Source: a virus
Taxonomy: Duplodnaviria; Heunggongvirae; Uroviricota; Caudoviricetes
DNA length: 33,073 bases
IMG/VR virus record: IMGVR_UViG_2879765931_000003
Direction: 5' to 3' (one strand)
Shown: in pieces, positions 1 to 33,073 of the stretch
Position numbering within the stretch: the first letter of the stretch is position 1
Layout of the letters: the number at the start of each line of letters is the position of its first letter
Notes under the pieces: generated by a model
Databases searched by the model: none
The model's input: the letters and a program-made list of their open reading frames with translations, nothing else
Told to the model about the DNA's origin: nothing
Made by a program: the position numbers and the translations under genes

Positions 1-969
1 TTACACATCATTAGTACCTTCCTTATTTTTTGACTGGGACAAATTTGGGACCGATGGGTTCAGGATCGAGTCTATTTGCCGTGCGTGTTCGGTAAGGTGA
101 TTAGGTGCAAGGTGAGCATATCGACGAACCATTTCGATAGACTCCCAGCCTCCCATTTCCTGTAACACTGACAACGGGACTCCGGCTTGAACCAGCCAAC
201 TTGCCCAGGTGTGTCTCAAGTCGTGAAATCTGAAATCATCAATACCAGCCCGTCTCAGCGCCGCTTTCCAGGCTGTGTTTGCGTCATACCGCATCTTCCT
301 TACTGTTGGCGCTTTCGTTCCGTCTGGTTTGGTACAGCTTTCCTTGTACACAAATACCCAACGGTGATGATTCCCGATTTGTTTTTTCAATACGCGACAT
401 GCAGTATCATTCAGCGCAACGCCAATTGCGCGGTTTGATTTACTCTCTTCCGGGTTTATCCATGCCACCCGGCGCTGCATATCTATTTGTTGCCATTCAA
501 GGTTGATGATGTTCGAGCGTCTTAAGCCTGTTGCCAGTGCAAATTCAACAACAGACTTTAATGGCTCCGGACATTCATCAATCAGCCTTTGTGCTTCATG
601 GGGCTCCAGCCAGCGGATCCGTTTATTCTTTGGTTGAGGCACTTTAATAATTGGTGCCTTATCCAGCATTTTCCATTCACGCTCTGCGGCTCTTAGTAGG
701 GCCTTTATAAATGAAAGATGCGTAGCCTTCGTTGCAACGGACGCTGGTTTTGGCGTGTATTCTGGAACAGGTTTCCCTTTTTTTCTGCATGCTTCTGCCC
801 TGAGTTTCCAGTTTTCCTCATGACGCCGGTTCGTCATTTTCTGCATTGCTGAATAAATTTTTGATTCAGTGATGTCTCTTAGTTGCATCCCTGCGAAATG
901 TTGAAGCCAGAATCCGATCCGGCTTTTGTCATCGTCCAGTGATTTCTTATGTGCTTTCTCTTCGAGCCA
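1..969 (-). pseudogene. int: Phage tyrosine integrase, copy A: C-terminal ~320 codons, with the 5' part severed by IS600
   Basis: ORF ends ...[18 protein letters not shown]...[23 protein letters not shown]...TNDV* with stop at 1-3; the R..H..R..Y catalytic region is typical of tyrosine recombinases. Near-identical to the int at 11513-13942. Reading frame runs into the IS600 end at 970. Confidence 0.85.
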
Positions 970-1012
970 TGAGGTGTACTGGCAATAGCGGACACTACCA
1001 TTTGTTCTTTTT

Positions 1013-1831
1013 TTAAGCAGCCATCTGATGATATTTTTCCCTGAAGGCAGCCGGGGAGATATTCCCCAGACGAGAGTGACGACGCTGACGATTGTAGAAA
1101 ATCTCAATGTATTCCCGTATTACTGAGATGGCTTCATCCCGGTTATTAAAACGATAGTGGCTCAGGCTCTCATTTTTCAGCGTTCCCCAGAAGCTTTCCA
1201 TCGGAGCGTTGTCGTAACAGTTACCTTTACGCGACATTGATGTTTTCAGACCAAACTGCTCCTGTATGACCCGGTAATCGTATGCGCAGTACTGTGAACC
1301 TCGATCAGAGTGGTGGATTAGCCCGGCAGGTGGGCGCTGGCTCCTGAGCGCCATAAACAGGGCTTTACCTGTCAGCTCTTTTGTCATGCGCTCTCCCATG
1401 GCGTAGCCGACAATTTCGCACGTATAAACATCTTTGATACCAGCGAGGTACAACCATCCCTCCTGTGTGGCAACATACGTCAGGTCCGCCACCCAGACCT
1501 GATTTGGTGCTGTAGGAGCGAACGTCTGGTTCAGCAGATTTGGCGCAACAGGCAGATTGTGGTTCGGGTTCGTAGTCGCTCTGAACTTGCGTTTCTGCTT
1601 ACAGCGTAGCCTCAGCTCCTTACGAAGACGTGCCAGTCGGTCACGACCAACGATGATGCCATTCTCTGCCAGCTCCGTCTGGAGCCGCCGGGTTCCATAT
1701 GTTTCGCGAGTGCGGATATGTGCCACCTTAATCTCCAGTTTTAGCCGCTCATCACTTTGTTTTCTGTCTGAGGGTTCATGCTGTACCCAGTTGTAATAAC
1801 CGCTCCTGGATACACCAAATACCTGACACAT
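1013..1831 (-). CDS. IS600 OrfB (DDE transposase catalytic component)
   Basis: 272 aa, HSDRGSQY...[17 protein letters not shown] motif region; downstream of orfA in -1 frame. Confidence 0.88.
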
Positions 1832-1866
1832 CGCTTCAATGGGAAATTGTTGTCGCCATTGTTCGA

Positions 1867-2169
1867 TTAACGCGTATTTTTCAGCGACTCCTGTGCAAAA
1901 TACGCTGTTGCTTTTTTTAATATATCGCGCTCAAGGCGAGCTTCATTTAACGCCTTACGCAGTTGCAGAATTTCAGATTCCAGTTCAGCCACCGTGCGGG
2001 AACCAGGAGTACCGAGCCCTTTTCTGGCGGCGGTAACCCATTGTCCTAAAGTGCCTTCAGGAAGAGATAATCGGGAAGCGCCTTCACTGATCGAAAGTTG
2101 ATTTTCAAGAACCGTTCTGACAGCTTCGGCTTTGAACTCTTTAGAGTAACGTTGGGTTTTTCTGCTCAT
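1867..2169 (-). CDS. IS600 OrfA (transposase N-terminal HTH component)
   Basis: MSRKTQRYSKEFKAEAVRTV...LERDILKKATAYFAQESL, 100 aa, IS3-family OrfA pattern. Confidence 0.88.
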   Translation of the reverse strand: MSRKTQRYSKEFKAEAVRTVLENQLSISEGASRLSLPEGTLGQWVTAARKGLGTPGSRTVAELESEILQLRKALNEARLERDILKKATAYFAQESLKNTR

Positions 2170-2233
2170 TATTAGCTCCTTCTGATGCCATTCTATTTCA
2201 GGAAGGAGTGTCCGTTAAACTCAGGCTACCTCA

Positions 2234-2746
2234 CTTTGCAGCGTGGTGGAGGCATCCGGTGCCAGCCTGGAGAAGGGGCGGCACGATCAGTTGCTTACCG
2301 CACTTCGCGCGCTGCTGTTAAGCCGCAAGAATCCGTTTGGCGATATCAAATCGGATGGCACGGTGAAAACGGCTCTCGAAAACCTTGGTTTGGGAGAAGC
2401 AGCTAAAAGGAATGTAGGTACAGGGGCGAATCAGATACCTGATATGAGCCTGTTCGCGTCAAGTAATACCGCAACGGCTGCTGCGCAAAAATTTCCGTCT
2501 GGATTAATTTTACAGTGCGGTCAGTTGAATGGCTCCCCTAATGTATCTTCAACATACGGGATGAGGTTCCCGATGACATTCTCAAGAGTCCTTGCTGTCA
2601 CAGTTACATTGAACGTTACTGGCGCGTCAGGGCAGCCGACTGTATCGGCGACAAATGTCCAGAACACTGGATTTGATATTACAGTGTCGCCCGGTTCAGG
2701 ATATGGTTCATCTGCTGATGCGTATTACATTGCAATGGGATATTAA
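2234..2746 (+). pseudogene. Side tail fibre protein, C-terminal fragment (N-terminus removed by IS600)
   Basis: ...[29 protein letters not shown]...[12 protein letters not shown]...[18 protein letters not shown] is the conserved C-terminal region of lambdoid/T-even-like tail fibres; in-frame open from the IS600 boundary. Confidence 0.7.
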
Positions 2747-2750
2747 CGAA

Positions 2751-3158
2751 ATGTCATATTTTTATTCTGCATCGACAAACGGATTTTATTCGACTGAATT
2801 TCACGGCACCAATATTCCTGATGATGCAGTGGAAATCTCGGAATCAGAGTGGAAAACACTGATTAATTCGCAGAGTGTAACAAAAATGATTACCTGTGGT
2901 GAGAATGGTCACCCTGTCATTGTTGACCGTCCTTCTCCAACACCAGAACAATTAGCCTTAATAAATAATGAAAAGAAATCTGCACTGATAGCAGAGGCAA
3001 CGAATGTAATAGCGCCGCTTCAGGATGCGGTTGATTTAGATATGGCAACAGATGATGAAACGAAACTGTTACTGGCATGGAAAAAATATCGCGCACTATT
3101 GATGCGTGTTGATATAAAAAATACAGAGTGGCCGAAAAAACCAGAGAGCAATCTATAA
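2751..3158 (+). CDS. tfa: Tail fibre assembly protein (Tfa-like chaperone)
   Basis: Starts MSYFYSASTNGFYSTEF..., the typical Tfa N-terminus, immediately after the fibre gene stop; 135 aa. Confidence 0.65.
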   Translation: MSYFYSASTNGFYSTEFHGTNIPDDAVEISESEWKTLINSQSVTKMITCGENGHPVIVDRPSPTPEQLALINNEKKSALIAEATNVIAPLQDAVDLDMATDDETKLLLAWKKYRALLMRVDIKNTEWPKKPESNL

Positions 3159-3326
3159 GAGAAAATTCGTTATTGGATGAAAAGCGAGACATCTAATTAT
3201 AACAGCATATGGTTTTTCTAATGATAGCTCCTTCAACTTTATAGTATCTCATATACTCTAGAATATAGCTCTAAATGAGGGTTTGTTGTATACGGCAACC
3301 ACTCCATTTTTATTCCTGATAGGGAT

Positions 3327-3352
3327 ATAACCCGTCGAAAAAGACGGGTTAT
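3327..3352. terminator. Putative hairpin between convergent tfa and gtrC
   Basis: ataacccgtc-gaaaaa-gacgggttat inverted repeat in the convergent intergenic region; no strong T-tract. Confidence 0.3.
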
Positions 3353-3391
3353 TCATTCGTTAGTGTGGTTTATATGGTAGGGGGCAATTTA

Positions 3392-4913
3392 CTATAGGTT
3401 AAGTTTTTTGTTAAATACTAATATTACTCTTCCTTCAAAGTTCAAAACTTCGTCAGGCTTACCTAATTGTTCTTGAATACCTGCAAGGCAGGATGTCATT
3501 TCTTTACATCGTTCAGGTTCGTTAGCTATGGAAACTGCTATAAACTGTCGCTCAGGAGCAGAATTGAACGCCTCCTTGCTATGCCAAGAAGCCAGTGTCT
3601 GTTGTCTCACGCCAGTAAAGTTAATTTTCCCCGAATCAGCATTAAAGAAAACAGGAGTTATCTGTATGTCCCCACCAGATAACCAATTTACAGTCATTGA
3701 CAAATCCCAAAAAGAGCCGTACCCATAATGGAGATTATTTTTTTTTAAAAAATCAATGTATGATTTAACAATCTTCTCCTGATCGTGTAATGGTGAAGCA
3801 TTATTTGTGTAAGATTTAATTGAACTGATCGAAAATAAAAATGCGATTAGATAAAATAATATCTTTGCTTTTGTTGATGTACCGATACAGCACAATATCA
3901 GTGCGAAACAGGTAACATTCATAAAGAAACGCATGCTAATATAATCAGGGGATTTATAGCTCAGTATGAATGATGAGACAATACCTGCGATAGATAATAA
4001 TGAAAATAACACAATATAAATACGGTATGTGTTTTTTTTTATTGTCCGATAAAACAAACCACGCAGATGTAATAATGGCAATGAACCAAATGACAAATGA
4101 GGCGTAAGATGTTGCGTTATTGTCGACAACTAATAAATTAAGACTTTTTCCTATTAACAGAATGCACCATTTTGCATTTAAAATCATATCATTGAGTGAT
4201 ACAATTTCAAATTGGTGGGGAGGTATGTTAAGTAGATTTTGCAATACATTGGAAAGAGAGATTAAACATGCAAATAGTATTAATGCAGTATGCTTAAATA
4301 ATTTTTTATCCCATACAGAGAATAAAAAGTAAGATATTAATAGTGGAATAAGAAATGCAGCTGTAAACCACGGATCGGATACGCTGGAAAATAATGCTGT
4401 CAAACTTAAGAGGAGAGTGATAAATATATTTTTATACTGTATGTTGAAAACAGATATAAGCAAGCATAAAAAGCCGAAAGCGTTTGTTGAATTATGAGAA
4501 AAAGGATGTGATACAAAACCATAAGTGTATGAAAAATATGGTATTAGAGATAGAAGTATAATAGAAAATAAAGCAGGGGTAAACCCGAATGCCTTACGTA
4601 GCGTTAACATCGCTGCTATTACTATAGCAATAGAGAAAACTGCAGTTGATAATCTTAATGCTACTAAGCCATCATCACCTAACAGCATATAAAATAAAAA
4701 GTTAATTGGGTAAACGGTGAAATACCAATTATCCACGGTTGGTTTCCAGTCGTGGATTGATGATATACCATTCTCTAAAATATGCCTCCATACAATTGGG
4801 CTGTTAGCAACATCCGGTTCAACTGGAAAGTATCTGGTAGTCAACCAAGTTATTAGGAGTGCTGATAAAGCCAATAATATTTTTAATGCTGATTGTTTAA
4901 TACATATGCTCAT
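3392..4913 (-). pseudogene. GtrC-family type-specific O-antigen glucosyltransferase, read in two frames that overlap at a T9 (coding-strand A9) run at 4032-4040
   Basis: Polytopic membrane protein directly downstream of gtrA-gtrB in the usual gtrABC arrangement. ORF 3954-4913 (319 aa) and ORF 3392-4129 (245 aa) both cross the A9 run in different frames; a +/-1 change in the run would give one ~506-aa protein. Very AT-rich. Confidence 0.7.
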
Positions 4914-4915
4914 GG

Positions 4916-5836
4916 TTATTTTCTACCTTTCTTCAAAATATACTTAGGTCTTGATTTTGTTTCTAAGTAAATTCTACCTATATATTCACCGAGAACACCA
5001 ATCCCGATCAGTTGCACTCCACCCAAGAAAAGTATTGATACAAGCAGGGAGGGATACCCGCGTACTGGGTTACCAAAGACAAGGGTGTCTATAATCATCC
5101 ATGCACCATATAAAAATGAAATGCTTGCAACAAACAAGCCTATATAAGTCCATACGCGAAGAGGAAAGGTTGAAAAACTTGTGATACCTTCCAGTGCCAG
5201 ATTCCATAATTTCCAGCCATTAAATTTTGAGATGCCAGCAACACGCTCTGCGCGTACATATTCAACGACATCCGTCTGACCACCCACCCAGCTCAGTATG
5301 CCTTTCATGAAAAGATTGCGCTCAGGCAACAGTTTAATGTTCTCCACAACCTCACGAGACATGAGTCGAAAATCTCCGACATTTTCCTCGATCTTTGGGG
5401 TGCTTATTTTGTTGTGTAATTTATAGAACCACTCAGCTGTCTTACGTTTCAGTCGTCCATCAGTTGAGCGGTCTGAACGTTTAGCAAGCACCATCTCAGC
5501 ACCTGCCTGCCACTTTTCAATAAGATGAGGGATAACCTCAATTGGGTCTTGCAGGTCGACATCAATAGGAATTACAGCATCGCCGCTTGCATGGTCTAAC
5601 CCTGCAAATAAGGCTGGTTCTTTACCAAAGTTGCGTGTAAATGACAGCGGAACAACTAGCGGGTCTGAAACAGCCAGCGCGTTAATAATTGACTCTGTGG
5701 CATCTTTACTTCCGTCATTTATGAATACAATTTCTACTTCATATGGCTTCAACTCTTGGAATTCACGTACCGTTTTATAGAAAACAGGTATCGCTTCTTC
5801 TTCATTGAAGACAGGAACGACAAGAGATATTTTCAT
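4916..5836 (-). CDS. gtrB: Bactoprenol glucosyltransferase GtrB (GT2 family)
   Basis: 306 aa; [20 protein letters not shown]...DGSKD...D.D..D GT2 motifs and C-terminal TM segments; 2 bp upstream of gtrC. Confidence 0.92.
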
Positions 5837-6195
5837 TTCGCATCCCTAAAGACAATGAACTTTGAATAGACGAAACCGCACACCAGACTGATGGCGGAGA
5901 AGGTGATAAGAGTGACTATTGGAGGAAGTGAGCATTTATCAGCTGCCCAACCAACAATCACACTCAATATTCCCATAAATCCCACGTATAACATGTAGCG
6001 CATCGCTGTAGTCGATGCTTTGAATGTGAATCTTGCATTCGCGAAGAAGCTAAAGCTCACAGCCACTACGAAACCTGTGAAGTTTGCCAGAGCCTGACTG
6101 GTATGTGCGGTATAGATACATACACCAAAAACCACCCAGTGTATAAGTGTGTTCAGCACACCTATAGATGTGTACTTTACAAATAACTTTAACAT
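5833..6195 (-). CDS. gtrA: GtrA flippase-like small membrane protein
   Basis: 120 aa, [25 protein letters not shown]...[11 protein letters not shown]; overlaps the gtrB start by 4 nt. Confidence 0.92.
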
Positions 6196-6267
6196 TTATT
6201 TAATCAATGAGCTCTGAAAGGCATGAAGTCTATCATCCAAGTCTCAATTGATCGATACTTGCTATGT

Positions 6268-6320
6268 CTGATGAGACAAAACTGAGACACATAAGGCCTC
6301 ACAATGGCTTGCAAGGCTTT
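6268..6320 (-). promoter_or_regulatory. Conserved upstream block shared with the acyltransferase locus (candidate promoter/leader of the conversion cassette)
   Basis: Reverse complement AAAGCCTTGCAAGCCATTGTGAGGCCTTATGTGTCTCAGTTTTGTCTCATCAG matches 14168-14220 at 43 of 53 positions; both lie about 73-125 nt upstream of the start codon. Confidence 0.45.
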
Positions 6321-6396
6321 ACATGTTTTGATGTGGTGGGACGTGTGAGCGCAGTGTTGATGGGATAATCCTTTGAATTACAAGCGGATTCTTATA

Positions 6397-6442
6397 ATTC
6401 GTAATGCGAAGGTCGTAGGTTCGACTCCTATTATCGGCACCA
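6397..6442 (+). other. Phage attachment-site core: 46-nt 3' end of tRNA-Thr (thrW-type), not an intact tRNA
   Basis: ATTCGTAATGCGAAGGTCGTAGGTTCGACTCCTATTATCGGCACCA is the anticodon-loop-to-CCA portion of tRNA-Thr(CGU) as I recall it; the upstream sequence does not continue the tRNA. Confidence 0.8.
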
Positions 6443-6456
6443 TTTAAATCAATAAG

Positions 6457-6815
6457 TTACCTCGCATTTAAGTAAACTACGTTCTCCTCTTGTGCCGTAT
6501 TTGTGCCATTGCGACTTATAATCGCATCGATTTTGCTCGCGTGCTCGGTGAGATGCCCGGCTGAAAGGTGGGCGTATCTTTGAACCATTTCGAGAGTTTC
6601 CCATCCTCCCATCTCTTTAAGCGCAAGAAGAGAGACACCGGACTGAACCAGCCAGCTTGCCCAGGTATGCCTCAGGTCATGGAAGCGGAAGTTGCTAATG
6701 CCTGCCCGCTTTAACGCTCCCTTCCATGCCTTGTTGCTGTCGGTTCTCATCTTCCTTACCGCTGCTGTTTTTGTTCCGTCGCTTCGGTAGGCAGGTTTGG
6801 TGTGGACAAACACCC
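6457..6815 (-). pseudogene. int: Phage tyrosine integrase, C-terminal fragment (a third, divergent int), 5'-truncated by IS600
   Basis: ...[55 protein letters not shown]...; stop lies 14 nt from the att core, the same geometry as int copy B. Confidence 0.8.
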
Positions 6816-6858
6816 TGAGGTGTACTGGCAATAGCGGACACTACCATTTGTTCTTTTT

Positions 6859-7677
6859 TTAAGCAGCCATCTGATGATATTTTTCCCTGAAGGCAGCCGG
6901 GGAGATATTCCCCAGACGAGAGTGACGACGCTGACGATTGTAGAAAATCTCAATGTATTCCCGTATTACTGAGATGGCTTCATCCCGGTTATTAAAACGA
7001 TAGTGGCTCAGGCTCTCATTTTTCAGCGTTCCCCAGAAGCTTTCCATCGGAGCGTTGTCGTAACAGTTACCTTTACGCGACATTGATGTTTTCAGACCAA
7101 ACTGCTCCTGTATGACCCGGTAATCGTATGCGCAGTACTGTGAACCTCGATCAGAGTGGTGGATTAGCCCGGCAGGTGGGCGCTGGCTCCTGAGCGCCAT
7201 AAACAGGGCTTTACCTGTCAGCTCTTTTGTCATGCGCTCTCCCATGGCGTAGCCGACAATTTCGCACGTATAAACATCTTTGATGCCAGCGAGGTACAAC
7301 CATCCCTCCTGTGTGGCAACATACGTCAGGTCCGCCACCCAGACCTGATTTGGTGCTGTAGGAGCGAACGTCTGGTTCAGCAGATTTGGCGCAACTGGCA
7401 GATTGTGGTTCGGGTTCGTAGTCGCTCTGAACTTGCGTTTCTGCTTACAGCGTAGCCTCAGCTCCTTACGAAGACGTGCCAGTCGGTCACGACCAACGAT
7501 GATGCCATTCTCTGCCAGCTCCGTCTGGAGCCGCCGGGTTCCATATGTTTCGCGAGTGCGGATATGTGCCACCTTAATCTCCGGTTTTAGCCGCTCATCA
7601 CTTTGTTTTCTGTCTGAGGGTTCATGCTGTACCCAGTTGTAATAACCGCTCCTGGATACACCAAATACCTGACACAT
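6859..7677 (-). CDS. IS600 OrfB
   Basis: 272 aa DDE transposase. Confidence 0.88.
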   Translation of the reverse strand: MCQVFGVSRSGYYNWVQHEPSDRKQSDERLKPEIKVAHIRTRETYGTRRLQTELAENGIIVGRDRLARLRKELRLRCKQKRKFRATTNPNHNLPVAPNLLNQTFAPTAPNQVWVADLTYVATQEGWLYLAGIKDVYTCEIVGYAMGERMTKELTGKALFMALRSQRPPAGLIHHSDRGSQYCAYDYRVIQEQFGLKTSMSRKGNCYDNAPMESFWGTLKNESLSHYRFNNRDEAISVIREYIEIFYNRQRRHSRLGNISPAAFREKYHQMAA

Positions 7678-7712
7678 CGCTTCAATGGGAAATTGTTGTC
7701 GCCATTGTTCGA

Positions 7713-8015
7713 TTAACGCGTATTTTTCAGCGACTCCTGTGCAAAATACGCTGTTGCTTTTTTTAATATATCTCGCTCAAGGCGAGCTTCATTTAACGCC
7801 TTACGCAGTTGCAGAATTTCAGATTCCAGTTCAGCCAGCGTGCGGGAACCAGGAGTACCGAGCCCTTTTCTGGCGGCGGTAACCCATTGTCCTAAAGTGC
7901 CTTCAGGAAGAGATAATCGGGAAGCGCCTTCACTGATCGAAAGTTGATTTTCAAGAACCGTTCTGACAGCTTCGGCTTTGAACTCTTTAGAGTAACGTTG
8001 GGTTTTTCTGCTCAT
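7713..8015 (-). CDS. IS600 OrfA
   Basis: 100 aa, near-identical to the other copies. Confidence 0.88.
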   Translation of the reverse strand: MSRKTQRYSKEFKAEAVRTVLENQLSISEGASRLSLPEGTLGQWVTAARKGLGTPGSRTLAELESEILQLRKALNEARLERDILKKATAYFAQESLKNTR

Positions 8016-8177
8016 TATTAGCTCCTTCTGATGCCATTCTATTTCAGGAAGGAGTGTCCGTTAAACTCAGGCTACCTCAGACGTCCCGTATGATGGATAT
8101 GAAATCAAGACAATCACACATCCTGAACCGCCCCGGGAATCCTGGAGACTAAACTTCCTGAGAAAGAGGTAAACAGG

Positions 8178-8500
8178 ATGACTAAAAATACTCGTTTTTC
8201 CCCCGAAGTCCGTCAACGGGCAGTCCGTATGGTTCTGGAAAGTCAGGGCGAATATGACTCACAATGGGCGACAATTTGTTCCATTGCCCCAAAGATTGGC
8301 TGTACGCCGGAGACTCTGCGTGTCTGGGTTCGCCAGCATGAGCGGGATACCGGGGGCGGTGATGGAGGGCTCACCACCGCTGAACGTCAGCGTCTGAAAG
8401 AGCTGGAGCGTGAAAATCGTGAACTGCGCCGCAGTAACGATATCCTTCGCCAGGCTTCCGCTTATTTTGCGAAGGCGGAGTTCGACCGCCTCTGGAAAAA

Positions 8501-8504
<4 letters not shown>
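8178..8504 (+). CDS. IS629-like OrfA
   Basis: 108 aa HTH/leucine-zipper OrfA of the IS3 family. Confidence 0.82.
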
Positions 8505-9387
<883 letters not shown>

Positions 9388-9429
9388 GTTCACAGATAAA
9401 ACACTCTCCAGGAAACCCGGGGCGGTTCA

Positions 9430-9730
9430 GAAAGTAAATGAAACAGATGCTGAATACCTGGTGCGTAAATTCGATGAGCTTGAAGCTAAATGTGCAGCAC
9501 AGGAAAACAAAGTAATACCAGTGTCAACTGAACTGCCACCAGCAAATGAAAGTGTTTTGTTATTCGATGCTAACGGAGAAGGCTGGCTAATTGGCTGGCG
9601 TTCTCTCTGGTACACCTGGGGACAAAAAGAAACCGGAGAATGGCAGTGGACATTTCAGGTCGGGGACCTTGAAAACGTCAATATCACTCACTGGGCAGTA
9701 ATGCCAAAAGCACCGGAGGCTGGAGCATAA
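9430..9730 (+). pseudogene. Phage early-region protein, DUF551-like C-terminal fragment (5' end removed by IS629)
   Basis: ...LLFDANGEGWLIGWRSLWYTWGQKETGEWQW...ITHWAVMPKAPE has the Trp-rich pattern I associate with DUF551; no start codon after the IS boundary. Confidence 0.5.
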
Positions 9731-10035
9731 TGACCACTTTTACCGACAAAGAACTGATTAAAGAAATTAAAGAGCGTATCAGCAGCCTTGACGTGCGAGA
9801 CGATATTGAGCGCCGTGCTTATGAAATCGCACTCCTATCTCTGGAAGTAGAACCAGATGAACGCGAAGCTTATGAATTATTCATGGAAAAGCGTTTTGGT
9901 GACTTAGTAGATCGTCGGAGAGCAAAAAACGGCGATAACGAATACATGGCATGGGATATGACTCTCGGTTGGATCGTCTGGCAGCAACGAGCTGGTATCC
10001 ATTTCTCAACAATGTCACAGCAAGAGGTGAAATAA
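9730..10035 (+). CDS. Hypothetical phage early (ea-region) protein
   Basis: 101-aa ORF, start overlaps the upstream stop (TAATG), same direction as xis and int. Confidence 0.45.
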   Translation: MTTFTDKELIKEIKERISSLDVRDDIERRAYEIALLSLEVEPDEREAYELFMEKRFGDLVDRRRAKNGDNEYMAWDMTLGWIVWQQRAGIHFSTMSQQEVK

Positions 10036-10092
10036 TGGAGCCATACAGCCTCACACTCGATGAGGCCTGTCATTTTCTCAAGATTGAAGTGG

Positions 10093-11296
<1,204 letters not shown>

Positions 11297-12294
11297 CTCT
11301 GTTCAGGTGGCCAAATTCAGTGTGCCACTTCAGATATCCAGACCGACTGCCATTAACTGGATACGCACAGGGCGTCTTCAGGCAACACGCAAAGATCCCA
11401 CTAAGAATAAATCTCCTTACCTCACAACACGACAAGCCTGCATTGCGGCTCTTCAGTCTCCGCTGCATACTGTCCAGGTGAGCGCGGGTGATGGCATAAC
11501 AGAGGAAAGAAAATGTCACTCTTCCGCAGAGGTGAAATATGGTACGCCAGTTTCACATTGCCGAACGGTAAAAGATTTAAACAGTCTCTTGGAACAAAGG
11601 ACAAAAGGCAGGCGACAGAACTCCATGACAAGCTAAAGGCTGAAGCATGGCGGGTCAGCAAACTTGGTGAAATACCTGATATAACGTTCGAGGAAGCGTG
11701 TGTCAGGTGGCTTGAAGAGAAAGCACATAAAAAATCACTGGACGATGACAAAAGCCGGATCGGATTCTGGCTTCAACATTTCGCAGGAATACAACTAAGA
11801 GACATTACTGAATCAAAAATTTATTCAGCAATGCAGAAAATGACGAACCGGCGTCATGAGGAAAACTGGAAACTCAGGGCAGAATCATGCAGAAAAAAAG
11901 GGAAACCTGTTCCAGAATACACGCCAAAACCAGCGTCCGTTGCAACGAAGGCTACGCATCTTTCATTTATAAAGGCCCTACTAAGAGCCGCAGAGCGTGA
12001 ATGGAAAATGCTGGATAAGGCACCAATTATTAAAGTGCCTCAACCAAAGAATAAACGGATCCGCTGGCTGGAGCCCCATGAAGCACAAAGGCTGATTGAT
12101 GAATGTCCGGAGCCATTAAAGTCTGTTGTTGAATTTGCACTGGCAACAGGCTTAAGACGCTCGAACATCATCAACCTTGAATGGCAACAAATAGATATGC
12201 AGCGCCGGGTGGCATGGATAAACCCGGAAGTGAGGTAGCCTGAGTTTAACGGACACTCCTTCCTGAAATAGAATGGCATCAGAAGGAGCTAATA

Positions 12295-12597
12295 ATGAGC
12301 AGAAAAACCCGACGTTACTCTAAAGAGTTCAAAGCCGAAGCTGTCAGAACGGTTCTTGAAAATCAACTTTCGATCAGTGAAGACGCTTCCCGATTATTCC
12401 TTCCTGAAGGCACTTTAGGACAATGGGTTACCGCCGCCAGAAAAGGGCTCGGTACTCCTGGTTCCCGCACGGTGGCTGAACTGGAATCTGAAATTCTGCA
12501 ACTGCGTAAGGCGTTAAATGAAGCTCGCCTTGAGCGAGATATATTAAAAAAAGCAACAGCGTATTTTGCACAGGAGTCGCTGAAAAATACGCGTTAA
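12295..12597 (+). CDS. IS600 OrfA
   Basis: 100 aa. Confidence 0.88.
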   Translation: MSRKTRRYSKEFKAEAVRTVLENQLSISEDASRLFLPEGTLGQWVTAARKGLGTPGSRTVAELESEILQLRKALNEARLERDILKKATAYFAQESLKNTR

Positions 12598-12632
12598 TCG
12601 AACAATGGCGACAACAATTTCCCATTGAAGCG

Positions 12633-13451
12633 ATGTGTCAGGTATTTGGTGTATCCAGGAGCGGTTATTACAACTGGGTACAGCATGAACCCTCAGACAG
12701 AAAACAAAGTGATGAGCGGCTAACACTGGAGATTAAGGTGGCACATATCCGCACTCGCGAAACATATGGAACCCGGCGGCTCCAGACGGAGCTGGCAGAG
12801 AATGGCATCATCGTTGGTCGTGACCGACTGGCACGTCTTCGTAAGGAGCTAAGGCTACGCTGTAAGCAGAAACGCAAGTTCAGAGCGACTACGAACCCGA
12901 ACCACAATCTGCCAGTTGCGCCAAATCTGCTGAACCAGACGTTCGCTCCTACAGCACCAAATCAGGTCTGGGTGGCGGACCTGACGTATGTTGCCACACA
13001 GGAGGGATGGTTGTACCTCGCTGGCATCAAAGATGTTTATACGTGTGAAATTGTCGGCTACGCCATGGGAGAGCGCATGACAAAAGAGCTGACAGGTAAA
13101 GCCCTGTTTATGGCGCTCAGGAGCCAGCGCCCACCTGCCGGGCTAATCCACCACTCTGATCGAGGTTCACAGTACTGCGCATACGATTACCGGGTCATAC
13201 AGGAGCAGTTTGGTCTGAAAACATCAATGTCGCGTAAAGGTAACTGTTACGACAACGCTCCGATGGAAAGCTTCTGGGGAACGCTGAAAAATGAGAGCCT
13301 GAGCCACTATCGTTTTAATAACCGGGATGAAGCCATCTCAGTAATACGGGAATACATTGAGATTTTCTACAATCGTCAGCGTCGTCACTCTCGTCTGGGG
13401 AATATCTCCCCGGCAGCCTTCAGGGAAAAATATCATCAGATGGCTGCTTAA
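12633..13451 (+). CDS. IS600 OrfB
   Basis: 272 aa. Confidence 0.88.
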   Translation: MCQVFGVSRSGYYNWVQHEPSDRKQSDERLTLEIKVAHIRTRETYGTRRLQTELAENGIIVGRDRLARLRKELRLRCKQKRKFRATTNPNHNLPVAPNLLNQTFAPTAPNQVWVADLTYVATQEGWLYLAGIKDVYTCEIVGYAMGERMTKELTGKALFMALRSQRPPAGLIHHSDRGSQYCAYDYRVIQEQFGLKTSMSRKGNCYDNAPMESFWGTLKNESLSHYRFNNRDEAISVIREYIEIFYNRQRRHSRLGNISPAAFREKYHQMAA

Positions 13452-13956
13452 AAAAGAACAAATGGTAGTGTCCGCTATTGCCAGTACACCTCAAAGAGAG
13501 TAAATCAAACCGCGCAATTGGCGTTGCGCTGAATGATACTGCATGTCGCGTATTGAAAAAACAAATCGGAAATCATCACCGTTGGGTATTTGTGTACAAG
13601 GAAAGCTGTACCAAACCAGACGGAACGAAAGCGCCAACAGTAAGGAAGATGCGGTATGACGCAAACACAGCCTGGAAAGCGGCGCTGAGACGGGCTGGTA
13701 TTGATGATTTCAGATTTCACGACTTGAGACACACCTGGGCAAGTTGGCTGGTTCAAGCCGGAGTCCCGTTATCAGTGTTACAGGAAATGGGAGGCTGGGA
13801 GTCTATCGAAATGGTTCGTCGATATGCTCACCTCGCACCTAATCACCTTACCGAACACGCACGGCAAATAGACTTGATTCTGAACCCATCGGTCCCAAAT
13901 TTGTCCCAGTCAAGAAATAAGGAAGGTACTAATGATGTGTAACTTATTGATTTTAA

Positions 13957-14002
13957 TGGTGCCGATAATAGGAGTCGAACCTACGACCTTCGCATTACGA
14001 AT
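13957..14002 (-). other. Second phage attachment-site core: 46-nt tRNA-Thr 3' end in inverse orientation, not an intact tRNA
   Basis: TGGTGCCGATAATAGGAGTCGAACCTACGACCTTCGCATTACGAAT is the reverse complement of the core at 6397-6442; the 14-nt spacer to the int stop is nearly identical at both sites. Confidence 0.8.
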
Positions 14003-14167
14003 CTGTAGCACCAATCATAACTATCTGTTTTAGCAAGCATTAACCGCATTCACTAAGCTATAGTTGATGACACAAACAGAAAGTTGATGCATGATGTTGC
14101 CATATATATGTCACAAATACGGCACAACGATCTTCAAACATATAGCCACACATTCACAGAAGAGCAC

Positions 14168-14220
14168 AAAGCCTTGCAATCCAGTGCAAAGCTTGGTGTG
14201 TCTCCGTTTTGTTTCATCAG
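14168..14220 (+). promoter_or_regulatory. Conserved upstream block (paralogue of 6268-6320), candidate promoter/leader of the acyltransferase gene
   Basis: AAAGCCTTGCAATCCAGTGCAAAGCTTGGTGTGTCTCCGTTTTGTTTCATCAG, 71-123 nt upstream of the start codon. Confidence 0.45.
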
Positions 14221-14290
14221 TTACACATAACTATATGATCATTAACTAAAAGTCAGTATACTTGGAGAAATTTTAATTGCGTAATAGAGC

Positions 14291-15463
14291 ATGCATATGA
14301 TTGAAATTAACAGTTTATTATTAATAACATCCGTGATATTGATGTCGTTATTAGCTGTGGGGTTATTTGATAAAATTTCCCCAATAAATCTTGTTGAGCA
14401 CGGCAGGAATAATCAAATAGATGGAATGCGGGGGTTCTTAGCAATTTTCGTGCTTATTCATCACGCAGCAATTTGGAATGGATACTTGTCATCTGGAGTA
14501 TGGGAAGCACCTTCATCAAATCTGTTAGCAAATTTAGGCCAAGTTGGTGTGTCATTCTTTTTTATGATTACTGGTTATCTGTTCTTTTCAAAGATTATCT
14601 CTGGAGATCAGGACTGGACAAGGCTTTATGTATCAAGATTACTACGATTAACCCCAATGTTCATAGTTAGCCTATGTCTCATTTTTATCATTGTAGGTTT
14701 TAAGTCTGGATGGAGAATGCAGGTATCCACAGAAGAGCTTTTTGTGTCAATAATGAAGTGGTTGCCATTCACTGCGCTAGGTATGCCGAACATTAATGAC
14801 GTAAAAGATTCATTTACTATCAATGCCGCTGTAACATGGACACTTGTATATGAATGGTTCTTTTATTTTTCTCTTCCGGTAATTTCCGCGCTCATAAAAA
14901 GAAAAGTCAGTATTTACATGGTTATGATTAGCGCAATATCGCTATTTGTTTTCATTTTATTTTTCAGTAAAATACACATAGCATCATTTCTTTTTGGGCT
15001 CCTGGCATTTTTGCTAAATAAATCAAAGATAGTCAATGGAATTGCCAAAGCAAAAGTAACACCAATTATAATAACTGCGATAATGGTTTTTGAAATGACG
15101 TATTTCAAAACAACTTACGCACCGCTACCACTGATTCTTTGTGGAATAACATTTATCATTATCGCATCAGGTTGTGATTTGTATGGAATATTAAGATTAA
15201 ATATAACCAGAAAGCTAGGAGAAACTACCTACAGCGTTTACCTTCTGCATGGGATATTCCTTTATTGCCTAATGACGTGGATTATTCCTAATAATTACAC
15301 TGAAAATACATTTATCATACTGGTAAGCACAACTGCATTTCTTATTACGTTCACATCATGCCTAACTTTTAAATTAATAGAGACGCCATTCATCAAATTA
15401 ACAAAACAAACCACAACTTTAGTAAAAGAATTAATACCCACATTAACAAACAACAATCAATAA
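14291..15463 (+). CDS. Acyltransferase family 3 integral membrane protein; candidate O-antigen O-acetyltransferase (Oac-like) conversion gene
   Basis: 390 aa, multi-TM; N-terminal ...DGMRGFLAIFVLIHH... and ...SFFFMITGYLF... motifs of acyltransferase-3 enzymes; occupies the cargo slot between att/int and the tailspike; AT-rich. The exact start (14291 or 14297) is uncertain. Confidence 0.78.
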   Translation: MHMIEINSLLLITSVILMSLLAVGLFDKISPINLVEHGRNNQIDGMRGFLAIFVLIHHAAIWNGYLSSGVWEAPSSNLLANLGQVGVSFFFMITGYLFFSKIISGDQDWTRLYVSRLLRLTPMFIVSLCLIFIIVGFKSGWRMQVSTEELFVSIMKWLPFTALGMPNINDVKDSFTINAAVTWTLVYEWFFYFSLPVISALIKRKVSIYMVMISAISLFVFILFFSKIHIASFLFGLLAFLLNKSKIVNGIAKAKVTPIIITAIMVFEMTYFKTTYAPLPLILCGITFIIIASGCDLYGILRLNITRKLGETTYSVYLLHGIFLYCLMTWIIPNNYTENTFIILVSTTAFLITFTSCLTFKLIETPFIKLTKQTTTLVKELIPTLTNNNQ

Positions 15464-15476
15464 ACAATAAACATAA

Positions 15477-15508
15477 GCCGCCCTACATATATGTCCAAAT
15501 GGGGCGGC
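15477..15508. terminator. Putative bidirectional hairpin between convergent acyltransferase and tailspike fragment
   Basis: GCCGCCC-(17 nt)-GGGGCGGC followed by an AT-rich stretch. Confidence 0.3.
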
Positions 15509-15516
15509 GAATGTAT

Positions 15517-16224
15517 TTATATTAGTCTGGTAATGCTAAATGCAAACGAACTGGAGATTCCTGCCCCGCTAAGCGTATTGCGCAGGGTCACCCTAAATGT
15601 ATCTACGCCAATATAAGTAACATCACAACTAACTGAATCAGGCGCAGATATAGGTGTTATCTGCACAATATAACCGCTAGCAACTGCTGCGAGCGGATGA
15701 GAAAAGCTAACATCATACACACCTGTAGAAACCACGTTAACCGATGAAACACCAGTAGCAACGTCGATACTACCATTGGCGTTAATTTTTCCCGAGCGTG
15801 TGACTGACAATGCAGAAGCCGATGTTACCTTACTGGTTGTTTCTGTAAAAACACACCCAATGTCAACTACCTCGCAATTAGCTCCTGTTATCCAGTATGG
15901 TCGTTCTGCACTTGGCTGATAATCCCCTGCGCTCTGGAACGTTGTGCCGTTGAGTATGACTGTAACTTTTCCCCCACCTGAGCTTGTTACTTGAATATTC
16001 GTGTGCGTGTATCTTGCACTGCTCACGCGATGAAAATTTCCACCGTTTATAACCACAGTTACAGGGCGCGTCCCAGTATTATCTATAGCAAGGTCTGCCC
16101 CCCCGGCATTAGCCTCAAAGTATGGGTTGTTTAATACCAAAGCGCACGAACCGTTAAGGCCATTTATAGCTAATTGCGCACCACCTGTACTGGAATCCCC
16201 CTGAGTACCATTTCCTTCACAAGT
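15517..16224 (-). pseudogene. Tailspike / tail-fibre receptor-binding protein, C-terminal ~235-aa fragment (N-terminus removed by IS600)
   Basis: Reading frame open from the IS600 boundary to the stop at 15517; Gly/Ser/Thr/Asn-rich beta-strand-like repeats; position downstream of the ejection genes as for P22 gene 9. Confidence 0.5.
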
Positions 16225-16266
16225 TGAGGTGTACTGGCAATAGCGGACACTACCATTTGTTCTTTT

Positions 16267-17085
16267 TTAAGCAGCCATCTGATGATATTTTTCCCTGAAG
16301 GCAGCCGGGGAGATATTCCCCAGACGAGAGTGACGACGCTGACGATTGTAGAAAATCTCAATGTATTCCCGTATTACTGAGATGGCTTCATCCCGGTTAT
16401 TAAAACGATAGTGGCTCAGGCTCTCATTTTTCAGCGTTCCCCAGAAGCTTTCCATCGGAGCGTTGTCGTAACAGTTACCTTTACGCGACATTGATGTTTT
16501 CAGACCAAACTGCTCCTGTATGACCCGGTAATCGTATGCGCAGTACTGTGAACCTCGATCAGAGTGGTGGATTAGCCCGGCAGGTGGGCGCTGGCTCCTG
16601 AGCGCCATAAACAGGGCTTTACCTGTCAGCTCTTTTGTCATGCGCTCTCCCATGGCGTAGCCGACAATTTCGCACGTATAAACATCTTTGATGCCAGCGA
16701 GGTACAACCATCCCTCCTGTGTGGCAACATACGTCAGGTCCGCCACCCAGACCTGATTTGGTGCTGTAGGAGCGAACGTCTGGTTCAGCAGATTTGGCGC
16801 AACTGGCAGATTGTGGTTCGGGTTCGTAGTCGCTCTGAACTTGCGTTTCTGCTTACAGCGTAGCCTCAGCTCCTTACGAAGACGTGCCAGTCGGTCACGA
16901 CCAACGATGATGCCATTCTCTGCCAGCTCCGTCTGGAGCCGCCGGGTTCCATATGTTTCGCGAGTGCGGATATGTGCCACCTTAATCTCCGGTTTTAGCC
17001 GCTCATCACTTTGTTTTCTGTCTGAGGGTTCATGCTGTACCCAGTTGTAATAACCGCTCCTGGATACACCAAATACCTGACACAT
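16267..17085 (-). CDS. IS600 OrfB
   Basis: 272 aa. Confidence 0.88.
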   Translation of the reverse strand: MCQVFGVSRSGYYNWVQHEPSDRKQSDERLKPEIKVAHIRTRETYGTRRLQTELAENGIIVGRDRLARLRKELRLRCKQKRKFRATTNPNHNLPVAPNLLNQTFAPTAPNQVWVADLTYVATQEGWLYLAGIKDVYTCEIVGYAMGERMTKELTGKALFMALRSQRPPAGLIHHSDRGSQYCAYDYRVIQEQFGLKTSMSRKGNCYDNAPMESFWGTLKNESLSHYRFNNRDEAISVIREYIEIFYNRQRRHSRLGNISPAAFREKYHQMAA

Positions 17086-17448
17086 CGCTTCAATGGGAAA
17101 TTGTTGTCGCCATTGTTCGATTAACGCGTATTTTTCAGCGACTCCTGTGCAAAATACGCTGTTGCTTTTTTTAATATATCTCGCTCAAGGCGAGCTTCAT
17201 TTAACGCCTTACGCAGTTGCAGAATTTCAGATTCCAGTTCAGCCAGCGTGCGGGAACCAGGAGTACCGAGCCCTTTTCTGGCGGCGGTAACCCATTGTCC
17301 TAAAGTGCCTTCAGGAAGAGATAATCGGGAAGCGCCTTCACTGATCGAAAGTTGATTTTCAAGAACCGTTCTGACAGCTTCGGCTTTGAACTCTTTAGAG
17401 TAACGTTGAACCGCCCCGGGTTTCCTGGAGAGTGTTTTATCTGTGAAC

Positions 17449-18331
<883 letters not shown>

Positions 18332-18335
<4 letters not shown>

Positions 18336-18658
18336 TTTTTCCAGAGGCGGTCGAACTCCGCCTTCGCAAAATAAGCGGAAGCCTGGCGAAGGATATCGTT
18401 ACTGCGGCGCAGTTCACGATTTTCACGCTCCAGCTCTTTCAGACGCTGACGTTCAGCGGTGGTGAGCCCTCCATCACCGCCCCCGGTATCCCGCTCATGC
18501 TGGCGAACCCAGACACGCAGAGTCTCCGGCGTACAGCCAATCTTTGGGGCAATGGAACAAATTGTCGCCCATTGTGAGTCATATTCGCCCTGACTTTCCA
18601 GAACCATACGGACTGCCCGTTGACGGACTTCGGGGGAAAAACGAGTATTTTTAGTCAT
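18332..18658 (-). CDS. IS629-like OrfA
   Basis: 108 aa, identical to copy 1. Confidence 0.82.
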
Positions 18659-18783
18659 CCTGTTTACCTCTTTCTCAGGAAGTTTAGTCTCCAGGATTCC
18701 CGGGGCGGTTCACGTTGGGTTTTTCTGCTCATTATTAGCTCCTTCTGATGCCATTCTATTTCAGGAAGGAGTGTCCGTTAAAC

Positions 18784-20514
18784 TCAGGCTACCTCAACTC
18801 TCTTTTCAATAGGGTCAAGGTTTTTCATCCCGCCAAGATCTTCTGCCACCTGTTTGAGCATTGACCTTGTTGATGGCGCATCAATTTTTGCACCTGCAGG
18901 CATCGCCTTTTCAACATTGCGATAAAGCTGGTCGCTTCGTTTCATCAGCGCAGACATTCTTCCATTGACCGTATCAATAAACTTGTCGCTCATACCAAGA
19001 GCATCTTTTGCACCGGAAACGCGATCAATTATCTCACCCGCGCCCTGTGCTAGCTGCCTGATTGCTTCATTTTCCTGCACCTGTAGAGCAGAACCCGCAC
19101 GGGACTTGATTGCTTGCTCAACTGCCTTGTATTGCTCGTTCCCGGAAAAGTGTGAAGGGAGTAATGAATCAACATTAAGCCTTTCAGCAGACTCCAGAAC
19201 TTCAGCCTGAGGATTGATATCTAGTTCATCAAGCGATGAAGCGAGATTTGGCCTTTTTTGTGCTGCTACTGTGCGAACGACTTCCTCTGGGTTCTTCGTC
19301 GCAGGCGTCATTGGTACACCTTGTGCTACTCTTGCCTCTGCGGCATGAACCGCAGGATTTGTTGCTGCAGCGGCATCACCGGAGAATGGTGATGTTTCTG
19401 TTGGCGCAGTGGTCGCTCTCTGTGCAGATGTTTTATTGCCACTAATTATATTTGATGCACCACGAACACCACGGGTAACGCCATTTATCAGGCCATGCGT
19501 AGCAATGCTAAGTCCGGCATTAATAGCGGCATTTTCGGCAAAATCACCCCGTTGATTCGCCGCGTCAGCGAGAGAACCAATGACCATGTTTCCAGCTACA
19601 CCTGCTCCAGGAACAAGATAACCGCCTATTGACTCTCCAGCTTGCGCGTAGGGGTCTGTCGGTCTGTCTACTGGACGATAAACATCATCCAATACTTTTG
19701 GCCCCCCAAGCCCCTGACTGATTGCATTAATCAGACTTGCGCCACCCTGCAATACGTCAAATGGTATGTTTACCAGACCACGACCAGCCTGTTCTGCAAT
19801 TTGCCCTGCACTTTGACCACCAGTGAGCCAATCGCCAGCTTGTTGCATCAATGATGGTTCTTCCCGTGTTGGTGCATTATTGGCCTGATTAACTGTTTGT
19901 TGCTGAACAGGTTTCGGTGCGACAGAACTTACGGGTTGAGGTGGCTGCTGACTGGCTGCCTGCTGCTCAATCTGAGCAAATGGATTATTTGGGTCTGACT
20001 GCACACCTGATGCCGATACTTGTTCGGATGACTGTACTTCCAGTTGTGCAAACGGGTTGTTAGGGTCTTGCTGAGGATGTACCTTTGCAGAGGTGGCGCG
20101 CTGTTCGACTGTTGAGTCTGTCACCGGGTCACCAGCCCATTGAGCAAAGCGATCATCAACGTAACCGCGGCCTTCAGGTCCTGGCGTATATTCACCACGC
20201 TTTGCCTTCATAACGTTGCCGGGACCGTCGTGATAAGCCTGAAGAGCGTCACGCCAGTTACCAAACTGCTGGTACATCTTTGCCAGATAGCGCGCGCCAG
20301 CGTCAGCCTGATATTCGGGGTTTTGCATTTGCTCATCGGTATAACCCATATCACGCCATGTCCCAGGCATGACCTGAGTCAATCCTACAGCCCCGGCGGA
20401 GCTTACTGCGGCAGGGTTGTAAGAAGACTCCTTGGCACCCAGTGCAGTCATCAACCCTTCTGGCACACCGTAACGTGCGCCAGCCTGCTCTAACAAATCA
20501 CGGTAATTAGCCAT
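18784..20514 (-). CDS. Ejection (injection) protein at the P22 gp16 position, with an N-terminal lytic-transglycosylase (SLT)-like domain; C-terminus replaced by the IS600 end
   Basis: 576 aa; ...[28 protein letters not shown]...[11 protein letters not shown]... resembles SLT motifs; the last codons and the stop lie within the IS600 terminal repeat. Confidence 0.6.
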
Positions 20515-21846
20515 TTACTGCCCCAAAGATGGAAGATATCCGTAGCGATTAATGAAGTCGATTGACAGCTCGGGGTGCTGCTTCAGGTAATCTATAGAAG
20601 CCTGAGGCGCTTCCACTCGCTTGATACCGTTTTGCTGAACGTACTTACCAACCGCCTCATTACGCTTCTGGTTGAGCGTGTTCAGGATGACGCCAGCGTT
20701 GCGACGAAAGGACTCCTCGCTCTGCGAGTTCTGCAGCGAACCAACAGCCTGGTCGAGCTTTTTGCCCTCGGCATCAGAAAGTGCGCCCATGCCTCGCATG
20801 GCCTGAACCGCTGTCAGGTATGCTTGTGATTTAAAGGTATCAAGTCGTGCCTGAGTGTCTGCAGCCTGTGAGCCTGGAACGTTGGGGATTACTCCACGTA
20901 AGCCTGTAATGCTCTTAAGTGAAGGAGAACTAACGATATCGTTCAGAGTGAACATGCTGGTTGTGAGGGTGTTGATGCCGTCTTTGTAGCCATCATTTAG
21001 CGCTTGCTGCTTCTGCTGCAACTGCTGGTTGTTGGCTGCTATGCGGCTCTGTATTTCCTGGCGCTTCAGGTCGTTAGTTTCTGCTGATAGCATCCGGTCA
21101 AGGCGCTTATTTTCGTTGTTAATGCGGTTTGTTTCTGCGTCCAGATTAATGCGCTGCTGACCTAAATTCGCCTGGATATCTTGTCCGCGCATTGTGATTG
21201 CCTGATTCCGAGCGGCGGTTTGCGAATCCAGATCCTGACCGCGCATGGTAACCTGGCGACCCTGCATTTTATCCTGTAGGTCAAAGTATTTTTCGGGCCC
21301 GAGACTGTTCATCCCCAGGTGATCGACAAATTCGCCGAACTGCCGCGGGTTCTGTTGGTACATCTGAGCGACGTCATGAGGATTAACGCCAACACGAGCT
21401 AACTCACCGGCGTTGTTTTGCAGCCATGATTGCATTGCTTCTGGAGACGATGACGCAAGGCGTGCGCCAGCCGCTAAGGTGCCGATAGAATTACGCTGCT
21501 CTTCATCAATGAATCCCATGCCTTTACGAACGGATTCAATCTGGTCTGGATATTGAGTAGCCAACTGACGCAAAGCACCGCGATCACCAGACGCATAAGC
21601 ATTAGCGTACGCCTGCTGAAATTCTTTCTGCCGCTGAGCCTGCTTTTCCTGCTGAAAAACACCCGCAATACCTGAAAGACCTTGCAAAGCAGTCAGCCCA
21701 ACATTGTTAGCGCCTGAACGCTCAATATCATTGTTCTGCCTGATAAGCTGAAGCGTATTGCCGATGTCATTTACGCTCGGAGCGTTTGAGTTGACGCCGC
21801 CGATACCAGCCAACAATCCGCCGTTTGTTCCTTGCCAAGTAGCCAT
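20515..21846 (-). CDS. Ejection protein at the P22 gp20 position
   Basis: 443 aa, coiled-coil/Gln-rich, synteny between gp7-like and gp16-like genes. Confidence 0.6.
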   Translation of the reverse strand: MATWQGTNGGLLAGIGGVNSNAPSVNDIGNTLQLIRQNNDIERSGANNVGLTALQGLSGIAGVFQQEKQAQRQKEFQQAYANAYASGDRGALRQLATQYPDQIESVRKGMGFIDEEQRNSIGTLAAGARLASSSPEAMQSWLQNNAGELARVGVNPHDVAQMYQQNPRQFGEFVDHLGMNSLGPEKYFDLQDKMQGRQVTMRGQDLDSQTAARNQAITMRGQDIQANLGQQRINLDAETNRINNENKRLDRMLSAETNDLKRQEIQSRIAANNQQLQQKQQALNDGYKDGINTLTTSMFTLNDIVSSPSLKSITGLRGVIPNVPGSQAADTQARLDTFKSQAYLTAVQAMRGMGALSDAEGKKLDQAVGSLQNSQSEESFRRNAGVILNTLNQKRNEAVGKYVQQNGIKRVEAPQASIDYLKQHPELSIDFINRYGYLPSLGQ

Positions 21847-21855
21847 GATTACCCC

Positions 21856-22548
21856 TTAAAACAACGAGCCAAGCAATCCGATACCAGCACCAATACCAGC
21901 GCCCCAAGGCGTTGATGTTCCCAAAAGGCTGGCAAGACCTGCACCGGCAATCGCACCAGACGTGCCACCGCTAATTGCAGTCTGAAGACTTGATGGTTTA
22001 TTGGCATTAGCAGCGGCAAGAGCTGCGCTTTGCTGTGCAATGCTGCTCATGTTGTTGGCGTACGTCTGCCCGGCGTTTGCCTGACCTTGCAGCGCACCAA
22101 GCCCAACGTTTGCCAGATTGTTGTAATTGCTCATCTGATTTGATAACCAAGACTGACCGAGTGTCGGCGCGATCGTAGCCAGTTGATTGCTTGTGGCTGT
22201 CGAACCAAGTCCACCCGTCGCCTCCGCAGCAGCAAGACTCTGGTAACGCGCCTGCCCTGCAAGGTCTTTATACTGCTTAGAGTTGTAATACTGATTAAGT
22301 GCCTGCCCCTGACCTTCTAAACTGGAAAGGTTCTGAAGCTGGTTAACATACTGCTCCGCAAGAGGCGTGAACGGAGCAAGGTTTTTCATGATCGTCTGCC
22401 ACTGCTGATTTTGCAGGTCTGCAGCATACTTCTGGGCTTCTGCTGCATACTTTGCGCTTTTATCAGAACTGCCACCTTTCCCGCCTTTTTCAGGGCAATA
22501 AGGTTCCTCGCCGCGCAGTTTTCTGCCCAGCTTAAATGCATATAACAT
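21856..22548 (-). CDS. Ejection protein, P22 gp7-like
   Basis: 230 aa, MLYAFKLGRKLRGEEPYCPEKGGKGGS..., Gly/Ala-rich C-terminal hydrophobic tail. Confidence 0.7.
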   Translation of the reverse strand: MLYAFKLGRKLRGEEPYCPEKGGKGGSSDKSAKYAAEAQKYAADLQNQQWQTIMKNLAPFTPLAEQYVNQLQNLSSLEGQGQALNQYYNSKQYKDLAGQARYQSLAAAEATGGLGSTATSNQLATIAPTLGQSWLSNQMSNYNNLANVGLGALQGQANAGQTYANNMSSIAQQSAALAAANANKPSSLQTAISGGTSGAIAGAGLASLLGTSTPWGAGIGAGIGLLGSLF

Positions 22549-22550
22549 GG

Positions 22551-23009
22551 CTATCTCCCGTGATTCAGGAAGTCGATTAGTTCTTCGCGTGTGGCGCTGT
22601 AAAAAGTCACGTCATCCACGCCTTTGAAGTATTTCTTGATGGTTCCTACACGCTTAAGGCCAATCATTGCGCAGTACATCTGACCGTGTCGGAATTTGCG
22701 TGCAGCGAACGATGTTACGCACTGAACGGTGGTGTTAGTCAGAATGTATCGCCAGAACGCCAGCCCAATTTCCTTGCTGAAGCCGCGAATCTCTGGCAGG
22801 TACATGGCGTGGCAATCTAATGTCAGCGGCTGAATCTCCTGATAGTAAACAATGCCGCCAAACTGACCGTGCACGTTCACCTCAAAGTAACGGCATTCAG
22901 GTTTGTAGTCGTATCCATCACCGTTGTTGCTCCCGGCGATAATGTCAGGGTGATTTCCGACTGCTTCTATCAGGTCGATGTTTCGCGTTGGTTTGAATGT
23001 AATCATCAC
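22551..23009 (-). CDS. P22 gp14-like protein (assigned by position)
   Basis: 152 aa between the needle and gp7-like genes; assignment by synteny only. Confidence 0.45.
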
Positions 23010-23854
23010 TGCTCCGCGATTATCTTGATGGTTGTGGCAGTAAACGCCGCACCATTCGACTGAATGGTTAACGTACTGCCATTTGTGGCAAGAAAGCCGT
23101 CTTTATCCACGCTGAAGAACGTAGCTAACAGGATGTTGTCGGTTGTTGTCGCCGCATTACGACTGCTGACCAGTGTGTCAGGAACAGAGTCGGAAAAGGT
23201 TAGCTGCATTGACCTGTTGGCGGTTCCGCTGGGCCACGTGCCGACAATCGACAACTTGAAGAGCAGGGTTTTGTTCTCGTTGAACACAACCATCTTGTTG
23301 TTAACGGTGTCGAAGAATGGTGCCAACGAGCCGGATGACGGTGTGAGCGTTTTCAGCAGGCTAACAAGGTTGGTCGGCGCTGTCGGGATGGTTACAGATA
23401 CACCAGAGTAAACAACCTCTGACTTCTTGCGTGTGGTTGCATACTCCAGAGCATCGATGCGCGTTTCATGGTCTGAAACCTGCGACTCCAGCGACTGAAC
23501 TCTTGTGTCAAGCGACGAAATATCGCTTTCATTCTGAGCTATTCGTGTTTCATGGTCCTGAAGAGTTGATTCTGCCTGTCTGATTCGCTCCTCATGATTA
23601 ACAAGCGTTGCTTCCGCAGCAGAAATTCGCTGCTCATGGTCAGCGAGAATCACATCCTGCTCATCGTTCCTGACCTGTGCATCATAAGCGCCCTGTCCGG
23701 CCTCGTTGGCTTTGTTAGCCACGTTACCAACATCAGTGCCCTGTGCGATAACGTAAAGCAGATACGACTGCGAGAAGATATTGCGTGGAAGGACTGATGT
23801 ATCGAGCCGCGTAGCTTGGATGATTACCGGCACATTGAGATTCGAATCAGCCAT
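23006..23854 (-). CDS. Tail needle (P22 gp26-like) with an extended C-terminal domain
   Basis: [43 protein letters not shown]... N-terminus and heptad coiled-coil; 282 aa versus ~233 aa for P22 gp26, the extra residues being C-terminal. Confidence 0.8.
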
Positions 23855-25272
23855 TACTCAATCCTTATCTGAGCGCCAGACAGAGTGACAGGTGACTTCG
23901 TGATAACGCGCAATTTGAAGCCGACATTTTTCCTGATGCGCCCTACTCGCTTCCACAAAACACGCTTGTCGTAAACGAACGGTTCATTCTGCTCAATCAT
24001 CTGCTCACGCCCGTAATTGATGCAGTCAGTGGTTGCAGAGAGAAAAAGGCGGTCGGCGTACTGCGCAACGCCAGTTGACGATTCAACCTCAAGGTCGAAC
24101 ACTCTGGCGTTATCCGCTTTGAAGAGTGGAGTAAACAGCAGGTGTTCCTGTTGCTTGTCGTACTGGCTGCTGATATCGAATTGCAGTTTCCCGGTAACAG
24201 ATTCCAGCTTATCGCCGCACGTTATCTGATTGCCTTCGTAAACGAAGTCGATAGCGCGGTACACATCGTCATACAGACCTGTTTTCAGCACACACCATTG
24301 TGGGCCATTGGCGCTTGAAGATGCGTCGTACACGAGGACGTGACGCGGAAGGTGGATAATCAGCAACTCATGAGCATCAAATCGCAGCGATTCCATCACA
24401 CCATCAGCCAGTTCATCAGCAGTGTAGGAGCGGAGGATTTTCTCAATGCTCGCGCTGGCAATTGGTGACACCTGACCGGAGTCGATGATATACACAGACG
24501 GCGCACCCGTTGCCGGATTGCTGATAAACGCATACGAATCAGCGAATGGCGTTTTGCAGTAAGTTCCGGCAATGCCTTTCTGCACCATCAGCGATGGTTG
24601 TGCAACATACAAAGCGGCACCAACGGTGGTTGCGCCAGTCAGGGAGAAATATTCAATAGTCGATGAACCAAAGCAGACGATGAAGTCTCGCCATGTCCCG
24701 ATACCGATGATGCCGTCAGGCTGAGACTCGGCACGATATTGTGCGCTGTAACGGTCAGGATGAGATTCGTCTTCAAGGTCAGTGATAAACCATGAATCAG
24801 TTCCGTCTTTTGACCACGCATAACGCCCACGTAAGCGCGTAATGTCGCGAACTGAACCTAACTCATACTGAGTGAATCCACTGTCTGTAGGCCAGTTTGA
24901 GACGGTTTTGACCGTGCCATCATAGCGATACTCGACCAGTTGACCATTAACGCCTACCGCCTGTGATGTCCGACCATGCGCCATTGATACACGACCACTT
25001 CCGGCAACATCACCGACTTCACTTTCTCCTTTGTACAGCTTGCCGCCACACACGCGATAAACAGCATTCTGCGCCATGTTGTACTCGACGCCGCGAGATA
25101 CACCGTTCACGTCAGAACGTTTGGCAATGCCCGGGAATGAGCGAAGATATCCGCTGCTGTTCAGGATTTCTTTGGGTGTAGCCAGCATATTCACTGGCAG
25201 ATAGTCGATATAGTCGGCGTTTCGGAAGTCTTTGCCGACACCTTTCATAAGCGGAAGTTGCTGAATAGGCAT
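23854..25272 (-). CDS. Tail accessory / head-completion protein, P22 gp10-like
   Basis: 472 aa, [49 protein letters not shown]... Confidence 0.85.
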
Positions 25273-25772
25273 TATTCGCTCCCGTTATCGCAAGGTTCCT
25301 TTCGGTGGAAGTAATTCCAACCATTCCACTTCGCCAACTGGTTACCACTACCAACAGGCATACGGTTTGGATAACCGGACTTACATTTAGCTGCTTTTGC
25401 CCTGTCCATTGCAGACAGTTTGACGAGTCGCTCTTTCCCGTATCTGGCAGTGGTTATGAGTTTTGCAGACGCTTCCAGCGCATAATCTGGAGCAATTCGG
25501 CAGGCAAGGTTGAAAATGACGGCATTGATAGCGTTATTTGATAAACCGTGCTCATCGCCCGGATCCGGAGCAACATCTGCATCAGCAAAAATGTAGCCAA
25601 CGTTGATACCAGGTGACGCATCACCGCCAAGCCATTCAGCCATCATCATTTCAAGGTCGTTGACGCCGTCTTCCATAGACTGCGGTTCGACATCGGTTAA
25701 CGTGGCATTTGATGCAACACCGAGCTTACGTAATGCCGCAAGAACTAAATCACCCTTCGTTGTCAGGTTCAT
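25272..25772 (-). CDS. Tail accessory / head-completion protein, P22 gp4-like
   Basis: ...[29 protein letters not shown]...[14 protein letters not shown]...; start set at the internal Met ([10 protein letters not shown]) by analogy with gp4, while the listed ORF extends to 25841. Confidence 0.75.
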
Positions 25773-26028
25773 CTGCTGCCGCCTTAGGTTTTCGACCAGG
25801 CTTTTTACGCTGTTTTTCTTCTGGCTCTGGCTCTGCAACATCCTTCAAAAGGTCATCAGGATGTGAAAACCAGCCAGCATCCAGATATTCCTGAAGCTCT
25901 TCGGCTTTCACGATTTCAAAGTCGTAGCCAACGCCTTTCCACTTCTTCATGTCGCCATGACGAAAGATCATGTGTGTCATGCTTGTCTCCAGATAAAAAC
26001 GGGAGCCGAAGCTCCCTCTGGTTATCAC
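25750..26028 (-). CDS. Small hypothetical protein between coat and gp4-like genes
   Basis: 92-aa ORF with a charged C-terminal tail ([27 protein letters not shown]). Confidence 0.4.
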
Positions 26029-27320
26029 GCGGTCTGGTTAGGCAGACCAACACCAATTGCCTCTGGTCGTACAGCACATGCTGAATACCACACAGCAATA
26101 CGGCACTTACCAGACAGAGTGTTGATATCACCCTGCGTTGCGAAGATGCCGTTAACACCAATACCTGGAATGCTGAAGGAAGACGTTTTCATGCCAGCAA
26201 ACAGTTCATGGGTTACCGGGATCGGCTGAGACAGCAGGCGGATTGAGTCATCAGCCCAGAACACGTTAGCGGTGGTTGTTGCCACGTTCAGAACGTTTAC
26301 CGGAGTGGTATCAGCAAGAGAGGTGTTTACGTTAGCGTAAGCCTTCTCTTCTTTTGTCAGTGACGCGTCATCCAGCGCAATCGGCTTCGGCGTGATTTCG
26401 ATGTGAGTACCATCGATCACACGGGTGATTGAGAAAGTCGCGTCATCAGTCAGCACATTCTTCGCCATCTGAGACAGGAACTTCACACCAATGAAGCTGA
26501 TTTTGTCGCCGCGCTTAAATCCGGTGGTGGAGGATACGGTCACCGTTGCAACACGGTTGTCGACGTTCTCTTTGTTACCATCGGTATCAAGGGTGTATGC
26601 CTGCGGCTTAAACTTCTGCGCACCAGAAACAGTTACACCAGTCGCGGTTGACTTGGTAACTGCCGGAAGTTTCGGTGAGCGAAGAATTTCATCAAAGCCA
26701 GCAATCTGACGCTGAATAGTACCGTTTCGATATGCTTCTTCAGGAACGCGCCCGAAGATGTCACCATCTACCAGGTTGCGGCCTGCTTTGCGGTAATCGT
26801 CAGGGTTCAGGAAGTAACTGATGCCCATGTCGCGGTTTAGCTCACGGGAGAACATCAGTCGCTCTGCATCAGACACAAAATCCCAGCCAGGCAGGCCAGT
26901 CGATGGACCAATTGCGCGGGTATCGTGAACAACAAGCGAGCCCATTTCAGTTGCCTGTTTGGCAATCGCTGACTCAATGTTATTCGCCAGTTTTTTGGCG
27001 GATGCCTGGATGCGGCGACGGTAAGAACGCTCATCACGCAGGTCATCTGCACGAAGCTCGAAGAAATCGTTATCCGGATCGCCCATGTTGCACTTCACGG
27101 AGAGTTCCAGAATCCCGGTTGCGTTGCCAGTTAAATCCCAGCCAGTCTGGGTTGGCGCTTCCTGCTCAACAGGCATCCACACGGTGTTGCTTGAACGCTG
27201 CATGGATTCTGCCGGAGGGGAGTATTTTGTCACTTTTGACGCCATTGGCGTCAGGTTCTGGACGGTTCCGATGATTTCATCCAGAGCATACGTGACCAGT
27301 TGACCTTCATTTAATGCCAT
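26025..27320 (-). CDS. Major capsid (coat) protein, P22 gp5-like
   Basis: 431 aa, [21 protein letters not shown]...[16 protein letters not shown]... Confidence 0.9.
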
Positions 27321-28231
27321 TATCGAATTCCTTTATTCAGTTGCGCCTTGAGCTTGCGGTACGTCTCTACATCCCCTTTGTTTGCTGCCGCCTCCATCTG
27401 CTTTTCAATCGCAGAGATATTTGCAGCAACAGCATGTCCCTGAATGGGTTCATCAGGTAACGGGGCTTCTGAAACAGGCTTGGCTCGAGGCTTGAGAGTT
27501 AAACGTTCTGACAGTCGAGTGAGTTCAATCAGCGCGGATTGCCCGTCCATCGCCAGCAACTGGCGTGTTTTCTCAGGATTAGCACCAAGGTGATACATGA
27601 GAGCGGCGGATTTCTCCGGGAAGAGGCGCATGATGTCGGCACCGACTGCTGGCGGCACCAGTTGCATGAATGCATCCTCTTTCTCCTGATAGTCAGGGAT
27701 ATTGAGCTTTTCCGCTGCCTCGTAGTGCTTACGGGCCGCCTCGACGTATTGCGCTGATTGCTGGGTGAACTCCTGAGTTTTGCGACCCTGCTCGGCGACA
27801 GCCTGGCTTCGTGCGTCCATAGCCTTGATCTGCCATTCACTGTTTGCCTGCTGGAAGGCAGCCAGTGCGCGGCTCTGGTCATAGTCGTACTTAGCCAGTG
27901 CATCTTCGGAAAGATAATCGTTAGGGTCTGGTTGTTTTGGTAACTCAGGGTTCACCCGCAGGTGCTCCGGCAACTCTCCACGCTTAACCGCTTCCATCTG
28001 CTGCTCAAGCTCACGCTGGCGTTTGCGTTCGATGCGGCGACGGGCAAATTCAGCATTAGTTGCCGGGTCTTGTTTTGGTTTCTCATCGTCTTTCAGGACA
28101 ATCTCAAAGCCTTCTTCCTGACCTGCGCTGTCGTTGGCATTATCGACAACTAAGCCATCAGCAGATGCCGCTGCATGATTGCCGGGCAGGGTTAATTCTT
28201 CAGAAGCCTGAATGTCGGTGGTTTGGTCCAT
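27320..28231 (-). CDS. Scaffolding protein, P22 gp8-like
   Basis: 303 aa, ...[53 protein letters not shown]... Confidence 0.9.
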
Positions 28232-28244
28232 GATTAACTCTCTC

Positions 28245-30231
28245 TTATTGAGGTGTCTCGGCTACTCCGCCGGAGGGGATTTGAACTTGACGCATAAGAT
28301 TCGCGAAATCCATGCGTTGTGAATGAGTCTGGTCTGCATCTTTAAGAAGCAGCTCAGCGTTAGCACGAGCATCTTTGCTGCGCTGTTGCTGGAATTGACC
28401 TACGAGCCTGAGGTACTCACGCAGTTCTGCCTGCTTGTCGAGGTCCATATTGTTGAATATTTCTGCAATCTTCGCGGCGTTGAGTTGGTTTTGGGCTTCA
28501 ACCTTGGCAGCTTCAACCTGAATCTGCGCCTGTTGGTTCTCTGCCTTGAGCAATTCAGCCTGACCTTGCAGAAGGATACCCTGCGCCTGAATTTGCTCTG
28601 CTGATGGCTGCTGCGGCTGTTGTTGTGCCTGCTGCACCATCTCCATCTCTTCAGGTGTTTCTGGTTTCTTCAGCCCCATCATCACCAGTTGCTTGTTCGC
28701 GTACTCTCGCATCATCTCGACGCCTTTACCGTCAAGCAGCGTGAAGTATTGCAGCATCAGCATCTGGAACTCTGGAGTACCTTGCGGAACCTTGGTGAGC
28801 AACTCCTGAATCTCTGCGCGGTTCTGTTCCTTCATACTCTGGAAGGATGGCCCAACGTCTGTATAGCACTCATATCGACCGCGAATGTCGTTGAGTGTGA
28901 CCACATTGCCGGACTGGTAATCGACAACTTGCGCATAGAGTTGAACGTCTTTCTCGCTTCCATCTTCAAGTGTCAGCGTTACATGACGAGGAACGTCATA
29001 AATATCGTTGACCATTGAGGCATAAATCTCGCCATCACGTCGCATTGCGGTAGCCAGGTTATCCTGAAACACGTATGTCTCAAGGTCTGCCCGCATGTTC
29101 AGTTGATTGACGGTATCAAAAGCGACCTGACCATTTGCCGCCTGCGCATCCACGCCAAGACTAGCCACTTCTTTCACTGCGTTGGTGGCAGCCTCAAGCA
29201 TGTAAGCGTTGGCTTGCGGCACTTCAGGGTTTTCCATGTAGGAGATTGGACCAATCGGCAGGTCGTTACCGTTTTCATCGGTCCTGTTCTGCAGATAGTA
29301 CGGATAGTCATCATTTCCGCCGTACATGTATTCGTAGCCTTCGATTTGCTCAGGGAAGAAGGTCGGTTTCTTCTTCGGTGACCGAGCAACAATATCGGCG
29401 TTGAACGACATAATCATGTTACGAAGGCGTTGACCGTCTTTCGTCAGCCTTACCACACCCTCGTAGCACTCCTTGTCACCAGCGAATGACCATTCGCCAT
29501 ACACTGGAACGATTGGAATATGCTCTCCGGCTATCTTCTCGCGGTCTTTCAGTATCTGCGTACAGGTGATGATCGACTTATACACACGCCGACGCTTCAC
29601 CTTGCGCTCTGCTACCTTAATGAATCCACGATTAGCCAGGTCGTCGATGACGTCTTTGATATCCTGCTGGTAATAGCTGACCGGCTCACCTGTCAGCGGG
29701 TCGCGGTAGATGAAGACCTTCTCCTTCTCCTCTTCTACCTCGTAATACTCAGCGACGTAGACGACATCATTCGACACCCACGGGAATAGCCATGTATCGT
29801 TAGGATTCTGGAAAGATGGCAGGGTATCCGGGTCAATACCGTAATCCTCTGCGAACTCTTTCCAGCCATTGCGCGACAAGGCGTTAATCACCGTGCAGTG
29901 CTTAGCGTCGCTCTTATCCATCTGCTTGCTGTTGGCGTCTCATATGACGTGTGAGCAGGCTTCATGGATTGGCAGGCGTCGGATTACCTGATTGTTGCTT
30001 GTTGGATCGTTGTCTTCGTACTGCGTGACCAGACGCCATGCACCAACGCCTGACTCTATCTGCTCACGAACGCCAACGTTAACGGCAATCTTTGCCGTGT
30101 TATGGCGCATATCAGTACGATACATCCCCATCAATACATCGGCTGCATCAGGATTAGCGCCGTCTTTGGGTCGGAAGAGAACGTCGACAGGGTTCCGGCG
30201 CATCTCTGCGACCAGTTTCCTGACCCCCGGG
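28245..30231 (-). pseudogene. Portal protein, P22 gp1-like, with an in-frame TGA (29940-29942) and the 5' end removed by IS911
   Basis: ...[31 protein letters not shown]...[28 protein letters not shown]... is continuous in one frame; the IS911 terminus abuts at 30232. Confidence 0.88.
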
Positions 30232-30267
30232 TGAAGTGGCACACTGAATTTGGCCACCTGAACAGAG

Positions 30268-31472
<1,205 letters not shown>

Positions 31473-31500
31473 CCACTTCATTGCAACAAAGGTAAAGACG

Positions 31501-31788
31501 ATGGATGAAGAATATCGTAAAGACCTGCAACTGTGGTTTGGTCTTACGCATACGTCGTTCTGCGTGATGCCGCGAGTATTCATGGAGGCTATGCCTCCAG
31601 AATGGCAAGAGAAGATGGCTCAGTTGCTTTTTGAGTATAGCGACACGATCAAAACGGATGTCTGCGGAGTTCACAGCTGTTTTGTTACTGCCAAAGACGG
31701 CAACAACCGCTTTATGAGGATGCCAGAAGATATTCTGAACTATCGTCATCCTCGACGTGAATTCATCGAATCATTTCTGAAGAAGTAG
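31501..31788 (+). CDS. Hypothetical protein (95 aa) isolated between IS911 and IS2
   Basis: MDEEYRKDLQLWFGLTHTSFCVMPRVFMEAMPPEWQEKMAQLLFEY...; ATG at 31501 with AAAGG-like RBS upstream; the listed ORF start at 31402 lies inside the IS911 end. Confidence 0.45.
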   Translation: MDEEYRKDLQLWFGLTHTSFCVMPRVFMEAMPPEWQEKMAQLLFEYSDTIKTDVCGVHSCFVTAKDGNNRFMRMPEDILNYRHPRREFIESFLKK

Positions 31789-31844
31789 CCATTACAAAGC
31801 CTATCTACGGGTGGGTTTGATAATGGCTTATACTGGATTTGCCC

Positions 31845-32750
31845 CTATATTTCCAGACATCTGTTATCACTTAACCCATTACAAGCCCGCTGCCGCAGAT
31901 ATTCCCGTGGCGAGCGATAACCCAGCGCACTATGCGGATGCCATTCGTTATAATGCTCGAACGCCTCTGCAAGGTTCTTTGCTGCCGTTAACCCGTCTGG
32001 TTTGGGCATGATACTGATGTAGTCACGCTTTATCGTTTTCACGAAGCTCTCTGCTATTCCGTTACTCTCCGGACTCCGCACCGCCGTGTTCTTCGGTTCA
32101 AGTCCCAACATCCGGGCGAACTGGCGTGTTTCATTAGCCCGGTAGCATGAACCATTATCCGTCAGCCACTCCACTGGAGACGACGGAAGATCGTTGCCGA
32201 AGCGGCGTTCCACCGCTCCCAGCATGACGTCCTGTACTGTTTCACTGTTGAAGCCGCCGGTAGTCCCCGCCCAGTGCAGTGCCTCACGATCACAGCAGTC
32301 CAGCGCGAACGTGACACGCAGTCTCTCTCCGTTATCACAGCAGAACTCGAACCCGTCAGAGCACCATCGCTGATTGCTTTCTTTCACGGCCACTCTGCCT
32401 GTATGTGCCCGTTTCGATGGCGGTACAGCAGGTTTTCGCTCAAGCAACAGCGCATTCTGGCGCATGAGCCGGTAAACACGTTTGGCATTGATCGCAGGCA
32501 TACCATCAAGTTCTGCCTGTCTGCGAAGCAGCGCCCATACCCGACGATAACCATACGTGGGCAGCTCTCCGATAACATGGTGTATACGGAGAAGCACATC
32601 CGTATCATCAGTGTGACGACTGCGGCGGCCATCCATCCAGTCATCGGTTCGTCTGAGAATGACGTGCAACTGCGCACGCGACACCCGGAGACAACGGCTG
32701 ACTAAGCTTACTCCCCATCCCCGGGCAATAAGGGCGCGTGCGCTATCCAC
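31845..32750 (-). CDS. insD: IS2 InsD transposase
   Basis: 301 aa. Confidence 0.85.
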
Positions 32751-33073
32751 TTTTTTGCCCGTCCATATTCAACGGCTTCTTTGAGGAGTTCATTTTCCAT
32801 CGTTTTCTTGCCGAGCAGGCGCTGGAGTTCTTTAATCTGCTTCATGGCGGCAGCAAGTTCAGAGGCAGGAACAACCTGTTCTCCGGCGGCCACAGCAGTA
32901 AGACTTCCTTCCTGGTATTGCTTACGCCAGAGAAATAACTGGCTGGCTGCTACACCATGTTGCCGGGCAACGAGGGAGACCGTCATCCCCGGTTCAAAGC
33001 TCTGCTGAACAATTGCGATCTTTTCCTGTGTGGTACGCCGTCTGCGTTTCTCCGGCCCTAAGACATCAATCAT
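32708..33073 (-). CDS. insC: IS2 InsC
   Basis: 121 aa, [41 protein letters not shown]...; start codon at the last 3 nt of the window. Confidence 0.85.

Follow-up and report, generated by a model that had tools for sequence, protein, structure and literature searches.

The integrases of phages P22, SfI, SfII, SfIV, SfV and phi458 are proteins of 387 amino acids that carry a PF00589 domain, and in each of these phages the same attP core begins 14 nt past the integrase stop codon. A core of 46 nt has been published as the att core of SfI, SfII, SfV, SfX and P22 (PMC3636060). Experimentally, SfI was shown to insert at the attL of an SfX prophage that was already in place, and in the resulting SfI + SfX tandem lysogens at thrW the gtrA arm is followed by the 46-bp core with the next integrase gene adjacent (PMC3306764). 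Decayed phages at this site have also been described. In the retrieved passages on the cryptic SfI/SHI-O locus of Shigella flexneri serotypes 1a, 1b and 1c (Y394, CP020753; PMC5596473, PMC7565858), thrW lies downstream of proA, next to an SfI remnant of ~5 kb, with oacB ~7 kb away and many transposase genes. According to these passages, the SfI remnant measures 5,612 bp in all 1b, all 1c and most 1a strains, with oacB/Sf101 remnants adjoining (PMC7565858), and the Y394 genome paper draws the region with 'integrase' arrows (PMC5596473). The same passages do not discuss the occurrence of two integrase alleles, the IS600 break points, a third integrase of the HK542 type or an empty-site proof. 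For serotype 2a, the account available through PMC4159516 mentions an SfII remnant together with oacB in a 'transposon-like structure' upstream of adrA (Wang et al., 2014).

The DNA analysed here, a stretch of 33,073 nucleotides referred to as the window, is 100% identical (zero mismatches) to record CP026871.1 over the loci that were fetched, which cover window positions 1-25463. This record is the 4.49-Mb single-contig chromosome of assembly GCA_002950195.1, and the proteins of the locus bear Shigella flexneri names in public databases. On this chromosome proB-proA-thrW lie to the left of the window. The stop codon of an integrase gene (copy A) ends on position 1, and the intact tRNA-Thr gene thrW lies 14 nt beyond it. 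A tRNA scan within the window found none, thrW sitting just beyond its left edge. To the right of the window T6SS remnants are followed by dnaQ-rnhA. The placement of dnaQ-rnhA relative to proBA is presumably the reverse of the map order in E. coli K-12, and this reversal implies a larger inversion that has one of its ends in the prophage array. The best explanation is that the window covers the thrW side of the serotype-conversion (SHI-O) locus in an S. flexneri chromosome, at which decayed temperate phages are stacked; we would assign a probability of roughly 0.85 to this explanation as a whole. As far as the retrieved passages allow a comparison, it is the same locus, with essentially the same sequence, as that of the cryptic SfI/SHI-O strains, from which it differs by a frameshift of 1 nt in gtrI and by an extra IS911 in the xis gene of one of its prophages (prophage B). 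No fewer than three prophage remnants, rather than two, are present at the locus, and the finding is one of ordinary IS-driven prophage decay at the already described SHI-O/cryptic SfI + oacB locus.

The window contains four copies of IS600, two of IS629, two of IS911 and the 1-kb repeats formed by integrase genes. IS600 shows 99.6% identity over 1264 bp to the annotated IS600 of the S. flexneri virulence plasmids pCP301/pWR100. Its two open reading frames of 100 and 272 amino acids form an overlapping transposase pair and its ends read TGAGGT...ACCTCA, as expected of the IS3 family. Target duplications flank IS911-1 (GAT), IS629-2 (ACG) and IS600-B (AAG), which are therefore simple insertions. 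The other copies (IS600-A, IS600-2, IS629-1, IS600-4 and IS911-2) have no duplication and are candidate scars of rearrangement. When the 3-bp flanks of these copies were paired in search of partner junctions, no matches were obtained within the window.

The initial annotation had reported two near-identical integrase genes in inverted orientation, and a repeat search and a gapless alignment recovered both at the places given. The arms of the inverted repeat are 443-969 versus 11708-12234 (527 nt, 99%) and 1-458 versus 13485-13942 (458 nt, 98%). Alignment of the reverse complement of 1-969 with 11708-12230 joined to 13497-13942, a comparison that had been recommended, required no gaps and gave 12 mismatches in 969 positions (98.76% identity). 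Such an identity over ~1 kb is far beyond chance. Eight of the differences are synonymous and four alter the protein (from A to B: M93I, A125S, S366L and K379R). Of these, S366L and K379R correspond to the SILNPS/LILNPS and SKNK/SRNK differences that had been read directly from the translations. Over codons 66-387 both copies share 98.2-99.6% of their nucleotides with the int genes of SfI, SfII, SfIV, SfV and phi458. At five of the 12 differing sites (201, 219, 276, 294 and 1056) both alleles occur among these free phages; copy A is SfII-like and copy B SfIV/SfV-like at the first four, and copy B matches SfII at site 1056. The pN/pS ratio between the copies is 0.14, with P = 0.001 for four or fewer nonsynonymous among 12 changes. 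This indicates that A and B diverged under purifying selection in working genes, before their inactivation. The similarity ends at the boundary between int and the att core, and the flanks are unrelated (thrW at copy A versus an HK542-type arm at copy B, where an SfIV-type xis is found at the other end).

Two copies that are 98.8% identical, inverted and ~10.5 kb apart in an IS-rich, rearrangement-prone region could also have arisen by a recent inverted duplication of a single int within the chromosome, after which they would have diverged as pseudogenes. This is very improbable, as the pN/pS of 0.14 is unlike the drift of pseudogenes, the five sites show alleles that are present in independent phages, the exact B allele occurs uninterrupted in other isolates and the flanks differ beyond the int/att-core boundaries. 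In addition, the alleles are invariant in the other genomes that carry them (n = 10 for A and n = 4 for B). The earlier proposal that the copies represent two related prophages is thus upheld by the phage alleles, the pN/pS ratio, the empty-site allele, the type of the upstream region and the separate att cores. The 1.2% difference would then be allelic variation of the phage population that predates either break.

The 5' part of copy B (11513-12230, plus strand) comprises codons 1-239 and 1 nt (718 nt in all), and its 3' part (13497-13942, plus strand) runs from the rest of codon 240 to codon 387 and the stop codon. Between them lies IS600-B (12231-13493, plus strand), with the AAG duplication at 12228-12230 and 13494-13496. 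With 1263 bp this element is 1 bp short of the usual 1264 by the loss of a single A from an A-run, and it is the most diverged of the IS600 copies in the window. The break after nucleotide 718, inside codons 239/240, agrees with the earlier assignment of a cut near codon 240. Removal of IS600 (12231-13493) and one AAG yields an open frame of 387 codons, and the protein reconstructed in this way has its PF00589 domain at residues 184-355 (E = 6.5e-48), so that the insertion splits the catalytic domain. Other S. flexneri isolates encode the exact IntB protein in one uninterrupted piece of 387 aa, seen on 82 contigs, in contexts that match those of the window (orf29'-orf28-xis-int and int-oacB-tailspike'). 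In the comparison with genomes lacking the element, which the initial annotation had suggested, two loci (L038 and L039) had an int with 0 nt differences from the reconstructed copy B and a single AAG. This empty site proves IS600-B to be a simple insertion, one that came after the substitutions of copy B. The view that the 'private' substitutions of copy B represent decay after its inactivation was rejected, since the exact allele is uninterrupted in other isolates.

Upstream of copy B, IS629 copy 1 (8124-9429, plus strand; no duplication, TCC/GAA) cuts short orf29 of prophage B. It is followed by orf29', orf28 and the start of xis (9430-10084, plus strand), which are of the SfIV/SfV/SfII type, by IS911 copy 1 (10085-11332, minus strand), which is the simple insertion in xis, and by the 3' part of xis (11336-11636, plus strand), which overlaps the start of int. 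IS911 copy 1 is missing from three of the chromosomes with which the window was compared (L010, L017 and L019). With IS911 removed, the 920 nt on the 5' side of copy B, containing orf29', orf28 and xis, are colinear with SfIV (99.7%), SfV (99.5%) and SfII (99.1%), whereas the match to SfI is confined to the final 327 nt, which hold xis and the start of int, at 92%. Copy B would accordingly be the int of a separate SfIV/SfV-like prophage. This prophage would have entered by recombination at the att site that adjoins the oacB end of an Sf101-like podovirus remnant, and its int would have been inactivated later by simple transposition of IS600 into codons 239/240. The serotype 2a locus shares the order int, att core, oacB, tailspike' and IS600 with the window, and a 2a locus (L001) is colinear with positions 13494-18712 at 99.5% identity. 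In the 2a genomes, however, the int beside oacB is intact (387 aa) and is another allele, and IS600 is located 186 bp upstream of int, not inside it. The other end of that IS600 is adjoined by a tail-fibre gene.

Copy A (1-969, minus strand) retains codons 66-387 and the stop codon of a 387-aa tyrosine integrase of the P22/Sf family. The 65 N-terminal codons are missing together with the gene's own start and promoter, and the catalytic PF00589 domain is complete (E = 2.2e-47). The cut had been placed near codon 65; this position held, with the refinement that the gene begins exactly at codon 66 (TGG, Trp). Next to it lies IS600-A (970-2233, 1264 bp, minus strand), which bridges int codon 66 and the interior of a phage SfI tail-fibre gene. 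In agreement with the earlier reading, no target duplication is present (CCA precedes the element and CTT follows it) and the SfI fibre fragment starts directly behind the element, at 2234. The sequence from 2234 to 6460 is 99.9% identical to positions 17069-21294 of phage SfI and reaches from the C-terminus of the fibre through attP to the int stop codon. It includes the C-terminal fragment of the tail-fibre gene and the tail-fibre assembly gene (2234-3158, plus strand, 99.9% to SfI) and the SfI O-antigen glucosylation operon gtrI, gtrB and gtrA (3392-6195, minus strand), in which gtrI is frameshifted. The gtrA-gtrB-gtrI genes are thus found beside thrW with most of the phage gone, as in a cryptic SfI, and the remnant amounts to ~5.2 kb, compared with the 5,612 bp in the literature. 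Measured on SfI, whose genome is 38.4 kb long, the gap at copy A extends from int codon 65 to coordinate 17068, within the fibre gene, and amounts to ~33.2 kb. The lost interior comprises xis and the early, lysis, head and tail genes, and a single IS600 without duplication stands in its place. This bears out the proposed IS600-mediated rearrangement.

In the stack, copy A would be the int at the end closest to thrW (attL), and an IS600-associated deletion may have taken its first 65 codons and ~33 kb of prophage interior. The product of such a deletion would be int(66-387), IS600, tail-fibre', tfa, gtrI, gtrB and gtrA, in that order. It could have come about by recombination between two directly repeated copies of IS600 or, equally in keeping with the data, which do not separate the two routes, by intramolecular transposition of IS600 with deletion of adjacent DNA.

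The phage that carried gtrI may originally have had an int other than copy A. It is 99.5% identical to the int of SfIV and 98.9% to that of SfI, and it differs from the int of phi458 at 4, from that of SfIV at 5, from that of SfII at 7 and from that of SfI (strain 019) at 11 of the 969 sites. By contrast, the nearby stretch 2234-6460 is 99.9% identical to SfI, and the lack of a duplication at IS600-A means that its two flanks need not once have adjoined. Copy A and the gtrI block might thus stem from different prophages, the int of an older thrW-proximal prophage having been fused to the tail-fibre/gtrI end of a downstream SfI prophage with IS600-A as the fusion scar, in which case the locus once held at least four phages. 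We regard this as possible, though less likely. The Sf phages are mosaics whose int alleles recombine (the int of locus L002, for example, is intact and combines a B-like 5' part with an SfII-like 3' part). Given this mosaicism, an SfI relative carrying allele A is equally plausible, and the published read mapping, as far as the retrieved passages describe it, counts the ~5.6-kb remnant as SfI (PMC7565858). In contrast to the phage integrases, both chromosomal copies are disrupted, A by the absence of residues 1-65 and B by the split at 239/240. Neither is a potentially functional gene, copy A lacking codons 1-65 and its start and copy B being divided, and both are pseudogenes.

A third integrase was found between the SfI remnant and prophage B. 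The fragment (6457-6815, minus strand) consists of a C-terminal part with its stop codon and is of the HK542/mEpX2 type, with 99.2% identity to the HK542 int. It is cut by IS600-2 (6816-8079, minus strand), which has no duplication (CCC/GAC). The adjacent stretch of 44 nt (8080-8123) had no match in the Sf phage loci. The 46-bp core, which is the 3' end of thrW and agrees with the one published for SfI (PMC3636060), starts 14 nt past the stop codon of each of the three integrases. Core A is contained within the intact thrW to the left of the window, in the orientation of thrW and with the proA-proB side beyond. Core 3 (6397-6442, plus strand) is direct with respect to thrW, and here the gtrA-side arm of SfI is joined to the int arm of the HK542 type; this is the junction, at 6195-6460, that has exactly the order seen in the SfI + SfX tandem lysogens. 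Core B (13957-14002, minus strand) is inverted with respect to thrW and is followed by an HK542-type arm and then by oacB. The arm beyond core B is 98% identical to the non-int arm of an HK542-type attP. Both halves of such an attP are therefore present and lie apart, the int side at core 3 and the other arm at core B.

Beyond core B, the region 14003-16140 (plus strand) holds this attP arm, oacB (14291-15463, plus strand) and a C-terminal fragment of a tailspike gene (15517-16140, minus strand). The region is that of an Sf101-like podovirus, and its oacB/tailspike part is 91.5% identical to phage Sf101. Next comes IS600-4 (16225-18796, minus strand; no duplication, AGT/ACT), which is interrupted by IS629 copy 2 (17407-18712) with its ACG duplication. 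The P22-like structural genes from portal to gp16 (18784-30257) are colinear with the tailspike fragment across IS600-4. As far as the gene order goes, this fits a prophage that is here in its original context. The order tailspike', IS600 and gp16, being colinear with a P22-like phage, suggests a deletion in place over a transposition. IS600-2 and IS600-4 form direct repeats around the unit of copy B and oacB, with CCC and ACT as their outer flanks. A composite IS600 transposon carrying the oacB unit was considered and rejected, since there is no target duplication at these outer ends.

The resident, here called prophage X, would be an Sf101-like podovirus whose integration module is of the HK542 type. 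An SfI-type phage would integrate at the attL of prophage X and prophage B at its attR, from which a split HK542-type attP is expected. Each of the stacked phages would have entered through an integrase of the P22/Sf family acting at the 46-bp core that is common to thrW and attP. Hybrid arms are indeed found at core 3 and at core B, but core B is inverted relative to thrW. The tandem lysogens of SfI and SfX are intact and have all their elements in direct orientation, whereas the phages of the window are truncated by IS elements and have one att core inverted. As a pure tandem array of the Campbell type predicts direct cores, the segment containing copy B, oacB and the late genes of prophage X appears to have been flipped after integration. 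The model also predicts that the 5' part of the third int, the gtr end of prophage B and a fourth att core would lie outside the window.

The head-to-head layout of copies A and B would thus be a later by-product of an inversion of the B/oacB segment bounded by IS elements; like the order of integration and the mechanism of the deletion, this is inferred. The same layout is present in three other chromosomes (L010, L017 and L019). In CP130061.1 the two copies are direct and ~52 kb apart, and in LR213452.1 (L028) the gtrI-side locus runs from a truncated prophage B xis into IS911, a gene of 95 amino acids and IS2, with int B and oacB absent. The breakpoints of both these chromosomes are situated at remnants of IS911 or IS600, not in int or att. 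With regard to the endpoints of the inversion of core B, the pair of IS911 and the pair of IS629 were rejected as candidates because IS911-1 (GAT) and IS629-2 (ACG) have duplications of their own. IS911-1 also interrupts an otherwise colinear orf28-xis-int block, which speaks against it as an endpoint.

The inversion might instead have been brought about by recombination between the two int genes or by an Int-catalysed exchange between the att cores. At 527 + 458 nt the inverted repeats would suffice for RecA-mediated exchange, the att cores likewise face opposite ways and the copies are direct in CP130061.1. Chimeric A/B alleles were not seen in any genome examined, however, A and B keeping their private patterns of SNPs, and the location of the breakpoints of CP130061.1 and LR213452.1 at IS911 and IS600 remnants is not what this origin would give. 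With both integrases broken, Int-catalysed inversion from these genes is at present impossible. We consider int or att as the site of the exchange very unlikely and retain the IS-bounded inversion. For the same reasons there is very little to recommend the idea that the inverted int repeats or att cores constitute an invertible cassette that alters gtrI/oacB and so gives serotype variation: the orientation does vary between strains, but all the breakpoints are at IS elements and hybrid int alleles are lacking. We hold it to be just as improbable that the open reading frame that extends from the end of IS600 into copy A (1-1107, 368 aa) is residually active, although its product could be an integrase without the arm domain that has some DNA-cleaving or regulatory activity left.

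The excisionase of prophage B is broken as well, by IS911-1. From general knowledge of prophage domestication, the net effect would be the retention of gtrI and oacB in prophages that can neither excise nor kill the host. The locus illustrates how phage-borne O-antigen modification genes become fixed as serotype determinants in the S. flexneri chromosome: they are kept, and the integrase, excisionase and lytic functions are destroyed by IS elements. In IS-rich genomes, int pseudogenes that are nearly identical may stem from separate lysogenizations at one tRNA site, and they should not be merged or called duplications in pipelines for annotation or serotype prediction. Beyond annotation the observation has little significance.

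An arrangement with so many repeats, among them four IS600, two IS629, two IS911 and 1 kb of int, invites the suspicion of an assembly artefact, that is, of a mis-join or collapse across IS600 or the int repeats, which the initial annotation had named as the outcome that would undo its interpretation. The junctions of int A with IS600 and of IS600 with the fibre gene are 100% identical in 10 other complete chromosomes (L010, L012-L019 and L032), and both junctions of int B with IS600 are so in four others (L005, L010, L017 and L019). Two NCTC records are among the chromosomes with matching junctions. L019 is strain Y394, for which PacBio reads (N50 20.6 kb, 203x, Illumina-polished) span the whole 14-kb interval. 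As each of the four int/IS600 junctions recurs unchanged in complete chromosomes that were sequenced independently, a collapse is excluded as far as the junctions of other genomes, including Y394, can do so, and the chance that the arrangement is artefactual is negligible. A feature peculiar to this assembly that may be a sequencing error is in gtrI, where an extra A in the poly-A run 4032-4040 causes the 1-nt frameshift and is absent from every other genome compared. Either the serotype 1 determinant has truly been lost or the extra base is a homopolymer error; a genuine frameshift may affect the serotype prediction of this strain.

The integrase gene of prophage B, the SfIV/SfV-like prophage (int B, 11513-13942, plus strand, split by the insertion element IS600-B), was compared with the intact int of a 2a-type genome (8489-9652 in locus L002, CP106857.1). 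The first 718 nt of the intact gene are 100% identical to copy B, whereas the last 446 nt contain 11 differing sites, the same count being given by the SfII int. Judged by this distribution of differences, the L002 int is a recombinant allele. This suggests that int has been exchanged between resident and incoming phages.

Besides int A and int B, a third integrase fragment, of the HK542/mEpX2 type (99.2%), lies on the minus strand at 6457-6815, where it is cut short by IS600-2 (6816-8079), a copy without target duplication. The 46-bp att core of the tRNA gene thrW occurs three times, in thrW itself just left of the window, at 6397-6442 and at 13957-14002. The last of these adjoins int B and is an inverted copy; its far arm (14003-14212) corresponds to an HK542-type attP arm, and the int-side half belonging to that attP is found at 6457-6815. 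In all three cases an int gene of the window is adjoined by an IS600 end, and no shared target motif was seen at the IS600 ends abutting these three genes. The end of IS600-A (970-2233), which cuts int A (1-969, minus strand), contains a TTG start from which a 368-aa ORF (1-1107, minus strand) runs in frame into codons 66-387 of int A. As read from the sequence, this ORF is a candidate that in principle could supply an integrase without the N-terminal 65 residues.

Among the four IS600 copies, IS600-B (12231-13493) is the most diverged, with 8 private substitutions and three amino-acid changes in its OrfA. Its A-run is one base short, and the shorter run is common to IS600-4, which is identical to IS600-2 apart from the length of the A-run. 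IS600-4 (16225-18796) is a nested element, as it carries IS629 (17407-18712) surrounded by an ACG duplication. IS600-4 itself lacks a duplication and is bordered by a tailspike C-terminal fragment on one side and a truncated gp16 gene on the other. The 44 nt between IS600-2 and IS629-1 (8080-8123) had no match in the Sf phage loci examined. An IS911 copy (10085-11332) is inserted in xis of prophage B with a GAT duplication. Because it is missing from two otherwise colinear comparison loci (L010 and L017), its insertion is a recent, strain-level event.

A nearly complete P22/Sf6-like late operon occupies 18784-30257 on the minus strand and encodes portal, scaffold, coat, tail accessory and ejection proteins (gp7/gp20/gp16), the portal gene being truncated by IS911-2. 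The operon is colinear with the O-antigen-modifying gene oacB and the tailspike fragment. It probably represents the main part of an Sf101-like prophage with which oacB arrived.

The serotype 1 glucosyltransferase gene gtrI (minus strand) has a run of nine A residues at 4032-4040 (eight in other genomes), which splits the 506-aa enzyme into ORFs of 319 and 180/245 aa. Across the whole collection the 319-aa product is carried only by this genome. Either the serotype 1 determinant is really inactivated, or the ninth A is a homopolymer sequencing error.

To the right of the window, CP026871.1 continues with IS2, T6SS remnants, dnaQ, rnhA and gloB (L025 10345-20288). adrA, which comes after oacB both in CP130061.1 and in genomes of the 2a type, is not adjacent in this genome. 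On the E. coli K-12 map, the order relative to proBA-thrW is opposite to that of the IS2-to-gloB stretch. This reversal implies a larger inversion of the chromosome, one end of which lies in the prophage array.

Follow-up and report, generated by a model that had tools for sequence, protein, structure and literature searches.

A gtrI serotype-conversion block at the thrW locus of Shigella flexneri, very probably a remnant of prophage SfI

The locus studied here raises the question of which phage brought its O-antigen glucosylation genes, and whether the integrase fragments and the P22-like genes found nearby belong to the same element. The window, i.e., the whole stretch of DNA that was analysed (33,073 nt), is part of the S. 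flexneri chromosome CP026871.1, where thrW (tRNA-Thr CGU) lies 14-89 nt to its left, followed by proA and proB. A first-pass annotation had described positions 970-6195 as a second phage type, in which tail-fibre, tfa and gtr genes were associated with a different integrase partner and shared one att site with the conversion cassette of a P22-like phage. Our results indicate that the region very probably corresponds to a fixed, immobile remnant (~5.2 kb) of an SfI prophage at the thrW tRNA gene, a reading built on directly observed sequence identities, junctions, att cores and cross-genome conservation. SfI is a serotype-converting, contractile-tailed myovirus of S. flexneri with Mu-like baseplate genes (PMC3636060).

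The alignment of positions 2234-6460 with phage SfI (JX509734, 17069-21294) displayed 99.86% identity over 4227 columns (~4.2 kb), with 5 substitutions and 1 indel, a similarity far beyond chance. The SfI annotation of the aligned part comprises fibre, tfa, gtrI, gtrB, gtrA and the attP core, and all of these elements are present in the order that had been proposed, with the SfI-derived segment extending beyond position 6195 to 6460 and including the att core. The tail-fibre C-terminus (2234-2746, also given as 2243-2746; plus strand) corresponds to the last 170 of the 216 codons of SfI_0023, according to the SfI alignment and a Pfam Gp53-like_C match (E 4e-14), and the tail-fibre assembly gene tfa (SfI_0024; 2655-3158, plus strand) was recognized by Caudo_TAP (E 6e-27). 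The minus strand carries gtrI, encoding the type I-specific O-antigen glucosyltransferase (3392-4913), which was assigned through the SfI gtrI annotation and protein comparison and had no Pfam match; gtrB, the bactoprenol glucosyltransferase gene (4916-5836; Glycos_transf_2, E 4e-30); and gtrA, encoding a small membrane protein annotated as a flippase (5833-6195; GtrA_DPMS_TM, E 2e-14). The 46-bp att core (6397-6442, plus strand) is identical to the thrW 3' end and matches the SfI attP core exactly. Tfa, GtrB and GtrA each display one amino-acid difference with respect to their SfI counterparts, and the G+C content of gtrI is low (~32-36%). In a promoter and terminator scan of positions 2200-6900, promoter-like sites were no commoner than in shuffled sequences.

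The identity of the type-specific gtr gene was established by the phage genome comparison that had been suggested for it. SfI was the only phage aligning across 3392-4913, whereas SfV (U82619) matched the fibre/tfa and gtrA/gtrB/att parts only (96.5% identity, 54% coverage), SfII matched gtrB-gtrA-att only, and SfIV matched gtrB-gtrA only (91.9%); since these three phages match the flanks but not the gene itself, the type-specific gene is gtrI, and its operon with gtrB and gtrA lies beside the att core as in SfI-type prophages. The gene order fibre-tfa-gtr(type)-gtrB-gtrA-att, which had been ascribed to SfII, SfV and SfX, is exactly that of SfI and SfV; SfX is a short-tailed phage (PMC3636060), and in an SfX-like locus (L026) a tailspike lies beside the gtr genes. 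The gtrI cassette constitutes the type I O-antigen glucosylation operon, which by its published function (PMC3636060) would confer the type I antigen. According to the functions described in the literature, GtrB would load glucose onto undecaprenyl phosphate, GtrA would help it across the membrane, and GtrI would attach it to the O-antigen repeating unit through an alpha-1,4 linkage, which would yield the serotype 1 antigen. The acceptor of GtrI within the repeating unit is N-acetylglucosamine.

The gene is, however, not a single intact frame in this assembly. The homopolymer at 4032-4040, read on the coding strand, is A9 in CP026871.1 and A8 in SfI and in all nine other S. flexneri chromosomes compared, in which GtrI has 506 residues. 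The extra base causes a +1 frameshift after residue 293 and splits gtrI into two open reading frames: 3954-4913, encoding 293 native GtrI residues followed by 26 from the wrong frame, and 3392-4129, where the native C-terminal 215 residues are encoded. Because of this frameshift after codon 293, the cassette as written should not make type I antigen, a phenotypic effect predicted from the sequence. Either gtrI has truly been inactivated or the ninth A was introduced during assembly. A consensus error of long-read assembly, with gtrI intact in the strain and the cassette as a working type I determinant, appears moderately probable: the extra base sits in a nine-base homopolymer, the most error-prone context, and the frameshifted GtrI product is recorded in this assembly only, being private to CP026871.1, while the flanking GtrB occurs in 2730 blocks of the collection. 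Against this, no other private indel was found in ~18.5 kb of the assembly (compared with nine and five other genomes), a second nine-base run within gtrI is unchanged, and true slippage is also frequent in poly-A tracts. A true change from A8 to A9 is plausible, although somewhat short of an even chance; in that case the strain would descend from a serotype 1 lineage and have become type I-negative naturally, and in silico serotyping that scores the presence of gtrI would wrongly predict serotype 1 for it. More speculatively, type I glucosylation could be switched off and on by slippage in the poly-A tract.

How such a short piece of SfI came to remain at this locus can be approached from its borders. 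The exact 46-bp core is present at three sites, namely thrW, 6397-6442 and 13957-14002, and the same 46 bases are given in PMC3636060; integration at the thrW tRNA gene beside proA through this core agrees with that of SfI-type prophages. At the left border, intA (1-969, minus strand; stop codon at 1-3) comprises the 3' 969 nt of an Sf-type thrW integrase (Phage_integrase, E 2e-47), and represents the attL-side prophage end, its 5' end having been removed by IS600. Positions 970-2233, which had been taken as phage sequence, are instead a complete IS600 of 1264 bp (copy 1, minus strand; 99.4-99.6% identity to annotated IS600, with terminal motifs) that links intA to the middle of the fibre gene. 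Both ends of this copy are complete and its flanks, CCA and CTT, show no target-site duplication, so it marks a deletion or recombination rather than a simple insertion; on the SfI prophage map these flanks lie ~33 kb apart. At the right border, 6397-6442 is an attR-type junction, with the SfI P arm on the left and a resident integrase relic on the right. SfI positions 17069-22259 were kept and the remainder was replaced by IS600, and the locus lacks the complete inducible phage set (int, xis, early, head and contractile-tail genes). Moreover, window positions 1-6860 are colinear with the nine other complete S. flexneri chromosomes (99.88-99.93% identity), which display the same int'-IS600-fibre'-tfa-gtrI-gtrB-gtrA layout, the A8/A9 run being the sole indel. 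The proposed second phage type is an immobile 5.2-kb remnant rather than a second phage, and its gtrI is frameshifted as assembled.

These borders suggest a scenario in which SfI would have integrated site-specifically at the 46-bp thrW core, so that int came to lie beside thrW (attL) and gtrA at the opposite end (attR), where the prophage would have met a pre-existing relic, intC'-IS600-IS629-like, located downstream of thrW in the species. Subsequently, ~33.2 kb may have been lost, either through a deletion mediated by IS600 or through recombination of one IS600 copy with another. This loss would have comprised the int 5' end, xis and the early, head and tail genes in their entirety, leaving int'-IS600-'fibre-tfa-gtrI-gtrB-gtrA-att, i.e., ~5.2 kb of SfI. 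We infer this order of events, as well as the deletion mechanism, the latter from the junction itself.

The integrase ends bear on which phage was involved. The truncated intA at the thrW end is likely the cognate integrase of the gtrI block. It is 98.9% identical to the SfI int (SfI-019), compared with 99.86% for the cargo block, and closer to those of SfIV (99.5%) and SfII (99.3%), a point against the reading of the region as an SfI remnant, since this end could have been contributed by a mosaic variant of SfI or by another Sf-type prophage. The different integrase partner that had been proposed is a separate matter. It corresponds to intC' (6457-6815, minus strand), a 359-nt 3' fragment of an mEpX2/HK75-like thrW integrase (99.3% identity to mEpX2 int, 72% to SfI int) truncated by IS600 copy 2 (6816-8079, minus strand). 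The gtrA-core-int' order at 5833-6815 resembles an attP arrangement with an integrase unlike that of SfI, and a full-length mEpX2/HK75-like integrase lies beside a gtrV cassette in CP026799; one might therefore picture a hybrid phage in which an SfI-type tail and gtrI were functionally paired with this integrase across attP. Such a hybrid is very unlikely, given that intC' is only a short fragment cut by IS600, that it is found downstream of thrW in strains of many serotypes, whether their cassette is gtrI, gtrII, gtrIV or gtrX-like (four other gtr types in all, with 2457T among the examples), that it is also found there in strains lacking any prophage at this site, and that in CP026799 and CP026803 it lies directly beside an intact thrW. 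Further, SfI identity stops at 6460 and mEpX2-like identity begins at 6397, a switch at the core that is expected for integration beside a resident relic, and tandem arrangements at thrW are documented (PMC3306764). Thus, intC' is a resident relic of the thrW flank in S. flexneri and not a part of SfI; likewise, IS600, IS629 and a putative int are among the conserved host genes of the proA-yaiC region in the SfI/SfX work (PMC3306764).

The second cassette of the window belongs to an Sf101-like remnant, and more than 12 kb, with two att cores and several IS elements, separate the P22-like module from the gtrI block. The integrase beside this cassette, intB (11513-13942, plus strand), is a full-length Sf-type integrase, inverted relative to intA, of the same family (98.7% identity) and interrupted by IS600 copy 3 (12231-13493, with a 3-bp duplication, AAG). 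An exact but inverted copy of the 46-bp core (13957-14002, minus strand) separates intB from oacB (14291-15463, plus strand), which lies 288 nt from this thrW-type core. The latter gene encodes an O-acetyltransferase (PMC4159516) and is a second serotype-modifying cassette, its product being identical to Sf101 OacB at 388 of 390 residues and carrying Acyl_transf_3 in the source annotation. Next to it are a P22-type tailspike C-terminal fragment (15517-16140, minus strand), which is truncated by IS600 copy 4 and shares 76.6% of its amino acids with residues 346-580 of the Sf101 tailspike; an IS600 with a nested IS629-like element (16225-18796, delimited by IS ends); and a P22/Sf101-like late module spanning gp16' through portal' (18797-30231, minus strand), with P22 Pfam families in the source annotation and 96.7% identity to APC_JM3.2 and 95.9% to Sf101. 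Across the IS600/IS629-like interval the module is colinear with the tailspike fragment and oacB, so that oacB adjoins P22-type tailspike and late genes as in Sf101. Two further candidates were discarded: positions 9430-33073 as one inverted block with the missing intC 5' part at its far end, as the right flank consists of IS2, type VI secretion genes and a dnaQ-like gene; and the open reading frames at 31845-33073 as terminase, as these are IS2.

P22-like phages can carry gtr operons beside attP, and the SfX-like locus L026 is an example; besides, the same prophage-rich region holds the gtrI block and the P22-like module, each of them next to an identical att core. A common origin of the fibre, tfa and gtr genes and the late module in a single P22-like element is nonetheless next to impossible, and the alignment already refutes it: the 4.2-kb block, fibre and tfa included, is one continuous piece of SfI sequence, and instead of a tailspike and late-module colinearity it carries Gp53-like_C and Caudo_TAP genes, near which SfI has annotated MuP-like and baseplate-J-like tail proteins. 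For its part, the P22-like module comes with a separate tailspike fragment and with oacB as its cargo, in colinearity with Sf101. The morphotype difference put forward in the first-pass annotation is borne out, since the block derives from contiguous DNA of a contractile-tailed myovirus. The claim of two cassettes from two morphotypes at one att site stands as to the identical 46-bp cores that adjoin both, though the second cassette is oacB rather than a gtr operon; two morphotypes sharing one att site is in any case already published for the SfI and SfX tandem at thrW.

Regarding the arrival of oacB in the proA-adrA region, the gtrA-side and oacB-side att arms have in common, beyond the core, only 18 nt towards the integrase and a single 53-nt patch (81%), which means that they differ on the cargo side. 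The position of oacB by a thrW-type core, on a P22/Sf101-like arm, speaks for site-specific integration at thrW by a short-tailed phage rather than for an IS-driven transposition from sbcB. For the gtrI block, the main value of these analyses is a correct annotation, as the S. flexneri serotype 1 determinant locked in the chromosome by IS600, from which the neighbouring intC' should be kept apart.

Among known systems, phage SfI (JX509734 / NC_027339) is similar in gene order, 46-bp core and thrW site, but only 5.2 of its 38.4 kb are kept here, IS600 has cut its int short, a +1 frameshift interrupts gtrI, and what follows the core is not SfI int but the relic of another integrase. A cryptic SfI prophage with gtrI at the proA/thrW locus was reported for serotype 1 strains (Y53; Adhikari et al. 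1999, as described in PMC3636060 and PMC4924310), and in the description of these citing papers it likewise places the gtrI cluster in a defective prophage beside proA. The SfI remnant at thrW is accordingly already known, and ordinary apart from the one-base gtrI frameshift in this assembly. SfV shares the same architecture, with the 96.5% identity confined to fibre/tfa and gtrA/gtrB/att, but its type-specific gene is gtrV, with no similarity across gtrI. Sf101 (KJ832078), an oacB-carrying P22/Sf6-like podovirus, resembles the second cassette in OacB, the tailspike end and the colinear late genes; unlike here, where oacB adjoins a thrW-type core and an Sf-type integrase instead of a 13-bp attP and an HK544-like integrase, it integrates in sbcB through its 13-bp attP (PMC4159516). 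Finally, strain 036_1d is a tandem SfI and SfX lysogen at thrW with the core between both prophages (PMC3306764), and as in the window, the thrW att site is used jointly by a contractile-tailed and a short-tailed phage that each bring a cassette for O-antigen modification. In our case, oacB takes the place of gtrX in the short-tailed partner, decay has affected both prophages, and the oacB and gtrI blocks stand in opposite orientations.

Open reading frame listing and Pfam scans bore out the gene list of the first-pass annotation for 970-6195, which had been read there as fibre, tfa and gtr genes of a second phage type: a tail-fibre C-terminus (2243-2746, plus strand; Gp53-like_C), a tail-fibre assembly gene, tfa (2655-3158, plus; Caudo_TAP), a type-specific membrane-protein gene with no Pfam family found (3392-4913, minus) and a low G+C content (32-36%, flanks about 50%), gtrB, encoding a GT2 enzyme (4916-5836, minus), and gtrA (5833-6195, minus). 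In a megablast search of 2237-6854 against phage records, phage SfI was the sole full-length match (99.9% over query positions 1-4224); SfV matched partially, in the fibre/tfa and gtrA/gtrB/att parts (96.5%, 54% coverage), SfII only in gtrB-gtrA-att (99.5%), and SfIV in gtrB-gtrA (91.9%). Aligned directly, 2234-6460 corresponds to SfI 17069-21294; the 4227 columns contain five substitutions and a single indel. Across this segment the SfI record lists SfI_0023 (fibre), SfI_0024 (tfa-like), gtrI, gtrB, gtrA and the 46-bp attP core, with int and xis next in order, and the type-specific gene is therefore gtrI. SfI is a contractile-tailed phage whose integration site is thrW, beside proA (PMC3636060); the block thus derives, as had been proposed, from a morphotype other than that of the P22-like late genes that lie farther to the right.

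The left third of the interval is not phage sequence, as first annotated, but a complete IS600 of 1264 bp (copy 1, 970-2233; both terminal motifs, 99.4-99.6% to annotated IS600 copies). It abuts position 969 of the integrase gene intA (1-969, minus, stop at 1-3) on the left and the mid-part of SfI's fibre gene on the right. No 3-bp target duplication surrounds this copy (flanks CCA versus CTT); copy 3 of IS600, which lies within intB, the second integrase gene, has one (AAG). The two flanks of copy 1 map to SfI 22259 and 17069, and of the prophage's 38.4 kb, therefore, about 33.2 kb are gone and 5.2 kb are left; the interior was probably lost by IS600-mediated deletion or by recombination between two IS600 copies. 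Gene intA shares 98.9% identity with SfI int, 99.5% with that of SfIV and 99.3% with that of SfII; it codes for a thrW integrase of the Sf type and is probably the SfI prophage's cognate end, which its allele does not prove.

The frameshifted gtrI product is recorded in a single assembly, CP026871.1 (GCA_002950195.1), whose record matches window 1-6860 base for base. There, thrW, a tRNA-Thr(CGU) gene, occupies the stretch 14-89 nt to the left of position 1, and proA and proB come after it. Exact copies of the 46-bp SfI core are present at the thrW 3' end, at 6397-6442 adjoining gtrA, and, inverted, at 13957-14002. The order thrW/core-int'-IS600-'fibre-tfa-gtrI-gtrB-gtrA-core is the one expected of a thrW-integrated SfI prophage minus its interior. 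The window's GtrB is found in 2730 blocks of the collection, and proA-int'-IS600-tfa-gtrI-gtrB-gtrA recurs with equal spacing in all ten of the complete chromosomes among the matches listed; positions 1-6860 align end to end with nine of these ten, at 99.88-99.93% and with one indel. The SfI remnant is a fixed feature of the lineage.

That indel is one additional A in a coding-strand poly-A run of gtrI, A9 at 4032-4040 here and A8 in SfI and in 9/9 other genomes. In this assembly the reading frame shifts beyond residue 293 of the 506, the upstream ORF stops 26 codons on, and the last 215 GtrI residues are encoded in a different frame. The ninth A could be an assembly error, as the run is a long homopolymer and the allele a singleton; it could also be a real change, in favour of which no other private indel is present in about 18.5 kb of the assembly relative to the other genomes, and a second 9-base run within gtrI is unaltered.

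The "different integrase partner" assigned earlier to the block is a 97-residue fragment (6457-6815) directly after the gtrA-side core, 72% identical to SfI int and 99.3% to the mEpX2/HK75-type thrW phage integrase; the mEpX2/HK75-like identity starts at the core and that to SfI stops at 6460. Looked up in public assemblies (loci L025-L031), the fragment adjoins gtrI, gtrII (including strain 2457T, AE014073) and gtrIV, stands beside a tailspike-bearing gtrX-like cassette, and directly follows intact thrW, without cassette, in CP026799 and CP026803. [quoted passage not shown] This recurrence, together with the map, contradicts the earlier assignment: 6457-6815 is a resident relic beside which each thrW phage inserts. 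The fragment is a conserved thrW flank across S. flexneri, and CP026799 also carries a full-length integrase of the same type beside a gtrV cassette.

Gene intB (11513-13942), which an IS600 divides, shares 98.7% identity with intA. Small plus-strand ORFs and an xis-like region (9353-10035 and 11307-11512) run in the direction of intB and look like the remnant of a third Sf-type prophage's leftward early operon, so that at least three thrW-type integrases lie within 14 kb. Two copies of IS911 (99.9% to the annotated element), inverted to each other, interrupt the xis region upstream of intB (10085-11331; absent from genome UGYU01000001) and the portal gene (30232-31480), and form a possible substrate for inversion. 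A 1327-bp IS629-like element is also present in two inverted copies (8103-9429 and 17407-18733, the latter within IS600 copy 4), both with the transposase split into ORFs of 118 and 222 residues. The right-end ORFs (31845-33073), considered as terminase, proved to be IS2; five other genomes retain fragments of a terminase and of the portal N-terminus, as well as lysis genes, deleted here. Past the window's right end (locus L007) lie genes for type VI secretion and one that is dnaQ-like. The gp20-like injection protein (20515-21846) has 443 residues, whereas five further S. flexneri genomes have it called at 365; no indel was found, so a substitution probably creates a stop in the others.

Two conversion cassettes are present, as first annotated, the second being oacB (14291-15463) rather than gtr. 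Two residues separate its product from Sf101 OacB, which fits the two substitutions remarked on for Sf101 OacB (PMC4159516). After oacB come the C-terminal part of a tailspike (76.6% to Sf101), IS600 with the nested IS629-like element (16225-18796) and a P22/Sf101-like late module, an arrangement colinear with Sf101 save for about 2.5 kb replaced by the IS. Sf101 has its integration site at sbcB (PMC4159516), whereas the oacB found here has an exact thrW core and an Sf-type integrase at a distance of 288 nt; the claim that cassettes of two morphotypes share one att site therefore holds. The oacB unit (12231-18796) is bounded by inverted IS600 copies, in the order IS600 in intB, intB 3' end, att core, oacB, tailspike fragment and IS600 with the nested element, matching a "transposon-like structure" described in the literature. 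In this window the unit can be seen to form the right arm of a P22/Sf101-like prophage next to a thrW-type core, which suggests that oacB arrived by integration at thrW rather than by IS mobilisation from sbcB.

Taken together, the observation is confirmed and its interpretation is largely right, save for the integrase and the type of the second cassette. All parts map onto known elements, so the SfI remnant is already known; two morphotypes at one att site are likewise documented biology, as contractile-tailed SfI and short-tailed SfX integrate in tandem at thrW (PMC3306764).

Follow-up and report, generated by a model that had tools for sequence, protein, structure and literature searches.

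The window, the whole stretch of 33,073 nucleotides analysed here, belongs to the Shigella flexneri chromosome CP026871.1 and adjoins proA-proB, as found by exact-protein look-up. It carries, near a phage att site, three genes on the same strand in the order of a gtrA-gtrB-gtr(type) operon, the first two of which are intact: gtrA (5833–6195, minus strand) encodes a flippase-type small membrane protein of 120 aa (Pfam PF04138 GtrA_DPMS_TM, E 1.7e-14), and gtrB (4916–5836, minus strand) a bactoprenol glucosyltransferase of 306 aa (Pfam PF00535 Glycos_transf_2, E 3.7e-30), which differs at one residue from the GtrB of the serotype-converting phage SfI and whose exact protein is widespread. The two genes overlap by ATGA, and an 11-nt spacer precedes the third, which occupies positions 3392–4913 (minus strand; 1,522 bp) and is frameshifted as recorded. 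This third gene is 99.9% identical over its full length to gtrI of SfI (JX509734, 1,521 bp). In a base-by-base alignment, 1,520 of the 1,521 aligned bases match, the only differences being one additional T at 4032–4040 and a G/A substitution at 4352. The split gene is gtrI, encoding the SfI-type serotype I (type I antigen) O-antigen glucosyltransferase. The first-pass annotation of this DNA had proposed a type-specific glucosyltransferase in the gtrC position downstream of gtrA-gtrB, an assignment confirmed by the SfI match and by the intact gtrAB pair; its further view, that the modification encoded could not be told from the sequence, does not hold, as the near-identity to SfI gtrI points to the type I antigen.

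At the level of sequence, a GT-C/PMT-like fold can be made out only faintly in this product. Its match to Pfam PMT_2 is weak (E 0.0059; 17.3 bits, below the cut-off of 26.1), searches of the NCBIfam models and of the PDB by sequence gave no match to GtrI, and RefSeq names the product 'glycosyltransferase family 39 protein'. The G+C content of gtrI is 33%, versus 42% for gtrAB and 48% for the window. A working GtrI would add the type I glucose to the GlcNAc of the S. flexneri O-antigen repeat, the donor presumably being undecaprenyl-phosphate-glucose made by GtrB and flipped by GtrA.

The lesion lies in a run of exactly nine T at 4032–4040, that is A9 on the coding (minus) strand, where the wild type has A8. 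The tract codes for Lys-Lys-Asn (AAA AAA AAC, codons 292–294), and the additional A displaces the reading frame from codon 294 onward (…SDNKK|N…). The last 212 codons are no longer in phase, and gtrI as recorded has no uninterrupted reading frame. The 5' ORF (3954–4913, minus strand) begins with an ATG and encodes 319 aa, made of 294 native GtrI residues followed by 25 out-of-frame ones (RefSeq WP_242441423.1). An overlapping 3' ORF (3392–4129, minus strand) encodes the remainder of the protein in a different frame and also passes through the T9 run, and a 180-aa ORF from an internal ATG has been annotated in the 3' part of the gene (WP_242441422.1). These coordinates agree with the original description of a gene split at a nine-T run that both ORFs traverse. 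When the tract was edited in silico, A8 gave a single ORF of 506 aa and A11 one of 507 aa, whereas with A7, A9, and A10 the reading frame was broken at 316–319 aa. The intact length of about 506 aa first proposed was therefore right, and the accompanying statement that one base more or fewer would heal the gene was half right: one base fewer does so, one base more does not, and among the lengths tried only the removal of one base or the addition of two restored the frame.

Once repaired, the protein differs from GtrI (UniProt Q9RPZ5 cluster) by F188L only, a missense change (TTT to CTT) at 4352 on the minus strand that interrupts a T6 run. This change is private to the window: it was found neither in SfI, nor in the E. 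coli prophage copy, nor in eight other complete S. flexneri genomes. A hydropathy scan of the repaired protein placed about 9–10 hydrophobic segments in the part up to residue ~369 and a hydrophilic tail of ~140 residues after it. The frameshift falls in a short loop, SDNKKNTYR, with predicted helices at 268–291 and 294–320 on either side, and the out-of-frame 3' part of gtrI (3392–4031, minus strand) encodes the last three predicted membrane helices and the hydrophilic C-terminal domain of ~140 aa. Because the recorded 319-aa product lacks these three helices and the entire C-terminal domain, it is predicted to be inactive (null). The sequence is thus that of the gtrI gene and, as recorded, that of a pseudogene.

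The surroundings of the operon are those of a heavily rearranged prophage. Positions 2234–6460 of the window are collinear with SfI and comprise a tail-fibre remnant, a tail-fibre assembly gene, gtrI, gtrB, gtrA, and the att core. The tail-fibre and tail-fibre-assembly remnants (2243–3158, plus strand; Pfam Gp53-like_C and Caudo_TAP) are cut at 2236 by an IS3-family element (967–2236, minus strand) that encodes an orfA of 100 aa and an orfB of 272 aa (NCBIfam transpos_IS3, E 8e-100) and which, from these ORF sizes, we take to be IS600-like. An identical 1.27-kb copy lies on the other side of the remnant (6813–8079), and two further copies elsewhere in the window bring the total to four. The att core, resembling the 3' end of a tRNA-Thr (6397–6460, no strand assigned), borders the gtr cluster and matches the SfI attP core; a second, inverted copy is found at 13939–14002. 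Integrase fragments are located at 1–969, 6457–6831, and 11513–13942, the last of them split by the same IS3-family element. Farther to the right there are oacB (14291–15463), identical to the phage-type O-acyltransferase B region of Sf101, and an IS-truncated P22-like prophage. The gtr operon itself sits in an SfI-type prophage of which IS3-family elements have left a remnant of 4.2 kb, located at thrW/proA-adrA.

Erosion of this extent, with four IS3-family copies, split integrases, and truncated tail genes, might suggest that the frameshift is ancient and became fixed in a lineage for which gtrI has no further use, the locus decaying together with the prophage. We rejected this scenario as very unlikely and close to refuted. 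Eight other complete S. flexneri genomes have the same IS-flanked, eroded remnant, and in each of them gtrI is intact (506 aa), which implies that prophage erosion is not what killed the gene; moreover, gtrI carries a single lesion, with no second stop or indel, and the allele occurs in no other assembly.

We then considered whether the tract itself is remarkable. The window contains only two homopolymer runs of at least eight bases, both within gtrI, and AAA accounts for 20 of the 26 Lys codons of this gene. When the codons of gtrI itself were shuffled without changing the protein, 88% of the permutations contained one or more A/T runs of at least eight bases and 45% contained two or more. 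The tract is thus readily explained as a chance product of Lys-Lys-Asn codons in an AT-rich gene, and selection for a hypermutable tract was rejected as an explanation, given that synonymous permutation yields such runs so easily. What is not trivial is the frameshift relative to other gtrI copies, rather than the existence of the tract.

The three explanations put forward at the outset, namely a real inactivation, a slippage-prone tract, and a sequencing error, were the correct candidates, and the comparison of tract length across isolates that had been advised with them could be carried out in silico. It gave A8 as the norm, A7 as a recurrent variant, and A9 as unique to CP026871.1. SfI, an E. 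coli prophage, and the eight complete S. flexneri genomes all have eight A at this tract. Alleles were then counted by exact look-ups of their predicted products among ~15 billion proteins, the counts being those of contigs and not of independent events. Intact GtrI with F188 (506 aa) was found on 895 contigs, and the A8 to A7 allele (316 aa) on 22, seven A being confirmed in the DNA of the three A7 contigs that we fetched, all Illumina-derived. The A8 to A9 allele on the F188 background (319 aa) was found on none among these ~15 billion proteins, and on the L188 background (319 aa) on a single contig, CP026871.1 itself; the 319-aa A9 product is absent from every short-read (Logan) assembly. 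L188 with an intact A8 tract (506 aa) was recovered from exactly one contig, a short-read Logan contig of 3,362 bp, and L188 was otherwise unseen.

The second long run of gtrI, T9 at 3738–3746 on the minus strand (coding A9, gene positions 1167–1175), is in frame in both the window and the wild type (…FLKKNN…). Its A9 to A8 deletion (405 aa; 26 contigs) is the commonest gtrI frameshift allele in public assemblies, and its A9 to A10 insertion (392 aa) was found on no contig. At the adjoining T6 run, a change to T7 (392 aa) was present on six contigs and a change to T5 (388 aa) on two. By comparison, two other 6-base runs, for which five ±1 variants were looked up, and a third, for which one was, gave 0 contigs for each variant. 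Altogether, the frameshift products looked up occurred on 57 contigs against ~900 intact ones, so that OFF alleles make up ~6% of contigs, and all of them mapped to the A8 run (gene positions 874–881), the A9 run (1167–1175), or the adjoining T6. The two long A runs account for 48 contigs with deletions and, apart from CP026871.1, for no insertion. They are real mutational hotspots with a strong deletion bias.

These counts bear on the possibility that the frameshift is genuine and that replication slippage added an A in the strain or in the sequenced stock, leaving gtrI a pseudogene. Such an event would stop the addition of the type I glucose and turn a 1b strain into 3b, or a 1a strain into Y, with gtrA and gtrB remaining intact. 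We regard it as quite possible, though short of probable. It would fit a gene in which slippage occurs in nature, at the A8 tract (A7), at the second run, and in both directions at the adjoining T6, while none of the six variants tested at the three shorter runs was seen; surveillance papers, too, report like events with the predicted phenotype (PMC6692546; PMC10132075; PMC5610704). The quality of the consensus likewise argues for a true change, as it shows no other indel relative to six related genomes over 8.9 kb, and F188L, the sole other private change in the part of the locus outside the IS elements, also falls within gtrI. On the other hand, the +1 allele is unique, in a gene whose two long A runs otherwise show no insertion against 48 deletion contigs, and L188 exists in frame in a short-read assembly, whereas L188 with A9 exists in none of them.

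Residual errors in PacBio RSII consensus sequences are mostly 1-base indels in homopolymers. For accessions neighbouring CP026871.1, the work cited is that of Kim et al. 2018, whose title refers to PacBio sequencing of 59 historical Shigella strains. We lean toward the view, about as apt to be right as wrong in our estimate, that the extra A is a homopolymer miscall in the consensus of this PacBio-batch record and that the strain carries an intact, working gtrI with F188L; we prefer it to a genuine recent frameshift. This view is favored because the A9 allele is a singleton limited to CP026871.1, because the eight other complete S. flexneri genomes have A8, and because a short-read assembly has the rare L188 allele with the frame intact.

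The probable origin of that short-read contig adds to the argument for a miscall. Over 11,489 bp of the P22-like region, the window is matched at 100.000% identity by an Illumina-derived Logan contig, ERR832466_172, whereas the other carriers of the same coat protein all differ from the window by several SNPs and indels, which indicates that ERR832466 comes from the same strain or from a very near relative. Strain NCDC 5797-70 is listed as ERR832473 by ShigaPass and as ERS093690 by Connor et al., and the run-to-sample offset given by this pair yields the right serotype for at least 12 more of the runs that PMC6692546 lists. By the same offset, we infer that ERR832466 is ERS093683, that is NCDC 4173-66, a lineage PG1 strain isolated in 1966 and of molecular serotype 1b, a designation that reflects gene presence and not serology. 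A strain of serotype 1b needs a working gtrI. The intact contig with L188 and A8 would come from this ERR832466 twin of the CP026871.1 strain, and it is from this assignment, together with the identification of the twin as NCDC 4173-66 (1b), that A9 is read as an error. The simplest reading is thus that the consensus was miscalled at this base or, at most, that a slip arose only in the culture used for sequencing. The catalogued serotype of the inferred twin likewise speaks against a genuine frameshift which, given the uniqueness of the allele, the in-frame L188, and the serotype 1b of the twin, would have to be very recent or restricted to a single stock.

Several observations nevertheless run counter to a consensus error. 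The twin may be closely related to the strain, or a different stock of it, in which case a recent real slip fits equally well. The consensus is perfect where it can be compared with the twin (0 differences over 11.5 kb), although this stretch has no run of at least seven bases and is thus silent on homopolymer accuracy. The second A9 run of gtrI is called correctly in CP026871.1, and the A8 tract does mutate in nature, as the A7 allele (22 contigs) attests. Four other long-read assemblies, all counted among the eight complete genomes, namely CP026765 and CP026776 from the same accession series and LR213452 and UGYU01 from NCTC, call the tract A8, which indicates that there is no systematic miscall at this position.

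In many bacteria, transcriptional slippage becomes efficient once a run of A or T reaches nine bases. One may thus ask whether the tract is functional, either as a contingency switch alternating between A8 (ON) and A9 (OFF), or as a leaky A9 giving low-level type I glucosylation, either because RNA polymerase slips (one A fewer in some transcripts) or because ribosomes slide at the lysine codons. We consider this improbable. The length of the tract is indeed polymorphic among isolates (A7, A8, and A9), the upstream operon is intact and the region upstream of it carries no private change, so that transcription is expected, and the nine-base run reaches the length of efficient slippage, for which mxiE of S. 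flexneri offers a precedent (PMC1088944). If the A9 allele is true, it could on this analysis give some A8 transcripts and a little full-length GtrI. However, the KKN peptide and the codon usage of the gene suffice to give the run by chance, the out-of-frame state is not conserved, the other copies examined being in frame with A8 and OFF alleles reaching only ~6% of contigs, and there is no A10/A11 series that would indicate repeated switching. An A8 run is also short for a replication-based switch in enterobacteria proficient in mismatch repair, which further weighs against a contingency function. The ON/OFF switch considered in the first-pass annotation thus finds no specific support, since codon usage accounts for the tract and the split layout is not conserved. 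There is likewise little chance, in our opinion, that S. flexneri lineages lose the type I antigen mainly through the A8 and A9 runs of gtrI and that these runs at the same time provide a reversible, low-frequency switch through RNA polymerase and replication slippage. Were such a reversible switch to operate, one would expect partial type I glucosylation and reversion, and an antigenic switch invisible to typing by gene presence.

The lesion belongs to a class already documented by surveillance laboratories, and the +1 described here may exist only in the assembly; our understanding of the mechanism of O-antigen glucosylation is unchanged by it. The practical consequences concern typing. Tools based on gene presence would call CP026871.1 serotype 1 (1a/1b), and tools aware of frameshifts would call it Y or 3b. 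Should the extra base prove to be an artefact of long reads, a reference-grade genome of a historical typing strain holds a false pseudogene. The gtrI positions 874–881 and 1167–1175 and the adjoining T6 merit explicit checks in typing pipelines.

Compared with known systems, the locus is closest to SfI and to the gtrI loci of S. flexneri serotype 1, with which it shares the gtrA-gtrB-gtrI order, the att core, and the downstream tail-fibre genes; unlike gtrI of SfI, the gene of the window has F188L and an A8 tract lengthened by one A. Its nearest counterparts among frameshift alleles are the A7 allele and the A8 allele of the second tract, which affect the same gene and its homopolymers by a 1-base change and lead to truncation at 316 and 405 aa, respectively. 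However, these are recurrent deletions on the F188 background, whereas the change in the window is a singleton insertion. In Neisseria and Haemophilus, LOS glycosyltransferases are turned ON and OFF through a homopolymer inside the gene. The gtrI tract differs from these in being short, explained by codon usage, and without sign of reversibility. The gtr operons of Salmonella are phase-variable through a Dam/OxyR epigenetic switch. A switch of this type was rejected here, as paired GATC sites were not found upstream of gtrA, where the 305 bp considered contain a single GATC.

In S. flexneri, mismatches between the serotype predicted from the genotype and the phenotype have been associated with single-base indels or premature stops in gtrI, gtrII, gtrX, gtrIV, and oac (PMC6692546; PMC10132075; PMC5610704). 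For instance, an indel or a premature stop in gtrI gives phenotype 3b with genotype 1b (PMC6692546; PMC10132075), and a gtrII lengthened by two A is associated with phenotype Y (PMC5610704); in surveillance, frameshifts were also flagged in 17% of 127 correctly typed genomes. The gtrI lesions reported in this way lie at other sites (position 340; a premature stop) and come from short reads, whereas that of the window comes from a PacBio-batch reference, and a +1 at the A8 tract was not found among the gtrI lesions of these papers (PMC6692546; PMC10132075; PMC5610704). The likeness to mxiE, finally, is one of layout within the same species: in mxiE, a slippage-prone run (of U in the mRNA) fuses two ORFs (PMC1088944), and in gtrI a nine-base A/T run also lies where two overlapping ORFs meet. 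The split of mxiE is, however, a conserved functional state, while that of gtrI is an exception among ~950 copies.

Besides the tract that carries the frameshift, the gtrI gene for the serotype I glucosyltransferase contains another run of nine bases (positions 3738-3746; coding A9, encoding LKKNN) that is in frame in wild-type gtrI. Among public assemblies, the −1 variant of this run, which yields a 405-aa product, is the most common frameshift allele of the gene (26 contigs, which are not necessarily independent events), and the adjoining T6 run is also variable (T7 in six contigs and T5 in two). Across the 8.9-kb locus, differences internal to insertion sequences (ISs) aside, just two changes are private: the gtrI frameshift and a missense SNP, F188L (position 4352), which was not found in the serotype-converting phage SfI, in an Escherichia coli prophage, or in eight complete Shigella flexneri genomes. 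In E. coli, gtrI was present in only 3 of 5,426 complete genomes, where it is intact, with an A8 tract at the frameshift position and 99.7-99.9% identity. In the one E. coli carrier inspected, the pork isolate YZ22MPE54 (chromosomal locus L002), the gene adjoins SfI-like baseplate and tail genes.

The window contains two inverted copies of an att core (6397-6460 and 13939-14002), which includes the 3′ terminus of a sequence resembling tRNA-Thr. ARAGORN detected no intact tRNA gene in the whole window; the intact thrW must be located beyond it or have been lost. The IS load is very high, with four copies of one IS3-family element (967-2236, 6813-8079, 12228-13494, and 16221-17406), two of a further one (8103-9429 and 17407-18733), and two of another (10085-11332 and 30232-31480); the window ends in an IS2 (31845-33073). 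These copies form large direct and inverted repeats, which could drive inversion or deletion of the gtrI and oacB blocks.

The second att core is adjoined by oacB (14291-15463), which encodes an intact O-acyltransferase B of 390 aa with an Acyl_transf_3 domain, and the nearby integrase is broken by an IS3-family element into two pieces (11513-12238 and 13478-13942). A P22-like (Sf101-like) prophage remnant follows (15517-30257), which retains intact genes for coat, scaffold, and injection functions; the tailspike (207 aa, by an IS), the gp16-like transglycosylase (576 aa), and the portal (558 aa) are shortened. Over 11,489 bp, its segment 18770-30258 matches a short-read contig of run ERR832466 with 100% identity; from run and sample numbering, this contig should be NCDC 4173-66 (PG1, serotype 1b, 1966). 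This suggests that the PacBio record represents the same historical CDC strain.

The window oacB matches the O-acyltransferase B gene of phage Sf101, and serotype 2a genomes, 2457T among them, carry the same oacB block after gtrII. In the P22-like prophage remnant, other serotype 1b strains display a commoner haplotype with genes of 265 and 202 aa, whereas the window haplotype carries genes of 282 and 230 aa.

Follow-up and report, generated by a model that had tools for sequence, protein, structure and literature searches.

A conserved hairpin beside the gtrA and oacB conversion genes as a probable end-piece of lambdoid integrase/attachment modules

The window analysed here, a 33,073-nucleotide stretch of the IMG/VR virus record IMGVR_UViG_2879765931_000003 (Caudoviricetes), holds two Shigella serotype-conversion loci, each adjoining an attachment core and the remains of an integrase gene (Table 1). 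Site 1 (6150-6470), in which int is followed by attP, the block, gtrA and gtrB, matches phage SfII at 100% identity. At site 2 the cargo is oacB, whose DNA is 98.9% identical to that of the Sf101 gene annotated as 'O-acyltransferase B'. The region is rich in insertion sequences. Four IS3-family, IS600-like copies of about 1.2 kb (1009-2236, 6855-8079, 12228-13455 and 16224-17406) encode a 100-aa OrfA and a 272-aa OrfB, and two of them truncate the 5' parts of both int genes at different points, in the same relative orientation and reading towards the block. Two inverted, IS2-sized copies of 1.33 kb (8103-9429 and 17407-18733) are 99% identical and each contain a match to the ALIL frameshift pseudoknot. 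This pair brackets a series of IS600 (12228-13455), truncated int, att, block, oacB and IS600 (16224-17406), a segment resembling the 'transposon-like structure' that has been described as the carrier of oacB in S. flexneri (PMC4159516). A 207-aa open reading frame (15517-16140, minus strand), convergent on oacB and without a Pfam match, may by its position be the remnant of a tailspike gene, as in Sf101. At the very start of the window (1-458), a third int 3' fragment, of the SfX/HK542 type and 98% complementary to 13485-13942, runs off the edge; the att core belonging to it, and a third block if there is one, would fall just outside.

Table 1. Features of the two conversion loci, in coordinates of the window
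Feature	Position	Strand	Basis or remark
gtrB	4916-5836	-	Pfam Glycos_transf_2; SfII annotation; after gtrA
gtrA	5833..6195	-	Pfam GtrA_DPMS_TM; SfII annotation
SfII-type gtr core promoter, inferred by P22 homology	6220..6265	-	predicted start near 6220
Extended -10 TGATAGACT of the gtr core promoter	6227-6235	-	homology with P22
OxyR(C)-like half-site ATAGCAAGTATCGAT	6251-6265	-	8/10
Element copy 1, SfII type	6272..6326	-	hairpin 6287-6326, then tail CTCAGTTTTGTCTCA at 6272-6286
int end and attP core (3' part of tRNA-Thr thrW), site 1	6397..6460	-	attP in SfII record AF021347
SfII-type integrase 3' fragment	6457..6831	-	Pfam Phage_integrase, C-terminal part only; cut by IS600 (6855-8079)
SfX/HK542-type integrase 3' fragment	13478..13942	+	Pfam Phage_integrase, C-terminal part only; cut by IS600 (12228-13455)
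int end and attP core (thrW 3' part), site 2	13939..14002	+	HK542 equivalent annotated attP, thrW-like
Element copy 2	14162..14216	+	core hairpin 14165-14198, tail CGTTTTGTTTCA
Crossover interval in copy 2	14167..14191	+	left, SfX/HK542-type int-attP arm; right, Sf101 oacB cassette
oacB leader	14221..14290	+	no homology to gtr leader; GATC 14237-14240
oacB, O-antigen 3/4-O-acetyltransferase	14291..15463	+	Pfam Acyl_transf_3; 390 aa; PMC4159516

A sequence-only reading of this DNA had drawn attention to a 53-bp block shared by the two loci, and the similarity is readily reproduced: without gaps, the reverse complement of 6268-6320 agrees with 14168-14220 at 43 of 53 positions, as against a best 53-mer match of 29 (mean 26.5) in 100 shuffles of the two upstream regions. 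The similar spacing it described also holds: counted from the start codon, the block covers 73-125 nt upstream of gtrA (ATG at 6195, minus strand) and 71-123 nt upstream of the acyltransferase gene (ATG at 14291). Equally confirmed are the lack of relationship between the cargo genes (Pfam GtrA_DPMS_TM against Acyl_transf_3) and the positions of the GATC sites (6250-6253, 14129-14132 and 14237-14240). In a pairwise alignment of both arms, only two stretches are similar, namely the block and the int 3' end with the att core, which is identical between the sites. The leaders between block and ATG, of 72 and 70 nt, are unrelated: their alignment scores -5, the mean for shuffled sequences is -5.3, and 252 of 500 shuffles score at least as high. 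A profile built from five copies finds only two in the window (nhmmer E = 2e-22 for copy 1 and 1e-21 for copy 2). The natural limits are slightly wider than the 53 bp, at about 6272-6326 and 14162-14216; we refer to this unit as the element. Copy 1 is 100% identical to phage SfII, and the core stem of copy 2 is extended by a GAG/CUC pairing of 14162-14164 with 14202-14204. The arms share other short repeats in different places. The 16-mer CACAAATACGGCACAA falls within the 3' coding end of int at site 1 (6490-6505, minus strand), whereas at site 2 it is found in the arm, past the core (14112-14127, plus strand). GTCCCA repeats show the converse arrangement, past the core at site 1 (6337) and within the int end at site 2 (13892, 13903). 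Both motifs are possible arm-type sites of integrase, belonging to two attP types that are related to each other.

What does the block do in front of two unrelated genes? The sequence-only reading had proposed a shared promoter or 5' leader, possibly phase-variable through Dam and OxyR as in the P22 gtr operon. Such a role would fit the equal distance to both start codons, the likeness of the block's 3' end (TTGTCT or TTGTTT) to a -35 hexamer, and the GATC just downstream at both sites; moreover, the block accompanies a GATC and TGATAGACT in HK620, K-12 and SfII. According to Broadbent et al. (2010, PMC2909390), gtr transcription in P22 starts 25 nt upstream of gtrA, with GATC1-4 at -110, -97, -46 and -33, and 115 bp of upstream sequence suffice for full expression and phase variation, performing no differently from 278 bp. 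In the same study the -45 core promoter is active alone, but constructs reduced to the core promoter do not phase-vary; gtr LT2_II, which has one GATC, does not vary either. The block of P22 lies at about -187 to -135, outside the 115-bp fragment and upstream of the mapped promoter and the entire switch, so that a block-free fragment performs as well as a block-containing one. Neither 6268-6320 nor 14168-14220 contains a sigma-70-like promoter (-35/-10 with 16-18 nt spacing). The promoter scan likewise passes no site in the oacB leader, where a weak candidate -10, TATACT (14257-14262), was noticed by eye only.

The promoter that P22 homology predicts at site 1 lies downstream of the block. The SfII-type gtr leader (window, K-12, HK620) aligns to the P22 core promoter and shares with it the GATC4/OxyR(C) half-site, the extended -10 and the 25 nt to the ATG; the site 1 GATC (6250-6253) is 58 nt from the ATG and 21 nt from the -10, exactly as GATC4 of P22. 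It differs, however, in lacking the approximately 88 nt that hold GATC1-3 and two of the half-sites, OxyR(A) and OxyR(B). A scan for OxyR half-sites with ATAGnTnnnAnCTAT, using P22 as positive control, returned for P22 three half-sites of 8, 10 and 8 of 10 at offsets 29, 61 and 93 (32 nt apart), with four GATCs in two pairs (offsets 28, 41, 92 and 105). Site 1 has one GATC and one half-site of 8/10, the homolog of OxyR(C); site 2 has no half-site of 8/10 or better, and its two GATCs, 108 nt apart, flank the block. Thus the architecture of a P22-like switch, four GATCs and three half-sites, is absent at both sites and, as the block is not the switch either, the sequence gives no reason to expect that gtrII or oacB of this strain should phase-vary through Dam and OxyR in the manner of P22. 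In HK620, the block is followed (excerpts 1-23; 2500-2798) by the SfII/K-12-type GATC and TGATAGACT segment and then by hkcF, an O-antigen polymerase-like gene; block and gtr-type promoter can therefore precede different cargo. Taking this together with the unrelated leaders and with block copies elsewhere that have no co-directional cargo, or cargo at 50 to 352 nt, we regard a promoter or leader function of the block itself as highly improbable.

The distribution of the element points in another direction. With the block alone as query, matches were obtained in 134 phage records, and carriers include lambda, 434, HK97-like phages, P22, L, epsilon34, HK620, SfI/II/IV/V/X, Sf101 and Stx phages, as well as the K-12 cryptic prophage CPS-53/KplE1, where the intS stop precedes it and yfdG (= gtrA) follows. 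The five-copy profile matches lambda, HK106, phi80, 434, Stx2 phage 1717, P22, L, ST-35, HZ41, HK542, Sf101 and CPS-53. In lambda, the copy (27470-27511) lies 27 nt beyond the end of the tI terminator and has the hairpin without a U-rich tail; in HK106, tI and a complete element stand in tandem. The record of phage DN1, a DE3/lambda derivative, annotates opposite int a 162-nt 'antisense RNA' (excerpt 1484-1645) that ends exactly at the hairpin and has no Rfam match. A comparison of the arms with related phages, which the sequence-only reading had suggested, found the block in P22 and SfII and a closely similar arm in SfX (95.7%), and no copy in Sf6 between int and oac. Searches of Rfam 15 gave no match at the gathering score in the window, lambda, P22, HK106 or DN1, and chance-level matches only at E up to 10 for both sites.

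A pattern scan of IMG/VR yielded 106 true copies in 95 unique contexts. Across these, information content per position is high from about -12 to +45 relative to the pattern start and at background outside, and these sharp edges delimit an isolated element of about 57 nt with the consensus AGCACAAAGCCTTGCAATCCAGTGCAAAGCTTTGTGTGTCTCAGTTTTGTCTCA. The inner stem was prescribed by the first search pattern; a second one, which required just the outer stem and the tail, gave 62 matches, all with a homologous inner part and some with pair-breaking variants. A scan of genome contigs with a 15-base pattern returned mostly chance matches, the real ones being confined to Citrobacter, Shigella and E. coli.

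The neighbours of the element are constant on one side only. Upstream, a same-strand integrase gene is found in 54 of the 59 loci with a recognised neighbour, and five integrase types occur, 22 to about 400 nt away: IntS-type genes at 22-35 nt, the group matched by the Sf101 integrase query mostly at about 40-56 nt, the P22 and HK542 types at 144-254 nt with the thrW core between, and the lambda type at about 400 nt, after core and tI. Attachment cores were located where expected in 18 thrW, 12 lambda and 3 argU cases. Many contigs stop about 270 nt upstream of the element or show the host gene ybhB there, which places the element just inside the att junction in the prophage. Downstream, 52 protein clusters are distributed over 86 loci. 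Members of the gtrA cluster (11 loci) start 73-74 nt past the element in ten cases and at 161 nt in the remaining one, and oacB starts at 72 nt in the IMG/VR contexts; elsewhere the element is followed by other acyltransferase genes in either orientation, by genes for tail fibres, by many genes of unknown kind, or by no cargo. Convergent P22-like tailspike genes often stop flush with the element, several ending within 0-130 nt of it. Thus, the element is independent of the cargo, and the spacing of about 72 nt is not general. The earlier proposal that the block travels with the att arm rather than with the cargo is borne out insofar as it belongs to the int/att side, although not as a promoter or leader that the cargo genes share. 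Indeed, the possibility raised there, that the similarity is common to thrW-proximal sequence whatever the cargo, turns out to be true in a broader sense, as the block also occurs regardless of thrW.

What kind of signal, then, would stand at the far end of an integrase module? The same long hairpin is predicted in all five copies that were folded, in which a C/A mismatch separates the outer stem (8-10 bp) from an inner TTGCA/TGCAA stem with a loop of 6 nt. Predicted energies are -25.3 kcal/mol at site 1 (z = -4.1) and -20.5 kcal/mol at site 2 (z = -2.2), with a mean of -18 kcal/mol over the 95 contexts. Both window copies have the stable, G+C-containing hairpin of an intrinsic terminator, and the same-strand integrase upstream (54/59 loci) places the element at the 3' end of a transcription unit. 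The U-tract is strand-specific: at least five U in an 8-nt window starting 0-2 nt after the bulge-extended stem occur in 69% of contexts in int direction versus 9% in reverse, and a T-run of four or more follows the hairpin in 73% versus 15%. The U-run begins 5-6 nt past the core stem, unless the bulged GAG/CUC extension is allowed; a strict terminator scan flagged the site 1/SfII block (minus strand in the window) and left the blocks of P22, K-12 CPS-53 and site 2 unflagged. Outer-stem cells are paired in 93%, a share that drops to 17-69% once the 3' partner is displaced by 1-3 columns. Stem variation is mostly wobble-compatible; with little variation overall, few truly compensatory changes and pairs of the inner stem broken in some copies, covariation does not prove the structure. 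Loop and tail are also conserved in sequence, beyond what a generic terminator needs.

In this light, the element is already known, as an annotated, predicted terminator of the int or excision transcript. The HK620 record (NC_002730, 38289..23) labels it 'terminator for prophage excision transcript; XIS', the epsilon34 record (NC_011976, 21499-21520) 'possible rho-independent terminator for transcription from int', and the SfII record (24720-24766, equal to 6282-6328 of the window) 'putative rho-independent terminator', while phage L has a terminator annotated on the opposite strand. The SfII and L annotations derive from in-silico prediction programs, and no sign of an experimental basis was found for those of HK620 and epsilon34. 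Supplementary tables of E. coli Term-seq have no entries for intS or yfdG, and the BTP1 transcriptome paper makes no mention of the element site. We consider it probable, with moderate confidence, that the element is the closing hairpin and U-tract of the int/att module, most likely an intrinsic terminator or a 3'-end hairpin for int and excision transcripts; the alternatives weighed below are less likely. The block is a real and ordinary feature, for which a terminator function is predicted.

Conservation beyond the needs of a terminator would suit a specific processing site, as in a retroregulator of the lambda sib kind. On read-through, the A/G-rich 5' flank would pair with the U-tract, RNase III would cleave and int mRNA would be destabilised, with an effect in the phage form, where the element is linked to int, and none in the prophage, where attP separates the two. 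The P22-, SfII- and lambda-type elements do lie beyond attP downstream of int, following the same logic as sib, and in predicted folds CGAAA or ACAGAA pairs with the U-tract, which lengthens the stem. In lambda, however, the element is separate from tI/sib and tailless. Moreover, attP stands between int and element in thrW, argU and lambda-type modules but not in the IntS type (HK620, CPS-53), where it lies upstream of int and the element is never separated from the gene. As the 5' flank is not conserved either, and no report of RNase III acting on the element was found, a sib-like role appears unlikely.

The strand opposite int shows TTGC-N6-TTGC, and P22-type copies carry three phased TTGC, which recalls the binding sites of CII and C1; on this interpretation the element would be a CII-dependent promoter or a roadblock during the establishment of lysogeny. 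At site 2 the bottom strand reads TTGC-ACTGGA-TTGC, lambda pI has the same box, and the block of epsilon34 bears two 'putative CII-binding sites' in its GenBank record, the corresponding paper suggesting that CII may activate the conversion cassette (PMC2629481). The box is directed away from the cargo, though, and antisense to int; a CII-dependent promoter would have its -10 about 13 nt downstream of the box, but at the distance seen in pI and pRE no -10-like sequence is apparent by eye, the region being non-conserved flank. Site 1 (SfII) is without the box on both strands, and those of HK106 and phi80 are imperfect. Furthermore, a TTGCA-N6-TGCAA hairpin produces the box automatically if the first base of the loop is A. 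A CII/C1 site is thus, in our estimate, very unlikely to be what the element represents.

Is the element, instead, a passive boundary, maintained because recombinants within it are viable, or a part of the attP arm with Int, IHF or Xis sites? The composition of site 2 has a bearing on this. From 13940 to 14212, the sequence follows the int-attP arms of coliphage HK542 (97.8% identity) and of SfX (95.7%), and HK542 is at the equivalent place without cargo, having only a convergent tail-fibre gene. From 14159 to 14340, it is 98.9% identical to the oacB cassette of Sf101, a phage that integrates elsewhere, at sbcB (PMC4159516). The two similarities overlap inside the block, and the alignment differences that bound the crossover are those at 14166 and 14192. 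Site 2 is a recombinant with its crossover inside the block. In the Sf101 record, the 'hypothetical protein' upstream of oacB (excerpt 2138-2386) ends with an IntS-type integrase C-terminal sequence. With such a terminus just upstream, the oacB cassette of Sf101 seems to have been acquired along with an int remnant and the block.

This crossover, and the shuffling of flanks on both sides in many phages, would be in keeping with a passive linker, as would the 70-150 nt between element and core in P22 and SfII, a plausible range for arm sites, with an arm role. A mere linker would, however, require neither the fixed strand relative to int nor the strand-specific asymmetry of the U-tract, and the lambda copy, over 200 nt away from the core, falls outside the Int sites annotated there. 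We therefore hold either form of this explanation to be quite unlikely. Two candidates were rejected outright: a general role as attP arm site, given the five integrase types and the location of attP upstream of int in some phages, and an integron attC-like cassette, as the cargo is not flanked by a second copy and the window has only two.

How could a terminator at the end of the integrase module have come to stand before two unrelated conversion genes? In the scenario we favour, the element marks where the integrase/attachment module of enterobacterial lambdoid phages has its distal end. On transcription in the direction of int, it folds by prediction into a hairpin of 14-20 bp followed by a U-rich tract, and it would end or cap int transcripts. 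In the prophage, it would block read-in from outside, here from the IS600 copies that truncate the int genes, and so insulate a downstream moron promoter. Conversion cassettes such as gtrABC and oacB would bring their own compact promoters and be inserted directly after the element, which would account for two unrelated genes starting about 72 nt past the block; the similar spacing at both sites would then be a coincidence of promoter-plus-leader length.

Being nearly identical amid unrelated flanks, the element also serves as a homologous crossover point at which int/att modules and cargo are reassorted, as site 2 illustrates. Going further, it could be a sequence-specific, pan-lambdoid 'linker' under selection, for instance as an RNase III or CII/C1 target, and the preferred crossover point for swapping conversion cassettes (gtr, oac, wzy-like and others). 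We are doubtful about this extension; if it were true, the oacB locus of the window would be one caught example of cassette swapping. For the two loci themselves, what stands beside the serotype-conversion genes is best seen as an end-piece of the integrase module and not as a common switch of O-antigen modification. A single hairpin of about 57 nt is conserved from lambda to P22-like phages, with conversion genes inserted just after it, and it can be used as a landmark for cargo genes at the ends of prophages.

Among known systems, the closest are the elements annotated in HK620 (ACAAAACCTTGCAATCCAGTGCAAAGCTTTGT) and epsilon34 (CAAAGCCTTGCAAACCGATGCAAAGC), which are the same element, in the same place directly after int or attP and in the same orientation. 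They differ from the window, where thrW is the site, in their modules and cargo: HK620 has an argW IntS-type integrase and hkcF, epsilon34 an argU integrase of the DLP12 type and gtrABC. With lambda tI/sib, the element of P22- and SfII-type phages has in common a hairpin placed past both int and attP and a role in ending int transcripts, which is predicted in the case of the element; the two are not homologous, however, and coexist as separate units, 27 nt apart in lambda and in tandem also in HK106. The Sf6 record carries 'bsq' features (bsq2, bsq3), yet the phage is without the element between int and oac. Morons and the module 'boundary sequences' of lambdoid phages were reportedly treated by Juhala et al. 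in 2000 and by Clark et al. in 2001. Boundary sequences are short, conserved and situated where modules with unrelated flanks meet, and morons carry their own promoter beside a terminator. The element resembles this arrangement in being short and conserved, in its position at a module junction between unrelated flanks, and in the presence of cargo with its own promoter. Its value to phage genomics is modest, and it gives the old idea that modules are exchanged at a 'linker sequence' a concrete case.

Follow-up and report, generated by a model that had tools for sequence, protein, structure and literature searches.

The cryptic prophage CP4-6 of Escherichia coli K-12 is flanked by thrW and ptwF. 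A 46-nt sequence has been printed as the attP core common to the phages SfI, SfII, SfV, SfX and P22 (PMC3636060), and SfI has been found experimentally to integrate at the attL of a resident SfX prophage, giving a tandem array in the proA-yaiC(adrA) interval and serotype 1d (Sun et al. 2011, PMC3306764). For the oacB gene, a 'transposon-like structure' upstream of adrA was described in serotypes 1a, 1b, 2a, 5a and Y (Wang et al. 2014, as relayed by PMC4159516 and PMC8973906), and in the serotype 1c strain Y394 the gtrI cluster contains the gene, 6.8 kb upstream of gtrA (PMC5596473). The core, its fixed 14-nt distance to the integrase stop, tandem integration at thrW, the oacB gene flanked by integrase and IS sequences upstream of adrA, and the 6.8-kb distance from gtrA (Y394) are all published. 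The junctions reported here are a known, ordinary feature of the locus and are a confirmation, not a discovery.

The window analysed here is a stretch of 33,073 nt catalogued as a Caudoviricetes virus (IMG/VR record IMGVR_UViG_2879765931_000003). It was identical to the NCBI chromosome record CP026871.1, with no mismatches over the two overlapping stretches (14,913 and 21,173 nt, respectively), and the chromosome that carries it is that of Shigella flexneri. The features of the window are listed in Table 1.

Table 1. Features of the window and of the thrW gene just outside its left edge, in window coordinates.
Feature	Position	Strand	Description
thrW, intact	-89 to -14 (outside window)		76 nt; tRNA-Thr, anticodon CGT; L010:14928-15003
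intA'	1-969	-	C-terminal 322 codons of an SfI/SfIV-type integrase; stop codon 1-3; PF00589
IS600 copy 1	970-2233	-	1264 bp; flanks CCA / CTT, no TSD; joins intA' to the SfI tail-fibre region
SfI prophage right end	2237-6396	-	tail fibre to P arm
Tail-fibre fragment	within 2237-6396		SfI
Tail-fibre assembly gene	2655-3158	+	SfI right end
gtrI	3392-4913		SfI right end; frameshifted
gtrB	4916-5836		SfI right end
gtrA	5833-6195		PF04138
SfI-type P arm	6196-6396		100% identical to the SfI and SfII attP P arms
att core 1	6397-6442	+	46 nt; thrW 3' end
Spacer 1, TTTAAATCAATAAG	6443-6456	+	14 nt
int'C	6457-6815	-	last 119 codons (359 nt) of an SfX-type (P22-like phage) integrase; cut by IS600
IS600 copy 2	6816-8079	-	flanks CCC / GAC, no TSD
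IS629-type copy 1	8124-9429	+	flanks TCC / GAA, no TSD
SfIV-like left-arm genes	9430-11512	+	two early ORFs and xis
xis	9942-10084 and 11333-11636		split by IS911 (10085-11332)
IS911 copy 1	10085-11332		TSD GAT; interrupts xis
intB	11513-13942	+	full-length SfIV/SfI-type integrase, 1164 nt; stop codon 13940-13942; split by IS600 copy 3
IS600 copy 3	12231-13493		TSD AAG; simple insertion in intB
Spacer 2, TTAAAATCAATAAG	13943-13956	- (as read)	14 nt
att core 2	13957-14002	-	46 nt; thrW 3' end
SfX-type P arm	14003-14290	-	abuts core 2; first ~200 nt match the SfX attP arm; unique P-arm DNA 14003-14219
oacB	14291-15463	+	O-antigen 3/4-O-acetyltransferase gene, 390 aa; PF01757 (Acyl_transf_3)
Podovirus tailspike C-terminal fragment	15517-16140	-	207 aa; matches Sf101 tail protein
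IS600 copy 4	16225-18796	-	flanks AGT / ACT, no TSD; carries nested IS629
IS629 copy 2	17407-18712		nested in IS600 copy 4; TSD CGT
P22-like (Sf101 / APC_JM3.2 / IME10-like) late genes	18797-30231	-	gp16 back to portal
IS911 copy 2	30232-31480		no TSD
IS2	31833 to window end		

The string ATTCGTAATGCGAAGGTCGTAGGTTCGACTCCTATTATCGGCACCA occurred exactly twice in the window, once on each strand, and gave no matches in 100 shuffled sequences. A first-pass annotation, made from the letters alone, had taken it for a tRNA-Thr 3' segment, and the alignment bore this out: both copies are exact and identical to the 3' part of the annotated E. coli tRNA-Thr gene (thrW) beside proA, so that each site carries the 46-bp tRNA-Thr(CGU) 3' end of a thrW-specific phage att core. 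Upstream (5') of the core, the window sequences were unrelated to the tRNA in the same alignment. The inverted repeat around the two cores extended over 64 nt (6397-6460 and 13939-14002, 98% identity) and took in the core, the 14-nt spacer and the first bases of the two integrase stop regions.

At both sites the stop codon of a tyrosine integrase follows the CCA of the core after 14 nt, and the same spacing was present in the true attL of E. coli O157 and PD7 and in SfI, SfII, SfIV and SfX. The two spacers, which had been noticed as nearly identical, differ at one position. TTTAAATCAATAAG is the allele that accompanies int' in SfX and in the thrW-int' loci of E. coli, and the SfI attP spacer reads TTAAAAT at the place where TTTAAATCAATAAG differs. 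This SNP (TTTAAAT versus TTAAAAT) is polymorphic within integrase types, TTTAAAT being found with an Sf-type int in the loci L019 and L022 and in SfII; because it is not strictly linked to integrase type, it is weak as a crossover marker. The integrase tails, also noticed at first reading, do differ: translation ends in ...VVYLNAR at junction 1 (ORF 6457-6831, minus strand) and in ...NKEGTNDV at junction 2 (ORF 13478-13942, plus strand), and both ORFs matched PF00589. No tRNA gene was found in the window by ARAGORN and no tRNA family matched in Rfam, so the tRNA 5' half that would have made either core an attL or attR is missing at both. The left flanks are phage P arms, beyond which lies the cargo that had been pointed out across each core, namely gtrA and the acyltransferase gene, now identified as oacB.

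A core continuous with the tRNA 5' half was present only at a third site, outside the window. The third integrase copy, intA', ends at the window start as had been read, and the further core expected beyond it is there: in the source record, the order just outside position 1 is intact thrW, TTAAAATCAATAAG and then the integrase stop, with thrW 14 nt beyond the integrase copy. The upstream extension that had been proposed thus places the intact gene beside proA, with proA and proB lying beyond it. Together, thrW and intA' at the left edge of the window are a genuine attL. The N-terminus of intA' has been removed by IS600. What remains was 98.9% identical to the int of phage SfI, compared with 99.9% on the gtr side, and in view of this difference the gtrI phage may originally have had another integrase.

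To assign the arms, core flanks were compared across phage records and 30 loci. Three left arms were distinguished, namely the thrW 5' half, an SfI/II/IV-type arm ('ttgatggg...cttata') and an SfX-type arm ('taatgcttgc...gctacag'), along with two right arms, the Sf-type int (...TNDV) and int' (...YLNAR); all six left/right combinations were found among the loci examined. In the SfI, SfII and SfIV records, the native pairing is the 'ttgatggg...cttata' arm with the ...TNDV integrase, and in SfX (U82084.1) it is the 'taatgcttgc...gctacag' arm with the ...YLNAR integrase. The window junctions are the two reciprocal combinations of these native attP arms. At neither do both arms come from one phage type, and neither hybrid pairing occurred as a phage attP among the phage records examined. 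Neither junction is therefore a native attP, and the two are reciprocal hybrids of the SfI/II/IV and SfX attP types. Such cross-pairing makes it very likely that each junction unites the right end of a prophage with the left end of its neighbour. The first-pass annotation had proposed phage DNA on both arms, as in tandem or recombined prophages rather than a simple attL/attR pair; the arm pairings support this proposal, with its 'attP-like' refined to reciprocal hybrids.

Junction 1 (6196-6815) joins the gtrA/P arm of SfI to the SfX-type integrase int'. Positions 2237-6460 differed from phage SfI (JX509734) by 5 mismatches and 1 indel in 4224 nt, with 4 of the mismatches and the indel lying within 2237-6396. 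Across the core, the first departure from SfI was at 6445, 3 nt past the core, and divergence was complete from the integrase stop onward. A match to SfI at 99.9% up to the core, followed by an unrelated int', is what is predicted for a crossover by strand exchange inside the core. In E. coli PD7, a P22-like prophage sits at an intact thrW, and the 3' end of its full-length integrase gene was 100% identical to the remnant int'C; identity of int'C to the SfX int (U82084.1) was 98.6%. The same 359-nt remnant was present in the loci L019-L028, and the position of the IS600 cut was the same in all 12 copies compared from related S. flexneri loci. In two genomes (L027 and L028), thrW is followed directly by int'C, with IS600 adjoining in L027 only. 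Junction 1 would be the attR of an SfI prophage that integrated at a thrW already bearing the old int' remnant.

Junction 2 (13497-14290) joins an SfX-type P arm carrying oacB to the SfIV/SfI-type integrase intB. On the integrase side, the left-arm genes were 99.5-100% identical to phage SfIV (KC814930). After removal of IS600 copy 3 and one copy of its TSD, intB gave a gap-free 1164-nt alignment to the SfI int; its identity to the SfIV int was 99.7% and 98.4%, the latter value applying to the C-terminal part, and both halves matched PF00589. On the oacB side, the P arm of core 2 showed 97.5% identity over 198 nt to SfX (U82084.1) and to an SfX-like prophage in the locus L023, and homology to the podovirus Sf101 began at 14159, inside the arm. 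Positions 14159-16164, which contain oacB and the tail-protein fragment, were 91.5% identical to Sf101, where the gene is annotated as O-acyltransferase B. The exact OacB protein was found in 2935 collection blocks, S. flexneri 2457T among them. The serotype 1b gene oac1b, located at torT-ymcA (PMC3630932), was considered for the acyltransferase and rejected on the exact match to the 2457T OacB and the DNA identity to the Sf101 gene.

The late genes lie on the same strand as the tailspike fragment and are collinear with it, and oacB comes next, in the order of Sf101. Overall, 14159-25277 was collinear with Sf101 except for approximately 2.5 kb replaced by IS600::IS629; the DNA lost at IS600 copy 4 extends from the 3' end of gp16 through the tailspike N-terminus. 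Sf101-like late genes, tailspike, oacB and the SfX-type arm therefore run up to the core, and SfIV-like int, xis and early genes follow it. We read junction 2 as a probable seam at which an Sf101-like podovirus, whose right end carried oacB behind an SfX-type P arm, meets the int of an SfIV-like prophage. Neither P arm yielded anything decisive when scanned for promoters and terminators.

All three integrases have been damaged by IS600, with intA' cut at 970, int'C cut at 6816 and intB split at 12231-13493. No intact integrase, and hence no active integration/excision module, stands beside an att site, and the sites are no longer resolvable by their own enzymes. The IS copies lacking a TSD sit at block boundaries, as expected for recombinant copies; IS600 copy 1 is, for want of a TSD, a recombinant or deletion-associated copy. 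The left flank of IS629 copy 1 is a conserved 44-nt spacer (8080-8123), and its right flank lies inside an SfIV_31-like early gene. This copy lacks a TSD even in the simplest comparator (L023), which makes the ancestral state of that flank uncertain, and L025 has a left context of IS629 different from the L023 flank. An ALIL pseudoknot was located within the same copy, at 8459-8575. An IS2 label for 8103-9433 and 17407-18733 was rejected on the terminal sequences, which are of IS629 type; the 301-aa ORF at 31845-32750 is the transposase of the multicopy IS2.

Both junction types recur in four independent complete genomes (CP026871, CP026765, LR213452 and AE014073). At the SfI-type junction 1 of the loci L019 and L021 and at the loci of strain 2457T (AE014073), the arm and spacer sequences were exactly those of the window; at junction 2, the spacer SNP and the int allele vary between strains. 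The comparison with prophage arrays in complete genomes, suggested at first reading, brought out the same pair of junctions in 2457T, again with the cores inverted: the order there is oacB-core-int, IS600 and int'C-core-gtrA(SfII), and the oacB-side integrase is a different allele from that of the window. In 2a strains the same oacB arm is joined to another int allele. In genomes of the CP007037/CP026788 type, an SfII block bounded by IS600 is flipped and intB::IS600 is joined to an intact thrW. The same intB::IS600 allele, with the same insertion site, thus stands with the thrW 5' half in CP007037 (L022) and with the oacB arm in the window, L019 and L006. The scaffold KN150717.1, with two loci 24 kb apart, carries an apparently un-inverted array in the order SfII, core, SfX-like podovirus, core, int'C, IS600, IS629 and adrA. 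In CP026765 (L019), gtrA and oacB are 6.8 kb apart, and the distance in the window is larger by one IS911.

In a simple tandem array all cores would be oriented as thrW is, and core 2 is inverted relative to both core 1 and thrW. As the boundary IS copies lack TSDs and the same blocks are otherwise oriented in related genomes, the inverted geometry is probably an IS-mediated rearrangement that varies between strains. A single inversion between the IS600 in int' and another IS600 was dropped as its course, since the series int'C, IS600, 44 nt and IS629 is an old flank, conserved and adjacent to adrA in L023, and the breakpoint beside the SfIV-like early genes lies at IS629 rather than at IS600. 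Among the loci examined, no reciprocal IS junctions came to light, for example one with the N-terminal half of the int' of the array podovirus.

Taken together, these observations make it very likely that both sites are inter-prophage junctions of a tandem array of serotype-converting prophages at thrW, since frozen and scrambled by IS elements. Such an array would have been built from two attP types with a common 46-bp core, one belonging to the SfI/SfII/SfIV myoviruses (gtrA, P arm, core and Sf-type int) and the other to SfX-like podoviruses (cargo, SfX P arm, core and int'). With the tyrosine integrases exchanging strands inside the shared core, each new phage would enter thrW or the resident attL and regenerate an intact thrW beside its own int, and the newcomer's cargo-side P arm would be left fused, via a copy of the core, to the int of the resident prophage. 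IS600 would then have inactivated all three integrases, and recombination among IS600, IS629 and IS911 copies would have deleted most of the prophage DNA and flipped blocks, so that core 2 now points opposite to core 1 and thrW. Here the sequence identities, the arm pairings, the intact thrW beyond the window edge, the IS disruptions and the state of the TSDs are observations, and the order of the integrations and the pairs of IS copies that recombined are what we infer.

Three other accounts were weighed against the tandem array. The block 6397-14002 is bounded exactly by inverted cores, and the integrase of a superinfecting Sf phage, acting in trans, might, rather than IS elements, have inverted it and re-assorted the arms. 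The two settings of the intB::IS600 allele, with the thrW 5' half in L022 and with the oacB arm in the window, L019 and L006, fit such an event, as does the occurrence of the same oacB arm with a different int allele in 2a strains. Sequential integration and excision at thrW, combined with homologous exchange between int copies that are 98% identical, would give the same patterns, however, and the boundary IS600 and IS629 copies without TSDs suffice as an explanation. Moreover, no functional thrW-type integrase is encoded in the window, and no two genomes were found whose sole difference is a core-to-core flip, which leaves this account decidedly unlikely. The related idea that cores bounding dead remnants stay recombination-competent, such that Int in trans could flip the 7.5-kb block 6397-14002 and re-assort arms between remnants, is likewise unlikely; it is prompted by the lineage-dependent partner of the intB::IS600 allele (thrW 5' half or oacB arm). 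If it holds, the gtr and oacB serotype cassettes would be shuffled by phage Int as well as by IS elements.

It is also very unlikely that junction 2 arrived from elsewhere on an IS600 composite transposon carrying int, core and oacB, for which an Sf101 prophage at sbcB is the proposed source. In 2a strains an integrase and IS600 copies do flank oacB, a transposon-like element has been described upstream of adrA, and mobilisation from sbcB has been proposed, the last two as far as PMC4159516 and PMC8973906 relay them. The DNA between oacB and the core is, however, an SfX-type thrW attP arm and not the attP of Sf101, which is 13 bp long and specific to sbcB, and the core lies precisely where an attR should be. 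In addition, the collinearity of oacB with podovirus late genes persists for about 11 kb across IS600 copy 4, and no TSD is common to the bounding IS600 copies, since copy 3 has its own and copy 4 has unmatched flanks. On balance, we lean towards the view that oacB was brought into the proA-adrA region by an Sf101-like podovirus that had an SfX-type att/int module and integrated site-specifically, rather than by an IS600 transposition out of sbcB. The third account, in which the junctions are native attP sites of phages that are intact or circularised, or arose when phage and chromosomal reads were misjoined in assembly, is hardly credible: phage DNA does lie on both arms and the geometry equals that of the SfI and SfX attP, but every phage attP examined pairs its arms differently, IS600 has disrupted both integrases, and the same junction types are present in independent assemblies.

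In the proA-thrW-adrA region, S. flexneri takes up and accumulates the gtr and oac genes that determine its serotype, and serotype is the target of candidate vaccines. Read correctly, the att seams tell which phages came and in what relative order. With no live integrase copy left in the window, the cassettes are now fixed where they are. One point is added to the published picture of this region, in that the att-level anatomy of the 'transposon-like' oacB element argues for the in-situ right end of a thrW-integrated podovirus. This anatomy, an SfX-type P arm followed by the thrW core, had no mention in the literature consulted, where the original description is represented second-hand.

Compared with the known systems, the window is closest to the tandem SfI-SfX lysogens, with which it shares the core, the locus and the phage families; the seam of those lysogens, gtrA(SfI) followed by the core and an SfX-type int, matches junction 1 in composition. 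Unlike in the lysogens, int' survives in the window as a 359-nt remnant that IS600 had already truncated, most of the SfI prophage genome is missing at IS600 copy 1, and there is a second, oacB-side seam in inverted orientation. The native attP of thrW-type phages, a 46-bp core with int immediately downstream, has an identical core and 14-nt spacing, and the P arms of the window are 97.5-100% identical to the SfI/SfII and SfX arms, but at each window junction a P arm and an int/P' arm of different types are combined. The thrW-integrating lambdoid phages HK446, HK542, mEpX2, mEp213 and HK75 have an integrase of the same family (int'C is 98-99% identical to their int), and their records annotate the attP as similar to thrW and ptwF; these phages and CP4-6 are single phages or a single cryptic prophage, unlike the hybrid seams of the window. 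The published oacB element has the same gene with integrase and IS600 flanks and an identical OacB protein, and the gtrA-oacB spacing of Y394 equals that of CP026765. In contrast to that element, the tailspike side of the window carries IS600::IS629 and then podovirus late genes, rather than adrA.

In KN150717.1, two comparison loci (L023 and L024, 2104326–2161231) lie in the same orientation with 24 kb between them, and, as read from the loci themselves, they jointly appear to represent an un-inverted tandem array in which every core is direct. The array would run in the order SfII, core, SfX-like podovirus, core, int'C (the C-terminal remnant of an SfX-type integrase), IS600, IS629, and adrA, where the SfX-like podovirus comprises an int'::IS600 remnant, xis, and early genes and, farther along, gp16, the tailspike, and the gtr cluster.

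IS911 occurs twice in the window, in mutually inverted copies. In CP130061 (L006) and LR213452 (L021), IS911 adjoins position ~11438–11442 instead, and thus the IS911-mediated rearrangement of this region is not the same from strain to strain. In serotype 2a genomes, the IS629 nested in IS600 copy 4 runs straight into adrA, which takes the place of the final 84 nt of IS600 (18713–18796, including the CGT duplication); the nested copy has thus undergone recombination with a second IS629 copy in serotype 2a strains. The sole Rfam matches in the window were two ALIL pseudoknots (8459–8575 and 18261–18377; 116 bits each), each located within one of the two IS629-type copies, and they correspond to the programmed-frameshift signal of the IS3 family.

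Insertion sequences discussed in the text and their target-site duplications (TSDs)
Element	Coordinates	Context	TSD
IS600 copy 4	16225–18796	with nested insertion	
IS629-type element	17407–18712	inside IS600 copy 4	CGT
IS911 copy 1	10085–11332	simple insertion in xis	GAT
IS911 copy 2	30232–31480	end of podovirus late-gene block	none

Left of the window in CP026871.1 (L010), an IS1 fragment followed by ykgG/ykgF-like LUD-domain genes was observed upstream of proB. Elsewhere in S. flexneri and E. coli, the loci carry phoE-crl-frsA at the same position, and hence the entire proBA-thrW block lies in a rearranged context in CP026871.1.

Within gtrI (3392–4913), a T inserted at 4032 (+1 nt relative to phage SfI) breaks the 506-aa type-I glucosyltransferase into two ORFs, one of 319 aa and the other of 245 aa. 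CP026765 and LR213452, whose loci are otherwise alike, have an unbroken gtrI; hence, judging from the sequence, the type I antigen may be unexpressed in the window strain, notwithstanding the presence of the SfI cassette.

The oacB module, previously described as part of a 'transposon-like structure', has the appearance of a right end, still in situ, that belongs to an Sf101-like podovirus (14003–14290 and 14159–25277). The att arm beside oacB is of the SfX/thrW type, and the attP of Sf101 itself is of the sbcB type. Since homology to Sf101 begins at 14159 and similarity with the SfX P arm (the phage DNA on the cargo side of the core) stops near 14219, the mosaic joint between the SfX-type arm and the Sf101-like DNA falls within this ~60-nt stretch, which shows partial conservation (81%) in the P arms of SfI, SfII, and SfIV as well.

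Follow-up and report, generated by a model that had tools for sequence, protein, structure and literature searches.

Shigella oacB as the probable cargo of an att-proximal conversion slot in a decayed P22-like prophage

A 33,073-nt stretch of viral DNA (IMG/VR record IMGVR_UViG_2879765931_000003, hereafter the window) carries an acyltransferase gene beside phage integration functions, which raises the question of which enzyme is encoded and how the gene reached this position. An earlier sequence-only reading of the region 13943-15508 had proposed a lysogenic-conversion O-acetyltransferase occupying the gtrABC slot of a P22-like prophage at a thrW-type att site, and had left its specificity open between a known Shigella O-acetylase (oac/oacB/oacD type) and a distinct one. 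Within this region, an ORF of 390 aa with an ATG start spans 14291-15463 on the plus strand. The start codon is ambiguous, as Met3 is used as the start in some database entries, giving a protein of 388 aa. The polytopic acyltransferase-3 (AT3) protein expected from that reading was recovered: PF01757 (Acyl_transf_3) was the sole Pfam family found (residues 41-353, E 2.8e-32), and at least eight hydrophobic stretches were seen in a crude hydropathy scan. Pfam detected no second domain, including a fused SGNH domain, and no NCBIfam model matched the protein. The gene is also AT-rich relative to the flanking phage genes, as had been noted, with a G+C fraction of 0.339; the corresponding values are 0.463 in int, 0.454 in the tailspike fragment and 0.51 across the P22-like structural genes.

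Comparison with characterised O-antigen acetyltransferases, which had been suggested as a check, yielded a match to OacB. The DNA from 14159 to 15508 is 99.5% identical to the oacB region of phage Sf101, and the protein shares 388 of its 390 residues with Sf101 OacB, only positions 231 and 266 being different. The published differences between Sf101 OacB and that of strain 301 (SF0315) are A231V and V266I, with I382M in other alleles (PMC4159516). The window protein has A231, V266 and I382, all three being the strain 301 reference residues; the match to strain 301 OacB (NP_706267.1) is deduced from these published allele differences rather than from a direct alignment. Seven residues have been described as critical in OacB, namely R47, H58, W71, F98, R116, R119 and S146 (PMC8952252), and all seven are kept at those positions. 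At least 1000 public contigs encode a protein with exactly this sequence, under the name 'MULTISPECIES: acyltransferase [Shigella]'. The 1566-nt region is present in eight complete Shigella chromosomes, identical save for one or two SNPs, and the public complete chromosome CP026871.1 is 100% identical to the window over 21 kb. Judged on Pfam, sequence identity and the published work (PMC4159516, PMC4206707, PMC8952252), the ORF is thus almost certainly oacB, encoding the stand-alone AT3 protein O-antigen O-acyltransferase B in its strain 301 allele, carried as conversion-slot cargo of a decayed P22-like prophage.

Could the gene instead encode an AT3 O-acetyltransferase of another specificity, either new or that of Oac/OacA (2-O-acetyl rhamnose I), OacD (6-O-acetyl GlcNAc) or OacC? 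Sf6 oac comes from the same protein family and from a comparable prophage slot, and AT3 specificity is unpredictable from the fold alone. However, the near-identity is to an NMR-validated OacB allele and the reference-allele residues are present, whereas Sf6 Oac is not close (25.5% identity over 184 aa, E 7e-6). BLASTP against a 349-aa AT3 protein found at the expected oacD position, in an SfII remnant (locus L002), gave no significant match; we take this protein to be OacD from its position and the literature. The OacC-type relatives, at two other loci (L144 and L145), form a separate type at 72% identity, and the window protein falls within the OacB type at 99-100%. We therefore consider another specificity extremely improbable. 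The gene is already characterised, and it brings neither a new specificity nor new biology about oacB.

The substrate position, which the earlier reading had held to be illegible from the DNA, becomes assignable because the gene is identical to the characterised oacB. OacB adds an acetyl group at O-3, and less at O-4, of rhamnose III, giving group O-factor 9 (PMC4159516, PMC4206707), and the acetylation of rhamnose III at O-3/O-4 by Sf101 OacB was determined by NMR (PMC4159516). The same O-3/O-4 positions are accordingly the expected acetylation site for the window gene, as predicted from its sequence identity. Knockout and complementation have been reported for oacB of strain 301, which is interchangeable with oacC; the OacC-type proteins are approximately 72% identical to OacB, and OacC itself belongs to serotype 6 and is found in an SfII-like prophage. 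By comparison, Sf6 Oac acetylates O-2 of rhamnose I. OacB is a stand-alone inner-membrane protein and, by analogy with AT3 proteins, would take acetyl from cytoplasmic acetyl-CoA and pass it across the membrane onto the O-antigen repeat unit. O-factor 9, which is defined by rhamnose III acetylation, matters when vaccine antigens are designed against S. flexneri 1a, 1b and 2a. It is also already established that rhamnose III acetylation blocks infection by phage Sf6, strain 2457T becoming Sf6-sensitive on deletion of oacB.

The left side of the locus was examined for evidence of its phage origin. The integrase gene is present in two parts on the plus strand. Its 5' part (11513-12230, codons 1 to about 239, PF00589) aligns to int nucleotides 1-722, and its 3' part (13495-13942, PF00589, E 1.2e-30) to nucleotides 716-1164. 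Between them lies a 1264-bp insertion sequence in the same orientation (12231-13494), which we take to be IS600 from its size and ORF lengths. Its ORFs of 100 and 272 aa carry the HTH_Tnp_1 and rve families, and the element repeats 1.2-kb copies found at 970-2233, 6816-8079 and 16224-17406. The 5' part shows 99.4% DNA identity to the intact 387-aa int that adjoins oacB in other Shigella chromosomes; this intact integrase is 99% identical to the SfII/SfI Int, shares 90% identity with that of P22 and has no relationship to that of Sf101.

Immediately downstream, a 46-nt att core (13957-14002, minus strand) matches the 3' end of thrW from E. coli K-12 at every position, in agreement with the thrW-type site that had been proposed; the thrW gene itself lies outside the window. 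A search of E. coli genomes with a 53-nt core had given, among the matches listed, only unannotated phage-derived copies, and it was replaced by the alignment to K-12 thrW. ARAGORN found no complete tRNA in the whole window, and the junction is therefore of the attP type rather than thrW itself. A phage arm lies on either side of the core, and the segment 13946-14212 shares 98% identity with the attP regions annotated in HK542, mEp213 and other phages. The P' arm (14003-14158, plus strand) is of this SfX/HK542/mEp213 type: SfX and the HK542 group match the window through approximately 14212-14219, and SfI, SfII, SfIV and SfV only to 14002. Homology to Sf101 begins at 14159. The site is an unrecombined attP-type junction within an IS-scrambled array of prophage remnants, not the end of a prophage at thrW.

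What lies between this arm and oacB is a conserved hairpin (14164-14199) followed by a U-rich tail (14206-14214), which together mark the left edge of the oacB cassette (14164-14217, plus strand) as a putative terminator or insulator. It belongs to a block of approximately 55 nt that recurs ahead of gtrA in the window and is also present in SfX, Sf101, E. coli G3/10 and P22. RNAalifold returned a 12-bp consensus hairpin, with 97% of the cells paired in 52 distinct sequences and some covariation, and the single-sequence fold z-scores were -2.2 and -3.1. At the same spot in SfII (KC736978), a putative rho-independent terminator is annotated. The U run begins 6 nt past the stem, and a simple terminator scan made no call. 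The hairpin is in no curated RNA family: an Rfam search of 13800-15600 on both strands, with E up to 1, returned only a chance snoRNA match at 20 bits against a gathering score of 50 bits.

The earlier reading had also described an upstream block paralogous to one in front of gtrA. This block is real and consists of two parts, the thrW core and the hairpin block of about 55 nt. As shown by repeat searches, alignment and folding, the second copy lies on the minus strand at 6274-6442, with its thrW core at 6397-6442 and its hairpin block at 6274-6324. The 64-nt inverted repeat that pairs 13939-14002 with 6397-6460 corresponds to the att core, and a 28-nt pattern for the hairpin block has two occurrences in the window where chance would give 0.01. 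Beyond the window, the hairpin precedes varied cargo in lambdoid prophages, including gtr operons, several AT3 acetylases, an omptin, a diguanylate cyclase and a RES toxin.

Two other assignments of this block were considered and rejected. It is not the Dam/OxyR phase-variation region of gtr, since the four GATC sites of P22 lie downstream of the block and the block also stands ahead of non-gtr cargo. Nor is it an arm-binding site of Int, since it travels with oacB into phages with unrelated integrases (Sf101, E. coli G3/10).

The hairpin at 14164-14217 probably halts transcription entering from int or from the host, and it forms the start of the oacB cassette. This placement bears on whether oacB, even if intact, might be silent here, prophage decay, with int split by IS600 and adjacent phage DNA lost, and the upstream hairpin leaving it without effective transcription and the strain without O-factor 9. 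A putative terminator stands directly upstream of the gene, and a scan of the interval between the hairpin and the start codon (14218-14290) found no convincing sigma-70 promoter and no strong promoter-like site; in the scan as a whole, the 12 promoter-like sites represent no excess over the shuffled expectation of 8.3 ± 2.8. Against this, the region 13943-15508 matches that of 2a-type chromosomes with a functional-oacB layout, save for one SNP at 13954, outside the cassette. Moreover, strain Y394, which has the same arrangement of gtrI plus oacB, is reported to be positive with the specific antiserum. A silent oacB is thus very unlikely, and we retain the reading of an intact cassette with the layout of functional copies.

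On its right side, the cassette ends at a GC-rich hairpin (15471-15514) common to the convergent oacB and tailspike genes. Folding gave -20.3 kcal/mol with z = -4.3 on the plus strand and -2.5 on the minus strand, and the simple terminator scan again made no call; the hairpin is likely a bidirectional terminator. Beyond it, protein matches and a repeat boundary define the C-terminal third of a tailspike gene (15517-16223, minus strand), cut by IS600 at 16224. The 207-aa ORF that it contains (15517-16140, minus strand) is 76% identical to residues 374-580 of the Sf101 tailspike and 82% identical to the tailspike of the E. coli G3/10 prophage. The gene does therefore sit between the tailspike remnant and the att core with int, as had been claimed; it is read in the direction of int and towards the oppositely oriented tailspike gene. 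The resulting order of int, att core, cargo and tailspike is that of the P22 annotation, which upholds the placement in the gtrABC slot of a P22-like prophage. Thus, oacB is the cargo of the att-proximal conversion slot (tailspike, cargo, attP, int) that holds gtrABC in P22, and its description as a prophage-borne lysogenic-conversion O-acetyltransferase holds.

The remainder of the phage was traced further to the right. From 16224 to 18796 (minus strand), repeat families I1, I4, I9 and D4 and colinearity with Sf101 delineate an IS600 copy with a nested IS3-family element (~1.31 kb). This block stands in place of approximately 2.5 kb of phage DNA, comprising the 5' part of the tailspike gene, a small ORF and the 3' part of a gp16-like gene. 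It is followed by a P22-like virion module (18797-30231, minus strand), defined by homology and Pfam, which has a truncated gp16-like SLT protein at one end and a portal protein, also truncated, at the other and is 95-97% identical to the P22-like coliphages APC_JM3.2, IME10 and Sf101. Its Pfam families include SLT and P22_portal, as well as Inj_translocase, P22_gp7, Phage_stabilise and P22_Tail-4 (these last four at locus L005). This module is part of the same prophage remnant as oacB. The phage is dead here, as one IS600 splits int, a second IS600 with its nested IS would have taken the head-binding part of the tailspike and the end of the gp16-like gene, a further IS cuts the portal gene and the early region is missing.

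How did oacB reach the chromosome? It has been hypothesised (PMC4159516) to be a composite IS600 transposon mobilised from an Sf101 prophage at sbcB. Two IS600 copies do bracket the block of int, attP, oacB and truncated tailspike in 2a-type chromosomes, and the oacB locus is called a 'transposon-like structure' in the literature, at least in the view cited from Wang et al. (2014). However, a thrW-type attP arm and int lie to the left of the cassette instead of the orf17/int of Sf101, whose homology stops at 14159, and the tailspike remnant shares only 76% identity with that of Sf101. Furthermore, the window continues with P22-like virion genes over 11 kb, in the correct order and orientation, and an IS-free phage of the thrW type with oacB exists. 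This 37.5-kb IMG/VR contig (L142; IMGVR_UViG_2713896773_000006) carries a thrW-type int, the core, the hairpin, oacB, a full tailspike gene and a gp16-like gene, and shows 94% identity across 3464 nt with the window once its IS DNA is taken out. The colinearity of the locus with Sf101 likewise speaks for a prophage origin. Mobilisation of a transposon from Sf101 thus seems rather unlikely. Instead, the 'transposon-like' element may be what is left of a P22-like phage that integrated at thrW and formed a tandem lysogen with SfI or SfII, rather than a transposed piece of Sf101. Several thrW-specific phages (an SfI-like one and the P22-like one carrying oacB) would have inserted in tandem and later decayed, leaving int, attP and oacB uninterrupted in the chromosome.

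As for the left hairpin, it may act as a boundary element, combining the role of terminator or insulator with that of a recombination joint for the exchange of att-proximal cargo. The joint proposal, that the hairpin is an uncharacterised functional mobile boundary element and that 'transposon-like' oacB is the stump of a thrW-integrating P22-like phage, is offered tentatively, as a possibility falling a little short of probable. The hairpin stands where the cargo slot begins in many lambdoid prophages and could help to annotate conversion and defence cargo. More of the donor phage is also visible in the window than at the 2a-type locus that is usually described. Taken with its IS-free IMG/VR counterpart, the window makes clear that the P22-like phages carrying oacB use at least three different integration modules, namely thrW, sbcB and a prophage end beside ybhB.

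Among known systems, P22 gtrABC and the gtrA/gtrB/gtrI cluster of SfI in the window occupy the same slot as oacB, composed of int, a thrW-type attP core, the conserved hairpin and cargo. After the cargo come a convergent tailspike gene in P22 and tail fibre genes in SfI. In the window, gtrI is frameshifted by a T9 run within 4025-4045, which, if real, would be expected to deprive the strain of the type I antigen. The P22 cargo is a three-gene glucosylation operon, whereas that of the window is a single acetyltransferase gene. In addition, P22 has a region of four GATC (Dam) sites between the hairpin and gtrA, at which Dam/OxyR phase variation of gtr is reported to act; this region is without counterpart ahead of oacB, where there are two GATC sites, one of them inside the cassette and lost in Sf101.

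The parallel with Sf6 that the earlier reading had drawn stands in part. Sf6 Oac (OacA) is likewise a stand-alone AT3 O-antigen acetylase encoded between the tailspike gene and int of a P22-like Shigella phage. However, in Sf6 the attP core is found beyond int, the att site is of another type and there is no conserved hairpin, so that the likeness is looser than that with P22. In Sf101 (KJ832078, where oacB is orf16), which also has a P22-like genome, oacB and the tailspike gene again converge, whereas the integrase is different and integrates in sbcB, orf17 rather than a thrW attP arm lies upstream of oacB, and the tailspike shows the 76% identity given above.

The closest counterpart is oacB of S. 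flexneri 2a strain 301 (Wang et al. 2014, J Bacteriol 196:1525, as cited in later papers), which agrees with the window gene in length, allele residues and critical residues. The gene itself is without difference, and its immediate neighbours (thrW-type int, att core, tailspike remnant and IS600) are shared, with an extra IS600 splitting int in the window. The wider contexts diverge, as the adjoining gtr cluster in the window is gtrI (SfI) rather than gtrII. Chromosomal oacB is placed in the proA-adrA region, between a thrW-type integrase and IS elements, and the 1566-nt region is shared with chromosomes in which adrA (MASE2-GGDEF) comes within the next 3-6 kb. In the window, which does not include adrA, the DNA past the IS elements that follow the tailspike remnant continues instead into P22-like virion genes.

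The interval 13943-15508 holds a 390-aa ORF (14291-15463, + strand) whose product carries PF01757 acyltransferase-3 as its sole domain (Pfam, E 2.8e-32). Its G+C content of 0.339 compares with 0.463 for the integrase gene, 0.454 for the tailspike fragment and 0.51 for the P22-like structural genes. The sequence-only reading, which had described an AT-rich 390-aa acyltransferase-3 (AT3) gene between a tailspike fragment and the att core and integrase, was accurate with respect to domain, composition and flanks. The start codon is ambiguous (14291 or 14297), and both the 390-aa (MHMIEIN...) and 388-aa (MIEIN...) versions are in databases; the second ATG is favoured by a GAG 7 nt upstream, while the longer form is the basis of the published residue numbering.

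A megablast search against phage genomes showed 99.5% identity between 14159-15508 and the oacB region of the serotype-converting phage Sf101. The two proteins share 388 of 390 residues, differing at positions 231 (A/V) and 266 (V/I). A231V and V266I are exactly the differences that separate Sf101 OacB from that of S. flexneri 2a strain 301 (SF0315), and I382M is present in a further OacB allele (PMC4159516). With A231, V266 and I382, the window protein corresponds to the strain 301 reference allele. Judged by these comparisons, the gene is oacB. Other candidates were ruled out: Sf6 Oac was only 25.5% identical over 184 aa, OacC-type proteins were 72% identical, and no significant match was obtained to the AT3 gene occupying the oacD position in SfII remnants. 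The proposal that this might be an already described Shigella O-acetylase, with oacB among those named, was thus supported and resolved by comparison with characterised O-antigen acetyltransferases. The gene is known and already in a public genome. The exact protein is found on at least 1000 contigs as 'MULTISPECIES: acyltransferase [Shigella]', and the 1566-nt interval is the same but for 1-2 SNPs in eight complete chromosomes fetched via the protein, one of which (CP026871.1) is 100% identical to window 4291-25463. Graded OacB relatives were also observed in IMG/VR: two OacC-like proteins (72%), one with a thrW-type core approximately 1.8 kb upstream, two at 50% from metagenome viral contigs, and one at 32%.

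OacB confers group O-factor 9 through partial O-acetylation at O-3 and O-4 of rhamnose III, as established by knockout and complementation in strain 301 and by NMR of polysaccharide from Sf101 lysogens (PMC4159516, PMC4206707). All seven residues required in OacB (R47, H58, W71, F98, R116, R119 and S146; PMC8952252) are present in the window protein, a stand-alone AT3 in which the SGNH partner domain is absent. From work on AT3/TmAT proteins, the membrane domain would take acetyl groups from acetyl-CoA in the cytoplasm and conduct them to the periplasmic face for modification of the O-antigen repeat. Strain Y394, with the same gtrI-plus-oacB arrangement, was positive with specific antiserum, and strain 2457T becomes sensitive to phage Sf6 when its oacB is deleted. 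The window also carries a gtrA/gtrB/gtrI cluster of SfI type, with gtrI (3392-4913, - strand) 99.9% identical to phage SfI. Apart from one substitution (4352), gtrI has an extra T at 4032-4040 (T8 to T9), and the frameshift cuts the 507-aa glucosyltransferase to a 319-aa product. CP026871.1 has the same gtrI sequence. Either the gene is truly inactivated by the extra T, with loss of the type I antigen, or the T is a homopolymer sequencing error.

The block upstream of oacB had been read as paralogous to the one in front of gtrA. This resemblance is real and has two parts, the att core within a 64-nt inverted repeat and a conserved element consisting of a hairpin with a U-rich tail (14164-14217, + strand; 6274-6324, - strand). 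The element also lies upstream of gtrA in SfX and P22 (NC_002371 21170-21220, - strand) and upstream of oacB in Sf101 and E. coli G3/10, and the homology of the latter two to the window starts exactly there. In P22, the attP core lies on one side of it and the annotated gtr promoter, with GATC sites, on the other. Fold z-scores were -2.2 and -3.1. An exact 19-mer scan found the element on at least 120 IMG/VR contigs. Across 52 distinct sequences the consensus 12-bp stem was paired in 97% of cells, although this evidence for pairing is modest, as the search pattern itself dictated the 5' arm and the variants follow lineage. One pair changed from C-G to U-A in eight sequences, and several changes were G-U compatible on the cargo strand only. 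Conservation stops just past the U-rich run. What the next gene downstream encodes varies widely: GtrA (18 cases) and OacB (16 cases), Shigella and phage loci retrieved earlier included, as well as two other AT3 proteins, an omptin, a MASE4-GGDEF protein, a RES-domain protein and a beta-flower protein. This hairpin marks the start of an att-proximal cargo slot in many lambdoid prophages, a mildly new point. Rfam contains no family for it, and its only annotation is a putative rho-independent terminator at the same spot in the SfII GenBank record. In our reading, the element would be a putative terminator or insulator doubling as the recombination joint of the slot. No convincing sigma-70 promoter was found between this hairpin and the oacB start codon. 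A GC-rich hairpin (15471-15514, z = -4.3) between the convergent oacB and tailspike genes is likely a bidirectional terminator.

The IS load of the window is very high, at about one-third of its length (970-2233, 6816-8079, 8103-9429, 10085-11332, 12231-13494, 16224-18796, 30232-31480 and 31845-33073). Four copies are IS600, a name taken from element size and ORF lengths. One of these, right of the tailspike fragment (16224-18796), is nested with another IS3-family element of approximately 1.31 kb, of which a second copy is also in the window. There are also two copies of a 1.25-kb IS, IS911-like judging from its OrfA, and the right end of the window holds an IS2-like element.

The nested IS is followed by an 11-kb stretch of P22-like virion genes that starts with a truncated gp16-like SLT protein and stops at a truncated portal; identity to P22-like coliphages and to Sf101 is 95-97%. 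These genes are colinear with Sf101 in order and orientation (oacB, tailspike, small ORF, gp16-like, etc.), the IS replacing approximately 2.5 kb of phage DNA. The 2a-type chromosomes lack the virion module and have adrA after the IS elements, an arrangement known in the literature as the 'transposon-like structure upstream of adrA' (PMC4159516). An IS-free P22-like counterpart was found in IMGVR_UViG_2713896773_000006 (37.5 kb; positions 27011-37546), with a thrW-type int (99.5%), core, hairpin, oacB (99.2%, ORF reading 397 aa), full 586-aa tailspike and gp16-like gene; it is 94% identical over 3464 nt to the window with IS600 removed. The chromosomal oacB element of Shigella appears to derive from this intact architecture. 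The commensal E. coli G3/10 (Symbioflor; NZ_CP060075.1 3372979-3375917) carries the Sf101 allele (A231V, V266I) at a P22-like prophage end that directly adjoins ybhB, in the bio-ybhB region. With the thrW-type and Sf101 contexts, this third integration context brings the integration modules of oacB-bearing P22-like phages to at least three. Within 14 kb, the window has two att cores and three thrW-type int copies or fragments (1-969, - strand; 6457-6831, - strand; 11513-13942, + strand). The left copy is 99% identical to the int beside oacB and is cut by another IS600 at a different point. This array points to rearrangement by IS600 of at least two or three prophages specific for thrW, suggesting that tandem lysogeny at thrW would have been followed by IS-driven decay. 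Mobilisation from sbcB has been hypothesised as the origin of oacB (PMC4159516). We infer instead that a thrW-type P22-like phage left the chromosomal oacB element behind as its stump, also a mildly new point.

Left of oacB, the tyrosine integrase gene is split by a 1264-bp IS600 copy (12231-13494) and followed by a 46-nt att core (13957-14002) that exactly matches the 3' end of tRNA-Thr thrW from E. coli K-12; ARAGORN predicted no complete tRNA in the window. The integrase is 99% identical to SfII/SfI Int, 90% to P22 Int and unrelated to that of Sf101. The annotated attP regions of HK542 and mEp213, phages that integrate at thrW, match window 13946-14212 at 98% identity; the match to SfI, SfII, SfIV and SfV reaches only through the core. 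Because both arms are phage-derived, the junction is of attP type rather than attL or attR. A P22-like prophage in E. coli GDSC2BY4G (NZ_CP136025.1 3722935-3726634) shares this thrW-type int and attP region and has the tailspike gene directly after it, an empty slot without a cargo gene. As int, attP and tailspike are contiguous in that chromosome, this attP was not the junction used for integration. To the right of oacB, a 207-aa ORF on the opposite strand matches the C-terminal third of P22-like tailspikes and is cut by another IS600. The gene order in P22 is tailspike (+), gtrC/B/A (-), gtr promoter, attP core and int (-). Order and relative orientations in the window are the same, oacB standing where P22 has gtrABC, in agreement with the proposed gtrABC slot at a thrW-type att site. 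Sf6 likewise has oac between tailspike and int, but its attP core lies past int.

Follow-up and report, generated by a model that had tools for sequence, protein, structure and literature searches.

The DNA analysed here, a stretch of 33,073 nucleotides that we call the window, matches the NCBI chromosome CP026871.1 at 100% identity over 17.7 kb. The ORF list and its translation place the peptide strings quoted in an earlier note on this DNA in an open reading frame of 576 codons on the minus strand, at 18784..20514. Pfam searches identified, in minus-strand order, a tail needle gene, a DUF2824 (gp14-like) gene, a P22_gp7 gene and an Inj_translocase (gp20) gene, followed by the ORF under study, which is the third gene of a gp7-gp20-gp16 cluster and lies upstream of the tailspike gene. 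The coordinates and the gp7 and gp20 homologues upstream therefore bear out the placement of the 576-aa protein in the position of P22 gp16, from which the earlier note had started. The genes and the segments of the ORF are the following:

23006-23854 (-), tail needle gene
22551-23009 (-), DUF2824/gp14-like gene (Pfam)
21856..22548 (-), gp7-type ejection protein gene, intact ORF of 230 aa (Pfam PF25688 P22_gp7, E = 3e-134)
20515..21846 (-), gp20-type ejection protein gene, intact ORF of 443 aa, directly upstream of the 576-aa ORF (Pfam PF16928 Inj_translocase, E = 1.1e-67)
18797..20514 (-), native part of a gp16-type ejection gene, matching codons 1-573 of an ancestral 911-codon gene (homology to phage Sf101 ORF13)
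20185..20496 (-), SLT domain (family 1 lytic transglycosylase, GH23-type), residues 7-110 (Pfam PF01464, phmmer against the PDB, AF2/Foldseek)
20428..20430 (-), GAG codon of Glu29, the predicted catalytic acid, in a K-E-S motif (alignment with Slt70 and T7 gp16)
19966..20067 (-), Gln/Pro-rich linker with two DPNNPFAQ(L/I)E copies at residues 150-159 and 174-183 (translation)
19456..19854 (-), block conserved with P22 gp16, residues 221-353, with two moderately hydrophobic Gly-rich segments (BLASTP, precomputed Pfam match PF26808 Phage_P22_gp16, hydropathy scan)
18784..18796 (-), end of the ORF supplied by IS600, from the third base of V573 through E574-V575-A576 to the TGA stop

The N-terminal residues carry the SLT domain. 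The earlier note had read an SLT-like lytic transglycosylase N-terminus from motif strings and had proposed a profile search and a structure prediction, and both agree with its reading. The Pfam match to PF01464 (SLT) has an E-value of 1.9e-25 and a score of 89.2 bits, against a curated cut-off of 21.3 bits, and covers residues 7-110 and profile positions 2-110 of 117. A phmmer search of the PDB returned Escherichia coli Slt70 as the best match (E = 3e-10), followed by MltC, MltE/EmtA, Pseudomonas aeruginosa Slt, a phage tape-measure SLT domain and T7 gp16. In the phmmer alignment, K28-E29-S30 of the query lies over Q477-E478-S479 of Slt70, G44-L-T-Q47 over the GLMQ motif and A93-Y-H-D-G97 over AYNAG. 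The catalytic glutamate is retained, as Glu29 is aligned with Glu478 of Slt70, the established catalytic acid, and with Glu37 of T7 gp16, reportedly the catalytic residue of that protein according to Moak and Molineux. When the query was aligned with 17 other SLT-bearing homologues, some of them ~50% identical overall, residues K28, E29, S30, G44, L45, Q47, A93, Y94 and G97 were invariant in all 18 sequences, and the K-E-S, G-L-T/A-Q and A-Y-H/N-x-G motifs were invariant or near-invariant.

The AF2 model of the protein is helical over most of residues 1-130, with pLDDT values of 75-89 that exclude a loop at residues 31-50. A Foldseek search of the PDB with this model returned lytic transglycosylases (Slt, LtgA, MltD, MltF, Cj0843) as all of its top 21 matches, mostly with probabilities of 0.9-1.0, and with E-values of 4e-3 or weaker for a query that was the whole, mostly low-confidence model. 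The N-terminal domain is accordingly modelled with the goose-lysozyme-like, all-helical fold expected of an SLT domain. Beyond residue 135, most residues have pLDDT values below 50 (23 sequences), and the model does not provide a fold for the gp16 body. The Gln/Pro-rich linker also has low AF2 confidence; its DPNNPFAQ(L/I)E copies are conserved in the consensus of the SLT-bearing homologues.

The translation and a hydropathy scan revealed neither a signal peptide nor a hydrophobic stretch at the N-terminus of the 576-aa protein. With a 19-residue Kyte-Doolittle average, the segments of highest hydropathy are Gly-rich and comprise residues 247-265, 298-316 and 802-820, the last of them in the Sf101 protein and absent from the 576-aa copy. 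A classical transmembrane helix was considered and rejected, as the highest of these averages reaches only 1.2.

Among intact relatives, ORF13 of Shigella phage Sf101, a serotype-converting phage, is the closest (KJ832078; protein AII27837.1). It has 911 residues and is called ‘transglycosylase’ in GenBank. Over residues 1-573, the window protein is identical to it at 567 of 573 positions (99%), and the homologue of Escherichia phage APC_JM3.2 is 98.3% identical over the same residues. The window shares with both phages the gene order of gp14-like gene, gp7, gp20 and third gene, as well as the SLT domain, the linker and the P22-gp16 block. It differs from them in having lost the last 338 residues, the small ORF located where P22 has sieA and the beginning of the tailspike, and in ending with the IS600-encoded residues E-V-A.

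P22 gp16 itself (609 aa) has the matching genomic position, and its residues 53-189 are 81% identical to the window protein over ~135-137 residues (BLASTP, E = 1e-67). PF26808 is listed for the 576-aa protein among precomputed hits, and our local Pfam copy did not report it. In P22 gp16, however, a segment of ~35-50 residues replaces the SLT domain, and the remaining body is unlike that of the window protein by BLASTP. The comparison with P22-like ejection proteins, which the earlier note had also proposed, thus yields a near-identical relative in Sf101 and a block shared with P22. Published work describes P22 gp16 as membrane-associated and as acting where the conduit reaches the inner membrane (PMC10883804), and the virion lysin of P22 is reported to be gp4 (PMC5380687).

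A different assignment is suggested by existing names. The PHROG family phrog_21143, ‘lytic tail fiber protein’, matches the 576-aa protein end to end, RefSeq gives the same product name to Sf101 ORF13 (NC_027398), and tape-measure proteins and tail-tip proteins are known that contain SLT domains (PDB 9b45 gp41; phrog_1506). The protein could on these grounds be an external, tail-associated lysin and not an internal ejection protein. Against this, the conserved gene order with gp7 and gp20, the block shared with P22 gp16 at 81% identity, and PF26808 all point to an ejection protein. The family phrog_770, ‘DNA transfer protein’, matches as well, with E = 9e-107 (8e-163 for the full-length Sf101 protein). 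The tail of P22-type phages has a defined composition of gp4, gp10, the gp26 needle and the gp9 tailspike, and homologues or remnants of each of the four are separately present in the window. Finally, the phrog_21143 profile has exactly 576 positions and was apparently built on the truncated form, so that its name carries little weight. We regard a tail-associated lysin as highly improbable, and a note of caution is due for annotation, as both the PHROG family and the RefSeq name ‘lytic tail fiber protein’ seem to stem from, or to fit, the truncated form.

The 3′ end of the ejection protein gene is set by insertion sequences, for which the features are:

16225..18796 (-), IS600 (IS3 family), interrupted; 1263 bp after removal of the nested IS629 and a 3-bp duplication (identity to the other copies in the window)
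17407..18712 (-), IS629, nested in IS600 orfA, with a 3-bp duplication (ACG) and a split orfB (full-length identity to annotated IS629)
15517..16224 (-), C-terminal remnant of the tailspike gene, with its first ~345 codons gone (homology to the Sf101 tailspike)

The protein resembles Sf101 ORF13 up to residue 573 of 911, where Sf101 continues with ...EKRVFRAVNPGK... and the window with ...EKRVEVA-stop; in the DNA, the match to Sf101 and APC_JM3.2 stops at window position 18797. The left inverted repeat of IS600, TGAGGTAGCCTGAGTTTAACGG, starts at 18796, which is the last position of codon V573. From this base on, the minus strand reads TGAGGTAGCCTGAGTTTAACGGACAC..., the IS600 left inverted repeat, followed by the start of IS600 orfA, ATGAGCAGAAAAACCCAACG. 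Two further statements of the earlier note, that the last codons (...VEVA*) come from the end of IS600 and that the native C-terminus is lost, are therefore correct. With 573 of 911 ancestral residues kept and the last 338 gone, the protein is incomplete as a gp16-type ejection protein; by its sequence, the 576-aa ORF is a gene fragment and does not count as a functional member of that group.

This IS600 shares 99.2-99.9% identity with the other three copies that the window contains, both of its ends begin with TGAGGT, and matching loci in E. coli are annotated ‘IS3-like element IS600 family transposase’. Just 84 bp of it adjoin the truncated gene. They are followed by a complete IS629, which starts with TGAACCGCCCCGGG... 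at 18712 and runs down to 17407, and the rest of IS600 extends from 17403 to 16225. Along its whole length, the IS629 has 98.9% identity to Stx phage copies that are annotated ‘insertion sequence: IS3 family IS629’. It measures 1306 bp, compared with the usual IS629 length of 1310 bp, which is consistent with the split orfB. The transposase ORF nearest to the truncated gene (18332-18658) is the orfA of IS629; IS629 was nevertheless rejected as the adjacent element because the 84 bp of IS600 intervene.

No target duplication flanks the IS600 copy: the flanking triplets are AGT and ACT, and do not form the 3-bp duplication of a simple insertion. On the far side of IS600, homology to Sf101 starts again partway through the tailspike gene (L001 position 9237 equals window position 16158; 91.5% identity). 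About 2.45 kb of phage DNA are gone in between, comprising the last 338 codons of the ejection protein gene, a small ORF in the position of P22 sieA and the first ~345 codons of the tailspike gene. The lack of a target duplication, taken together with this gap, indicates that the junction arose by an IS-associated deletion or by recombination between two IS600 copies, and a simple insertion is disfavoured by the sequence.

What the intact protein would do can be approached through T7 gp16. Both are the third and largest of their ejection proteins and have an SLT domain at their very N-terminal end. The T7 protein resides inside the head, and its N-terminal lytic transglycosylase is required for the genome to enter through highly cross-linked murein; once ejected, the protein forms part of a trans-envelope conduit (PMC8954989, PMC5380687). 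BLASTP aligned residues 2-119 of the window protein with residues 10-139 of T7 gp16 (E = 2e-11, 28% identity), placing E29 over E37. The protein also matches phrog_342 with E = 1.8e-24 and an envelope of residues 3-238, which had hinted at the T7 ‘molecular tape’ region being common to both proteins. This was rejected, as an hhalign comparison of the family alignment with residues 1-335 of T7 gp16 (probability 94.7%) confines the similarity to residues 3-121, aligned with 11-141. Since the similarity is restricted to the SLT domain, the family is better described, on present evidence, as probably working like T7 gp16 than as a member of the T7 gp16 family. The two also differ in build: T7 gp16 has 1318 residues and is part of an ordered core stack, whereas the ejection proteins of P22-like phages are smaller and are reported to lack a core stack (PMC8954989).

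The bacterial enzymes Slt70, MltC, MltE/EmtA and P. aeruginosa Slt resemble the phage domain in the sequence of the catalytic domain, in the predicted fold and in their E-S, GLMQ-like and AYNxG-like motifs. These enzymes are, however, exported by way of a signal peptide or as lipoproteins and have accessory domains of their own, whereas the phage SLT domain has no signal and would reach the periplasm only through ejection from the virion.

By analogy with T7 and P22, the following sequence of events may be proposed for the ancestral 911-aa protein, which would consist of the SLT domain, the Gln/Pro-rich linker and a P22 gp16-type body. The intact protein would be packaged in the head together with gp7 and gp20 and, upon infection, leave through the tail and enter the periplasm. 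In that compartment the SLT domain, with Glu29 as the predicted catalytic acid, would cut the MurNAc-GlcNAc bond and open a local hole in the peptidoglycan, while the gp16 body might contribute to assembling the conduit for the DNA at the inner membrane, an arrangement that would be the same as in T7 gp16. Local cutting of peptidoglycan during DNA injection is, by this analogy, the most likely role of the intact protein. The earlier note had considered it plausible that an ejection protein with a murein-cleaving domain serves to penetrate the cell wall, which is reasonable, given T7 gp16; the truncated copy in the window could not serve this purpose, and the idea is not new.

A point against the mechanism is that P22 itself has no SLT domain, so that the module may be dispensable. 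Both P22 and Sf6 are reported to be without it (PMC8954989), and near-identical gp16 bodies occur with non-SLT N-termini (in the proteins P0016, P0021 and P0010), which shows that the domain is not essential to the body. One could therefore imagine a catalytically dead module that has been kept for folding or docking. Such a structural role is hard to reconcile with the strict conservation of the catalytic glutamate and of all three signature motifs in homologues down to ~50% overall identity, the pattern expected of an active enzyme, and we consider it very unlikely. An ejected, murein-cutting enzyme remains our preferred reading of the intact protein.

The surroundings of the gene are those of a decayed prophage. 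The portal protein (558 residues) and the integrase (241 residues) are truncated, only the C-terminal third of the tailspike is present, and IS600 occurs four times and IS629 twice in the window. At 14291-15463, the gene for the O-antigen acyltransferase is intact, and if the prophage remnant is retained for anything, it is for this intact O-antigen acetyltransferase gene. The truncated gene and IS629 also occur in other genomes, where the chromosomal psiF-phoA region comes directly after them, reflecting further IS-mediated rearrangement, and related genomes are more eroded, with a gp7 of 202 aa and a needle of 265 aa. In a public assembly collection, 573 blocks contain exactly this 576-aa sequence, and the six places shown are NCBI assemblies. 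The best-matching clusters, one of them of 571 aa and 100% identity, are named ‘lytic transglycosylase domain-containing protein, partial [Shigella flexneri]’ by NCBI. The protein family and the truncated copy are already in public annotation, and there is nothing new at the locus itself.

Taken together, the ORF is very probably an IS600-truncated pseudogene of an Sf101-like, P22-type (Lederbergvirus) third ejection protein in an S. flexneri prophage, the intact form of which would be an ejected, murein-cutting gp16. The truncated 576-aa product is most likely non-functional, since a signal peptide and the last 338 residues are missing and the prophage it belongs to is unable to make virions; without a signal peptide or a hydrophobic N-terminus, a product made in the cell could not reach the murein. 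That selection has kept the 576-aa protein, as a domesticated lytic transglycosylase or a membrane-active fragment useful to Shigella, is very unlikely: the ORF is open up to the IS with every SLT motif kept, its sequence is identical across the 573 blocks and the adjacent gp7, gp20, needle and hub ORFs are still open, but the identical copies and the shared IS junction explain the wide occurrence by clonal descent, a cytoplasmic product could not contact murein, the gene ends a late operon in a window among whose listed, not individually annotated ORFs no late regulator or lysis genes were recognised, and the related genomes with shortened gp7 and needle show that erosion has gone further. 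The locus is of little importance in itself, being one more IS-eroded phage gene in an S. flexneri prophage remnant.

Of wider interest is the distribution of the SLT segment. In database searches, SLT and PF26808 were frequently combined in proteins from prophages of E. coli, Cronobacter, Klebsiella, Serratia, Shimwellia and Pluralibacter, and intact SLT-bearing relatives are found in the isolated phages Sf101, APC_JM3.2, Dewey and Huey. Residues 1 to ~205, that is the SLT domain and the linker with the two DPNNPFAQ repeats, are near 100% identical on at least three unrelated gp16 bodies, namely those of P0025 (875 aa), of P0046 (797 aa) and of the Sf101 type (911 aa). Conversely, the Sf101-type body, at 89-96% identity, is also found behind short, non-enzymatic N-termini: P0010 has a P22-like start, MMKVTANGKTFTFPDG..., and P0016 and P0021 start with MAKAWKDVIASPQYQAL.... 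The occurrence of the same segment on unrelated bodies, and of similar bodies with other N-termini, argues for an exchangeable unit, and we lean towards regarding the SLT-plus-linker segment as a mobile N-terminal cassette of P22-like gp16 proteins.

According to a 2022 review, the SLT domain is absent from P22-like phages. This generalisation does not hold for the group of Sf101, APC_JM3.2, IME10, Dewey and Huey. An explicit description of an SLT-bearing gp16 in P22-like phages was not found in the literature searched, which did not extend to Casjens and Thuman-Commike (2011), and the Sf101 genome paper makes no mention of one. The cassette behaviour across P22-like ejection proteins is the sole aspect that we consider mildly novel, and it is independent of the truncated locus.

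Some P22-like phages carry a predicted murein hydrolase in the style of T7 gp16 on their third ejection protein, a feature that the recent review overlooks. If the cassette reading is true, these phages would offer a natural series with and without the domain, in isogenic-like pairs, for studying the role of a virion murein hydrolase in the entry of podovirus DNA. It would also provide an argument for an ancestral, SLT-first architecture common to the third ejection proteins of the T7 and P22 types.

The IS600 element beside the truncated gp16-type ejection protein gene is itself interrupted by an IS629 copy lying within its orfA, and further members of the IS3 family are found elsewhere in the window:

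970-2233, further IS600 copy
6816-8079, second IS600
8124-9429, second IS629
12231-13493, further IS600 copy
16225-18796, IS600 beside the truncated gene
17407-18712, IS629 nested in this IS600, 84 bp from its left end

The nested IS629 is flanked by a clean 3-bp duplication (ACG). At 1306 bp it falls short of the 1310 bp of annotated copies, and two separate ORFs take the place of a single orfB. The second IS600 and second IS629 are separated by only about 44 bp. Such a density of IS3-family elements is unusually high, and provides ample substrates for the deletion observed at the gp16/tailspike junction.

Rearranged copies of this region occur in other NCBI genomes, presumably of S. flexneri. 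In the loci L004-L008 (locus coordinates ~9800-11500), the truncated gene and IS629 are followed directly by the chromosomal genes psiF-phoA-iraP-ddlA, where the window instead continues with the remainder of IS600, the remnant of the tailspike gene and oac. IS recombination has split or rearranged the prophage remnant in these lineages; in some of them, gp7 is also reduced to 202 aa and the needle to 265 aa.

The truncation appears to have entered the databases as well. The PHROG profile phrog_21143 comprises exactly 576 positions and matches the truncated 576-aa protein from end to end, which suggests that the truncated form was the basis of this family. The family is called “lytic tail fiber protein”, as is ORF13 of phage Sf101, the intact relative, in RefSeq (NC_027398); the label gives a wrong impression of an internal ejection protein. 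Three records of phage IME10 have no annotated feature under a region 99.5% identical to residues 1–183, the SLT cassette, which suggests that the gene call was missed or mis-started there.

Within this cassette, the Gln/Pro-rich linker that joins the SLT domain to the gp16 body contains a short repeat:

19966-20067, minus strand, two DPNNPFAQ(L/I)E copies (residues 150–183)

The copies are spaced 24 residues apart and are kept in the consensus of the SLT-bearing homologues; they are possibly a docking motif.

Three further genes of the window bear on the state of the prophage:

11513-12238, plus strand, phage integrase, shortened to 241 aa
14291-15463, plus strand, intact O-antigen Acyl_transf_3 gene (390 aa)
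28245-29921, minus strand, portal gene, shortened to 558 aa

IS elements adjoin both shortened genes, and the shortening of portal and integrase confirms that the prophage can neither make particles nor excise. The acyltransferase gene, which adjoins the truncated tailspike, shares ~91% DNA identity with the O-acyltransferase B region of Sf101. A lysogenic-conversion gene is retained intact as the virion genes decay.

Follow-up and report, generated by a model that had tools for sequence, protein, structure and literature searches.

A portal pseudogene interrupted by an in-frame TGA in an IS-riddled Shigella prophage remnant

Why should a P22-type portal gene carry a single in-frame TGA when its reading frame is open on both sides of that codon? 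Here we examine this question in a stretch of viral DNA of 33,073 nucleotides (IMG/VR record IMGVR_UViG_2879765931_000003; hereafter referred to as the window). Our reading, to which we assign a probability of about 0.94, is that the TGA is a spontaneous G-to-A transition that converted Trp157 of the portal to an opal stop when the prophage carrying the gene was already dead. This prophage is the Sf101-like, oacB-carrying Lederbergvirus remnant situated beside a gtrI cluster in Shigella flexneri. A Trp-to-stop change in a dead, IS-riddled prophage amounts to the routine decay of a gene; it reveals no new mechanism.

The interrupted portal frame and its ancestral codon

Reading of the sequence and its translation locates a single TGA in the portal frame of the minus strand, at 29942..29940, in the context CAT GAA GCC TGC TCA CAC GTC ATA TGA GAC GCC AAC AGC AAG CAG ATG GAT AAG. 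On its 5′ side, the frame is open over 96 codons (30230..29943), as far as the end of IS911; on its 3′ side, it is open over 564 codons (29939..28248), followed by the native stop (28247..28245). In the ORF list the gene is split into 29940..30257 (105 aa, with a GTG start within the IS911 terminal repeat) and 28245..29921 (558 aa, beginning at Met164), and positions 29919-29942 extend from the T of the TGA to this downstream ATG (29921..29919). The gene is thus composed of three parts:

29943..30230, minus strand: portal codons 61-156, the 5′ remnant left by an IS911-adjacent deletion (alignment to IME10 and Dewey; junction mapping)
29940..29942, minus strand: the in-frame TGA, portal codon 157, which is Trp (TGG) in relatives (alignment with IME10 and Dewey)
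28245..29939, minus strand: portal codons 158-721 and the native stop (PF16510, P22_portal; gene callers give 558 aa from Met164, at 29921)

At the nucleotide level, annotated portal genes from five Lederbergvirus phages (IME10, Dewey, Louie, HZ41 and APC_JM3.2) are 97-98% identical to this gene, and PF16510 matches both of its halves. In a three-way codon alignment with IME10 and Dewey, the portals of which are 721 aa in length, TGG is present at codon 157 in both phages and no indel occurs across the lesion. Because the two flanks align one-to-one with one continuous homologous protein at this level of identity, chance can be ruled out as the origin of the split frame. A phmmer comparison with solved structures matches the protein over its whole length (residues 3-721, E=0) to the P22 portal chains 3LJ5 and 5GAI, in both of which the residue in question is Trp158, within the motif ACSHVIWDSNSK. 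The Sf101 portal (Sf6-type, 34% identity) has Phe aligned at this position, which is therefore aromatic across the portal family and Trp within the P22/IME10 type. The initial annotation of this locus had held that the TGA splits the portal without a change of frame, that it is one substitution away from TGG and that P22 has Trp here. Its coordinates and frame agree with the sequence and with the indel-free codon alignment; the Trp is found in IME10, in Dewey, in a sister remnant described below and in 3LJ5 and 5GAI, and alignment to P22-family portals places it at Trp158 in P22 numbering.

Between the TGA and the ATG lie six codons (DANSKQ) of ordinary portal sequence that is conserved, and intact homologues are continuous proteins of 721-725 aa across codon 157; none was found to start at the downstream Met. 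That Met is thus the internal Met164, which refutes the view that two genuine genes lie here. Homology to P22-type portals extends along the whole protein, but the uninterrupted frame of ~721-725 codons is missing (TGA at codon 157; codons 1-60 deleted), and the gene, although a portal by homology, is consequently classed as a pseudogene. As in other nonsense-mutation pseudogenes, orthologues have a sense codon one substitution away and the frame is unchanged.

Occurrence of the lesion in Shigella flexneri

The portal TGA is a genuine mutation that is widespread in S. flexneri and common to most sequenced copies. Exact matches to the 558-aa product are indexed in 148 blocks of the assembly collection, and eight places were fetched, six of them large chromosomal records at NCBI (four CP-numbered chromosomes and two NCTC scaffolds) and the other two an NCBI draft contig and a Logan read-set assembly. 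The identical TGA is present in 8/8 of these independently assembled S. flexneri loci, a sample that is biased toward TGA carriers by its retrieval via the exact 558-aa match. One of them (L004; CP026871.1) is 100% identical to the window over 18245..33073, so that the window derives from this genome or from a close clone of it. By exact look-up, 140 contigs contain the 156-aa N-terminal half and 124 contigs the 558-aa half; the sources name them as Shigella flexneri proteins ('putative packaging glycoprotein', 'portal domain protein'). The lesion is thereby reproduced in independent sequences (8 assemblies; 124-140 contigs), a second property of a nonsense-mutation pseudogene, and the possibility that re-sequencing might return TGG is in effect answered by eight independent assemblies that all have TGA.

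Intact alleles are also found. The reconstructed full-length portal allele with Trp is present in one S. flexneri record (exact look-up), and a second intact 721-aa S. flexneri portal allele occurs on a few contigs. Among 5,426 complete E. coli genomes (RefSeq), the IS911-portal junction is absent, with coverage ending at the junction, and the only portals detected are intact ones of ~97-98% identity. The exact TGA-bearing 40-mer gave 0 hits in the GTDB species-representative genomes, probably because Shigella has no separate representative among them, which makes this result uninformative.

IS911 and the lost 5′ end of the portal

Two features lie next to the truncated end of the portal gene:

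30232..31480, plus strand: IS911 (orfA ~30304-30606, orfB 30633-31472), with its IRL end toward the portal and no target-site duplication (terminal repeats; HTH_Tnp_1, rve)
31481..31844, plus strand: what remains, between IS911 and IS2, of an ORF from the lysis module whose product has 172 aa in sister genomes

IS911 opens with TGAAGTGG at 30232 and closes with the complement of this repeat, whose last base is 31480. With these terminal inverted repeats and with orfA and orfB (100-aa HTH_Tnp_1 and rve products), the element has the make-up of an IS911 (IS3 family) insertion, and it is 100% identical to the IS911 copy of sister locus L003. The last base of portal origin is 30231, the third of codon 60; all that precedes it in the gene (codons 1-59 and two bases of codon 60) is lost. 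The flanks of IS911 are GCAA and CCCG, without duplication, and the gene does not resume beyond the element, the far side being a lysis-module fragment and neither portal nor terL. By comparison with other carriers, the window and L004 are missing ~1.2 kb on the portal side of IS911 (the 3′ part of terL and the portal 5′ end), and by comparison with L003 they are also missing ~1.05 kb beyond IS911 that holds Rz and a lysozyme fragment.

The portal 5′ truncation is an IS911-associated deletion or rearrangement. IS911 had initially been held to truncate the first ~60 portal codons. The loss of these codons stands; it is the outcome of an IS911-adjacent deletion without target duplication. A simple IS911 insertion was rejected on two counts, the lack of a target duplication and the loss of DNA from either side of the element.

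A second IS911 copy, at 10085-11332, is 99.9% identical to that at 30232-31480. In L003 (5637-7194), the lysis genes (lysozyme fragment, Rz and the 172-aa ORF) lie across IS911 on the strand opposite to terL and portal; this opposed orientation in sister genomes indicates that an older inversion or rearrangement came before the deletions of the window.

Order of events and sister lineages

All copies of the remnant are ~99.9% identical to one another. A SNP table polarised with IME10 and Dewey displays three groups: group A (L003, L005-L010 and L011), group B (the window and L004) and group C (L012-L014), the separation of A and B from C resting on few characters, namely the TGA site itself and IS911 orientation. 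In this table the TGA is derived and common to groups A and B, whereas TGG is found in group C as well as in the outgroups. Homoplasy is seen at one synonymous site (L005 position 10642). At portal codon 62 (30227-30225), P22, IME10 and Dewey have GTG (Val), groups A and B have GGG (Gly) and group C has GAG (Glu); with three states at this codon, the same base was struck twice within the Shigella lineage.

In most carriers (L003 and L005-L010), the portal N-terminus is intact and lies downstream of a 300-aa 3′ terL fragment cut by IS911. The terL breakpoint is the identical nucleotide in L003, L005, L009, L010, L012 and L014; L011 and L013 start within three bases of it, and their IS junction is therefore not visible. 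Since this breakpoint is common to groups A and C, the packaging enzyme was most parsimoniously destroyed before W157*. TGA-bearing sisters retain the portal 5′ end and the 3′ part of terL, which makes the deletion in the window younger than the TGA. The TGA would thus be older than the portal truncation and younger than the terminase knock-out. In the order that we propose, IS911 would first have broken the large-terminase gene terL, at the breakpoint common to the copies; W157* would then have arisen in one sub-lineage, the sister lineage keeping TGG; and the lineage of the window would later have lost terL and the portal 5′ end beside IS911.

The nucleotide at the terL breakpoint joins the IRR end of IS911 in group C and the IRL end in groups A and B (L012 1-160 and L014 1-60 versus L003 8431-8501 and window 30232). 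Such an in-place flip of IS911 is not what a plain IS-IS inversion would yield.

One draft S. flexneri contig, L011 (GCA_013999945.1, AAVCDU010000108.1), has TGG though it is nested in the TGA clade. Its TGG lies within a ~184-bp cluster of 8 private differences (equivalent to L005 9955-10138), 6 of which, or 6 of 7 when SNPs are counted, agree with the Dewey allele. The presence of TGG inside the TGA clade indicates that reversion, gene conversion or assembly chimerism occurs, and the patch points to gene conversion from another P22-like phage or to a chimeric short-read assembly. L011 was also considered as a carrier of the ancestral TGG and was rejected as such: it has two private SNPs in common with L005, inside the TGA clade, and its TGG sits in the clustered foreign-allele patch. 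Should the patch be real, the dead remnant would be swapping short tracts with incoming P22-like phages, a prospect that we regard as rather unlikely; if such exchange were true, late-gene segments could be repaired or donated, and the remnant would be a recombination reservoir instead of inert junk. Neither the in-place flip of IS911 nor the L011 patch alters the reading of the TGA.

Various further lesions are present in the sister copies. Group A genomes (L003 and L005-L010) carry gp20 Q366* (L005 position 19171), and the coat gene of L003 has a 1-bp deletion (L005 position 12704). In group C, a copy of IS911 lies inside gp20 at ~codon 403 (seen in L012), and gp7 of L012 has an insertion or duplication of ~326 bp.

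Selection on the late genes

The late genes are under strong purifying selection in comparison with free phages. The portal pN/pS is 0.03 relative to Dewey and 0.06 relative to IME10, and seven other comparable late genes, when pooled, give 0.05-0.065. Changes internal to Shigella have a different composition, with 22 nonsynonymous or nonsense versus 6 synonymous, a count that leaves out the L011 patch, an IS-end pseudo-SNP (L005 position 9690), one intergenic site and one frameshift. Under neutrality, 76% of changes are expected to be nonsynonymous, and the 22:6 ratio agrees with this value (binomial p=1.0), whereas a phage-like 18% is rejected (p=4e-12). Changes within the Shigella lineage therefore fit neutral drift, and the relaxed selection on the gene block is the third property of a nonsense-mutation pseudogene.

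Only 5.2% of random substitutions in the late genes create a stop, and the lineage of the window has undergone ~4 substitutions in 11 kb since the copies diverged, for which the probability of no further stop is ~0.8. With so few substitutions and so low a rate of stop formation, the 'open' genes next to the portal need no special explanation.

The rest of the late module and its genomic setting

Downstream of the portal, and on towards the distal end of the element, the window contains the following:

27320..28231, minus strand: scaffolding protein gene, full length, 303 aa (length as in Dewey/IME10; pN/pS 0.07)
26025..27320, minus strand: coat protein gene, full length, 431 aa
20515..25772, minus strand: gp4, gp10, gp26, gp14, gp7 and gp20, all full length in the window
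18797..20514, minus strand: gp16 homologue cut at codon 573 of ~911; the ORF enters IS600 for 3 codons, with a stop at 18784
16230..18796, minus strand: IS600 interrupted by an IS629-type element (from ~18712); outer coordinates approximate
15517-16140, minus strand: tailspike 3′ fragment (91.5% nucleotide identity to the Sf101 tail protein)
14291-15463, plus strand: oacB, Acyl_transf_3 domain (91.5% nucleotide identity to Sf101)

Product lengths equal those of Dewey/IME10 for scaffold (303 aa), coat (431), gp4 (166), gp10 (472), gp14 (151), gp7 (230) and gp20 (443); for gp26, every copy has the same knob-type allele of 282 aa. The gp16 product corresponds to residues 1-573 of the 911 residues of Sf101 gp13 at 99% identity (blastp), and the IS600 end TGAGGTAGCCTGAG adjoins gp16 from ~18796 downward. 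The other flank of this IS600 is the tailspike 3′ fragment, so the 3′ part of gp16 and the 5′ part of the tailspike gene are deleted. The initial annotation described the late module as defective, which the loss of terL, the split portal and the cut gp16 bear out. Its further statement that the genes from scaffold to ejection proteins remain open is accurate from scaffold through gp20 and fails at gp16, which is cut by IS600 at codon 573/911.

Together, oacB and the tailspike fragment (14291..16140) form the distal end of the same Sf101-like prophage. The insertion sequences here are nested, with an IS600 at gp16 codon 573 and, ~85 bp inside it, the IS629-type element. Elsewhere, IS600 splits an integrase gene into fragments at 11513-12238 and 13478-13942 (region 11513-13942), and a further integrase fragment (6457-6831) lies beside another IS600.

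The genes gtrA-gtrB-gtrI are present in the window too, with 99.9% identity to those of phage SfI. In gtrI (3392-4913, minus strand), an A-run near ~4040 contains an extra A (A9, versus A8 in SfI), which results in a frameshift after ~residue 291 of 506. This frameshift could be a slippage pseudogene that affects serotype, or else a homopolymer sequencing error.

Alternative explanations for the TGA

Of the other explanations, the one that survives best, though it is very unlikely, is adaptive inactivation, in which the nonsense mutation was selected as a means of disarming a still-inducible prophage. Grounding of prophages is generally regarded as favoured, and this general expectation speaks for such selection, as does the near-fixation of the lesion among sequenced S. 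flexneri copies. However, the TGG-bearing sister lineage has its terL cut at the same breakpoint, next to IS911, which places the loss of packaging before W157*; with terL already broken, selection for disarming is unlikely. Moreover, the substitution pattern is neutral, and other lineages bear different, unrelated lesions.

Programmed recoding, in which insertion of Trp or selenocysteine at the UGA would let some portal be made at full length, is less probable still. UGA is the leakiest stop in enterobacteria, and decoding by the near-cognate tRNA-Trp would restore the native residue, which is the case to be made for it. Against it, the homologues have TGG and the stop is thus not a conserved recoding site. 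A search for a recoding element (SECIS or similar) gave no Rfam match at E<=1 in 28000-31000, and no tRNA, hence no suppressor tRNA, was found in the window; selenocysteine or suppressor decoding was rejected on these grounds. Read-through would in any case rescue nothing, given that the first 60 codons, terL, terS and the upstream region of the late operon are gone and that gp16 and the tailspike are truncated.

A sequencing or assembly error, with G as the true base and a gene intact at codon 157, is barely credible. Single-base differences can be errors and the draft contig L011 has TGG, but the same TGA recurs in assemblies as diverse as complete genomes, NCTC scaffolds and a Logan short-read assembly, the half-proteins are found on more than a hundred contigs, and the change is a substitution and not a homopolymer indel. 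Just as implausible is a separate 558-aa protein starting at Met164, as gene callers and NCBI records that list 156-aa and 558-aa products separately might suggest, since every intact relative is continuous, DANSKQ is conserved portal sequence and no obvious Shine-Dalgarno motif precedes the ATG (by eye); nor was a promoter-like site seen near the portal stop or junction.

Consequences of the lesion

Lost through the stop at codon 157 are the trigger loop with its KRRR motif (P22 residues 226-277) and the hammer loop (456-505), as well as the stem, clip, crown and barrel; ring assembly, scaffold and terminase binding, and interactions with ejection proteins depend on these parts of the portal (PMC13386823). 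Neither half of the portal would make a functional product, and the 558-aa 'protein' from Met164 would be a gene-caller artefact. The lesion may have reached its high frequency through drift, or because it was linked to O-antigen-modification cargo (oacB/gtr) under selection and hitch-hiked along. The full-length neighbours, from scaffold to gp20, would persist only because too few mutations have yet accumulated.

Pseudogenes of this sort, in Shigella prophage remnants riddled with IS elements, are well known, the portal gene here being a textbook instance, and the lesion is implicit in public annotations that list the two portal halves separately. The 156-aa and 558-aa 'proteins' of many S. 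flexneri genomes (the 558-aa one here too) are halves of one pseudogene and should be annotated as such; beyond annotation, the importance of the finding is small. The locus does provide a clean, datable decay series (terL knock-out, W157*, IS911-adjacent deletion), together with independent lesions in sister lineages, and the steps of this series could be used as markers to tell apart lineages of the oacB/gtrI region in S. flexneri. The locus is also an illustration that no functional reason is required for neighbouring genes of a young remnant to be 'open'.

Comparison with known systems

The remnant resembles other cases of IS-driven prophage decay in Shigella in its independent nonsense, frameshift and IS lesions and in its neutral N:S ratio, and nothing about it is distinctive in this respect. 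Its oacB belongs to a locus known as a 'transposon-like structure', of which Wang et al. (2014) reportedly gave the original description. The location of this structure upstream of adrA has been published, and the layout of the window corresponds to it (PMC4159516, PMC4206707, PMC5596473). In strain Y394, an oacB cryptic prophage has been reported near the gtrI cluster (PMC5596473); similarly, oacB in the window is a few kb from gtrA of the gtrI cluster. The portal lesion is not mentioned in this oacB/Sf101 literature (PMC4159516, PMC4206707, PMC5596473), and we found no paper that describes it.

The P22-type portal (gp1; PF16510; PDB 3LJ5, 5JJ3) is uninterrupted, whereas the copy in the window has a TGA at 157 and is without codons 1-60. 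The closeness to the Dewey/IME10 portal consists in 97-98% nucleotide identity over codons 61-721, and the full-length S. flexneri allele (L003) differs from that of Dewey at only 5 residues (V62G, I75V, W157*, K228E and K668R), all of them in codons 61-721. With the serotype-converting phage Sf101, an oacB carrier (PMC4159516), the element has in common the gene order gp10...gp20-gp16-tailspike-oacB-int, and sequence identity amounts to 96% from gp10 to gp16 and to 91.5% for oacB plus the tail protein. It differs from Sf101 in that it is cut up by IS911, IS600, IS629-type and IS2 elements and cannot be a phage, and in that its head genes (portal, scaffold and coat) are of the Dewey/IME10 type, the Sf101 portal being only 34% identical. 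The element is a mosaic, with head genes of the Dewey/IME10 type and distal genes of the Sf101 type.
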